Part shown: one piece after another, positions 1 through 64,000 of the stretch
Layout of the letters: each line of letters begins with the position of its first letter
How positions within the stretch are numbered: position 1 is the stretch's first letter
From: Lytechinus pictus
Taxonomy: Eukaryota
Reading direction: 5' to 3'
Assembly (NCBI RefSeq): GCF_037042905.1
Contig: NC_087245.1
Span: 10,914,001 to 10,978,000 of the forward strand
DNA length: 64,000 nt
Made by a program: the position numbers and the translations under genes
Notes under the pieces: generated by a model
What the model was told of the DNA's origin: nothing
What the model saw: only the letters and a program-made list of their open reading frames with translations
The model's database searches: none

Positions 1-140
1 TCAGTGACATCTCCAAAGACAGTAGGTTCAACATAGAATCCCTTGTCTCCCATTCTTGCACCACCAGATACAAGCTTGGCTCCTTCAGATTTCCCACTAT
101 CAATGTAGCCAAGGATCTTATCCATCTGCTCTTTGTCAAC
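1..140 (-). CDS. ALDH2: ALDH2 coding exon 11 (truncated by window edge)
   Basis: [46 protein letters not shown]..., acceptor AG at 141-142. Confidence 0.95.
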
Positions 141-3100
141 CTAATTGTATCAAAATGAAGCAATGACATACCACTATAAACACATCAGGACTCATTTTTT
201 ATTTTTATAGGAGTGGGTGTGTAATTGTAAGTATATAAATTGAATGCAAAGGTAAAGCCATCTACAATTTTGTGAGAAAATTTCATTTTGTGGAATTTAT
301 ATCCCATGACATATAGGGAAGCAGCTCGCCTGTGACATCACAAAAAAGCAATAAACAAACTTTAATAGATCACAACTGTTAAACTTCTTTAGCTTTTCAG
401 CAAATCTTGACCAATCTTTCTTCTGTTTTGGTTTCTGCTTTTACAATGTTGGATCAGGGTAAATTTCCACTTACACTAGATGGAGGTTATACCACTTTCA
501 AGATTTGTGGATGCAGATCGAAATGAATACAGCTTATTTCTATTCATGAAAAGTCAAGGACAAAAATAATCTGAATAAGTCAATCCGCAATCCATCTGCA
601 CTCAATCTCATTTTTAATTCATAAACAGGACTTTCAAATAGTGCAGCTAGTTCTGAGGTAAAAGGTTTTGTTTCCCACGCCAAGCTCTGCCCCAACTTTA
701 CTATGATGATAATCCACAGTATTTCCTAGCTGCACTTGTACTTGAAAAAAAATAATACGGACCATAAATAAAGATGCTTTAATAGGAGGAAATTATAATT
801 TGTTAACAAATTTTCAGCATTACTCCTATGTGTTTAAGATCGCATGCTCGATCTGTAATGAAAATCATAAGTCAGAAAAAATTGGAACCAGTGGGATTCG
901 AACCTGCCATCTACTGCTTTCCAGGCAGCAACTTAACCACCAGGCTATTCTGGTTCATGGCTAAATCACGGTGAACTGGAATTCAAATACTCTGAATTCA
1001 AAAATGCAATTTTAATGCTGAATCTGCATTATTCTGATCTGTATTCAATCCCAACTTTTTAAGGGTGAAATGTGTATTAGATGATAGAAGGCATACCTGT
1101 GGACCTTGCTCATTTGAAGCATCAAATGGACTCCCAACGGTGCGTGCTTTAGCACGAGCTGCTGCTTTCTCTAAAAAGTCATCATAGATACTGTCTTCAA
1201 CAAAGGTCCTTGATCCAGCACAGCAGCACTGTCCCATGTTGAAGAAAAGAGCAAAGTGACTCTGCTCAACAGCATAATCAACTGAAAATAAAACGTGTAT
1301 TATCTTAATAATACCCTATATATGAATTTGAATTAAGAGAAGTGCAACTGATTATGGCCTTAAAAGAACAAAAGCCCTTTTGAAGGATAATGCAATGTGC
1401 CAGGTATGTTCCTACATGTACATTAGCACATAAATGTAATCTACTGGTAGGATGTCTCAACTTGAAGCCCATACCCCCCCTGTCGTTATTATTGGTTGAT
1501 GAAAGGAATTCCAAACCTTAAAGAAATATCAGACATAATCCTTTAATAACAAATAGATTCAGAGTTGAATAAGTATTTATCAAACATTACAGGTCCCAAA
1601 AATGAACATACACTTTTGATGAAAGGAGCGTAATTTATGCTATCAAAATATAGCCTAGAATATATTGCCTTGACAGGAAAAGTGGAGAGACGGTGTAGTC
1701 ATGGAGGAATACTTTGGATGAACAGTCTTCAGATACTAGAAGAAAGACAAAGATAAAATTGGAGGTGGTGCTCAAAGAGAGTGCTATGAGCGGTTAAGTA
1801 TAAAAACACCTAGAGAAAATAGCCCAAAGTTCATTTACATCAAACTTAGTCTATTTTTGCCACTAGGTTTGAACCCATTGAAATCACAGGGATAAAAGAC
1901 TAGGACCCCGTTCTCATTACCGTCCTAAAACTGGTTTACTAGAAACTATTTTAGTGGAAACTAGTTTAACGTGTAATGAGAACGGTTGAAGCAGTCTTGG
2001 AAGCGATCTTCCAAACCGGTTTGGAAAACCACCTCGCAATGTAGTTTTCAAGATCTCTTTGCCTCGCTAAACTGGTTTTAGCACGAGGACACAACCATTC
2101 TTTGCACATGTGTGTAGAATGTCTACGCCGCGGTTTCAAATTTTCGTGCGAAACTGAGAGCGTATCAATAGCAACAAGATCGCTTACAGTGAATCAGCTG
2201 TGAAGTGGTTTTGAAAACCACTTTTGGGTGATCAAATGGGAACGCTAGCATCGCGATCTTCTAAACTGGTTTCCTGAACCAATAAACTAGTTTTTAGGAT
2301 TGTAATGAGAATGGTGTCTAATTGTAAGATTATCTAAAACACTATCAACATAGTTGAAGCTTCTCCAATCATTACTTACAGTCACAGTCAGCCATGACAA
2401 TGTTTGGGCTCTTGCCTCCCAGCTCTAGAGTGACTTTCTTGATGTTATCTGCTGCAGCAGACTGGATGATTTTACCAACCTACCAAGATAAAATAAAAAC
2501 AAGAAAGGTGGTCTTCAAATTAAGTAATTAGTAAAAAAATATACAAGGAAAAGAGGTAAAACTGAAATAATTCCTAGGGCAATGCTAAATTCATGCATGC
2601 ATTACAAATTTATCAATCAGGGTTGGAATTACATTCTTTTTGGAATTCTGGGATATTGTAATTCTTTGTTTGATTTGTTGCAAGATTAGAATTGACTCTG
2701 TCTAAATGACTGAAGACCATCATTACAATGACATCTTGCTAATATTTTTTTTTATAGAGATATAGATATATTCATAAGTTTTTAGACTTTAATGGAATAC
2801 TAATCCACTTGTAATTCTACCATAGCCAGTCCCAATCCGTGTTAAATGTCAAGTTTACCCAGAAGAAATTTGATTTGAATCAATAGAATAGAATCAGAGA
2901 AGCAAATCATTGAAAATTTAATCAAAGTCGGATGTACAATGAGAAAGTTATGACATTTCAAAATTTAGCTTATTTTTCACAAAACAGTTATCCAACTCAG
3001 TGATATGCAAATGAGAGAATCGATGATGTCCCTCACTCACTATTTCTTGTTTTTTATTGTTTGAATCATACAATAATTCAAGTTTTACTGATTTGATAAT

Positions 3101-6100
3101 AAGGACCCTCGTGTTTGAACCACAAAATGTTACAAAAAAGGTAATTCCACATGTTCAGGGAGGAAAAAACATTTGTTTCATATGATCATGAGGAAAAAAA
3201 TTACATTCATATTTCATGTAATGAAATACAAAAGAAAAAGTGAGTGGATGACGTAATCAGTCTCCTCATTTCCATACTGACCAGGATGTGAATATAACTG
3301 TTTTGTGAAATAAATTGAAACTTTAAAATGTCATAACTTTCTAATTTTCCAGCCGATTTTGGTGAAATTTTCAGTGTCACACTTGTTTGATTTTTCTCTT
3401 TTTATTCAAACCAACTTTTTTTGGGGGTGGACTTGTCCTTTAAAAAAAGAGGTTAGGCGTAGACTAGCCACCCTACCCTGCAAAAAACGACATGCTGCAG
3501 AAACCGATACAGCTGAAAATAGTGACAATTTTTAGGGCATGCATATACATGTAGATGGGCTAGGGATACTCGCCAAGAACACAAGAAACAGGTGTTCAGC
3601 TGTAGATGCCATATACACATCCAAATGTGAAGAGGATTAACTATCCATTTGTGGATAATTTTTGCATTGCTCGACCAAATTTGACTACTTCTTTGACTGA
3701 TTTGTTGTGAGCAATTAAATTGCAACACAAAGCCAGTTAGTCTTTTATTCCATTTAATACTCAAGTAATAGAGCCAAGTAAGTACAGTAGAGGTCATAAT
3801 TCCTTTGTGTGGTTAAAATCTTTTAACTGATCAAGTTTAAAGCATTTCTGAGAAGAATTGTATTGCATTGTATAAAATATTCTTCAAAGTACCATCTTCT
3901 CATGGTATTGTGGTTGAGTCTTGATTACAGATCAAGGTTGAAAGTTTGATTTTCACACTAGAGATGTTTTGATGGAATTTATTTTGTCAAGAAAAAAGAA
4001 AGTTCTACAGCCGCTGATCACACAATCAAGGTGAATATTTCCAGGATGGTAGAGAATGATATAACGCACCTCCTCCCCCCCAAGAATAAGGGTTAAAGAT
4101 ATAGAAAAAGAAACCACCTATTACGATTTTGTTTTTAAGTCACTCTTTATGATACTTTGAAGTGCATACAAGACAGCTTTCTTTCTTACCTCTGTGGATC
4201 CAGTGAAAGCAACCTTCTCAATACCAGGATGAGATGCCACAGCAGCTCCTGCAGTAGGACCATATCCTGGTAGAACATTGACCACACCCGGTGGGAAACC
4301 AGCCTAAATCGACAAATAAAATAGACAGGAAGGCATGTTAGTTGGACACATCAAGAACTAGAAGTATTTCTTATGGCATGCGGTCAGCCAGACCCCAAAA
4401 TCTATAATTTTCCAATAATGAACTTTGTGACATTCAAAATTTGACCCCAAAATCTAATCAGATGAACTTCAATTACAAATGCATAATGAGGCAATTTTGA
4501 AATTGCTTCATCTGGAGGTTCTTTAGTTATCGCAAGAACAAGATATTTTCAGGTATATAATGAAAAGAGCTTGAGTTGAGCCGACTGGTGACCGACCGAT
4601 ACTGCCAGTCACTGGTGCTATTTCTGCCAGACCAGTGGACTGCAGAAAAAAAGAAATTCATTGGGAATATACAGAGTAAAAAATTATGACAATTAATACA
4701 TGCATGATTAAGATCTAAATTTCTGAAAATTTTCATATGATTATTATATTTCTTCATGCTTTGGATATATTTTTGCAATATCATTTCTCATTATTACTCT
4801 ATTTATGATTTTGGTTAGTTTATCTGTCAAAAGTTTTGTATAAATTAGCTCATGCTACAGATCAATCTTGCAATAGAATGCCATTATCATTAACAAAATT
4901 GGGCCATGGAAAGATGATAGCCATGCAGGACAATTTCCTTGCTTGAATTTATCAGCCTGTACCATTCTAGTTGCGTGGACATGGCTACTTTGTTCTGCTG
5001 GTTTGTGACTCTTAACTCTACTGTAGTTATATCTTATGTGTAAGTACATGGATTATACCTCTTTGATCAGATTAGATATATATAGAGCTGTCAGCGGAGT
5101 CTGTTCAGCAACCTTCATGACGACAGTGCAGCCAGCAGCAAGGGCTGGTCCAAGCTTCCAGGCTTGCATCAACAGAGGGAAGTTCCACTGTGAAGGTAAA
5201 TGAATGAAATCATCAAATGATATTTGACTCAATTGAGTTTTAAACCACATGCATTCAAAATACACACCTCCTGACCTGAACTATATCACACATTTATCAT
5301 CCTAATCAAATTTTCAAATATAACCATAACTGTGTCAGGGGTCTCTTGCATTTGAACACAACTTGAAAGATCAAAATACAGATCCCACATGCACACTGCT
5401 GATTGGTTCATGTTGTGCCTGATTTTGGAGAAGTGTTTGATTACATCATTCCTATACTTAAACTTAAATCTGTTATGATTGACCTTTATGATGTACATGC
5501 ACGCTCCAGTAACACACATAATTTTAGTACATCATATACATGTGGCAAAAAAGTGGGAAGTTGGAATCACACTTATTGTCAAACTAAAGTCACAATTCCA
5601 TTCCACATTTTGAAAGTATATAGATGAGGGGACAGAGAAGAAACATTGAGATTGAGTCATTTTGTCCTTCCCAGGTACAGCAGGCTATAATAATGGAGTT
5701 TTTAAAGGAGAGTTATCCTACACGAGATACTGCTATTTCAAACTTTTAGTTTCCGGGTTCAAACCTGGTAACTCAGAAATTATGATTTTTACCCTAGTTT
5801 CTCTTCTAAATCTGAATATAATTTACTTGAAGAGAATAACTGGACTATTGCTTCAGTAATCAAAACTATGAATTGGCATACATGTAAAAATAGAATGTAA
5901 AATTGCCAGACATCATTGTCACAGTTTTGTGTACATGTGGAATAAAAGCTGGCAGGTTACAGTCACCATTATTATTTGGGGGTTTTCATACTGAAATGTT
6001 AACGTAATGTTTTCTATGGTTGCTATCATGTGATAAATGTTGTGAGGATTAGCAACATATCTTCATTCATCCTCGTTCCAGACAGCATGATTACCTACAG

Positions 6101-9100
6101 GCAAATACAACAAAGGAGAAATTGTTGTAATCACCTCCCCCCACTGCCACCCGACTTTAATGTCACTGACACTCGGCCTTGCTTTCGCAATATGTAGATG
6201 TAGACATACATGTATGTAGATGTAGACATACACTTTTAAAGTATGATTAAGGGTCACAACCTTTTTTTATGGCAGATTTTCTTCCTGCTTTTTAAAATCC
6301 TTTTTATTCAAGGATAATATGTATTTTATTGATGTTGCATGATTGAATGCTCCGCCTGACAAACCATCTTTGCCCTATTCAGAGCATGACAAAAACATGA
6401 TCTGAGCATGCACATTTGTATTGATAAAATAGAGAAGCTTTATTGCTTCTTCATAATAGCTTAAAAATAAGCCAGACAATTACATGTACATGGACCTTGA
6501 GACCAAGCTTCCCTTGTAATATTACATAAGAACTGGGTCAAGATAGGGATAAAGAAATGTGAGGAAGATGAAATAAACAATGAAATAAAAATAAATACTT
6601 ACTGGAATAATCTGCCCACATACTCCGACTGGTTCATGCCTGGTGTAGGCAAAGAAATTTCCATCTATTCAAGAAATGATAACCAAAGGAATAAAATCAA
6701 AGTATGATACTATTAAATTTTTTAATTTACTCACACACGACAAAACATGATTAACAAAACAGAATTTCATCATGATCCTGATACACATGTAAAATATACA
6801 AATGATATGCATATAGATTACAATTAGCAATTGGAAACAAAAAAAGACATTCCAATCTAATATAGCAAAATGAAAATTTGCAAATTAAAAAAAATATATT
6901 CAAAAAGAGCTACTTATATTCAATACAAAGAGATTTATAACTTCTTCAAATCTTTATACTCATTATTTGCAAGAGCACAAAGCTTCTTTGCTTGAGTACT
7001 AGTTCAAATGATGGTATGATTATACAACCGTATAGCATTTACATGTACATGTATGACATGAGGCACATATTATCTAGTTGCCTATTCAGTGGCTCACTAT
7101 ACACAGGGTAATATTCATGTCCATTCTCAAAATTAAAAAGATTACTTCTAAAGTTCTAACATAGATGCAGACTAAAATGTTCTTCAGAGTTACGCTACAT
7201 CTGCGTTTTAGATTCTTTGCACAATTTTGATGAAAACTTCCTGGTTCATGTAGGTCACTAACAGGAATTTTGAGAACACAAATTACTGTAAACACCTATG
7301 TATTAAATGCATTTTAAAGGCCAAGTTCATCTAAACTTCAGAAAAATCAGATGTGAAATATGAAAATTACAGCATTTTAAAACATGTACATCCTGACATT
7401 TTTGCAAATAAGGGATGATGCCATACACTAACATTTTCTTAGTTATTTCATTATTTCAAAATCCACCAGTTTAATAGATGATTCAAAGATGATTCAGTCA
7501 GTTGGAGGTGCACACCAGTTTTGTTTATAAGTATTAGTTGTGTCTTTTATTTAAATTTCTTTTTTCCCCTCAAGTGTTAACCATAAACAGAACACAGTGT
7601 GTTTAGAAACGCCTATAAGAGCCTTACAAATGTTAAGTATTATTGTGACTTTTTGTCAAACTTTATACCTTATTTCAATTTCCTTGACCCGGGGTCTGGC
7701 TCTACTCTCCGCTTGTGCATATTTGTCTCTGTCAGAATTATTTGTAAATTGACTACATTGTATAACTATGCCAATCTTTTTAGAAAATAAAATCACTGAT
7801 ATACATGTATGATTCAATTTTCTTGAAAAAGAGATCCCACCAAAGCAAAATTATTCAGAAAGTTGATTTTATATTTTCTAAGAGTAATCAAACCATGTTT
7901 TACATCACTGTGAATTTTAAACACATACACCAGTAAACCAAGTTTATTGGCTGTGTATTATACATCATCAGCTCTCTAATCTGCTTAAATCAAGTGTGAT
8001 AGTGCATATTTTTTGCAAATAATAAAAAACAAAAAAAATCATCGCTTCCTTTCTTTCTTACATCCGATTCTGATGGAATTTTATTTTTAAGACAGTGTAG
8101 TTGGATTTACTCTATTTTTTTTCAATCATCTCTTTGCTGGGATGGAATTGAATTTTAAATAAAAAGTGTATGGGATGCACTTTCGACTGGTTTTTATAAA
8201 CAGTGTAAGTGTGGCGAGAGCTTTGACGAGCATATCAGCATACCCATGTATCATGGGCTTAGAAAATTGCAAGGGGAGAAAATCTTTATGATATACATAA
8301 ACCATTTTCTTTTATACCAAACTGATCTGCAATTAAAAAAAATCTGCTTATTCAATATTTTCTTACAAATAAGCATATTGTGAATGATCCCCCATTTTAT
8401 TTCACACCATGTGCCCCGTTATGGTAGATGTGGTACCATAAAACATCCTTTATTGATATTCCAATTCCACTTGCAAATACACCCAAACTTATTACAATAA
8501 AAACCAAACCTAGAGGGACAAAAAAAAAAGGTTCGTTTGGAAGCAATACCAGCAAAAGTATCTTCCTGCCTTGTGGTTTTAATTACAGCACAGTTAATAA
8601 AAAACATTTTTAAATGATGGCACCCACACCACATACTATCTTGAAAGAAATACATGTACAAATACATCATGAGCCCTACTTGAAAAAGGCAACATGTTCA
8701 GGAATTTTGTGCATTACTCTTCTGACTAACTTTTTTTGTGTATGAAGCCTGTGTAGAGTTTTGATAGTTTAATTTGATCTATATTGAATTATTATTCTAA
8801 GCAATCCAACTTGTAACTATATCATTATTCACTGATTGGTCAATTTTTTTTTGCATTTTATATATTGATTGATCAGTCGATTCTTTGATTCTTTTTCCTC
8901 ATTATCAATTCATTGATTAGTCTTTTCTTGATTTTCACCTTAAATTGATTGGTCTATTCTTTGATTTTGCCTTTAACCTATTCATTGATCAGTGAATTCT
9001 TTGATTTTTGCCTTTTATCAATTCGGCATTAAAAACCCCAAAACAGGGATGCGGGGGAAGAAGTTGCCCTGGAAATGCTCAAAAGAACCCTGGAAGACTA

Positions 9101-12100
9101 CATTTGTAGGAACAGGCCCTGGAAATTCATATAGGGTTGTAAATTTTAAAATAAACCACAGATTTGGCTGGTTAACTTAAAACGCATCACAAGAAAGTGT
9201 TTTTAACAAAGGTACTTGAAACATTTCAGAAAGATACAACATCTTTCATCCAATTTCATGCTTGAGTTGTGGCTATAATTTATACCAAAGTAAAGGGGGG
9301 AATCATGCATTTTGGGGACCCAAAATTACTTGAACACCACATTTGTGACATGAATAAGTAATTGAAAATGAATACTGGTAATCAGGATATAAAGTTTACA
9401 TATGCCTTTAATCTGGGAACATCATTGATGTATCTAGGAAAATCACTGAAAGAACTGGGTAACTAGTGTACAAGATTGTAATATATGGGATAGTCTTTTT
9501 TGACATGGGTCCCTCATAAATTCAAGTTACTTTTAAAGTATTAAGAACAAAAAATGGGCATGTGAGTGAGTTAGCTACATGTATTTACATTGTATCTCTA
9601 AGACAATCTGTTAAAATAAAATGTAAAAACAGTATCTCAAAATATTAAGCTGAAGCAAGAGATGCAAATGACTCCAATGATCCCATATAATTTATCAAAA
9701 AATTAACTACATGAAACCACAGTTCATCCCAAAACTCTTTGCCAGATTTGTTGCAAAGGCAAAGGGCTGTGCCCTCAATAAAAATCGTTATTGCATACCT
9801 CTGCTTTTGAATACTGAGAGGCATAAATTCAATAGAATAAAAGAATGGCCATGACTAGTCAATCACTGTGCATGTATTATAAATGCATGGGTGGCCTTAT
9901 TGTATTTTGATAGGGGCTGGGGAAAAACTAACCATATGCGGGATTAAGTATTTCTTTGTCTCTTTCCCTATTATTTTCTTCCTTTACCTCCCATTTCTGT
10001 TTTTTTACTTTTGATATTCAGGACCTACTTTTCATACAAATCATCAACAACATAACAAAATGGCATAAGTTCATCCCCCACCTGTATTCCTATTCCAGAG
10101 CTCATCACAAGATGAGATCCAAACATAACACCGAGGTGTAATGGCACTGTTTGTGCACATCTGTCAAGGTCTCAATGAGGTCATATTGGCAAATTATTAA
10201 TTGCAAGAGGCAACCTACTGGATATAATTATGCATGCATGTATCACAACTGAATCACTCTAGATACAGAGTCCCTGTAAACTATGTATACCCATTAGTAG
10301 CTAGTCACAAACATTTTAAACTTAGACCCTCTAATGGCAACATGATCACAATATCGAGTGTTTATTCCTTCAGGAAGGCTCTGTATCCCACCCCTTGCAG
10401 TTACTGTGCTAAATGACAACTTAAACATATTTTCAGATGATACTTTTCGATAGGAACTTCCACTCATAAAGTAATCACTGCCACGGCACCCCTTCACACC
10501 TTTACTTGTACTTTGATCATCCTGAATTCAAGGGAACTCTTGAAACATGGCAACTCTCTAAAATTATGTCTGTTCATGGCTCATGTGGCTACAAGGTAAC
10601 CACTTTAAAGATCAATATATGGCTTACACTCCATATTGAAGGTATACAGTTTTTTTTTTAATTAATTTGGCCTTCTTTCTGTTTTTATCTTGAACAGACA
10701 AGTGCAGAAGTACATATTTGTACATAGCAGAATGCTTGCTCACTGTCCAAGCTGAGCTGCACTGTCTACTGGTCAAGAACAGAATTGATTTCAAGGTCTC
10801 TTCCTAATTTTGAAAGCCATTCACAGTAGGCCTCAGGATATGTGTCATGGCTAACCATGCCCTTCTTCCATTTGACTTAATTCTTCAAGTGAAGTAGATC
10901 TCAAGGGGTATAGAGACCTTGGTATTATTCTTTATTGCTCTTGACCTATGGGACCTCCTTCCATTCCTCCAGATATTGACATTCAGGTCAAGAGCACACA
11001 CAGCTTAATTCAAGACTAATCCATGTATCTGCTAGGCACATATATGCTATCAAAGTTTTTTTTTTTTTTTATAGCAGTTTGCACCTTCGAATGTCTTAAG
11101 AGATGTAAGAGCTGCCAATCTGAAAAAGACCATTTCAGTATTATAAAAGCTGAAAAATCAGTATTTTGGTGAGGAAATAAGTATTTTTGAAGAAATCCAC
11201 AGGACAACACATACATACATATACAACTGTAACTTAAAAAATCAGTATTTTGAATGAAACGATCTGTATTCTTTTTCTTTTCAGTACTAATTACTGAAAA
11301 TCAGTACTACTTGGCAGCTCTGAGATGCTCACGATACTCACGTAAATTGACACTATAAAGGGTGTATGCGGCCCCTGTAAAATCCCCATTTCACATCAAC
11401 TGATATTACCACCCTTTCACTGACCAACCCGTTCTCCCCTGTTCCAAAGGTACATGTACGCAGATGTATGCAGTTGAAATCTCTTTCTCTGGTTTTCTTG
11501 CTTGTTTTGTAAGGAGTAATAACATTAAAAAATATCCCATTCCCAAGCCTTTCAGCTCGGGAATGAGCATTAGGGGCTATTGCGGATGTGAATGAGAATA
11601 GTATGTGCTTACTGGCTTGGTTTTCAATGCGTTGCTGACATGCATATTAAAGCCCTTATTTCAGGCATCAGTCCTCAAGACTCTAATTTCCTAAGCATCC
11701 CCATTTGCACAGTACCCCAGGGTAACCATCATGTCACTAATGAGTTAAAAAAGATTGAGATAAGAGTTGGAAAATAAGAAGTGTTTGAATAAAAACTATC
11801 CTTTTATCCCCATTTGCAGAGTACCACAGGGTCACTATCATGTCACTCATGAGTTAAAAACGATTTGAGATAAGAGTTGGAAAATAATAAGTGTTGAATA
11901 AAAACTACCCTTTTTATACTAGTAGTATACTATGAATGAATCAATGGGTGGAAAAGGTTTTATTCCCCTGTTCTAGATAAATGTACATGTACTCATGGAG
12001 GCATACTCAGTTTAGGCGCTAATACAGTTTTGCACCGGCTGATTTCGAGCAAATTTCCCCACCAGTAATTGTTCACAAATGTCATGACAAGTCTAGCTCT

Positions 12101-15100
12101 CAGTCACATTTCGAGGTCAATAAACAATATGCCCACCACTTTTCCAAATATCGCAATCTGGCTGTATTTCGGCTCTGTTCTCGACGTTATCGTTCAAATT
12201 CTCAGACATCGCTCCGCCTGGCTTCGCCATAATTTTGATATCGACTGAAAGGGGAATCCAGCCCAAATAAAAAGTTGTTTTTAGATGTAAAAAAATCAGA
12301 GAAGTTGATGCGTGAAAGCTTTAACAATATTGCATAAACAAGAAGAAAGTTATGAATTTTTAAAAGTTGTTAAAATTGGTAATAACTATACCCATGGAGA
12401 CTTCAAATTGGCCACGTTTGGGATGTCATAGTGATGTAAGGCAAGGACTACACTTCCATGTAGTCCAATGCATAAAATGGCTAAAATGTCATTTTTTCAA
12501 CAGTTTTACTTCAAATGATAGTTTTTCTTTCACGAGGACATAAAACAATATGCCACCTGGATGTATTTTTACTACTGCCCCAGGGGAATAAGTACTAAGG
12601 AGAAAACCACAAACCCCTAATAATTAAGTACATGGCCTAAAAGATGGGAAAGTTGTCCTTGCCTCTTGTCATAATTTACTTACCCAATTGCCAATTTGAA
12701 AATTACATAGTCTTAGGGATCTCAATTTCAAAGCAGCCACAGCTTTAACATTGCTTGTCCGATTTCTTTCAAACTTTCACCATTCTGTTTTTCTTATTTT
12801 TTTCTTTTCCAAAACAACATTTCATTACCAAGGTTGGATTCCCCTTGAAGTTAGCGACCAAAAGATTTGCCTGTGGCAGCACACCAATTAGTTCACTGCA
12901 TGTTCATATGATTTGGTCGTAAAACTTCAGTCCATATCAAAATTATGGCAAAGCAAAGCGGAGCGATATCTGAAAATTTGAACGATGACATCGAGATCGG
13001 AGCTGAAATACAGCCGTTCCCGATCACGATATTTGGAAAAACAGTGGGCATATTGTTTATTGATCTTGAAATGTGACTGAGAGACTTGCCATGACATTTG
13101 TGAACAATTTCTGGTGGGGAAATTTGCTCGAAGTCGGCCAGTACGAAAGTGCATTAACGCCATCAGTTCACAGTACGGAGGCAGATAGATCCAGGTAGGG
13201 GCACATGGGAAGCATACCTCCTCTATATTTAGAAATGACATAATATCAATATACATGTAGCTACAACTCTTGGATCCACCACTGAATATAGATGATTGAT
13301 TCCTTTGTATACATTTTGATTTGAACAGAGTGAGTGCATTAGAATATTTGAGTGCACACACAGGCTTCAGTTGAGCTCATCATATCTATTACTGTACTTC
13401 CAATATTCTCTACCAACTAGAATCAGATTCAATTATTTCACAACTCTTTAAAAAAACACAAAAATACAAATAAAATGCTTCTACAACAGAACATGTATTG
13501 CGAAGAATAAACAGACAAGGAGCAATGATCACCGCTGTACATGTACATGTACAGCAGATGTACGTGTACAGCGGATGTGGGGGAACAACAGAAATCCATT
13601 GGCCTATTGAGGTCCATCCCCCTACATGTAATTACCGTACAACAGGAAAGGGACAATTTACACACAAAAACAAAGCAAAGAAAAGGCAAAACAGAAGAAT
13701 AAACATCTGAGTTAGAAGGGGGGGGGGGGGGTTCACCTACATGTACCAACTACACATAAAAGTCCACAGAGACTGCAGTCGGTATGTGTGCACTGTACTC
13801 TATCCAATGGTACAAATACTTGTAGTCTAGTCTGTGGTGTTATGCTTGATTGAAACACCATACCTTAGGACAGTTTGGCCTTGGGTGATGTTAACAATAG
13901 AAGAAAAAATAAACAGGTAAAAATATGTACCACAATCTGGGATTATAGTCTATGCATGCAAGCATCATCTGCAATAGACCAAAAGCTTCAGTCTCTGTAT
14001 TTTGGTTGTTCCGCTGAACTGCGTTGGCTCACTCACCAATACATAGACTGAAGAGCTTGGAGGCCCGTACGTACAGACAACGTATTAGCAGTAACGTTAG
14101 ATCTAACATTCGGCGGAAAACCGATTTTCCGATCGTTTTTTTGTACATAAAATGTCACATTATGAAAAAGAAATCACATCCATATTAACGAAAAATGTTT
14201 AAAATTCAGAAATATCGTACCTTAGACCGCAGTTACCGCTAATTCCTTTCAAATGATGATCGAAACATCGTCATCTTCGATCCTTTCGTTGGTCAACGTA
14301 AGTTGCCATCTTTGATGACGTCATCATCCTTACAGACGTATTTACCAGTCGCTATATATTACGATTTGTGCCGCTGCTTTGCGCTTGTAGATGTGCGTGC
14401 GTTCGGAACTTGTCGCTCGCATTGATTGGCCAGGATATCGAAAATTTAATCGGAAAGCCTTGATAAAAGCACAACTCGTTGACGGCTGCCATTTTTTCCT
14501 CTCCGGCAGAAAATAAAAAAAGAAGGAATAACCCAGGGAATAACTCATCGGTAACGTATATTTTCGATATTTTATAGAACTTACATAGTTTCAAAAGAAA
14601 GATTAGGGTGTGGTTTCTTCATCCACTGTACATCATGGTAAATATCTAAGAAGGCATAATTTTGTGGATATAGTATGTTCGCTATTTTCTATCCTAAAAC
14701 AACTGGGAGAGGGCCCTTTTTTGTGATAAATCTCAACATGATAGGTTCGCTCCTCATTGTATCATGACCTTTTTTTAGGTATGCGGTTCTGAAATCATAA
14801 ACATGTCAGATTTCAGAAAGCAAAAAAAAAAAAAAATCATGTACAGATCAATGAAAATTCTGCTTCTGGCAAATTTCACGACTGTATTTTTACTTTTAGT
14901 ACTGATTAAAATAAACTAATTTCATTTTCTTTAAGATCGTAAGTGTTGTGGACAATTTACAATGAAAAAAAATCAATAAAAATCATGAGTAGTCTAGAAA
15001 AACATTGAAATACTTAAAAAAAACAATGAAAATAAAGAAATAAAATATTTGGATGCCAATTATTTTTTTGATGTGCATATGATCAGGATCTAACAAGAGT

Positions 15101-18100
15101 CTACACACCAAAAAATAATACTTCAATGGGTGATTTCATATGTCAATTCACCCAATGAGTAAAATTGCACCGTCTCTGAATTTGTTTTTTTTTTTGGTAT
15201 AAGGAATTTGACATGGCCCATGCACAAATATTTCTTTAGCGCAATCAGATGCATGGTTTTTCTGCTAGGAGATGCCCAATTTCAAGATTTGAGTCTCAGT
15301 ACAGTTTCAGATCATGTTGTTAATGTTGAATAAATGATTTTGATTTTTTTTCTAAATTGAAATATAACAAAAGATTTGTTCACTTACCAATGGGGATGGT
15401 CTTTCCTTCAATCTTATCTGTCCAGCCTGCATAGTACCTTTAAATGAAAAACATGAATTAAACTAGATCTTAACATGCTTCCATCCAGTTTAGGCAGGCA
15501 AAGGTACATTGATAGAAAATCCTGTGCAGCCTTAGTCTGTTAATATTGTACATTTTGTATGTACGAATGATAAAGAAATTATAATTATTTAACATGAAAT
15601 TATGTTGAATATTATTAACCAACAGAACAGTACTGTATATACCAGTACATTCATTCATGTGTTTCTAGCTTGTACATTAAAAAAGAAAATAAAAATGCCA
15701 AGAGGTGTGGATGAAATTGAAAATAACAATGAAATAACAATAACATTATGACTATGAGGACACACGTTGGCAACCTTGACTTATTTTACAATGCAATTAC
15801 ACACACAAAATTAGAACTAAACCTGAGAGCCCAAACCCCCCATGGATTCTGGATTTAACCACTGAAACTTAAAAATCAGTCACGGCACCCCCCCCCCCAA
15901 AAAAAAAAGGACATGGTAGCAAATAAAAAGAATTACCTAACTTGTCCACTTATCAGATATGAGTGAAATTTATCAACATGGGCAGAGAAGGGAGATTATC
16001 TTACACATGGGCAGATCCATCAAAATTGTAGGAGAGGGATGTGGAAGAATAGAAAATGGACAAAAAAAAACCTTAATAAAAAACATGCTATCATTCCATA
16101 ATCAGACTGGAGAGTTACTTGGCATATTTCAAGACTAAAAGTTTTATATCCAGAATCTTGGTAATTGGATTATAATGATGAAAATCTTTTCCTTTACATA
16201 CCTGTAGCATTTTATAGTAAGAGCTACATCTGCACCTAAGGCCACGTTGAAAGGCTTTCCATTATCTAGGGTCTCTAAGCTCTGTAATTGTGAAAGAAAC
16301 ATGCAAGGTTTTCATTTACTCCACTACTCAAGCAATGATTTATAGGTTTTTTGTATATAATATTTTGCATATTATACATTGGAATGACGTCTATAGCGCT
16401 TTACAAATATACTATTACCCTAATCATCAGAATTCTGGCATCCCCACACACAATGTATGCCCTTTCTCTACTCCCTGGGGAGCATTCAAACAAGAATTCC
16501 AAGACTCAATTGCTAGGCATACTACACAGGCTTTCACATCCTACCAGGTACCAATTTAACACCTGGGTGGAGAGTGGAAAAATGTGGATTGCCAAAGAAT
16601 GCTAGGCTGTGGAGGGATTCAAGAAAACAACCCTCTAATTACAAAGCAACTGCGTCATAACAATGCTTCCACATGCACATTATGTGCAATTTATTTTGAA
16701 TGAAGTACACGTACATGAATGTATTGCCTACATTTACATGTAGGCCTACCATATATTTACCTTGTCCTCCCTCTACATATAAAGTCTTATCAAGTTTCCT
16801 GAAATTTTCAGATACATGTATTTATTAGAGGATTGCTCATCATATTTACAAAAAACTACTGGATATTGCACTCTATTTCTACTTTGACTGGAATCACTGG
16901 ATGTATTGATGGAATTTCTAGTAATGAAGCATGTTGCATGGAATAATTTTCAAAAGATTTTATACTCACTGCAAGGTAGACCTGATCTCTTTCGATCAGA
17001 TCAGCTAGCTTATTGAGAAGGCGCCCCCTCTCAGAGGCATCCATAGTACGCCAAGGTGAGCCAAGACGGAAGGCCTCATTTGCCGCATTGTAGGCAATGT
17101 CAACATCTGCCTAATAAAATAAATGAAATGTCTAAAACTTGTTAGAGATTTGAACCAGGTATTTGCAAAACTGTGTGTATGTTTGTTAGAAAAAAAAACA
17201 TTTTCAAAAGAATGAAAGTTTCACTTCTGATTTAAAGTTCAGTGCCAATATCATTAACTTCCTTTTTGCACTTACTATTTACTAAGATAACAAAGAGCAA
17301 ACGGAAGTTCACTAATTATCACGCTATCTTGTTCAAGGGAGTTTAAAAAAAAAAGTCACATGCTAGTTATATAGTACATGTATAAAGTTGATGTCTATGT
17401 CATGAGATTTGATGTCATATCAAAACTACAAACTAAGCTCTTGAATAGGGCTGAAGATTCTGTAAAAGCATTATTCTCAATTGATCTGCACAACAACATT
17501 CTATACCATGTAAGACATTACCATTAAAGAGATCAATCTAATGAGTTGGAAGGGAAAGGTGTAGTAAGAGATGATTAGTTGAGGTGCTTTTTTATTTTTT
17601 TATTTCAAGGGTATGGGAAGGCCAGTTCTTAGGGCAGATGCCTACATATATGGACAATGTACTTTAATAATTTCCTCTTCCCTTGACCACAGTGACACTG
17701 GTGAAGATATTGCTTTACTGATATTAACAACTCACACACCCATTGTCTGCACACCTGTTTAACTTTATAAGCCATGTTTTGGTATTCTAGGCCAGGGTAT
17801 TTTGGGAGTTCATATGGCCGGGGGCCTCCCAGGCCCCCCCCCCCCCCTTGAGATCTCGGCCATCGGCCGCACCGAAAATTGGCATGCGGGATGTCTGGGA
17901 CATGATCTACAAAACTGTATAGTAATTTATTTCATATGAATTGCTGTTAAGTGATCACGCTAATTTATGCGTAATTAATATGAGAAATCATACTTTTTCC
18001 TCAAACGACCTAAATAAAGCTCCAAATGTTTTAATTTTTGGTATAGAAACTCTTTGTGGTGTTTGTAGCAAGGGTACATGAAAAAAAATTGTGATGTATT

Positions 18101-21100
18101 TCTTTGTTTTTTGACCTTTTTCTTTTCATTGTTTTTTCAATGAAATTTGTTGGGGACTCTTCTGAGATCATAAAAAGCATGACATTTAGACCTGCAAAAC
18201 TAAAAATAATCATACATATATGATTTTTGGTTGAAAACACAATTTGCATTGACTTTGTACACAAAATCATGTTTTTGAGCAATTTTTGGTCTGACATGCA
18301 CTTAGATAATGTTGCGTAATTTCAGAACCACGTACCCGGGTGACGCAAAATTGGTCTCAAAAGTTGCGCGAGACTTGAAAGTAACAAGTCAGCGAGCGGC
18401 GGTGAAAATATTGCGGCCTAGATAGGCTTAACTTGGCATATAATTCAATAAGAAATGAATTAATTGTATATTGCAAACACAATAAACACATTAGAACTAT
18501 AATGTATTAAACAGTACAAGTTGTTCATTCATGGCATAACAAAGCTTAAAGCTTTCAAAAAAATCTAGCTGAGTTAGCCCTTGATACTGTACATACAAGG
18601 AAAGCCTTATCTATAATTTAGTACTATCTGGATCATCTGTAATAACACAAGGAAAAAGATGCTTAGAAATTCCTTGTATGAAACAAAAAAATCAGGTAAA
18701 TATTACACATACCTTGTCTGCCTCTGCTACATCAGTAATAACATCCTCTGTAGCTGGGTTAATGGTTGGAAAAGTCTTCCCACTTTGAGCATCCACCCAT
18801 TCATTGTTGATGAACAACTAGACAATCAGAAAAGGAAAATTGTTATTTGTGAGCTGTTAGTTTCTTGACATTATGCTCTTAAATATAGGATTCGATGGTA
18901 GGAAACGAGCAAATAAAATCAAGAAAGGAGATCAGTTAAATACTACTTTCATAATTTGTATCTGCACCCATGGAACACAAGTAGGGGAGAGTGGGGGGAA
19001 ATTGAGGCCCTAGTGTGAATAAGGCTCCACTTAGTTTTTAGCTCAGTGCTCAGGTTTACCAGTGTCAAGGGGATTGCTGTTTGGGTACTAGTATCAGATC
19101 TTGAGCTGATGCTGATGGCCAGGAGGAACACAAACCTAGCAGCACCTCAAAATCAAAATTTTGAAAGTGGCAACTGGCATTGCCAGTTAATTGAGAGGCA
19201 GGTACTGTACCTACCCAGTAATGTGTATTTATCTTTAAAGTTTACTTTTGTAAGGCATTATGTACACTCCGGTACTGTAGTAAAATTCACCACTTTCCCT
19301 CTTTTTTTCTGACTGGAAGCTTATGAACTTAACTTGCCCGATGGAGTAAATGAGCCCCCCCCCCCCCCCCCCATTAAAACATAATTAACACTGTATGGAG
19401 CCCTGTTGAAACAGTATGCAGTGGACACATCTCTAAAAGTGTCAATTTCCAAAAGAACATGTAGAAACATAATAATACGAAAACACAATCCCACAATATA
19501 TTTTTTTTTCATACTAATGGATTTTAATTAGCAACATAAAAAGTTTTGCATAATTTGCAATAAAAAAACAGAGAAAGAAAATTCTATTTGGAGACATAAT
19601 TTCAGACCTGAAATTTACTTAATCAAAATATTTCATTCAAAATAAATAACCAATATTAAAAGAGTAATATTTACTCTTTCCTATGGAGCAATAATATTCA
19701 AATTAACTTGAAGTGTTAAATTCTTTGGAAAATTAAGTCTCACAAATCATGTGATTTTCTTGCATGGAGATGAATTCAGCCACAAGAGGATTTGGATAAA
19801 TCTTGCTTATTTGCTCATTTGCATAGGGACCTGCAGTCTGACTGCTGTAAATTGGAATCTATCTTCATCAATATTTCAAACCATGAGTTGATTTAAAGGT
19901 CAAGTCCACCCCACAAAAATGTTGATTTGAATAATGCTGAAAGTTTCGTCAAAATCGGATATGAAATAAGAAAGTTATGACATTTTAAAGTTTTGCTTAT
20001 TTTTCACAAAACAGTGATATGCACAACTCAAATGAGACAGTCGATGTCCCTCTCACTATTATGTATTTTATTGTTTGAATTATACAATATTTCATTTTTT
20101 TATAGATTTGACAATAAGGACCAACTTGACTGAATCATATATTAAACAATGCTCATTCCACATGGTCAGGGAGGAATCAATCGTCGTTTCACTTGACAAT
20201 GAGGAGAAAAATAGGATATTCCCTATTTCATATAATAAAATACAAAAGGAATAGTGAGTGGATGACATCATCAGTCTCCTCATTTGCATACCAACCAGGA
20301 TGTGCATATAACTGTTTTGTGAAATTAAGCGAAACTTTAAAATGCCATAACTTTCTTATTTTACAATTACATGTACATCCGATTTTGGTCAAATTTTCAG
20401 TGTTATGCTTGTTAGATTTTTCTCTTTTTATTCAAATCAACTTTTTGTTGGGGTGGACTTGTCCTTTAAAGGAGAATGAAACCCTTGGAGCAAGTTAGCT
20501 TTTGTGAAAGCAGAAAAATCAAAGAATAAGATCAACAAAACTTTGAGTAAAATAGGACTAGCAATAAAAGAGTTATGAGCATTTGAATGTCGAGATCACT
20601 AATGCTATGGAGATCCTCCCATCGGCAATGCGACCAAGATCTGTGATGTCACACACGTACAACTCTCCCATTTGGACACTGAAAATATACCCCAAAACAT
20701 ATCTTTTTGCTCATTCTAATCATATGACAAACGATTCATCAATGATATAATGTTGTGAAACCTCTGTACTTGTCATCTCATAAAGAGAACACCTCACCTT
20801 GTGATAGACTCTATAAAAGTGAGAATATACGTGAAATAAGTACTAAAGTAATGAGGCAGTTGTACGTGTGTGATATCACAGATCTTGGTCGCATTGCCGA
20901 TGGGAGGATCTACATGGCACTAGTGATCTCAATATTCAAATGCTCATAACTTTCTTATTATTCATTCAATCTTCCTCAAACTTTCAACAATATGTTTCTT
21001 TGATTTTTCTCTTTGATATGGATTCAGCTGGTTTCAAGGGTTTCATTCTCCTTTAAGCACCATGATTTTTCTTAATTTCACAAGCTCTCCAAGTCCAAAC

Positions 21101-22253
21101 AATGTTATCAAATTTGTTGGGATTCCTTTAACTTTTAAGATTTAGAGTCTAAAAGAATAAACCAAGGTGGGTGCATACATATTTGCATTAACACACACAC
21201 ACACACAAATAAATTTAGAGGGTGTTCTGGGGTAGCTGGCTGGCTGGCTAGCTTCGGCTTTCTGGCAGAGCTCATCTGGGTTATTCCTAATGAACACAAG
21301 CATCAGTTTGAAGGTTGCATAAAACTTTTGAGGAGTGTGTTACTGTTGTATGCCATTGCCTACTATTTACTAGGGCCTAGCCCTAGGCATGGCAGTGGTA
21401 TGGTATTGGTAGGGGGTCCTAAAGCTGCACGGGTCCTAAAGCTACGGACCACTCATCGCGCATGCAGTTTTTATGGCAAATGCGCACTCTGTGTGTGGAA
21501 CTGTGACTGCAGAGTGACGAACGATTCCTATTCAATTTTTTCAACAGAGGCTGCAGTAAATCTCTAAAATACTAAATGCAGAGAAAACCAACAACTGTTT
21601 GGAATTTTGTAGTTATATTCGCTTTAATTTCATTTCATCCTATAATAATTTGAATATATTTTAGAAATTGAGGCACAGGAAATACTATTTTTTGCATGAT
21701 AAATCGAGTGCGTAGCTTTAGGACCCCTTCTAGTACATCGGGCGGCGAAATCAAGAGGTGTTCGGGCTGCCGCAGTAAGGCCAGGCCCTGGATCCGCCCG
21801 TCTCATTCTCATTCTGAGAGTCAGACTCGGTTTCACTTTTCAGCTATCATTTGAAAATCAGACAAACACAACACTAGGCCTAAGGCTAAGCCTAAGTTAG
21901 ACGTAAAGTTAGAGAGAGTCTAACTTAGACCGAGTAAAATAAAAAATTTGATCAAAATCGATACATTTTCAATTTTTTTTCAGTGCTGTGTTTGTCTGAT
22001 TTTTCTTTATCCAAATATCTGTTTAAATCATAATTCATATCACTTTCATTCTGGAATATAGATCTACCGGTACCGGTACCCCTTTAATCGAAATTTAAAA
22101 TGTTGAACCGGGGATGAACCCTCTGTTTACCTTATTGAAGTGGATGTCGGGCGTCACGATAGGCTGTGGAGCAGCAGCAGTACTAGCGCTTCTCCAGATC
22201 CTCGCCAGCGCAGCGGCACGACTTGGCCTCAGCATTCTCTTCACAGCAAACAT
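1..22253 (-). CDS. ALDH2: Mitochondrial aldehyde dehydrogenase (ALDH2-like), spliced, 3' end outside the window
   Basis: Exons 22253-22131, 18817-18713, 17110-16970, 16281-16202, 15437-15388, 6664-6603, 5187-5059, 4303-4190, 2479-2380, 1281-1097, 140-<1; all GT-AG and phase-compatible. Translation has an Arg-rich presequence ([22 protein letters not shown]), [23 protein letters not shown] (catalytic Glu) and [12 protein letters not shown] (catalytic Cys in the ALDH2-type CCC). Confidence 0.95.
884..956 (-). pseudogene. tRNA-like element (degenerate tRNA or SINE head)
   Basis: GAACCAG..CTGGTTC terminal pairing, A-box-like TAGCCTGGTGG, stem-loop GCTGC-CTGGAAA-GCAGT, B-box GGTTCGAATCC, T6 run just downstream; T-stem mismatched. 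Confidence 0.5.
1097..1281 (-). CDS. ALDH2: ALDH2 coding exon 10 (catalytic Cys)
   Basis: 185 nt, [61 protein letters not shown]. Confidence 0.96.
1903..2318. mobile_element. MITE with about 35-bp imperfect TIRs
   Basis: GACCCCGTTCTCATTACCGTCCTAAAA versus TTTTAGGATTGTAATGAGAATGGTGTC; internal AAAC(T/C)(A/G)GTTT palindromes. Confidence 0.75.
2380..2479 (-). CDS. ALDH2: ALDH2 coding exon 9
   Basis: 100 nt, [33 protein letters not shown]. Confidence 0.96.
2846..3439. mobile_element. TTAA-flanked foldback MITE, Kolobok-like family A
   Basis: TTAA at 2842 and 3440; ends A(T)GTCAAGTTTACCC / GGGTGGACTTGTCCT; homologous to 19897-20465. Confidence 0.8.
4190..4303 (-). CDS. ALDH2: ALDH2 coding exon 8
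   Basis: 114 nt, [38 protein letters not shown]. Confidence 0.96.
5059..5187 (-). CDS. ALDH2: ALDH2 coding exon 7
   Basis: 129 nt, [43 protein letters not shown]. Confidence 0.96.
6603..6664 (-). CDS. ALDH2: ALDH2 coding exon 6
   Basis: 62 nt, (D)[20 protein letters not shown]. Confidence 0.95.
11697..11917 (+). repeat. Tandem duplication, two copies of about 109 bp
   Basis: ATCCCCATTTGCA..GAGATAAGAGTTGGAAAATAA..AAAAACTA at 11697 and 11806. Confidence 0.9.
12015..13161. mobile_element. Palindromic (foldback) MITE interrupted by the family C element
   Basis: Arms of about 250 bp: GGCGCTAATACAGTTTTGCACCGGCTGATTTCGAGCAAATTTCCCCACCAG versus its reverse complement ending at 13161. Confidence 0.8.
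12250..12845. mobile_element. Kolobok-like MITE family C, with TGAA target duplication
   Basis: TGAA-AGGGGAATCCAGCC ... GGTTGGATTCCCCT-TGAA; reverse-complement homologue of 62851-63444. Confidence 0.85.
13975..14480 (-). mobile_element. Dispersed repeat with TAGACCAAAAGC hairpin terminus (partial)
   Basis: Reverse-complement homologue of about 51700-52268; terminal module shared with 50111-50197. Confidence 0.85.
15388..15437 (-). CDS. ALDH2: ALDH2 coding exon 5
   Basis: 50 nt, [16 protein letters not shown], phase-1 donor GTAAGT. Confidence 0.93.
16202..16281 (-). CDS. ALDH2: ALDH2 coding exon 4
   Basis: 80 nt, [26 protein letters not shown](R). Confidence 0.95.
16365..16672 (-). mobile_element. 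Degenerate tRNA-derived SINE
   Basis: Core CCACTCTCCACCCAGGTGTTAAATTGGTACCTGGTAGG shared with the SINE at 62137-62407. Confidence 0.65.
16970..17110 (-). CDS. ALDH2: ALDH2 coding exon 3
   Basis: 141 nt, [47 protein letters not shown]. Confidence 0.95.
17781..18430. mobile_element. Non-autonomous DNA transposon remnant with a TTAA at its right end
   Basis: TATTCTAGGCC versus GGCCTAGATAGGC-TTAA; GC-rich termini. Confidence 0.45.
18713..18817 (-). CDS. ALDH2: ALDH2 coding exon 2
   Basis: 105 nt, [35 protein letters not shown]. Confidence 0.95.
19897..20465. mobile_element. TTAA-flanked foldback MITE, Kolobok-like family A
   Basis: TTAA-AGGTCAAGTCCACCCC ... GGGGTGGACTTGTCCT-TTAA. Confidence 0.85.
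20470..21052. mobile_element. TTAA-flanked foldback MITE, Kolobok-like family B
   Basis: TTAA-AGGAGAATGAAACCCTTG ... CAAGGGTTTCATTCTCCT-TTAA; long internal inverted arms. Confidence 0.85.
21411..21729. mobile_element. MITE in ALDH2 intron 1
   Basis: GGGGTCCTAAAGCTGCAC versus GTGCGTAGCTTTAGGACCCC. Confidence 0.7.
22131..22253 (-). CDS. ALDH2: ALDH2 coding exon 1 (mitochondrial presequence)
   Basis: 123 nt, [41 protein letters not shown], donor GTAAAC. Confidence 0.88.
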
Positions 22254-22420
22254 TTTGCAGCTGGGCAATTATTGTGGAACCGTGAACAGCGCTCGCTCAA
22301 CGTCCGACTCGGTTGCTGTCAAAATCAATTTTGATTATACTTGTGCGCGCGAGCGCAGAATTCGCACCGTACGGTATGTACGAGCGCACGCGCGCGCGCC
22401 GATGGGCTCACAGGCCTAAT
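22254..22420 (-). promoter_or_regulatory. CpG-rich 5' UTR/promoter region of ALDH2
   Basis: Local GC/CpG island with GCGCGC runs immediately upstream of the ATG in an otherwise AT-rich background. Confidence 0.5.
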
Positions 22421-23473
22421 TCATTTCCCATAAAAGAATTCATAAAAAATAAGGAGGAAATTCGAGGGTTGAATGTTTACTACCAGTGGATAGGATAAAT
22501 GTCTGACATTAATTCCATATCTGACCAGAAAAAGGGTACCTCGACCGGCTCATTTTAAAAATAAATCCATATTTATGAAGACTACACCTGCCGGGACCAA
22601 ATTCATCACTTGAGAGAGTAAAATGACCCTAATTCTTCCGCCAGTAAAAATATAGTTCCATAATGGTGATATATCTTTCCAATTTGGAAAAAGTAAGTTC
22701 AGTAGGTACCCTCCCTAGAATCAGTGTTAGATTGTCAGTCATATATTCATTCATTTTTGTCAATCAGCAATATCAAATTTAAAAATTGAGCAATGGGTTG
22801 GCTCGAATGAATATCTATGCCCTGCCAGTTGTGATTAGGCCCGTGCGACCTGTAATATGAAGAGTTTCGTTGCAAAATGGGTATCATGGTTAGATCAACA
22901 GATATTCTCTATGACTTTGAACCATTCCAAGAAAAACAAGTTTTTTATTCTCCCATAATGCAATATTCTTATGAGGAACGAAATCGCCATGATGTAGCTA
23001 CCCTGCCGTGTGAACATAAAAATGGGTATAAGAGGAATCTACCTGTCTTCCATTCTTTTAAATATTATTTTTCAAAAACCCCTTTTGCAAGCAAACTGAA
23101 ATGGATCCCATCCCTTTTGAATAAAAAGTGATTTTTCTTTGCCACTTTTATTCACGTTTTAATGGGAATTTCAAATTTTCTTTGGTATCATCAGAGCAAA
23201 TAAAAATCTTTAGGTTTTGAGACAAAAAACAATAAATTTTATGAACAAGTGGAACGCCTCTGACAGTCTCGCCTGCATTACACAATGCGATATAGCAGCC
23301 AGTGTTGTAGTGCCTTGATGCCCGGCCTTGGCCTTAAGGCCTATTTTTTCAAAGCCTTGGCCTTGAACATTCAAGCCTTGGCCTTGAGAGGGCCTTGGCC
23401 TTGAGGATTTTGAGCCTTGAAATTTCAAGGCATTTTGTATTTTGTACTTTCATTTCATTTCATATAAGAAATT

Positions 23474-23897
23474 ATAATGGTTAGTTTCGGTCATATTCGC
23501 TCATTTGGTTTACGTAGTAGACGATGCTAGCCTGCTAGTATGTAGTATACTTACGCAGACCCTATTGCAAATCAAAATCAATTCCGGACTCGATATTTGC
23601 TTCCTCAAACTGTAGCTATATTAAAAATATCAGTAGGCAAAATTTTATAGTACAAGAACATTGTTACTTTCAACATTAAATGCGTTCATAATGGTTAGTT
23701 TCGGTCATTATCGCTCATTTGGTTTACATAGCAGACGATGCTAGCCTGCTAGTATATAGTATACTTACGCAGACCCTATTGCAAATCAAAATCAATTCCG
23801 TACTCGATATTTGCTTCCTCAAACTGTAGCTATATTATAAATATTAGTAGGCAAAGTTTTATAGTAGAAGAACATTTTTACTTTCAACATTAGATGC
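23474..23897 (+). repeat. Tandem duplication, two copies of about 214 bp
   Basis: ATAATGGTTAGTTTCGGTCAT starts at 23474 and 23688. Confidence 0.92.
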
Positions 23898-25302
23898 TTT
23901 AATTCAGTTTCTTTGGACTGCATTAATTGTTTCAAATGAAAAGGGTCTAGAAATGGAAACTATCATGCGTTAGTCACGTGATGTTGTACACAGAAATATG
24001 CCATGTTCTGCCTGCTCGATCTCAAAGTTTGGGGAAAAAATGAGATGTAACCATTATACCATTCATAAAGTATTATACATCAAACTGTAGGTAATCTATT
24101 TAGCATTGAGATGACAATCAATCTCGACCTTTTGACCCTTAGGGATATTCCAATGGGAAAACAAAGGTGCCAGTGTCTCGAAAATACAGGTGGTTTTAAA
24201 CCGTTTGCCATAGCAAGAGTTGTGAACATGGGCACTTTCAAATGAACAGCGAGACGTAAATAATGAATTAATTGTAATAATATTTACATCAAATTAATGG
24301 AATTGGACAAATTTTTCACACTATTATCAATCTGGTGTGAGATTATCAATAGTTATAAAGATATACCCGGATTTCTGCAATATTACATTCATGAAAACCA
24401 CTGTTCACTGTGTTGAAGCTGTGTGTGGGGACTTTCGGACACTCAAATGCACGCGACTAACCATTATGACGGTTCTGTATAGTACTAATGGTCAAAACTA
24501 CCAGTCACCAGTAACAGTAGCAGCAGCAGTAAGTGTACTAGCAGTGTCATCAATTGTAATTATTAAGAATTATCATCACATAACAAAGAAAACAGCAGTG
24601 ATGAAAAATAACTCTATTAATTGGTAGTGTGTTGTAATCATGACTAATGATGTGATGACAATATTAATAATAATGATAATAATGACAGTAATAATGATTA
24701 TGATCAAGATTATAGTGCTTTGATGAAAGGAATAATTCTGACAGATCTGACTGCAATTTTGACAACAACTTTCATACTTTAAACATAGCTAACTCTAAAG
24801 AACGATTTATAACAAGGTTGATTTCTATTCCATTAGGATTTTTCTTGTATTATTTTCTTTAGCCAACAAGAATGCTTTAAGTCTTAATGATATTCTGAAA
24901 AGATTTGGAAAACTTGAACACAATCTTCAATTTTGTTATATCCAAATGGGCTATGTCAATGGCATGATGAGCCAAAAAATTTGAGGGGCCAAGCATATGG
25001 CATATAAAACAAAATTTCTGCCAAAAAAGTTGAAAGCGATTGAAGCGAGCGAGCGGACAAAATTTGTCACCCTCTTGCTATGAGAAAAGCTAATTTGTTG
25101 AATGATTGTGACAATATATTTAGAAAATTATATCAAATTTACTCCACCTTTTCCTTTCCTTTATCCCCCTATTCTAAGTCTAGTCTTGGTGGTGGAACTT
25201 CTTCTTCTCTCTCTCTCTTTTTTTTTTTTTGGGGGGGGGTTGATATATTTTTAAACAGACGAGAAAGAGGAATGGGAAGAGAGAGAGAGAGAGGAGAAGG
25301 GA

Positions 25303-26351
25303 GAGAAACATGTAAGGGCGTAAGAAAGATGGGGGTGGCTGGTTAGGCAGAACATACTGCAGAATTAGTTAATAATGATAGGCAGTACATCTTTTCTAAA
25401 TTGTAAGGAGAAACATGTAAGGGCGTAAGAAAGATGGGGTGGCTGGTTAGGCAGAACATAACTGCAGAATTAGTTAATAATGATAGGCAGTACATCTTTT
25501 CTAAATTGTAAGGAGAAACATGTGAGGGCGTAAGAAAGATGGGGGTAGCTGGTTAGGCAGAACATACTGCAGAATTAGTTAATAATGATAGGCAGTACAT
25601 CTTTTCTAAATTGTAAGGAGAAACATGTAAGGGCGTAAGAAAGATGGGGGTGGCTGGTTAGGCAGAACATACTGAAGAATTAGTTAATAATGATAGGCAG
25701 TACATCTTTTCTAAATTGTAAGGAGAAACATGTGAGGGCGTAAGAAAGATGGGGGTGGCTGGTTAGGCAGAACATAACTGCAGAATTAGTTAATAATGAT
25801 AGGCAGTACATCTTTTCTAAATTGTAAGGAGAAACATGTGAGGGCGTAAGAAAGATGGGGGTGGCTGGTTAGGCAGAACATACTGCAGAATTAGTTAATA
25901 ATGATAGGCAGTACATCTTTTCTAAATTGTAAGGAGAAACATGTAAGGGCGTAAGAAAGATGGGGGTGGCTGGTTAGGCAGAACATACTGCAGAATTAGT
26001 TAATAATGATAGGCAGTACATCTTTTCTAAATTGTAAGGAGAAACATGTAAGGGCGTAAGAAAGATGGGGGTGGCTGGTTAGGCAGAACATACTGCAGAA
26101 TTAGTTAATAATGATAGGCAGTACATCTTTTCTAAATTGTAAGGAGAAACATGTAAGGGCGTAAGAAAGATGGGGGTGGCTGGTTAGGCAGAACATGCTG
26201 CAGAATTAGTTAATAATGATAGGCAGTACATCTTTTCTAAATTGTAAGGAGAAACATGTAAGGGCGTAAGAAAGATGGGGGTGGCTGGTTAGGCAGAACA
26301 TACTGCAGAATTAGTTAATAATGATAGGCAGTACATCTTTTCTAAATTGTA
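25303..26351 (+). repeat. Tandem array, 10 copies of about 105 bp, nearly identical
   Basis: Unit GAGAAACATGTAAGGGCGTAAGAAAGATGGGGGTGGCTGG...CTAAATTGTAAG; only single-base variants between copies. Confidence 0.97.
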
Positions 26352-29300
26352 TACATTTTGTTTTGGGTCTAGTGTCTCAGATTGACAAAACAAAGGGAAA
26401 AAATGTTTACTTCTTTTTAATCATATGGTTCGACAGTGAATTTAATTTCTCTCCAGTTTCAAGGAAATAACGTATTTGTTTTTATGTCAATATGGTTTCA
26501 AGAAATAATGATAAATAAAAATCTCTTGTATAATATATAATTAATAATTATTAATATTATTAATAATTATCAATAATTAATTAAATGTTTCAGGAAATAA
26601 TCAAGATTTACCTCCCCCCAAACTAAGGGTATGGGGTGCGCCCCATTTATTTTGTATCCTTTTGAATATAACTTTATTTTGTTAGTATTTTTTATTCTGG
26701 CTTTTGAGGTAAAATAGGTGTAGAAGATACAAGAAATGAGAATTGAAATTTAAAAGTGGTTGTAAGCAGAAAAAACATGAAAACTGGCAAGAGTCCTAAA
26801 AATGACACATTTTAAAGTCAGCATTTGAAAATTTCAGCTTGCGCTATGTGCTCTCTTGTCTCCCCCCCAAAAAAAAATTCCCTGAAGCAAAAATGCCTCT
26901 TTTTCCAAAGTCGAAAATGCCTTCTTTTTTTCAGAATGAATTATGCCCTTTTTCAAAAAGAAATACCTTCTTTAATAGTAAACATAATACATTTTAGGTT
27001 CAAAAATCACAAATTTTGAATCGTGCTTACATCAGTTATTGTTTAGTACAGTACTAATCCTGTTCATGGTTACAAAAATGTATAGATTGGTGTTTTCTGG
27101 TTGGAATATCGCAAATTTTTGGCTCGCTTTCTACACTTGCATCAATTATTGTACTCATTCTATTCCCGTTTACACACAAAAAATGCTCAGAATGTCCAGT
27201 TTTCAGGTCGTTTAGCTCGCACTTTGCACTCGCATTACTTTGATTGGTGAGTTATGTATCCTATCAAAAATGCAGTCCTTAACTGCTTCCTTTTCTGATC
27301 TGTATATTGTCAGCATTATTTCTTTAGTTAGAAAAACATCTTTTTCATGATTACAAAAACAGCTCAGAATATTTAATTTTCATGTCTTATTACACATGTC
27401 CAGAAGTTTGGGATCGTGGTTCGCACTGGCAACATCACGCAACAGTGATGATTTAACAGTCATTAGCCCCATAATTGACAAAAAATCGAGTTTTACAACT
27501 TCAGAATTGATTTTTTTCCAAAACCGCTTGCTCGCTACGCTTTCTCGCTGAGAAGTAAAACCTAAATCAAAATATCTATCTTATCAATTAGAAATCAATT
27601 TAAAAAGGCTTTGCTCAACTTAATTTCTACAAAACACACAACAACTTCACGTAGTTGATAATCTCATTTTGAAAATACATGTATCTGTTTGCACCAAAAT
27701 CCCCATTTTGGTATATAAGTGCCTTTTTGGCTTTGAACCCCCCCCCCCCCAAATACAAATAGGTTCTGCCGCCCCTGTCTCAGAGAGTGAAGAAAAACAT
27801 ACCGGTACATTGAGAATGCCAGGATCAGATGACCGTGGTAATAATAATTATTGCAATGTAAATTGCATAGAAATATTATGTATTAAATTTACAAAGGTAA
27901 CTATATTATTATTTTAATATTATGTCTAAATCTATCATGAAATTATTTTTGTTTTAAATGTACAAGGGTGAAATTCTTTTTTCGCTCAGTCCGCTCGCTC
28001 ACATACATGTTTGCCATGTGTGATGTCTGCCGCCTAAGCATTGTTAGCTCATTGTTCTGTATATCGTAAGTTTGAAATGCCTTGGCCTTGAGGTTTTCAG
28101 GCCTTGGCCTTGGGTTTCCATGCCTTGGCCTTTGGTATTGAAGCCTTGGCCTTGGGTATTAAAGCCTTGGCCTTGGATGTTAGAGCCTTGACTACAACAC
28201 TGATAGCAGCAGTGCTTCCTTTGAAAATAGCTAATGAATATTATTCACAGAAGAAAACACTAATATGATAAAACATTATGCCCATTGACCCCGACCTTTG
28301 ACCATGATCATGTGACCTACATGTGCAAAACAATCATTCATACTTGATTATCCTTATGTCGAAGTTTCATGAGCTAGATCCATAAAATTTCAAAGTTAAT
28401 TATGATGATTCCTCAAATAACCCCAACATGGCCAAAGTTCATTGACCCTATGTGACCTTTGACCTTGGTCATGTGACCTGAAACTCGCACATGATATTCA
28501 GGGATACATGGTTGCTCTTATATCCAAGTGCATGAACTAAATCCATAAACTTTTAAAGTTATGATGACAACTCATCAAATAACCCTAACATGGCCAAAGT
28601 TTGTTGACCGTAAGTGACCTTTGACCTTAATCATGTGACCTGAAACTCAGGCAGGATCTTCCTGAAATGCATACAGGGTATTCAGGGATACACTGATGCT
28701 CTTATGTCTAAGTTTCATGAACTAGATCCATAGACTTTTAAAGTTATGATGACAATTCCACAAATACCCCCAACATGGCCAAAGTTTGTTAACCGTAAGT
28801 GACCTTTGACCTTAATCATGTGACCTGAAACTCAGGCAGGATCTTTAGTGATACACTATTACCCTTATGTCTACGTTTTATGAACTAGGTCCATATACTT
28901 TCGAAGTTATGACAACATTTCAAAAACTTAACCTTGGTTAAGATTTCGATATTGATTCCCCCAACATGGTCTAAGTTCATTGACCCTAAATGACCTTTGA
29001 CCTTGGTCATGTGACCCGAAACTCAGGCAGGATGTTCAGTAATACTTGATTACCCTTATTATATGTCCCAAGTTTCATGAACTAGGTCCATATACTTTCT
29101 AAGTTATGATGACATTTCAAAACTTAACCTTGGTTAAGATTTCAATGTCGACGACGCCGTCGGAAAAGCGGCGCCTATAGTCTCGCTCTGCTATGCAGGC
29201 GAGACAAAAATGGATCAAACCCCTTTTGACAAATGAGCTCTTCAGAAGGGTTTGCAAAAGGGGTTAGATCCACTCCGAGAAAATCTTTTTTTTTCATTCT

Positions 29301-31603
29301 CCCATATTGCAATATTCTTATGCAAAACTAAATTTTCATGATACCCTACCACGTGAACATAAAATTGGGTATACAAAAAACCTGTCTTCATATTTTTTAA
29401 AAATGTTCTTTTCCAAAAATTTCCTTTCCAAAAATTTCCTTTCCGTTGATCTAACCCCTTTCGCAAACAAACTAAAATACAGATCCAACCCTTTTGAAAA
29501 AAAGTGATTTTTTTTGTCATTTTTATTCAATTTTTAATCAGAAATTCAACTTTTCTTTTGTATCAACTTATAGAGATACTAAAAATCTATACATTCAGTT
29601 AATTGAGACAAAAATCTTATTTCTCAAAAAGCAGTAATATACAACTCGGTGATATTCAAATGAGATAGTGTGTGATGTCTCTCACTTTTTATTTTGGTTT
29701 TTGTTTGAATACAATATCTATTATTTTATTTTACAGATTTGAAAATAAGGACCAACTGAATTGACTGAACCACAAATATCAAAAAATGGTAATTCCACAT
29801 GTACAGGGTACCATAAGACTTTTGTTTCCAGACATAGCTCTCTATGGTTTCAGATGACAATGAAGAGAAAAATTATATATTACACATTTCATACAATAAT
29901 ATACAAAAGAATAGTGAGTGGATGTCATGAGTCCCCTCATTTGCATACTGACAAGGACCACAACTGTTTTTTTTTCAAATACTAGTAACCTAATCTTATT
30001 TTACATATCAGTGATTTTGATATTTTCAGTGTTATGCTTGTTAGATATTTTTTTTTTCATTTAAATTAACTTTTTGTGTGGGAGGACTTGTCGTTCAACC
30101 TAACATTAAACATTGATTTCTTTCTTATTTCACACACACACACAGAGTTGGTAATAATTTCTCTTTTTTTTTGCTTGTTAGAAACCATCACCCCCCTGAT
30201 ATAAAATCATTCCCATGGTCCTGCTAATAATGTTCCTTATATTCTTATGAGTAAGTAGCGTATTCTAGTATCAACTATATTTTATCTCATGAGTAATTGA
30301 TGACAGTAACTTAATGAAATGGTTTTCTCTGTTTTTGCAGTAAAGATGGGGAGGGATTTTATAAAGAAAATCTACTCAAAAGCCCTTCATGATAAAGCAG
30401 TCTTTGTTGAAAATTAGTGAATCAAAACAGCAGTTTTGTCCTGGACTCTAGACAACGACATGTTTACAATTTTTCATCTGCTCAGAATCTTACATAGATA
30501 AGCTGTCTCGGTTCACCAATGTTCGACAAAGACCTCTCAGCTGCGCATAGTGATTTGATGGGCATTTTCAATAGATTTTCTATGTTGTAGAATTTGTCCA
30601 TCGCGTTTCAAAAACTCTGTATTAAGAAATAGGCTAAGCCATAGACAGACATCCTGATAAACAAACGTTATGAGAAAAACTAGCCTCGTGGATCTTCCCA
30701 GAGAAAAAATAAATTCATCCTTTATGAATACCATAAACATTGTAAAAATTGCAACTAGACCTGTGCATGGTGGATGGCTATGGGAGCTTGGGAGTCAACA
30801 GAGGAAACTTTCATCCATATCATCCAGATAGGGATATTATAGTTTCATAACTAATATCTCACTTTTCAATACTAGTCCTACTTTATTATTTCTTAGTGTT
30901 GGTTTCTTTATTTTTCTTTTTTTTTCACTTCTTGATAAATCATAGGGGGCAGAACCCTGGACTGCCTATTCAAACACGAGAAAAAAGTATCTGGTCGTAG
31001 AGGATTAGTAATGATAAAAGTCTCAATTAATCAAATGGGAATAGGTTGATTATTCAGAAGGTTCAATATATTCAGAACGATCGCTATTCATAATCAAAGA
31101 AGTTGTCACAGGCCATAATCAAATAAAAGGGTCACTTGTCATAAGAAAAAAAAAAAACATCAAACTAATGACCCCTCTTTTTCATCATGACTTGTGACCC
31201 TCATTTTGTATTATGAGTAGTGGTCCTTATGATTGGTGACCCTCATGATCAGTGTCTGTTTAGCTCAGTTTTCTGAATAACAACAAACACAAGATTTTTA
31301 CAATTAAAGAAACATTTTTTTAATGCTCATTCCAACAGCAAAAGCCAGGGTGTTAGTATGTAGTTTGCTTGAATGCATGGGCTGCGGAATGGTTTTGAAA
31401 GGGAAGGGGGAGGGGCTGACAATACACAACAAAATATATCAGATGTTAAGTTTTTACATTTTGTACTAAGATTTGGAAAAAAGTTTGAGGCTGAAGCCCC
31501 CCCCCCCCCCCATTCCGTAGCCCCTGAGAAGGTAGCAATACATTTCAAACAGAACAAGTTAGGTTTCATTATCAAAAATAGTATTTATATATATCTACAC
31601 GAT

Positions 31604-31767
31604 CTGGTGGGTGCTTCATAAAGGTGTCAGTAAGTTAGGAATGATATTGCGAATGACTAGTGATCATTTCTTGAGGTAAATTATGTGCACCACTATTTCA
31701 ATGGTGTGAATTTAGCTTTGGTAAAGTCATTTGTAACTTACGAACACCTTTATGAAACACCCACCGG
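31604..31767. mobile_element. Short MITE
   Basis: CTGGTGGGTGCTTCATAAAGGTG / CACCTTTATGAAACACCCACCGG. Confidence 0.75.
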
Positions 31768-34258
31768 GATAATAAGTTAAAACGAGCATGTTCAATGATT
31801 CGTTTTTAAGGATTTAACTGTAACAAGTGACATACATGTAGCATTGCTCTTCAGTCTAGTATCTCACAATGAGAATTGCTTTCAATGAGAGTTTTGCACA
31901 CTGATTTGAATAATGTATCTATAGACTATAGGCAACATAGTGAATACTACATGTACATGTAGGCCTGTATAATTATTTGGCTGCAACATTGCTTGCTGCC
32001 CATCAGTCGCTTTTCAGGCGATCAAGGCAATTATTTCATTCCAAAAATAAAGACCCCTCAATGAGTTCAAATATGAAATAAAGAGGAACTGATATCAAAG
32101 TGAGATATACTAGAAATCTAAACTGTAATTCAGAGTTTATCTTCAAATTTCTTTGGTAAACCAAATGTCAATTCAATATTGAGCTTAATCTTATCTGAAG
32201 CTGTGCAACATGTCACCTGATACCCCAGGAGAATTAAGAATCCCTTTTAAGAATAGACTAACAGATGGCTTAGGATTATTAGCCAAGCTATGTAAACACA
32301 CTTTCACCCTTACTTAAGATTTGTGATTTTTCCATAAGCATAGAGCAATCAACAAATTTTTTATGCAATTTTCATTTGGGCCTTGTAAAATGAAATGGGT
32401 GGGATGATAAGGTTCAATTGTAAGTCTATGGTCTACTACAAAGTGAATGTACATCTATGATCTGTACCGGCCGCACAAAAACGTTGTTAGCACTAACAAT
32501 GAGCCGAGGACCGCAACGATACTTCATTTCAAAACAATCAGTTACATGTATGTACATCTTGGATCAATGTTCGGCATCAAAATAAAAAAGAAGGGACTGG
32601 ACTTACTATTAGGGTTATTTTTAATACCACAACATTTCTGTGCGGCTGGTGCTGATTTTACAGTATGTAACTGTATTTACAGGCCAATGTTATTGATCAC
32701 AATACTGTTTTCCTGATATGTTACCAAAGGTAATACTATGGTTCTACCTCTTTACAATTTATCACATTCTAAAAATCAATGAAACAGGACTTCAGCAATA
32801 ACAAGATTCTTTGGTAGTCCTACAGTACATTTCACATGTATTGTATTGATCTGGGCCCTGTCTTACAAAAGGTTGAGATTAACCAAATCAAACTCAACTA
32901 AATGAACTGAAGCTTGGTAATGGCATAAGCAATATGAACATTACACTGAATCTATAAACAGGGCACATCGACATGTGAGTCTAATGCTGCCCTACTTTGA
33001 AAATATAGCAAGTAACAAGAGTTGAAGAACCAAATCTAACATTCATTGATGTCAATGAGCACATCTGTCTAAGATATGGTATGACCCATGAATAAAATGT
33101 GTCCAATAAAGATCTCATTGGGCAAATCTGAAAATATATCAAGATAAATAAACAACAATCACTTGCTTCTTTAAAAAAAATAGTAATATTCCTCTGCCAA
33201 AGTAGATTCACGCTACACCATTGTGATGTAAGGAAAGACACCCACATGGTATTTGAACAAATCATGACAGCAACAGTCAAAGAAATATTGCTATTTGTCA
33301 AGTCGAAGCATAATATTGAGTCAAAAGGCAGACAATTAGGAATCCCGAGGTTACATGACCAGAGTATGACTATAATTCATAAATACTTATAATTTTATTG
33401 CATAACATTACACAGGTTAAATGTTGCAAAATAAAAAATTGATGGTATTTCCTCTGCACGTTTGAGGTGTGCATATACTAACTGAGTTGGCCGAGGTGAT
33501 CAGGGATTTGATCTGGCTTTAATTTGCAGTCTTTTCTGATGTTAATATCACTATAATCCAAAGACCAAATGGGAATAATTTGAGAGTCTGTGCGATGTTC
33601 TCACAGTTGGCTGTGCAAAGGCTATTGCATGAAAGCTGAACCAGATATATGTTGCCAAAAGATCATGATTAATGCTGAATAATCTAGCCTGCTGGTTATA
33701 TAACAAGTAACAAAAATTGCATGATTTTCCCCTTCAAGTAATCTGCTTGTAATCTGTAACAAGGTTGATGGAATAGAAGTGTTGTATGTATGGGCACAGC
33801 ATGACAGTCATCCATCTTCAGATTGTCTTTGAACAATTCTCATCAACTAGCCCAAAGCATGAGTACATGTATGAAATAAGCATGTTATTAGGGACTTCTT
33901 GCAAAAGCTATGCAGAAGCTTTTCTGGAACATACACAATCTCGTCAATTCCATTCATGATAATAAAGTTTTTATCAAGGGTTGGTGAGTCAAAACAGCAG
34001 TTTTGTCCATGAATGAACAAATGACATGTTTTATAATTTTTTCAGCTTTAAAAAAGGTTGGACGAAACTGCTATTCCAATTTGCTGACCCACGACAAAGA
34101 ATTCATTGTGATTTGACGTGCATCTTCAAATACATTTCCTGCATTGTCAGATTCATTCTGCATCGCTGTGTGAAAACTTGCTAATTATAGAAAATATCTA
34201 AGAACAGGTGATTACGGTAACATGCCCATTTCTATGAAGTATAAAATAAACGAAACAC

Positions 34259-34367
34259 TCATTCATCTTCAGGTAGACCCCTAGCTTCTGAATTAATCAG
34301 CTGGCCATGTTGCATATATGTGATCATCCATTGTGGGTTGGCACCAGGTGAGATATTACGGTGAAAT
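34259..34367 (-). CDS. MAIP1: MAIP1 coding exon 5 (terminal)
   Basis: FHRNISPGANPQWMITYMQHGQLINSEARGLPEDE*. Confidence 0.88.
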
Positions 34368-37300
34368 CTAAAGGAAGTGGAAAGTTGAGGAAAAAAATGC
34401 TCTTGGTTTGTTGATGAATTGAGGACTGTTTAATGATTGGATGTTTGAATAATTTGCAAAGGTTTCTTCTTTACATAACAAACTTAGTAACAATCAAGAT
34501 CTGTGATCTGTCGAGAACTCGGGATTGTTCTTGATGACTGGGTATTTTAATGAATTGAATACGTAATTATAACTGCCATCATTATCTTGAATTCTAGAAT
34601 TTCAATGTTTATTCCCCTTAATAGCAGTGCTAATATGACCTTCACATCTGCTTCTGAATCTTTTTAATCCAAACAATTTTGATTGTGACAGGGTCTCTCT
34701 AACAGCAATATCTTGGTTTACTGGCCAGGACCACATCTTACAAATATTTGCAACTGATCCAATCAATCTCATGATTATAAGGAAATATTTTTGACAGAGT
34801 GGAATTTGGGTATCCATTTGTCTTATTCTCTAAATATAAAAGTAAATGCATGAGTCATTGCTTTGACTATAGTATAAGTTATTGTGCTCCATTATTTTCA
34901 CAAAAAGACAGTATATGCTTCTCAAATAAAAAAATTATTACATAGATGGATTTCCATACTTGTCACTTATTGGATCATTCCCAAACCCACACCTGCTTAT
35001 TCCTACTTTCAGACTTATTTTTATCACTTTTAGGCTATTCATAAAACCTGACAAAACAAAAGGAAATGCAATATGGATTCTAGTAGACAGCATTTTTTTT
35101 GCATCATATTATTGTGTGAAAAGCAATAAAGGAGCAGTGTAACAATACAGATACATTTTAAACATTGAATAAGACATAACAAAAAAGAGCCCAGAACATG
35201 GTCAGATTACTGCCGCAAGCAGGGCAGCTTAAAAATCATCTGCAAACTTCTTGGCCTGTAAATTACTCAATTTCATATTTATAATAGCCTTCATACTGGG
35301 CCTTAACTGGACACTAAATCATCACCATTTATTTTTTGTGGATATCAACCAATCGTTAGGCCTATAGCCTATTGCTCCTAAATATCTTGGTGAACCAGTT
35401 TCTAAAAGCAGTAATATTGCTTTTACAATTAATTATCATCCAATAAATTCTACTATTAATATCAGAAGTAGGACAAAACCCTGGTTACTTTACAAAATCA
35501 CCAGAGTACACAATAGTGCCTAGAATTTCCTCTAACCTATTCATAGCCAATAACTTGATTGAACCTACACAAAGAGGATTCACAATATTCTTACTCATAT
35601 GTGCAACTGTAGACACTTCCAAGACTGTCAAATTGTTCCTGCGAAACACCTGGGGGCGGTCTTCCAATTCGAAACCCTTTAACTTCTGGATCACTGCTTC
35701 CAGACTGAGTGGAGTGACACCAAAACTTCATCAAGATAAAAAGGAACTTCCCTCCTGAAATGTAGTACACAGATTATATATCTTATTCTCAATTCTGCAT
35801 ATCAATGTTAAAAACAACGAAATGAAGAAACAATGTGATGAACAAAAAAAAAGAAGAAAAAGTAGGCCTACGTGAACTAGCACATCAATGACGTGGAGCT
35901 CATCCACCATCTCGCAACGAAATATAACACAATTTTAATTTCAGCCCAGTTGACACTAGTGAGTTATATTGGCGACATAAATTGAAGATAAAGAATTGAA
36001 ATCGATGAAGAAATGACAAAGAAGCATTTTTTTTTATCTATGAATAAATTTCATATAAATTAAGCATAAATAATTTTCTAGTAAAATTTCTGAACTCTGT
36101 GTAGAACCTTGGTGAACTTCATGTAGCTCTCAGATGGAACAAAAATAATCAAAATCAATCAATATTTTTTGTGAGTTTAGAAAATATATGAATAAATTAG
36201 CATATTTAATGAGTTTCAAAATTCTGTGTTGAAATTTTGTATCACCACCTCGAGCTATCATTTAATGCAAACAAAATTGAAATTGATCAACAAATGAAGA
36301 AGAAAAAACATTTTTTGTGATTTATGAGTAAATTTTGCATAAATTATTTTCGAGACAAATTTTCAAAATTTTGTGTACAAGTTCGGTGAACCTCATGCAG
36401 CTCTACCAGATGGAAGAAAAAAAATCAAAATCGGTCAACAAATAAAGAAGAGGCATTTTCTGTGATTTATGAATAAATTTTGCATTCATGTAAGGAGCAT
36501 AAATAATCTTCTACTGAAAATTTCAAATTCTGTGTAAAATTTTGGTGAACCTCATGAAGTTCTACCAGGTGGAAGAAAAAAAATCAAAATCGGTCAACAA
36601 TTAAAGAAGAAGCATTTAATGTGAATTTTTAAAAATACGCATAAATTAGCATATTTAATGAGTTTTAAAAATTATGTGTAGAAGTTTTGAATCCCCCACC
36701 TAGTGCTATCATATAAAGCAAACAGAATTGAAATCGGACTTGAAATGGCGAAGAAGAAGCATTTTGAAATTGTGGACGGACGACAGACAACGGACGCCAC
36801 AACATGGCATAAGCTCATCTGGCCCTTTGGGCCGGATGAGCTAAAAACAAACCTAGTCTTCATCTATTCTTTTTTTCAAAACAGTTAAATGAAATGTGTA
36901 CATGTGAACTGTCAACATGCCAACAATTAGCAAATGATATTGATGAAATAATGGCCAAGTGTAACTGATGTATTTGTGGCAAAAAAATTCAGAACACTAG
37001 GAAGCTTCACCAACTGTTGCAGAAGTACGGGGGGGGGGGGGGGGGGTTCTTGCAAACATTTCTATTATCCGGAGTTGTGCTTTTTTTCCCATTTGTGTTT
37101 CAAAATTTGCAAAGTTATAATATCATTACAGAGTCCTTGTATGTCCAAATCATACATACCCTTATCATCATAGTGTATAGCAATGTCATGGGGAAAGGTG
37201 TGCAAAATTTCCTCTGATGATAACGATATAGAACTGATCTCCTTCAGACTGAAGTTTCGACAAGTGTTCTGGATTTCTCTAAGAAGCTGTGGAAAAGATT

Positions 37301-39795
37301 AAATACACAGGTGTTACAAAAACATTGCAAAATTAGTAAATTTATATAAGATGCAGTTTTGTACTCTTCAAATTCCGAATTCAAAATATAGATCAAAATT
37401 GAAAATCAATCTAACAGTCTGGCAAGTCCAAGAAAAGGTCACCCTAGAAGACAAATTTCATATTTATTTTATGAAGTAATCTTTGATGGGAGTCGAAAGT
37501 ATAATTTTTGTATTAAATTTTAAAACTAAATTAGGAAAAATTTAGTGATGTATGCAAATTTATGCTAATTCAGGGCACCTCAAATTATGTATGGGACAAT
37601 TATGAAAATAATCATAGAAAATCAAAACAAAACTAATGAGATTTAAACAAAAGTTGGGAAATGGACTCAACATTTCATATTTTGAGGGGAATGGTGTTAT
37701 CTACATGAATATGCAAATTAGGTTGTGTCAAAGGATGAAATGTTCCAGATCATTTTTTTTTACCTTTGGAGACAGAAGACCTTCAAGATTGTCCCATGTC
37801 CCCTCCGCTATTGTCTCTGATATTGTCACCAATGCCTGGAAAACAAAAATAAAACATTATAAGTATCTAAAATTAATGCAATCAACATCTCATTGTGAGA
37901 ATATACATCATTATTGACCTCATTGACTAAAGACTTTTTGACATGAAAAAGTAAAAATGTTTACAATCATTTAACGCTAATTTCAAATAACATCACTCAG
38001 GTTATTACAAGAATGAGCATGACCAATTTTAAGTCTGAGCTGTGTCTGTTAGCAGGAATCCACTTTAATTAGTATCTGCTTTCCTGAATTATTCAATGAA
38101 TTGTCTATGATGATATATAAGGATTTGAGATGAAAAGCTGGGTTCCTATGGAATAGATGTGGCTATGACTTTTTAGTAAGGTGCCCAATGACCTCAATCC
38201 CCAAACCAATCAAACAGAGCCATGGAAAGCGATTTTTTTTACTGGGGGTGCTGAGGTAATTTGTAAAGCAAAAAAAAAAAAAATTCACTACAAAATCAAG
38301 GTCATTTTGGTTCCTTTTCCCCCTATTTTTATACACCTTCCAGAATTCCTGGGGTTGCTGCTTATGGAGAAAAATACACGCAGCACCCCCGCTTCCCAGG
38401 GCCATGCAATCAGACCATTAAAAAAAGTAAGGAGTTGACCCGTGGATTTGGAATGGTATTTATTTCATAGAATACTGCACCTAGCTAGCAGATTATCGTC
38501 TTTGTGACAGATCCACTAGGCCAATACCTACTGTAGCTGACTAGCTGTAGGGAACACCCACAACGAACAACATACAGACAGTGATAGACAGATGAATGTC
38601 CATTATGAAGCTGTTAACAGATGGATGACCCAAAACCCAGGTTAGATTTCTAGCCATCATGGTACTAGGTAGACACAATGTACATGTAGCAAGTTGATAA
38701 CACTGTGCGTTAAATTTTGTCATCTTTTATGGAATGCATACATGGAAGACAATTGGAACCACATTAGACATTTACATGTAACCCAATATTAACCTGACCA
38801 GAAGGCAGAGGCCCATTGCAGAAAAAAAAAATGCAATCAAATGCATCTTAAAAAATGTATTGCAACTTGAATTCAACCTCCGAATATGAGGCACTTCAGG
38901 CACTTGCACTTGAATTTTTTAGATGTTTTTAGTTAAACAAAACACTTCGGCAACAGGACCCCAGATGACAGTGTGATTCTGTGAAAAAGTAGTTTGATAA
39001 ATTAGCATATAAAGCAGTTTCAAGAGAAAGTTTGGAAAATAGTTAATCATGACATAGGTAGGCCTTACACAGTAAGTCAGTTACAAATTAATTTATCTAT
39101 TGCTTTAGTTTAGAAACATGCTTGATAATTTCAAATGGATCTAGTCTACCTTTCTTGGGGAAAAAACATCGTTAAAAAACAAGATGTACCGTACATTCTC
39201 TGACGTTAGCTATGCACTGTACAGCAGATTTAGAAATCTATGTGGGCAAATGTAAAAAAACAGTTTGCATGATTTGTAATTGGTCTTACTTGAAGCAATA
39301 AAATCAAATTTGATGACACTCTGATCTCTGTTATTAAAAAAGGAAAGCAAAAACAATCCTATTTTTATTTAATACCTGCTTAGCTCCTTGTGTAAATTCA
39401 TCAATTGAAAAATCTGGATCAAAATATGAACGAATTAACCAATAGAATATATTGTTTCTGATGACTTTGATAGGATTAGGAATAGCAACAAACACTGGTT
39501 TGATCTTTCCTTCAGATCCTCCTCTATCATCCGTGCTCATGCTCCTTCTGTTGTGTAATAAACAAGTTGTGGCCGAAGCTGCAGTTGGACTTGGAGTTCT
39601 TGTTACCAGCAGTGGCAATGCATCACAACTCCTTCCACTTTGTAAGAACGGTCCCAGACATAAACTCCTGTGTATTCTTTTGAATGCCGATTTCTCCGAT
39701 ATCACAGAAAACTTCCTTTTGACGCTAATGTCAATGCACTTCGTAGATTCTAAAGGAAGAAACATGCACTGCTTGAGTATCTTCATTCGATACAT
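34259..39795 (-). CDS. MAIP1: m-AAA protease-interacting protein 1, mitochondrial (C2orf47-like), complete, 295 aa
   Basis: Exons 39795-39376 (420), 37835-37764 (72), 37286-37160 (127), 35754-35595 (160), 34367-34259 (109); 888 nt in frame ending TGA. Motifs IPNP..IRSYFDPDFSIDEFTQGAKQA, DIAIHYDDKGGKF..ILMKFW and YEFHRNISPGANPQWMI match the MAIP1 family as recalled. Confidence 0.9.
35595..35754 (-). CDS. MAIP1: MAIP1 coding exon 4
   Basis: GKFLFILMKFWCHSTQSGSSDPEVKGFRIGRPPPGVSQEQFDSLGSVYSCTY(E). Confidence 0.88.
35875..36847 (-). mobile_element. Helentron/HINE-like element in MAIP1 intron 3
   Basis: End AGCTCATCTGGCCCTTTGGGCCGGATGAGCTAAAAA hairpin, (GGAC/AGAC)n microsatellite, internal tandem units, matching GAGCTCATCC near 35897. 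Confidence 0.7.
37160..37286 (-). CDS. MAIP1: MAIP1 coding exon 3
   Basis: LLREIQNTCRNFSLKEISSISLSSEEILHTFPHDIAIHYDDK. Confidence 0.88.
37764..37835 (-). CDS. MAIP1: MAIP1 coding exon 2
   Basis: ALVTISETIAEGTWDNLEGLLSPK. Confidence 0.88.
38215..38406. mobile_element. hAT-type MITE
   Basis: Imperfect TIRs; 8-bp TSD CAATCAAA/CAATCAGA. Confidence 0.65.
39376..39795 (-). CDS. MAIP1: MAIP1 coding exon 1
   Basis: First in-frame ATG after an upstream TAA; ends ...FTQGAKQ then GTATTA. Confidence 0.85.
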
Positions 39796-39849
39796 GTTCA
39801 AACCGGGGTGTTTTTTATGAGCCCGGAGAAGATTACCAGAATCCAGTTA

Positions 39850-40050
39850 AAGATTTTGTGCGAAGTCGAAGATTCTGTAAGCCAATGGCAGTGTATTTAG
39901 CGCTTGAGAGGTACTTTTACCAGCGACACTTTACTTCGGCCGGCCGCCGCGCCAGAGCTAGCCTACCGGACAGAGCCGATCGATCGCGATCGTGCCTATC
40001 TCTAAAGCGTCCCGAGGAGGCCGGGCTAGCCATTATCAAGCGAAAAGACT
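39850..40050 (-). promoter_or_regulatory. CpG-rich promoter/5' UTR region of MAIP1
   Basis: GC/CpG-rich patch (CGGCCGGCCGCCGCG, CGATCGATCGCGATCG) just upstream of the ATG. Confidence 0.45.
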
Positions 40051-40078
40051 TCTTTTTTTTTCTCGCCAAATTTGAACT

Positions 40079-40303
40079 CAGGGGCTGATCCAGCATTTTT
40101 TAAAGGAGGGGTGGGGGGTGTGCATATTTTCCCCAGGAAAATTGACAAGCAAAAAAAAAGAAAAAAAAAGAAAGTCCTCCATTTCAGGGGGGGGGGGGGG
40201 GGGGCACACGTGTTACAGAAATTGGCATACTTACATTAAAAATGTAGGGCCTCCATCCCTTTCAAAAGGGCCCAGGCTGTGCCCCCTGGAAGATCCGCCA
40301 GTG
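40079..40303. mobile_element. hAT-type MITE next to the MAIP1 promoter
   Basis: CAGGGGCTGATC / GATCCGCCAGTG; TSD TTTGAACT/CTTGAACT. Confidence 0.65.
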
Positions 40304-42201
40304 CTTGAACTGTATCATTATTTTTACTTTTCGCTAGTGATTGTAAGATTATTGCAAATATTAAAAAACAATATTAAAAAATGTACATACCGGTACGAAA
40401 TATTAAACAAAAATGAGTTGTAAAACATTAAAAAAACATTTTTATACTGATTTTTTTTCTAATATGCATTTGATCAGAATTAAGTTTTAAAAATAAGCAG
40501 TTAAAGGGCTTTATTTATAGATTTAAAACCAAATTTGTATTTAATGCACTAAAATTTGCATAATTGATTCAAATAAAGAAGGCCCTATTTAAAATCATGC
40601 TTTCATTAATTGAAACCCCATAGATTTTGACATTTTCTACCATTAGAAAGTCAAAAGGGGCCTAAGCTTTCGATCCTTGCAAATGACAAACATAAATTAT
40701 AAAGTGGAACAACCATAATATAGACCACAGACAAGCTACAGCAACACTAGAAACAAGGAGACAAAAGGGGCATTAGTGAGTAGAGAAGACCAATCAGGTT
40801 AGTGAAGGGGATGAAAGAAAAGGAGTAGGCAGACACAAAGGTAAGTTACAAAAGTAAGGCCAGTAAAAGACCTCAAGCCAATTAGAGGGATTCAGATAAT
40901 GAGGCAGGCAACATCAAACAGGATCTGGAACAAAACAGTGATAGAGCTAGGGTATGAGGAAGAGATGAATAACAAGAGAATTAGTGAGAGGTGGGTCAAA
41001 CAGGTTACAAAGAAAGGCATAATAAAGTGGTGCATAAGAGTGGGGGGGAAAAGGGAAAAGAATGGGGAACAACTGATAATGTGCAAAAGACATATAAGTA
41101 TATATGATAAAGCATTAAACAAACTAAGAGAAGAAGGTAAGTGTAAATAGGTATCTATAAGTGATATGTATATAAATATCCAAAAAAGAAATGTATATAA
41201 AAAAAATATAAATACACATAATTCTAATCCGCTAGGTGTCACGGGAAAAAACATAAGACTATACTGTATACCATTGTGCAAATTCTTATCGGTCCAAAGA
41301 CACCGGGACTACATATGTATGTAGGAGGAATAAACTTATAAAATGTTGACTTACTTTAGTGTTCTTCTTTTAACTGTTAAAAATGAGTCAGGCAGCATAT
41401 TGGCATTAAAACGAAACATAAATAATGCCGTTTGCAAAAAAAAAAAGAAATCTATATATATATAGCTTCAAGCAAAATTAAGTTTTACAAATAATGGGTT
41501 TGCTTATCAGACCCATTACATAATTTTGCGAATTGCTTTCTTTTGCATATTAATATATTGATAGTTGACACCTTGGATGTCAATATAATAATATCCTATC
41601 ATTAAAAAATACTTTTAATTTGTATAATAAACCACTAAAGGCACATCCTGTTCATGATAACAGAGAAGAATTAATGCAAGAGCTTTGATCTAAATTTTGT
41701 TTGTTGTTCAAAATAAATGGAATATCAGGGAGATCCAAGTGTCCAATACAGTGAATAGAAAAGGTATGCTCCTTCAAGAATAACTGATGAAAACTGTAAT
41801 TCCATTCCACTGTTTTTTAACAAAAACACGTACTCTTGAAGGCCTTCTATTGAAAATCACGCAGTGTGACTTGTTTTGCAATTCCTGGTCGCAGATTAAG
41901 ACACTATTAAGTGGATTCTGAGCAGTTTTTAAATCATGACTGCAGATCAATAACTAAACCCATGCACGAGCTGAAATTTTCAGTATACTGTCTGACATAT
42001 GCAAAGGAATTCGAATTTGCAGTGCATAAAAATATGCATAGTTCACTACTCAATAATGCAAGCACAAAGAACTAGCTGAATTTTTTAAAGATTCCTACCT
42101 AGAAACTGGACAAATTATGCATAAGCCTATATAAGTTTTGATTAAAAACTTGAATTTGCGAGCGCGAAGCGCGAGCTGATTTTTTTTCAGATTTAGACCT
42201 A

Positions 42202-45200
42202 CACTGTAAAAAATAGTGGGTAAAATTTCAACTAGCACGAGGGTAATTATAAGTCCAACAATTTTTTTCATTCTGGAAAATGAATAACTCACTCCTGAAA
42301 AAAACGGCGATTATAAAACTGGTGTCATTAATGTTATCACTCATACTAAAAATGAATTTAAAGCAGAATGTGATCCTCATTATATTTGGGACCTATGTAA
42401 GTTGAGAATTAAAGATTATACTATATCTTTTGCTAAGAAGCTTAGGAAAGCCGAGAAGGAAGAATTAATTTCATTGGAAAAAGAATTAGAATGTTTACAT
42501 GTGCAACTTTATGCAGGTAATTCGGAGATATATAGAAGAACGGATGATTAGTGTTCAAAGAAAGGTTAATATGTATTACAAAAAGCAATGCGATGGTGCA
42601 AAAGTTAGGTATAGAGTTACACATTTTGAAGAAAGTGAGAGCAATATTTCATACTTTTTAAATTTAGAACATAGGAATAGTACAAAAAAATATATATCAG
42701 GGATAAAGATAGGAAAGAAAGTAGTAACACATAGGGACAAAATTATGAAGTCAGTAGAAAAGTTTTATTCTACATTATACACAACACAAAATCCCGATCT
42801 GTTGTTGATCGAAGCGTATCTTAAAGAAATAAATCACCCTCATTTATGTGGTAGTGAAGCCGAAGAATGCGAGGGACTGATCTCAATTAAAGATGCCATG
42901 GCACAAATGCGTTAAAGGGAATGAGTCTCAATAAAACACCCGGTATCGACGGATTAACAGTAGAGTTTTTTAGGGAATTTTGGGTTGATATACAAGATCT
43001 TGTTGTAAATAGTTTAAATGAAGGTTATAGCAAAGGTAAGCTTAGTTTTTTGCAGAGAAAGGGTGTTGTAACTTTGTTATTTAAAGGTGGAGACTCGATG
43101 GAATTGGGTAACTGGCGACCAATAACATTACTTAATACTGATTACAAAATACTTGCTACAGTACTATCAAACAGACTCCAAAAGGTTTTAACTCATTTAA
43201 TTAATGAAGACCAAGTAGGTTATATCAAGGGCAGGAGTGGTATTTATAATGCCAGAATAATCCAGGATGTTATAGATTATAGCATTTTTAACAAAACCGA
43301 TGGTGCAATTATAATTTGCCGATTTTCAGAAAGCATTCTATACGTTAGAATGGAAGTTTATTGATGCTTGTTTAAAGATATATGGTTTTAAATATAGTTT
43401 TAGGAAATGGATTTCAGTTATATATAATGATCCCCATCTTAATATATTAACGAATGGATGGTTAACAAGAGATATAAAGCCATCGCGGGGTATAAGACAG
43501 GGCTGTCCCTTATTCGCATTAATATTTATACTTTGCATTGAAACCCTTGCAAATCAGATAAGACAAAATAATAATATCATAGGTTTGAGCATTGGTTACA
43601 AACATGAAAATAAGAATACTTTTAAGATACTGCAGTTAGCAGATGATATGACATTATTTGTTAGGACAGTTATATCAGGCAATACAGCTATTAATATCAT
43701 TAGAAACTTTGAAACATATTCTGGAATTCATTTAAATGAAAACAAAACAAAATCTATTTGGCTGGGAAACGACAATCCGACAAATAATATTGGAAATATA
43801 TTATGGGAGGACGTTTATGATAAGTCTCTTGGTATTCATTTTTGCAAAAAGAAGCATTTAAGTTTAGAAATGAATTAGTCTGAACAAAGAATATTAAAAA
43901 TTAAACAGTTGTTACAAATATGGAAACAGAGAAACCTTACGTTAAGAGGGAAAATTTTAATATTAAAATCGTTGATTATGTCGAAAATAATTTATACATC
44001 ACAAGTTCTTTCTTGTCCTAAAGAAATAGTAAAGGAGCTCGATAAATTATTTTTTAATTTCTTATGAAAAGGTTAAACGGACTAATGTAGTAAGCACAAT
44101 AGATGAAGGTGGCCTAAATATGTTAGATGTTGAAACAAAAGTTGCGTCGTTGAATTTATTTTGGCTTTGTAAATATTTGAGTGATGAGTTAAACCCTGGA
44201 TGTAAATGTATGTTTGATTACTGGTTTCAGCAACTGGGTGGTATAAAATTTATTATGAATTGTAAATATAATATTAAAAACAAATGTTTTTTGGAAAACA
44301 GGATGCCTTATTTCTATTATAACTTGCTATCAACGTTTTTCTTATTAAAAAGGTATAACTATTCAAGAAATATTCAAGCAGATATACAGGATAATTATCA
44401 AAAAGAAATGATTTGGCTAATCTTATACAAAGGGAAAATTTTATTTTATATGAATTGGATAAACTCTGATATTTTGTTTGTGGGGGATTTAATGGATGAT
44501 AAGGGTTTTCTATACCTATAGATAAGATTAGCGCTAAAATAGTAGTTAAGGACGGAAGGTGGTACAGTCAGTATGCTCGTATACGACAGGCTATTGAGTT
44601 ATGTGGCAACATGTCTCTTTTTTCTAATACAAGTTTATTACAAAAGAAGTATTCGGAATTTAGATCCAATGTTAATGTATATAATGATATTAGATTGGTT
44701 GATAGTATTATTAGGAAAATATATTATGAATTGATCCAAGTAAAAACTGAAGAATCTAGAGCAGAGGAATTTTGGTGTAATACCTTAGTATTTGACTGTT
44801 TACCAATTTGGACAGATGTTTGGTTATTTAAGTTAAAGTTAGTTAAGGATTATGTACTGGTCAATTTTAATTTTAAGTTCATGTATAATATTTTGGCAAC
44901 ACCAGCTAACCTTTTTAGATGGAAATTAAAAGAAAATGACCAATGTTTTTACTGTGATCAAAAAGGTGATTGCAGTTATATGTTTTTCTCTTGTAACATA
45001 ATGATAATATTTTGGAAAAAAGTTGAAGAAAATGTACAGAAATATATTTTGCCAAATTTTCATTTCCAGCCATGTTATATATTATCAGGAATTTCATTTA
45101 GATCAAAAGAAAAAAATGATGTAGATATAATTTTGAATTATGCTTTATATACCATTTATAAATGTTTCGCTGGAAAAGAATCTAAAAGGAAAATAACGAT

Positions 45201-45579
45201 TCAAAGGCTGTTTAATATTTTGTTTTACCTATTAAGATATCGTTTACAGATAGAAGAAAATGTGAAATCCAGAAAACCATGTATTTCCCTCCAGAAATGG
45301 AGGCAAATGTTAGCACTGTGAATATATTTTGTTTGATGAATAAAGAAGACCAGCAATGGTTATTTTACAAAAAAAAAAAAAAAAAAAAAAAAATAAGTCC
45401 AACAATTTGGGGCAGTATCCAATGCGGGAAGCATATTGTCCAGTAAGGTTAAAAAATAACCAGCTATTTAAGAGTGGGCACATTTTCATTACAATAATAA
45501 AAATGCCTAAAAGAAATGCCCAATGTTGGTTGGACACAATTACCCTCATGGAGCATTTTTACCCATATTTTTTAGAGTG
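42202..45579. mobile_element. CACT-ended MITE (TA flanks) hosting the LINE
   Basis: Left end CACTGTAAAAAATAGTGGGTAAAA..GAGGGTAATT; right end AATTACCCTC..TTTTACCCATATTTTTTAGAGTG; TA on both sides. Confidence 0.8.
42265..45392 (+). mobile_element. 5'-truncated, frameshifted non-LTR retrotransposon (L1/Tx1-like ORF2: reverse transcriptase and C-terminal zinc knuckle)
   Basis: Fragments WKMNNSLL, KTPGIDGLTVEFF, NWRPITLLNTDYKILA, GIRQGCPL, QLADD, GGLNMLD, CFYC..YMFFSC. AATAAA at 45339, A-tail 45369-45392, 16-bp TSD ATAAGTCCAACAATTT at 42249-42264 and 45393-45408. Confidence 0.93.
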
Positions 45580-45854
45580 TAAAAATAAGGATATTCCAGG
45601 CCATGCTACCATGAATGGTTTTCAATCAAACAATATTATTGCATTTTTAGTAATTACATGCAGGATATTGATGCGAGCGAGTAACCGAAAAAACGCTATA
45701 TCAATTAAGATTAACATTTTTAAGACGACCTGAACTTAACTCGACAGTTCTATCATGTTTTTAATTAAGAACGTATATTAGAGCGCAAAGTGTTAGCTGA
45801 TTATTATTCAGATAGGCCTAAAACATGACATTCGAATCAATGTTACCATGAACA

Positions 45855-48240
45855 TAGTGGCGTAACAGGGGTCGGTGGCCAGGGGGGGGGGGCAAGAGCA
45901 AACATTTTCCCGGTCATATCATGGTATAAACAGGCGTAATGGTGTAATGAGGCGACGATTTTGAGAGGGCCAGATATTGCGTATCGGGCAGAATTTATCT
46001 TTTAAAAAAGTTGCGAGCGAGCGAAGCAAGCGAGCAAAAAATTTGACATTTTTAATACAAAAATCAAATTTTGTGATAGATTTTGACATGATATCAGTGG
46101 CGTAACAGGCGGGGGACAGGGGGGCAAGCTGCCCCCCTGGCGGATTTCACCGGGAAAATAAAAAAAAAACGGGAAAAAGAGGAAAGGGAGGGAGAAAGAA
46201 AGGGAAAGGGGAAGGAAAGGGAAAAGGAAAGGGAAAAGTGAAAAGAAAACGAAAAAAAAAATCCTTTTTTAAATGATAAAGGAAGGAATTAAGCGGGAAA
46301 GGGAACGAAAGAAGAACATTTGAGAAAGAACAAATCATTCTGAAATAGGCCTATGTAATGCAATAGCATGATGGGAAATAAATCAAAAGATGACAAAGTG
46401 GCACAAATATAGCGGGAAACGAAGGTAGAAAGGAATTAGTCAAGAGCTAAATTGGAAAACAAAGAAATGGGACAAGAAAAAAAAATAATAACACGACCGG
46501 GCTGCTGAGGATTGAGAGTAAAGAGCGGGAAGAAAGATGGACAGTATACAACATTGTGCTATAAGCTTGCTAAATTTTGTGCAAATAAGCTATCGGGGCT
46601 TTGCCCTATTATATAGACCCCACGCAGTAGGGGTCCTTATCTATAACATTCAAATGGCTCTATAACGCCCCCCTGTAGGGACCCTTCCTACATTAAGCTT
46701 TGCGTTCAATCACTGGCATATAGGCGCGGGGGGGGGGGGGGGGGTCTTGGTTCTACACCCAAGAGGAATTATTATAGGAGACAACGTATAATGAAATTAA
46801 TGGAAACAATGAAATGTGTTATTTGCTGAATAAATATAATGGAAAAATCTATTACATAATAAGAATTTAATTTCAATAGGCACTCTTTTTGCAGCTCGCT
46901 TTGCTCGCTGGCAACTTTTTACAAATTTTCCCACATTGCTTTGTTTTGCCCCCTCAAAATATTTGGTTCATTACGCAACTGGGTTGAATAAAATGTTGTG
47001 TAAAAGCTACATTCTGTATATACCCGCGATTTGATTAAAAATAGCGGCAATCTGCGAGGTTTAAATGGCTTTGATATCAAGACCCCATCCGCATTACACT
47101 GCCGTATATGAGTATGGAAGGGTTGGGCCATGGCCCCAAAAGTTCTACAAACAAGAGCAAAAAAAAAAAGGAGGAAAGAAAAGCAAAGGAAAAGTGAAGG
47201 ATATGATTTTATTTACTGAATATAATGTCAAAAAATATCTCAAAGTTAGATTCTCATGAAAAGGTGATATTTTTCTCGGTCGCTTCGCTCGCTCAGGACT
47301 TATATTAAGCAGCTTTTTAGCACATGCGCCATACTGTACCCATCGTTTTTTTTGTACTCTTCACGCAACTGCCGCAAATAATCCTGTTCACAGTGGGGTA
47401 CAGACCACACAAAAAAAAGGAATGGAAAGAGAGAAGAATAAAATATATTATTCTTTGGATATCATGTCAAAATCTATCACAAAATTGGATTTTTGTATTA
47501 AAATGTCAAAAATTTTGCTCGTTCGCAACTTTTTTTAAAGATAAATTCTGCCCGATACGCAATATCTGGCCCTCTTAAAATCGTTGCCTCATTACGCTTG
47601 TTCATACCATGATATGACCGGGAAATTTGTTGCTCTTGCCCCCCCCCCCCTGGCCACCGACCCCTGTTACGCCGCTGCATGTAATGTAGGAAGGGTCCCT
47701 ACAGGGGGGGGGGCGTTATAGAGCCATTTGAATGTTATAGATGAAGAGCCCTACTGCGTGGGGTCTGGGGCAAAGGCCCGGTAGCTTATTTTCATAAAAT
47801 TTAGCAAGCATATAGCACAATGTTGTATACTGTCCATCTTTCTTCCCGCTCTTTACTTTCAATCCTCGGCAGCCCGGTCGTGTTATTATTTTTTTTTCTT
47901 GTCCCATTTCTTTGTTTTCCAATTTAGCTCTTGACTAATTCCATTCTACCTTCGTTTCCCGCTATTGTTTGCCACTTTGTCACCTTTTGATTTATTTCCC
48001 ATCATGCTATTGCATTACATAGGCCTATTTCAGAATGATTTGTTCTTTCTCAAATGTTCTTCTTTCATTCTTTTTCCCGCTTAATTCCTTCCTTTTTCAT
48101 TAAACAAAAATATTTTTTCTTCGTTTTCTTTTCACTTTTCCCTTTCACTTTCCTTTTCCGCTTTTCATTTCCCCATCCCTTCCCCTTTCTTTCTCCCTCC
48201 CTTTTCTCTTTTTCCCGTTTTTTTTATTTTCCCGGTGAAA
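45855..48240. mobile_element. Cluster of hAT-type (YAGTGGCGTAAC) element fragments with two pairs of long inverted repeats
   Basis: 45855-46094 inverted at 47458-47677; 46145-46695 inverted at 47682-48240. Confidence 0.8.
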
Positions 48241-48251
48241 CAGGATATGGG

Positions 48252-48413
48252 TACACTCTAAAAAACGAAGAGCTACGACGAGGCGCTGATTATTTTGTTT
48301 ACTTCATATTTGAACGAGAAAAATCAGCACTTCGAAGTGCAGTCACTATCAAATACACGTTCTTTATAAGGGCTAAAATTTGCTCTTCGTTGCTTTTCGT
48401 TTTTTAGAGTGTA
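48252..48413. mobile_element. Short CACT-ended MITE
   Basis: TACACTCTAAAAAACGAA / TTCGTTTTTTAGAGTGTA. Confidence 0.75.
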
Positions 48414-49741
48414 GGATATGCGTAAGCCCGGTGCGTGAGCTGAAGAAAATTGAGAACTTCAGTGTTTGTGGTGTATGTATTTTCATCAGGAACTCAAACT
48501 GTCACAAAATTGTGCCCCTTGAAGATTTTGCCCCACAAAAGCCGTAAGTGTTCAGGCATGCCTGATTTATTAACTATAGGGGAAGTTCTTTTGACAATAA
48601 TTTATGGAAGACCAAAACACTGTATTTGGAAGAACGCGCGGCCCTCAAGAGCAAAAATAGGCCCTAAGCCCCTAAGACCAGACTGATGTATCTGCTGGAT
48701 GAAGTCATAATTCATGCAGCTGCATTTTGTAGCTTCTTCAGTTTCCCAATGTGAGAATCTGGTAAGTTGGAAAAGAAGCTCATAACCCAAATCGAGCCGG
48801 GAAAAATAAGTAAATGTACTCAAGTTTCTCTGTGAGGTATTTTCTTATGTTTATGTTTCGCAATTGATAAAGACCTGCAATTGCTTCTAATCTATTTGGA
48901 TATGGACATGTAAACCATCTTTTGATATGCTGATTATGCATGTTTCGTGAAATTAAACACATTTCAAAATATATCAACTTAATTATAAAGATCTCATGAA
49001 ATTCTGTTTCATTCTATTTATACTCAAATCAGCTGCTATACGCTGTATGCCGTTTAAAATTTTTATCTTAAAATTACCCATTGATATTTTATAAACGGGG
49101 ACTGAGGGGGCAGAAAGTTTTCTAAAATAGTACAAATAAGTTCTGCCCCCATATTTTGGACCCCCCCCCCCCCCGCTTGTTGTCCTGCGCTGCATATATG
49201 CATGCACGGTTATTATTAAATTGCGTTTCGCCGATACCGTAAAAATAATCATTAGTATTTTAGTAAGACTAAGACTCTAAGAGTAAGAGTAAGAGAAGCG
49301 AATTTGCGTCGATCATGATCTTGTGACAAAACGCGGTCTAATAATACTTTTCTGGTACCGGTATGTATTGAAAAAGATTATTGATATGCTTCTTATATAT
49401 CCTAAATGATATTGTAGGATCCTGTTTATTGTTTTTTATTCATTTAGAGATAAGTGGATTTGTCGTTAGTGCTTGAATCGCAATCAATGCCATAGCCACA
49501 GGCGGACACTAATGCATGCGATTCTTATGCACGTTTATCCAATGGGGATATCACGAATCCTTGTTGTAATATATCGAATTGCACAGGAGCCAAGTCGACG
49601 CATGGACTGGTAGAGTAAATTAGTTTTAACAGTAACACTTTCCCAATTGGCCAAGCCCAATTTTTGATTTGGAGACCTCAAGACTTTTATATCATAATCA
49701 TGTACAGTGAGTGAGTTAGTTATTTAGAACTTGACTAGACT

Positions 49742-50197
49742 TAGAGTACAGCTGGCAGCCGTCTGTTTCGAGGAGTTTTTTAACATTTTTTTTTTTTTTA
49801 AATTTCTCCTCGTACACAGACGGCTCGCTATCGTGCAGCCACCATTAGGGGACTTGCAATGCAAAATCCCCCCGTCGGGGCTCTTCAATTTTTGTCTTTA
49901 ATGAATAAAAATTTTGAAAATTAACGCGACCAAATTAAAATACAAATTAATATTCCATCTTGGCATTAATTGCCAAAAAACAGAGAAAAATCAAGTTAAA
50001 AGGAACAAAAACAGTGACTTACCTCGGCTGTCACGCAAATTCACTTCCCCGTTTTATCCGATCTTAAGTACATAAACATATGGCCATTGAGTCCCCTGTA
50101 CAGATCGCGCTAGAACTTCGGTCTCTGTATTTGGTGAGTGAAGCCAACGGAGTTCAGCTGAACAACCAACATAACAGAGACCGAAGCTTTTGGTCTA
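49742..50197. mobile_element. 456-bp element with a hairpin module at each end and a 9-bp TSD (possibly AcademH-type non-autonomous)
   Basis: TAG...CTA ends; perfect TSD GACTAGACT at 49733-49741 and 50198-50206. Confidence 0.8.
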
Positions 50198-51496
50198 GAC
50201 TAGACTGAGAGTCGACTCTAGAGTAGGTATGTGACAAAAAAATAAAAATCATGGAATTAGTGATTTGAATTACATTGTAACCTAGTCCACGCACAAGAGA
50301 GACTGCACGAAGCCGTAAAAACACTAAAAACAACTGTAAAAAATGCCAATTTCTTTGTTTCTTGAACCTTCCTGTAATCCCGTATCCAAAATTCATGCTA
50401 AGACATCGAATGCTAGACAAATTCTGAAAGTGATTGTGAGTTTGTGATGCAAGAAATGTGAATGTTTCTTCCTCCTACGCCGGGGAAGACACGGATCATT
50501 ATTTGATAAGATGTACTAGTGGTACCGTATCGTAGTTTGCAATGTACAAGAACGGCAGTGCTGTGTGTGTGTACACTGTGACTGTGAGGTGAGTGAGTGA
50601 CTGAGTGTGTAAGTGGCCAATATTGTCGGGACCTTTCTTTCTTGCTATCATTTGTAGATGCATTGATCAAGAAAAGCAGATTTCCGCATACCGGTAATCT
50701 CTTTGGATACTTTGAAAGCTTTAACTTAGTTTTTATTTCTTCGTACCTCAAATATAATGTGAGAAGGATTTTTTTTTTTAGTCTAAAGTTGGGGGTGCGG
50801 TTAATCCACGGGTGCGGTTTATAGTCCGTTATTACGGTAACCTGCCCAAGTAAGAAATTGAGATTCAAATGTTAAATTTATTCTTCCTTTTTTGTTTTTT
50901 GGACTTGTTAATATAAAATTTCTTTTAATTTTACAAAATGAAATTGAAATTTGTATCAACATTTTTTTTTTGGTGTGATATAAAGATAGTACAAGGGGTA
51001 CCTCGAGCGAAGTTCGTGCAGGCTCCACTCCACTTCACTACCGCTACACTACGCTCCACCTACCCGAACTTCGTGACCGTGAACTCGTTCAGATACTCCG
51101 AGAGGCAAGGGTGGGATAAAAAAGTTATTTAATGTAAAAATTATAGAACAAAAATATAACGAAAAAGAAAAATAGCTTAATTTCTTACCCTACACCCTTA
51201 TTTCACTCCGTGTCCATCCTCCGGTTATCCTCAAAATTGGTGATTTTGGGCCAGTATCTAATTCCTCACACGTATTATTCACGGCCGATTTCAAACATCG
51301 CATGTGATTGGTCGCAGGTCAAGCAGCATGAATATTTATATTATATTGGATGGCTCAGAAAATACCAGAAATATTCTAAGAGTTTGGGAAAATATTCCAC
51401 GAATCAGTGGAGTATTTTGCCAAACTCTTAGAATATTTCTGGTATTTTCTGAGCCATCCAATATAAATATTCATGCTGTTTGACCTGCGACCAATC

Positions 51497-52568
51497 CAGG
51501 GATGCCACTTTTTCGTCTTTATACGGAATTCCGGCTTTTTCCCTGCTATCTGTCTTATTTCTGTGTTTCTGACTTTTCTTGTTTTCTGTGTATTAAAAAA
51601 CGGAAAGTCCCCCTTTTTCTCCCTCTCTCTCATGCATGTCGATCGACCGCGTGAGAGATATTTGCTATTATTATAAACGCGCGCACTACCCACTACGTTC
51701 ATTGAGCTATCCTTTTATCGAGGCTTTCCGATTAGAATAAATCCTGGCCAATCAATGCGAGCGACAAGTTCCGAACGCATGCACATAGACAAGCGCAAAG
51801 CAGCGGCACGAATCGCGGTATAATAGCGACTGGTAAATACGTCTGTAAAGATGATGACGTCATCCAAGATGGCAACTTACGATGACCAATTAAGGAATCG
51901 TGGATGACTAAGTTTTTATCATCATTTGAAAGGAATTAGCGGTAACTGCGGTCTAAGGTACGATGTTTCTGAATTTTATATATTTTCTCGTAAGTTTGGA
52001 TGTAATCATTTTTTTATAATGTGACATTTTATGTACCAAAAACGTTCCGAAAATCGGGTTTCCGCCGAATGTTATATCTAACGTTACTGCTGCATGCTGA
52101 TACGTAACCCAGGGAGCTCCGGCCCGGAAAGCGGGCCGGAGCTCCCTGGGTTAGCTGATACATTGTCTTTATGTACGGGCCAACAACTCTTCAGTCTATG
52201 TATTGGTGAGTGGAGCCAACGCGGTTCAGCTGAACAACCAAACTACAGAGACTGAAGCTTTTGGTCTAGCGTTCTATGAGAAACACACAACAACTAACTA
52301 CTGTCAGTTTTTCAAACCTAATTGACTTCAAAGTCATCGATCACAACAAGATACAAGAAGCCACTTGGTCCTCCCCCCCCTCCCCTAAATTTGAGGTGGG
52401 GGCGGACCCCCCCCCTATTTATTTATTTATTTTTTTTGCTTGTCCAATTTTTTACCTGTGTCCATCCCCAAATTTAAGGTGGACCCCCTAAATTTTTTTC
52501 TTTCTTGGACACTGTCCCGGCCCGCGATAAGTTTCAGTATTTTTGGAGGACACCTAGTGGCATCCCTG
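51497..52568. mobile_element. hAT-type element nested in the foldback
   Basis: TIR CAGGGATGCCACT / AGTGGCATCCCTG; 8-bp TSD GACCAATC at 51489-51496 and 52569-52576. Confidence 0.9.
52105..52153. mobile_element. 49-bp hairpin insertion with a 9-bp TSD
   Basis: TAACCCAGGGAGCTCCGGCCCG-GAAAG-CGGGCCGGAGCTCCCTGGGTTA; flanks GCTGATACG/GCTGATACA; absent from the paralogous copy near 14085. Confidence 0.85.
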
Positions 52569-53018
52569 GACCAATCGCATGCGATGTTTTGAAATCGGCC
52601 GTGAATAATATGTGTGAGGAATTAGATACTGGCCCAAAATCACCAATTTTGAGGATAACCAGAGGATGGACATGGAGTGAAATAAGGGTGTAGAGTAAGA
52701 AATTAAGCTATTTTTCTTTCTCGTGATATTTTTTTTCTATAATTTTTACAATAAATAACTTTTTTATCCCACCTTTTCTCTTGGAGTATCCGAAGGAGTT
52801 CACGGTCTCGAAGTTCGGGTAGGTGGAGCGTAGTGTAGCGGTAGTAGTAGTGAAGTGGAGTGGAGCCTGCACGAATTTCGCTCGAGGTATACAAGGGGTA
52901 GACTGATAAATCCGTTCTTTTTTAGAAGTTTGTTAACATTTTAAAATTTTGTTTTCAGTCCTCATCCTACACAGTAACCCAGGTAGCTCCGGCCCACTTA
53001 GAGGGCCGGGTGCCCAGG

Positions 53019-53360
53019 ACTCGTTCGTGTAATACAAGGCGGACATATGCTCTCCAAAATGGGGAAGAATGGGGTCGAAATAGCACTCAAAATAAAAGGG
53101 GAAAATATAAATTATGCACTTACCTTGATTATATGGATGAAGGTCTATCGTAAGACACAGAATCCTGACGTCGAGGCACAAACTGGACCCTTAAAAAAGG
53201 AAAATTTCTGTCTCGCTCGTTCTCCTGTCAAAATTGAAAACAAAATGACCTTCATCCATATAAATTGAGGTAAGTACATACTTTTATTTTGAGTGCTATT
53301 TCGACCCCATTCTACCCCATTTTGGAGAGCATATGTCCGTCTTGTATTACACGGACGAGT
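53019..53360. mobile_element. Palindromic MITE
   Basis: ACTCGTTCGTGTAATACAAGGCGGACATATGCTCTCCAAAATGGGG versus its reverse complement ending at 53360. Confidence 0.8.
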
Positions 53361-53672
53361 GAAAGTGCCCATATACAGTACATGTATGGCCAACATGCAT
53401 AGTTTTAAACTTGGATGGTAAATTATTGTGTGGTCAAATGCTTTTTGACATAGATCTAGACTTTAGATTGGAGCTTTCCATCTACCGTTACTGGCATGTG
53501 CAACTCTTGTGGACAGGTGTTACATGGGGTGGATATTGTGTTTCCATGCTATAGTATTCAAATACGATGTTCATCGCTAGCTGTTCATTTAATAATAACC
53601 TTTGCATAATCCTTGTTCACGTTCCCTTGAATAAACAAATTTGAATGTGCATTAAGACTTTAAAAGTCTTAA

Positions 53673-54246
53673 AGGGATGGTCCGGGCTGAAAGTATGTAT
53701 AGTTTAATAAATAGAGTAGAATTCACTGAGCAAAATGCCAAAAATTTCATCACAATCGGATAACAAACAACAAAGTTATTGAATTTTAAAGTTAAGCAAT
53801 ATTTTGTGAAAACAGTTGTCATGAATATTCATTAGGTGGGCTGATGATGTCACATCCCCACTTGTTCTTTTGTATTTTATTATATGAAATTAGGTTTATT
53901 TAAATTTTTTTCCTCCAAGAACTAGAAAAATTGGATTGACAACTGCATTAGATATTTATTGCTGCAACTCATTTCATTATAAGGGAGACATATTATTCAC
54001 ACAAGTATAAATAATGAAAAAAATATGATTTTATGTAATAACATAAGAAAACAGAAAGTGGGGATGTGACATCGTCAGCCCACCTAATGAATATTCATGA
54101 CAACTGTTTTCACAAAATATTGCTAAACTTTCAACTTCAATAACTTTATTATTTGTTATCCGATTTTGATGAAATTTTCAGCATTTTGCTCAGTGAATTC
54201 AACTCTATGTATTAAGATATAAATATTTTCAGCCCGGACCATCCCT
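53673..54246. mobile_element. TTAA-flanked foldback MITE, Kolobok-like family D
   Basis: TTAA-AGGGATGGTCCGGGCTGA ... TCAGCCCGGACCATCCCT-TTAA; arms of about 190 bp. Confidence 0.85.
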
Positions 54247-54348
54247 TTAATAACTTGGAAATAATACATGCGAACCTTATCTTTTTTTTTATTCGTTACA
54301 AGAATTTTGTGACAACTTGTGTGAAAGACTGGCAAGAGTGACTTCAGA

Positions 54349-54403
54349 ATGGCTGTACCAGAGCGTTGGTTGAACTGTCCTCGCAAGGGAACCTTGATTG
54401 CAG
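54349..54403 (+). CDS. RNGTT: RNGTT coding exon 1
   Basis: [18 protein letters not shown]; preceded by polypyrimidine/AG at about 54280-54302, implying an upstream 5' UTR exon. Confidence 0.92.
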
Positions 54404-57400
54404 GTAATCTACAAATGTACACGTCATCACCATGCTCCAAAATCTAAGATCACTTGTTGGTAAAGGGTCTTAATTTTGTTTTTTTAGTTTGTAGGCAAAT
54501 TGAGAAGTCATTGGGTAAAGCAGGCCTATCTTGAAAAAGGGAGGAAGTGGAGTCATCCACCCACCTTATGTTTGTTACAAGAATCAGTTATATTTTTTGT
54601 GCCAATGTTATTTCCTTTAGGCCTATCTTAAATATCATGCAATGAGAAATCAATCATTCATTGCATGGATCGATTTGTAACCATGCCTGAAGGGTGTTAC
54701 ACATGTACATGTAAGTGGCACTGGCATGTCTAGGAAGCAATAGGCTAACTAGGTAAACAAACAAGATTGGAAGGGGGTGGTAGCAATCATGAGATTTGTT
54801 AAGAAGAGTCTAGGACCTAGGTTGATGAGAACGGCAACTATCCAAAGTAGATGACAATCCATGTTTTGTCAAATTGATGCTGTCCAAAATTTAATTGGCT
54901 TTAATAGCCCTGAGGGCTTGCATGATGAACGGATTATATTATTCAAATACTAGTAAATGAGCCTTGCATATTTTTTCCATTTCCCTCTGATCTTTCACGT
55001 GAGATAAAAAGTCATTCCTGTTAATTCAGATCTGTCTTCACTGCATAGCAAAGAAGAAGTTTACCCTACATCAGTGAGAGTGACCGAATAGCTGCAGCTA
55101 CATCAAAATCTCAAGTTCTTAAGTTCTTGCAGAGCTGTCAACTATTAAAGAAAAGTCATAATTATTAGGATTTTCATGTCAAATTATGCCAATATACTTT
55201 TGACCCTAATTATTACTCGTTTTAGGGCAAATAATATGTTAACATTTAATACTATAAGGTAATATATAGGGCAGTGGTGAACTCGTCTGAAGGTGGCCAA
55301 TAATTCTCATTATTTGCATGATCGAGTATCTTTGTTTACATTCCTCAGAATGCTATCATCACATGTTTAAATACTGACTCAATCTTGTGGGTTTTTTCAC
55401 TTGGATTTATCATAGATTTACGCAAAAAAGAGAATACCAGAGATGATTCTGAATCTTGAATCTTAGCCTAAAAAGAAAGAGGATTCATTTCTTAAAGAAT
55501 ATGTTCCTTATATTACCTCTTCAAAAAGTTAATACCGCGTAGCACATATGAAATTATGACTTTTGAGCTTCTGGATTACTACTTTTTACTTTTAAAGGTT
55601 GGCAGCTCTGTTCTTGAAATATAAAAAAAAAATTGAAATTTAAGTGGTTTTTGCAAAGCTTTGAATGATGCACATGTAGATGAAGCCGCCATGAGTTGGA
55701 CTTGACCATGTAGAGTCATTTGGGCATAAAAATTCTGATGTGGAACCAAGTATGCCACCGAAAATAGGTGTTACAGACTCAGTCCGTGGACAAACTTACT
55801 CGTGGATGGATTTTCTTTGAATTTGGTAGTTTAAGAATAAGACCCAACTCAAATATAACTCTTGAAATTTTTTTATGGTACAATGAAACATGAAAGGAGA
55901 TGCAGTCCTATAAATGAACAATGGCAATGGAGAATATATTAAGATACTACCTAATATATTCTTTTTTTTTTTCAAACAGGAAAGTTTCTTCCCTTCAAGA
56001 CTCCACTTGGTCCAACATACAATGACAACATCCCAGAAGAGAACCGCTTTGATGTGTCAATGCTGTTTGCCTACATGACATCTAGGCAGGTCAAACTTGG
56101 ACTAGTCATTGATCTGACCAATACACATCGATTCTATGACAAGGAAGAAATTGAAGGGAATGAAGCAAGACACTTCAAGCTGCAGTGCAAGGGGTCAGTC
56201 TATTATATGTATTTACCTCACATTTCATTTAATTTTTTTGGCAACTTTTGTCACATTTGTGATTTATTAGTTATTCATTTCTTGATTTAATAGTTGTGTT
56301 AATTATATATTTTGGGAGTGGGATAGAAGAATAGTTATGATATACATGTTAGATTGTAATTTGAATTGAGGAACCATGACCCCCATAAATCCATGTGTGC
56401 CCATGGTTTAAAACATAAATATTATGTACAAAGATTCAATCCATCATTCTGAAGAATAAATGTTATATCAGCACAGATGAACAGATTGCCTAGACTTTTG
56501 GCCTGTTGTATTAAAAGTGTAATTGATGATCTCCCCCAAATTAAAATACAGTTCTCATTGTAGGCTAATGATTGGCTAATACAGACATGTGTTTTCTATT
56601 TAAATGCATTTTTTTGTGTAACTGGTCCTATGCCAATGGTTAAAACTCATCATTTGTGACTATAGGTAGGTCTGTTCCATAACCCAAGATCTAGGTTTTA
56701 AAAAATTTACTCTTTTTCCCCCACAGGCGTGGTGAATGCCCATCCCGAGAACAGACATCTCTTTTCATCCAGATCTGTGGTACATTCGTAGGCAAGAATC
56801 CTGATCAGATCATAGGTGTTCATTGTACTCATGGATTTAACAGGACTGGTTTCCTTATTTGTGCCTACCTGGTAGAAAACTTGGACTGGAGGTAGGTTCA
56901 GCCAGTGAAACTTACACACACCTCATTTTCCTTTTTTCTGAATTTTTTTATTGTTAGATTTGTTTTTTTCAGGGATGCCTCATCAGTTATATTAACTGTA
57001 TCTCTGGGATGGAATAGATGAATTTGAATGAGGTTGATGATGATGATCATGTCTTTATCTGGGGTTTGTGTACAGGGAGGAGTGTGAAAACAGGCATAGG
57101 CAGATGCTCAAGTTCATTTAGTGGGTGTTCCAAGGGGATTTAAGGATCAAAATGTATACAACTGTGTATATGAAGGGAGGATGAAGCCATGAATGTTGGA
57201 TTTCCTCTTGCCATGATCTATCACAAAGGTATCATAGTCACCTTTGGAGCCTATTATTAACACTTTTGTCCAACAAGTTGTCAGATCTAACAACTTTCCT
57301 AACTTATGATTTGCGTAGTGTGTCTGATTGTTGCTATGGTCACTTTGATCACTTTCAGTACCATTAAAAGTGGCAACACATAATATTGGTGTGCCCAAAT

Positions 57401-60400
57401 ATAATTTTTCGTTAAAAGATAATTCATGGAAACGGTCATTAACTTTTTTTTTGCTTATCAGTGTGGATGCAGCAGTAAGTTTGTTTGCTCAGGGCAGGCC
57501 TCCAGGAATTTACAAAGGAGACTATATCCAAGAACTTTTTCATCGCTATGGTGATGTGTCAGAAGCCCCTCCCCCTCCTGACCTACCCGACTGGTGTGTT
57601 GGTGAGTTCAACATTATCACAGTTTACTGGTGGGCATTTTTAATATAGCATTTAGGATTCAGGTAATAGTATAACAAAATAAATTATCATAGGAAATGAA
57701 ATGAAGTGAAATGGAGAAAAATGGGTTCAGACATAAAAAATTGCCCTTATCTGTACTGTGCCCCCACATCCATTTGATTGATGAAGGCAATTCAAGAGTA
57801 TTTAGCAGGATAGCAACAGTTCATTTTGATTTTAAATTTGAAACAATATTGAGCTAGTGATGATGTACATGTACATAACTGAATTGCTATTGACATCTTC
57901 ACTGTTCCAGAGAACTTATCTCGTTTACATATTCAGTTGAAGTGTGAGTGGGTGTGTGTGCATGTGTGGTTATTTCACAGAAGTGTGCCAGTGTAATATG
58001 ATTATCAATAACTGATGAAACTAAATTTCCAAAATACAAAACTGCGTCAGTTTATGACTCATCTTGTATTGCTGTATTACAGGTGTATGCTACAATGGTG
58101 CATGCCACAACTGCTGTTGATAGTTTTATTCAATGTTATCTGAATTACAGAAAATGCTGGTAAAACCCAAAATGTGTTACATTGGCTATTCAGAAAAAAA
58201 ATAGTCTCCTATTTGTTGATACAATCGCTGAACAAAAAAGTGTAAACATTCACCCAATATTCACTAATTTTTTTTTTACATTGTAGGAGCTGATGACAGG
58301 GATGATGATGAAATAGAAGGTTCTTCAAAGAAACAGGGAGGAGGAGGCAAAAGTAAAAGCCAACATGATAAACAGGTTAGTTACAAAAACAATAGCTTTT
58401 CCCCCTTGAGGAGTCTAAAATTACGTGTCATTTGATAATTTTCACAATAGCATATCAAAATTATCTTGACTTATTATGTTCGAAGTGCCATGGAGCCTAA
58501 ACCCTAATAAGACTGGGGTGGGCTGATTCAAGCCCCCCCCTCAACATTTTTCGCAATAAATCTGTAATGCAATTTGTCAAATTCTCGGGTTGTTCCAAAT
58601 TTTGAAACTGTTACACACTGTTTGGCCCAATTTTAGGACACAATTGAGCTTTAAGGTATAAATTTATTATGTCATGTGTGTAATATCCATGTTTTATGAT
58701 CAAATAAAATAGGAAATTTTCACAATTATCTGTTTTCAACACAAACCACTTCCCATGAAACTGGCGGCATCATAGGTCACCACCAAAGGCTACAGTGCTC
58801 CTGTGTATTCCTTTAGAAATTGGAAGATGCATGAATTAATCCATTAGGAGTTCATTGTCAATCCATTCTTGAAAACATGCAAATATCCATATTCTTCTCT
58901 TGTTACACTACCTTGTATTGTCACTTAAATATTTATAAAGCATGCTTTAGGTCTGTGACTCACCAAGCAGTAAAACTAAATTGTTTTAGAAACAGAAAAT
59001 AATGAAATGTTTTGAGTTTGATTCTTTTATTTTGTCTTTAAAAAATTAGTTCATGGAAGGTGTCGAGGGAGTTCGAGTTGTCACAGATTTCCAGAAAGCC
59101 AACCATCTGAGAAGAAAAGTGGAAAAAATGGTTGGATGGAGAAGGTGAGATTCCTGATGCTCCTTTTCAGTTACATGTGATTAAAAATCCATATTTGGGA
59201 TGAGATTATACACATTTCTACATACATTGCTATGAAAGAAGGTATTCCTGTAATTAATGATAATAAATGATAATGGTGGCTTCTTATATAGCACATAGGT
59301 CCACCTTTCGGTGCTCATGTCGCCACAAGCAATAATAGAAAACAAAAAAGAATAGAATTTTGAATTCTCCTGAATAATAATAACAGTTAATAACATTATT
59401 AACTGTTAATGGGAGAACAAATAAGTTTTCAGTTGGGACTTGAATTTTTCTGTTGATGAAATTTGGCGTAAAAGCCGCGTAATGCAATTGATTCTATAGC
59501 TTTGGTCCTATTACAGAGAATGCATGGTCCCTCCATTTGTGTTTGTGAAAAGCTATTGTTTAGCCACTTGGAGTATGCATTTTTTTTTTCAAGATTTGAT
59601 TGAAAAAATTGGCTTATTATGTCTACACTGTTTGACACCAAATGTGCATGCTGGTCAGCTCTGATGGCATATGGCTGTGCAGAGCTTGGCTATGATGATA
59701 CACCATCTCATATCCGTCAGTGATGGATAGCCAAAATGAAATGATCTCAAGCGCTCATTATAAGTTCATTCCCTCTAATTATTATCACAATTTCAATCTA
59801 CATGTAGTGATCATGAATTCATGAATAATATCAGAGCTTTTATTATGATCATCCTGAAATATTTGTGTGATTATTTCAAAGTATGTTGCAGAGCTGTGTA
59901 GGTGGCACCTCTAACGTACAGCACAGTATTATATGTCTTTGCATTTACATTGATGGGAGAAAATGGGAAGTTGTAAAATGGAAATTTACTGATCTAAGTG
60001 ACTAGCACATGTTGCAGGCTAATCAGACACATGCCTTCAATATTCTTTTTGCTGCCTGCGGGTGACATGAGCATTGATTATTTATGTCATACTTTTACAT
60101 AAGCCTAAAATGATATTTGGTTTCACAGACAGGAGTTCCCAGGTAGTCAGCCTGTTTCTATGGATAGAAACAATGTCAATTTCCTCAAGAAGAATTACTA
60201 TTGGGTCAGCTGGAAAGCAGATGGAATCAGGTAGATAAATTCCTTTGTTCTCACCAGTGCACACCTGTTTTGTTTTCATTTTGCACCACTATGTATTTTG
60301 CTCTTACTCCTGCAGCCAAGTGAGTTGGGGGTGGGGGCGGGGTGTCAACATAGCTGGATAGGGATTCAGTTTTCATGCTCATGGATATCAAGATTGATAA

Positions 60401-62620
60401 TAAACAAATGGGCCATCTTGCATGTTCTATCTGGTGGTGTGGTCAGGTAGAAACTAACAGCCCTCTCAGTGAGTCTCTTAGTCCAGATTAGTTTCCACTG
60501 CTAAAATCAACCAACACAGAAGGGTTCAAAATTGACTTGGGGGAATTTGAGGATGTTTTAGAAATATTCTCATTTATGTAAAAATTGTTATCAAAGACAT
60601 ACTATATGAAACCATAATTTCTTTTGCATGATGTGAATGTATATTTTGAGTTGCTGTACAAAAATTAGTGCAGTTTTATTCATATGTATGCATTATCATT
60701 GTACCATTCGTTTTTTGTCTCGCCTGAACGAAGTTCGGCAGAGACCTACAGTAGTAATCACTTTTCCTCTTGGTGCGTTGGTCTGTTAGAAAATGTTAAA
60801 GGTTTTGTTCTACTTACTCTCATTTCTTTATTTTTGCATTAATTTTGTATATACTTGGTACATAAGATCCTTGGGTAATACCACATGTGACCTTATGAGA
60901 ATGATGGAGTCAAAGGTCATTTTGGGGTCAAAAGGTCAAATGATATGAGGTCTTGTCCATCCTTCATTGAAGTTTTGTGTAATTTGCTCTCATTTCTTTA
61001 TTTCTGAATCAATTTTGACCACACTTGGTTCAAATGATCATTGGGTGATGCCACATGTGTGTTGTTGAGGATGATGAGGTCAAAGATTATCTAAATGTCA
61101 AAAGGTCAAGTTTTGTTAAAATTGCTCTCCTTTCTTTTTTTCCCTACATCAGTTATGTTCACATTTAATACAAATGATCATTGGTTAATACCGCATATGT
61201 GTTAATTATGAGGTCATGTCCATCATTTTTTCAAGTTTTTGTTCAACTTGCTCTTATTTCTTTATGTATGCATCAATTGTGTTTAGACTCGCTACAAATG
61301 ATCTGTGGGTAATAGATACCACACGTGTGTTCTTCAGGATGATAAGGTCAAAGGTCATCAAGGGGTCAAAAGATCATATTGCATATTTTGTTAATTGCGA
61401 AATCAGGTGAGACTCGTTCATGAACCACCTTGTGCTCAATTATTAACAGTTACCTCCATTTTGATAGATATTTTGACCTTTATTTTAGTTTGAAATTAGT
61501 TAGAAATGTATGGTATCTTCAATAACTTTGTAATTTGAATTACTTTTGAAAATTTGTTAGGTACATGATGTTAATAGATGGTCCAGGAGAAGTGTATCTG
61601 TTTGATAGAGACCATGTTGTCTTTTCTGCTCCTCAACTTTCATTCCCGAATCGCAAGGGGCCACATCGGGATACTCTTGTCGATGGAGTGAGTATGGATT
61701 GTGACACATGATTCTTCATTGTTGGAAGAAGGGGGTGGATGTTAACTATGAGTATCAATTCAGCAAGTGGATTATATTGTTATGAATATTTTATTTGATC
61801 TGATGTGATTTCATTCTGGGATCATTGTTCCCTTTCAAGCGTTCAAAGAAAATGAATGTCCCTACCACAATCCATCATTAATTGTTTTTATTGTACTATT
61901 TTTATCTTTGCTCTCTCACAATATTCTCATGTATAACCTGTTTTTTGATAATTAATTTATAATTTGATATCTTCTCTTTGTTCTGCCATAAAAGATGGTT
62001 GGCATTATTTGATACATGCCTTTCCATAGCAGGCGCAAACAATGTTTATATTTCGATACAGTCGATCATAATGTGACTTAACATTTTACAATTTTTTAAA
62101 AGACTTCATAGTTCAAATTCATAATCAAAATTGAATTATAATAATAATATGCAACATTTATATAATGCATATTACAAATGTTTTTAAGTGCTGCACACTA
62201 TTACCCCAGCTTTAGCACAGCTACCCTGATCGGGCGCTCAAACATTCAAAGAATTCGTTCTTACCGGGTGCCCATTTACTACACCTGGGTGAAGAGTGGC
62301 AAGTTTAGATAAATGCCTTGCCAAAGGACGCGAGTGCTGTGGTGGAATTTGAACCCCGGACCTTTGTGGTTCATAGTCCGAAGACTTACCCAGTGAGCCA
62401 CAACACCTTTAATTAACTTGACATGAGGTCCATAGAGTTACACTTGTTACTTATGGTGTTGACCAGAAACTGCTTTCAGTTCTTTCTCTGCCTTCCTGTG
62501 TGGTTTCTTCTTCAAATTCACCCAACTTGTATTTCTTTTTGCTTACAGGAAATGATTATTGATACAGTGGATGGTAAATCACATGCAAGGTATCTGATCT
62601 ATGACATCATCAAGTATTGG
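54349..62620 (+). CDS. RNGTT: mRNA capping enzyme (RNA triphosphatase + guanylyltransferase), spliced, 3' part outside the window
   Basis: Exons 54349-54403, 55980-56193, 56727-56891, 57462-57601, 58287-58375, 59050-59144, 60129-60230, 61561-61687, 62549-62620 (353 codons, phases consistent). Motifs [29 protein letters not shown] (cysteine triphosphatase P-loop), [14 protein letters not shown] (GTase motif I), LVDGEM, YLIYDII. Confidence 0.96.
55980..56193 (+). CDS. RNGTT: RNGTT coding exon 2
   Basis: [23 protein letters not shown]...[12 protein letters not shown]...KLQCKG. Confidence 0.95.
56727..56891 (+). CDS. RNGTT: RNGTT coding exon 3 (triphosphatase active site)
   Basis: [10 protein letters not shown]...[26 protein letters not shown]. 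Confidence 0.96.
57462..57601 (+). CDS. RNGTT: RNGTT coding exon 4
   Basis: [46 protein letters not shown]. Confidence 0.95.
58287..58375 (+). CDS. RNGTT: RNGTT coding exon 5 (acidic/basic linker)
   Basis: [29 protein letters not shown], phase fits. Confidence 0.85.
59050..59144 (+). CDS. RNGTT: RNGTT coding exon 6
   Basis: [31 protein letters not shown]. Confidence 0.9.
60129..60230 (+). CDS. RNGTT: RNGTT coding exon 7 (KxDG motif)
   Basis: [33 protein letters not shown](R). Confidence 0.95.
60711..61433 (+). mobile_element. Helentron/HINE-like element in RNGTT intron 7
   Basis: TTTTTTGTCTCGCCTGAA start with hairpin, internal GGTCAAAGGTCA tandem units, CAGGTGAGAC..CTTGT end. Confidence 0.7.
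61561..61687 (+). CDS. RNGTT: RNGTT coding exon 8
   Basis: [42 protein letters not shown]. Confidence 0.95.
62137..62407 (-). mobile_element. tRNA-derived SINE
   Basis: Head GGTGTTGTGGCTCACTGG..GGTTCAAATTCC (A/B boxes), core GCCACTCTTCACCCAGGTG, (ATT)n tail. Confidence 0.8.
62549..62620 (+). CDS. RNGTT: RNGTT coding exon 9
   Basis: [24 protein letters not shown]. Confidence 0.93.
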
Positions 62621-62850
62621 GTAACTTAACATTGATTATAAGCTACTCTAAATGTTTGTCATTTAGTTCCACACATGTGATGAGATATCCCCCCCCCCCT
62701 CTCTCAGCAGACCAATAGTAGTAACAAAACTGCATCAGAATATATCCTGTTCCATTGTTAATCAGCTCATCTTGTTGTTAATAGTTCATTCTAGTTAGAA
62801 GTGTGAAAATGTGACAATATATTAGCACACTCTGGTAATCTTTGAATTAA

Positions 62851-63444
62851 AGGGGAATCCAGCCTTGGCCATAAAGTGTTGTGTTGGGAAGGATAAAAAA
62901 TAATTAAAAGAATGGTGAAAGTTTGAAAGAAATCGGACAAGAAATAAGAAAGTTATAGCTGCTTTAAAATTGAGATCACTATTAGTATGTAGATTTCAAA
63001 TTGGCAACTGGGTAAGCAAATTATGACAAGGGGCAAGGACAACTTTCCCATAGGCCATGTACATTATTATCAGGGATTTGTGGTTTTCTCCTAAGTACCC
63101 ATTCCCCTGGGGCAGTAATCTAAATATAACCCAGGTAATATATTGTTTAATGTCCTCATGAAAGAAAAATATAATTTGAAATAAACATTTTGGGAAAAAT
63201 GACATTTTAGCCATAATGTGTAGCGGAGTACATGGAAGAGTAGTCCTTGCCTTACATCACTGTGACATCACATATGCGGCCAATTTGAAGTCTCCATGAG
63301 TATAGTGATTACCAATATTTACAACTTTTAAAAATTCATAACTTTCTTGTTGTTTGTCCGATATTGTTCAAACTTTCACCTATCAACTTGTCTGATTTTT
63401 CTTTTCCTTATAAAAACAAGTTTTTATTTGGGTTGGATTCCCCT
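62851..63444. mobile_element. Kolobok-like MITE family C
   Basis: TTAA-AGGGGAATCCAGCC ... GGTTGGATTCCCCT-TTAA. Confidence 0.85.
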
Positions 63445-64000
63445 TTAATACCAAGCTCTATCTGTTTTATATGTTTTCCCTCAGTGAAAGGGTAATTGTT
63501 GTTTACATCCTGTTATTGATTTTCTTTCCTCCTCTGTTGAAAGGCGAGAGAACCTAAACTTCTTAATGTTGAGCAATGACAATCAACTACCTGATTACTT
63601 TGTTTTATGTCACTTTAAAGGTGGTCAGCATTGCACATTGAAGTGTTTTTTATATAAAATTTTAATAAATTCTTGCTTGTGAGTTGTGATGTTACTAAAT
63701 GATAAATAATAAATTAAAAATATAATTTTAAAGAGAAAAATCTCCTTCGAACTCACATACATTTATAAATTTCAATGTGAAAGAATATCATCTATCATAA
63801 TTAGATCACCAAAGGAGAGAAAGGAACAGGACAGATAGAGAAAGAGAAGAGAAGAAGAAAAGAAAGTAGATGAGGAAAACAATGTCATCATCAGTATGAA
63901 TGAATTGCTTTCAATATCTTTATCAAACAGAGCAAACCAGTCGGTGAATGTGACTTTGGTTGGAGAAGAAGATGTATTCATGATGAGATAATTGCACCTA

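Follow-up and report, generated by a model that had tools for sequence, protein, structure and literature searches.

Subterminal hairpins in a nest of TA-ended, non-autonomous DNA transposons upstream of RNGTT in Lytechinus pictus

Does the hairpin at the tip of a DNA transposon move as a unit in its own right, or is it one end of a larger element? The question is raised by a cluster of TA-ended elements in a 64,000-nt stretch of Lytechinus pictus NC_087245.1 (the window; ~35% GC), for which an earlier note had proposed that short self-complementary modules move singly or pair around arbitrary DNA. All positions given here are those of the window. The cluster lies upstream of RNGTT, as the note had it: one coding exon matches the mRNA capping enzyme (Table 1), and the apparent start codon, read from the sequence, is located at 54349, about 1 kb downstream of the transposons.

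End segments were folded as single-stranded DNA and compared with 200 shuffles. Outside evidence came from the contigs of four public runs (X1, X2, and X5 from organism A; X10 from organism B), which cover at most 29% of the window's words and may represent another haplotype or a related species. Contig figures refer to the matches listed (24 of 3208 loose ends and 15 of 377 joints), and summed contig depth is not equivalent to true copy number; depth at 49742-49767 was left out, since the poly-T next to it cuts reads short.

Table 1. Coordinates of the features discussed in the text (window positions).
Feature	Position	Strand	Remarks
E1, 456-bp non-autonomous element, TA..TA	49742..50197	.	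TSDs; loose ends at 50197
E1 left 9-bp TSD	49733..49741	+	identical to 50198-50206
E1 right 9-bp TSD	50198..50206	+	identical to 49733-49741
E1 left end: 13-nt tip, imperfect hairpin, stem ~49755-49828	49742..49830	+	z -6.9
E1 right end: hairpin 50116-50186, 11-nt tip	50111..50197	+	z -4.6; common to family H
E2, 811-bp foldback (50999-51496 + 52577-52889), enlarged by insertion	50999..52889	.	TSDs, self-alignment
E2 left 9-bp TSD	50990..50998	+	identical to 52890-52898
E2 right 9-bp TSD	52890..52898	+	identical to 50990-50998
Nested hAT-like element, 1,072 bp	51497..52568	.	12-bp TIR starting CAGGG, 8-bp TSD
Family H fragment, E1-like right end	51704..52268	.	87-91% to 14477-13975; terminus 52268
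Second copy of family H, without E3	13975..14477	-	sequence comparison; empty site near 14089
E3, perfect hairpin of 49 bp, 22-bp arms around a 5-nt loop	52105..52153	.	terminal-only, probably of E4 type
E3 left TSD	52096..52104	+	7 extra bases before, 52089-52095
E3 right TSD	52154..52162	+	one CG-to-CA change
E4, E3-related left tip (52975-53018) and inverted arms	52975..53360	.	right tip missing
RNGTT coding exon	55982..56191	+	E 9e-21 vs mRNA capping enzyme, PDB 2c46

The first element, E1, was said to have TA..TA ends and a 9-bp target site duplication (TSD), and both are borne out, with GACTAGACT flanking it on either side. A TSD by itself proves nothing, since scanning blindly for 9-mer/TA pairs produced 162 matches in the 64-kb window, mostly tandem repeats. 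When an exact 9-mer plus TA was sought at most 1 kb upstream of a TA site, 10 of 4233 TA sites matched, tandem arrays being left aside; with the right terminus fixed at 50197, the exact TSD of E1 is therefore improbable by chance. Loose contig ends whose flanks are unrelated cluster at 50197 (at least 82 in X1, at least 89 in X2, and at least 80 in X5) and also at 50999, the left end of E2 (at least 73 in X1, at least 65 in X2, and at least 5 in X10), which confirms both positions as termini of high-copy families. E1 is present at very high copy in organism A, its interior reaching ~4,000-5,500 times the flank bin in summed contig depth, which is not true copy number.

Each end of E1 had been described as its own hairpin of roughly 88 bp, running from TAG to CTA. 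The folding is indeed strong, and none of 200 shuffles folds as well as either end; in the predicted folds, however, TAG and CTA at the very ends remain unpaired, and the stems begin 11-13 nt inside. Among 1500 TA-initiated 89-mers sampled from 6693, 12 fold as well as E1/H-type ends, and 8 of these overlap the cluster. The further statement that E1 has no true terminal inverted repeat (TIR) went too far: its two ends show a weak, degenerate match, which is equalled at 2.4% of 10,153 TA sites (shuffle p ~0.05). A comparison with Rfam gave four matches, all to microRNA models below their gathering scores, which we read as generic hairpins.

The right end of E1 recurs at 52189-52268 and 13975-14053 with 88-89% identity, and in both of these copies, too, it folds better than 200 of 200 shuffles. 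The recurrence had been noted before and was taken to mean that the module caps different cargo at 13975 and 52268; in fact, the two positions cap one and the same interior and thus represent a single further family, H, rather than two. H and E1 are alike over their last ~82 bp only, with homology ending at the foot of the hairpin (~52180-52264 in H, z -4.0). The inner arm of H is imperfect and comes within 4 nt of copying the whole tip; an inner TAG is absent from it. The usual design is thus a tip plus an incomplete inverted copy, and not a closed unit. One of 30 stem pairs in the common end is compensatory between E1 and H (three copies). Covariation among so few copies does not separate a single-strand fold from a palindrome in double-stranded DNA. 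No left end of H was located, nor a TSD partner for the terminus at 52268. For the copy at 13975, position 16226 was considered as a far end (8/9 TSD) and rejected, as it has no hairpin and 154 of 200 shuffles are as good, which is chance level.

E2 is likewise flanked on both sides by an exact duplication, TACAAGGGG, and has the TA..TA ends that had been claimed for it. The idea that one hairpin module serves as both of its ends did not hold up: E2 carries ordinary TIRs of ~320 bp (92% identity by BLAST, 94% by column), and its tip at 50999 folds no better than shuffled sequence (41 of 200 shuffles do as well). A central palindrome occupies 51306-51496, and the core without the insert is self-complementary in 756 of 824 columns. 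The insert, 51497-52568, was missed in the first reading. We take it to be hAT-like, judging by its terminus and its TSD, GACCAATC, which is exact and lies at 51489-51496 and 52569-52576. Contig joints skip ~51489-52574 of E2, and X1 and X2 hold the joint 51488->52569, in which 8 letters fit both sides and which corresponds to the empty site of the hAT-like element. Among the matches listed (15 of 377 joints), none skips the whole of E1 or E2.

The shortest insertion, E3, comes closest to a module on its own. It has TA..TA ends, the predicted TSD agrees at 8 of 9 positions (GCTGATACG/GCTGATACA), and none of 200 shuffles folds as well (z -10.8). E3 sits inside H, and the H paralogue at 13975-14477 has a single copy of the target and lacks the hairpin. 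The empty site is also found in contigs: X2 contains the joint 52086->52154, and record 28 of X5 starts at 52154 and runs into the flank. The sequence at 52975 had been called a relative of E3, which we can confirm (30 of 35 positions match, and none of 2000 shuffles gives an equal likeness between the ends); as a hairpin module it is weak, since 25 of 200 shuffles fold as well as this tip. It forms the left tip of a larger element, E4, with inverted arms at 53019-53145 and 53247-53360 and a possible decayed TSD at 52966-52974 and 53370-53378 (7/9).

A joint found in X1, X2, and X5, 53358->52116, connects the two. It comprises the E4 arm, an unread stretch, and 36 letters matching 52116 onward, and is present at single-copy depth (52-75). 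As this joint occurs in all three runs of organism A, most of E3, including the loop and part of the inner arm, is placed at the right end of an E4-type element. If such an end is modelled as one of a perfect TIR pair, the two have a direct repeat of 11 bp in common, and collapse across it produces E3; the model is partly circular, since its left tip was obtained by reverse-complementing the right part of E3 itself. Two E4-type tips fused by deletion of the core are the likeliest origin of E3, and we put this route ahead of both solo transposition and a P-type footprint.

We therefore favor, with moderate confidence, the view that the locus is a nest of non-autonomous, hairpin-tipped DNA transposons, with E3 as a collapse product, and that these were probably mobilised by AcademH-type elements. 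The termini of AcademH elements are of the TA type. It is the 9-bp length of the TSD, together with these termini, that makes AcademH the most likely superfamily: E1, E2, and E3 have 9 bp, compared to 9 or 10 bp in passages of PMC10045372, in keeping with the suggestion of the earlier note. The four families (E1, H, E2, and E3/E4) share TA termini and, wherever both ends survive, a 9-bp TSD. Against AcademH, no transposase or helicase was found at the locus (49742-53400), where no stop-free frame exceeds 152 aa (frames counted by length alone); elements with an AcademH-type transposase and a RecQ-like helicase elsewhere in the genome most likely move these families in trans.

In E1, H, and E3/E4, an end is built of a tip and, behind it, the same tip in inverted and mostly incomplete form, a pattern that is weak at 52975 and in the E2 tip; the two might serve as paired transposase-binding sites. 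In favor of this view, a TCTGT motif has its last base 24-25 nt from the tip in each of the four outer ends of E1 and H. Common termini with differing interiors are expected of non-autonomous families. Those with common ends, as seen for the end shared by the unlike interiors of E1 and H, may go back to autonomous relatives whose interiors were deleted or replaced. If a tip is palindromic, the left and right ends would also have a short direct repeat in common, and loss of the DNA between its two copies could leave a terminal-only hairpin within the original TSD, much like a solo LTR. Judging by the nesting, E2 would have taken up the hAT-like element, H would have come to lie within the latter, and an E4-type element would then have entered H.

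A composite arrangement has precedents in the LTDRs of KolobokP and in pairs of bacterial IS elements. By analogy, each hairpin could be a self-sufficient mini-transposon with cleavable outer and inner ends, moving solo or paired in a mix-and-match fashion, which we consider unlikely. E3, with its TSD and empty site, would be such a solo module; homology between E1 and H stops at the foot of the hairpin, and what is missing from E4 is precisely the right tip module. In both E1 modules, moreover, a TAG lies on the inner side at a distance of 5 nt from the stem, and the TCTGT motif ends 15 or 18 nt from this TAG. The core of the left module is 25 nt from its outer and 15 nt from its inner end, i.e. 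one helical turn apart, and the offset between outer and inner distances is 10 nt in the left and 6 nt in the right module; the outer ends are near-equal. However, the inner TAG that was thought to close the module is present at 50111 and missing in the other two of the three copies of the right end. Depth can be read both ways: the tip bins are deeper than the interior (1.9-4.0x for the right end of E1 and 2.3-3.8x for E2, in summed contig depth, not copy number), which for E1 leaves room for solo copies, whereas the E3 bin has 0.15-0.26x the depth of the preceding H bin on the same measure, again not copy number. Moreover, the E1 interior remains joined to the right end in contigs labelled organism A and organism B, and no cluster of loose ends is seen at 50111 or 49830 among the matches listed (24 of 3208), which weighs little, as 49742 is absent too and the poly-T truncates reads. 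No solo copy of the E1 or E2 modules was found in the window or among the contig matches listed, and exact-pattern scans gave no match for the E1 right tip in metagenome or viral contigs and none for the E3/E4 tip in metagenome contigs. With E3 explicable by core deletion, E1 linked to its right end, and E2 an ordinary long-TIR element, a freely moving and arbitrarily pairing hairpin is so far unsupported.

The elements may have been moved by more than one system. The Repbase rule for matching termini, as given in passages of PMC4455052, combines the same TSD length with likeness over positions 1-11. Of 10 pairwise end comparisons at the locus, 8 are non-significant, the exceptions being E3/E4 and, at the borderline, E1 left/right, so that a single mobilising system for all families is unsupported by end likeness. 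An AGCTYCGG-like motif spotted by eye near the tips of several families was non-significant when tested. TIRs are present in E2 and E3 and degenerate in E1, with E4 and H having no second end; near-terminal palindromes are present at both E1 ends, in H, and in E3, and are weak in E2 and E4. The same anatomy could belong to a MuDR/MULE foldback-type or another superfamily with 9-bp TSDs, perhaps with several transposases at work, as would suit ends that are not significantly alike; we regard this as improbable. MuDR/MULE elements have TSDs of 8-11 bp, a range that includes the 9 bp typical of them and found here, and their ends are usually G..C, whereas all termini at this locus are TA..TA. The foldback structure and long TIRs of E2 suit this reading, such TIRs being typical for MULEs in passages of PMC3310237. 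Quite improbable, finally, is that E3 is an excision footprint left by an E4-type element that was cut within both TIRs, ~22 nt from their ends, as P elements are, with the stubs rejoined by filler: such a footprint would show a TSD, TIR stubs of equal length, and a center of 5 nt, as E3 does, but the 36-letter joint from 52116 spans the center and part of the left arm, marking them as family sequence and not filler.

High-copy, hairpin-tipped families, one compensatory change in a stem, and a 49-bp terminal-only insertion with its empty site provide defined substrates for studying end recognition and the role of the helicase in Academ. If the modules move alone, an element of ~50 bp would rank with the smallest units known to move by cut-and-paste in eukaryotes, and if they pair, host DNA could be moved. 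If they do not move alone, what is gained is a useful description of transposons nested four levels deep close to a housekeeping gene.

The AcademH lineage of Academ DNA transposons reportedly goes back to Kojima in 2020. The locus resembles it in its 9-bp TSD, animal host, non-autonomous derivatives, and TA-type termini. AcademH elements carry a helicase, a picture drawn from passages of PMC10045372, PMC10799480, and PMC8290104; the elements described here differ in containing neither transposase nor helicase, and hairpins and terminal-only remnants are not described in those passages. Literature searches outside the defining paper and Repbase found no hairpin or solo ends in Academ. The structure of Academ ends does not appear in the passages of PMC8290104, PMC4455052, PMC4298943, PMC10294476, PMC12210899, PMC3310237, and PMC5751038, and the supplement of PMC8969392 has nothing on Academ. 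Foldback/MULE elements and MITE nests (passages of PMC3310237) share long TIRs, extra internal copies of the termini, and nesting with our cluster, which is set apart by its TA termini and short hairpin tips.

Two further systems come close in architecture. The PATEs of Haloquadratum and IS605-type elements have no true TIR, carry near-terminal palindromes, and transpose as single strands; 52-bp terminal-only PATEs arise through a core deletion mediated by repeats and may be mobile, and MITE families can have common termini around different interiors (all in passages of PMC3119063). Near-terminal palindromes, a terminal-only form of ~50 bp, and, probably, the core-deletion route are common to both, whereas PATEs are archaeal and make no target duplication, in contrast to the 9-bp TSDs found here. 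KolobokP elements, echinoderm ones included, have units at their termini that bear inverted repeats of their own, as well as TSD-flanked solo units, for which their authors weigh recombination against solo transposition (passages of PMC9587614). The end units with inverted repeats, the solo unit, and the question of its origin are thus shared. KolobokP termini are long direct repeats (LTDRs) of ~450 or ~660 bp, which are absent from the elements described here, and passages of the same paper give TSDs of 3-5 bp and RR..YY termini; at this locus, the units have 45-90 bp, the ends of E1 are unlike and those of E2 inverted, and TSD and termini are 9 bp and TA..TA. A rather unlikely extension would be a helicase-assisted lineage that reads folded or palindromic ends, in which end modules of 45-90 bp, their outer terminus long and the inner one short, are minimal transposons that move singly or team up with a dissimilar module to carry the DNA between them; such composite units, doubtful as they are, would be 5-10 times smaller than those of KolobokP. 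Composite-like architecture with solo units is, in any case, already known in echinoderms from KolobokP.

The left boundary of E1, the 456-bp non-autonomous element at 49742-50197, could alternatively lie 6 bases inward of 49742, because the 5 bases that follow its left target-site duplication recur in the right flank (50198-50225). This flank also contains a 12-bp palindrome, and a single contig of X5, one of the public contig runs of organism A, has a joint at 49748. Inside the element, the minus strand carries a canonical splice-donor-like site at 50014-50030, oriented inward from the right end, and E1 may have kept the first exon of an autonomous parent.

Seven additional bases (52089-52095) are found at the target site of the 49-bp hairpin E3 and are similar to a partial third copy of that site. 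They are missing both in the E3-free paralogue, i.e. the second copy of family H (13975-14477, minus strand), and in the contig from X2, a further organism A run, and are possibly the footprint of some earlier event. Just past the point where the paralogue ceases to match 51704, an 11-bp stretch (14481-14491, minus strand) matches 49753-49763 in the left stem of E1, which may reflect chance or the remnant of a related left end.

The window contains additional inverted repeats. Those at 45856-48240 are long and interleaved, with arms of up to ~200 bp (86-96%), and look like another nest of TIR elements. Directly upstream of the start codon of the mRNA-capping gene RNGTT, at 53669-54250, lies an element of 582 bp whose inverted arms are 203 bp long (91%); it is related to several dispersed copies. 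Features of other types are listed below.

Other features recognised in the window
Feature	Position	Strand	Basis
LINE reverse-transcriptase-like reading frames, frameshifted	42490-45321	+	By eye
Tandem array, 105-bp unit, ~12 copies	25226-26471		
Aldehyde dehydrogenase exon-like reading frame	998-1315	-	By eye

A further high-copy element is placed between E1 and the foldback element E2 (50224-50839; contig depth 19,000-121,000 in organism A contigs). Its left end is decayed and its terminus reads TACGGTA; in appearance it resembles a TA-targeting MITE of the Tc1/pogo type.
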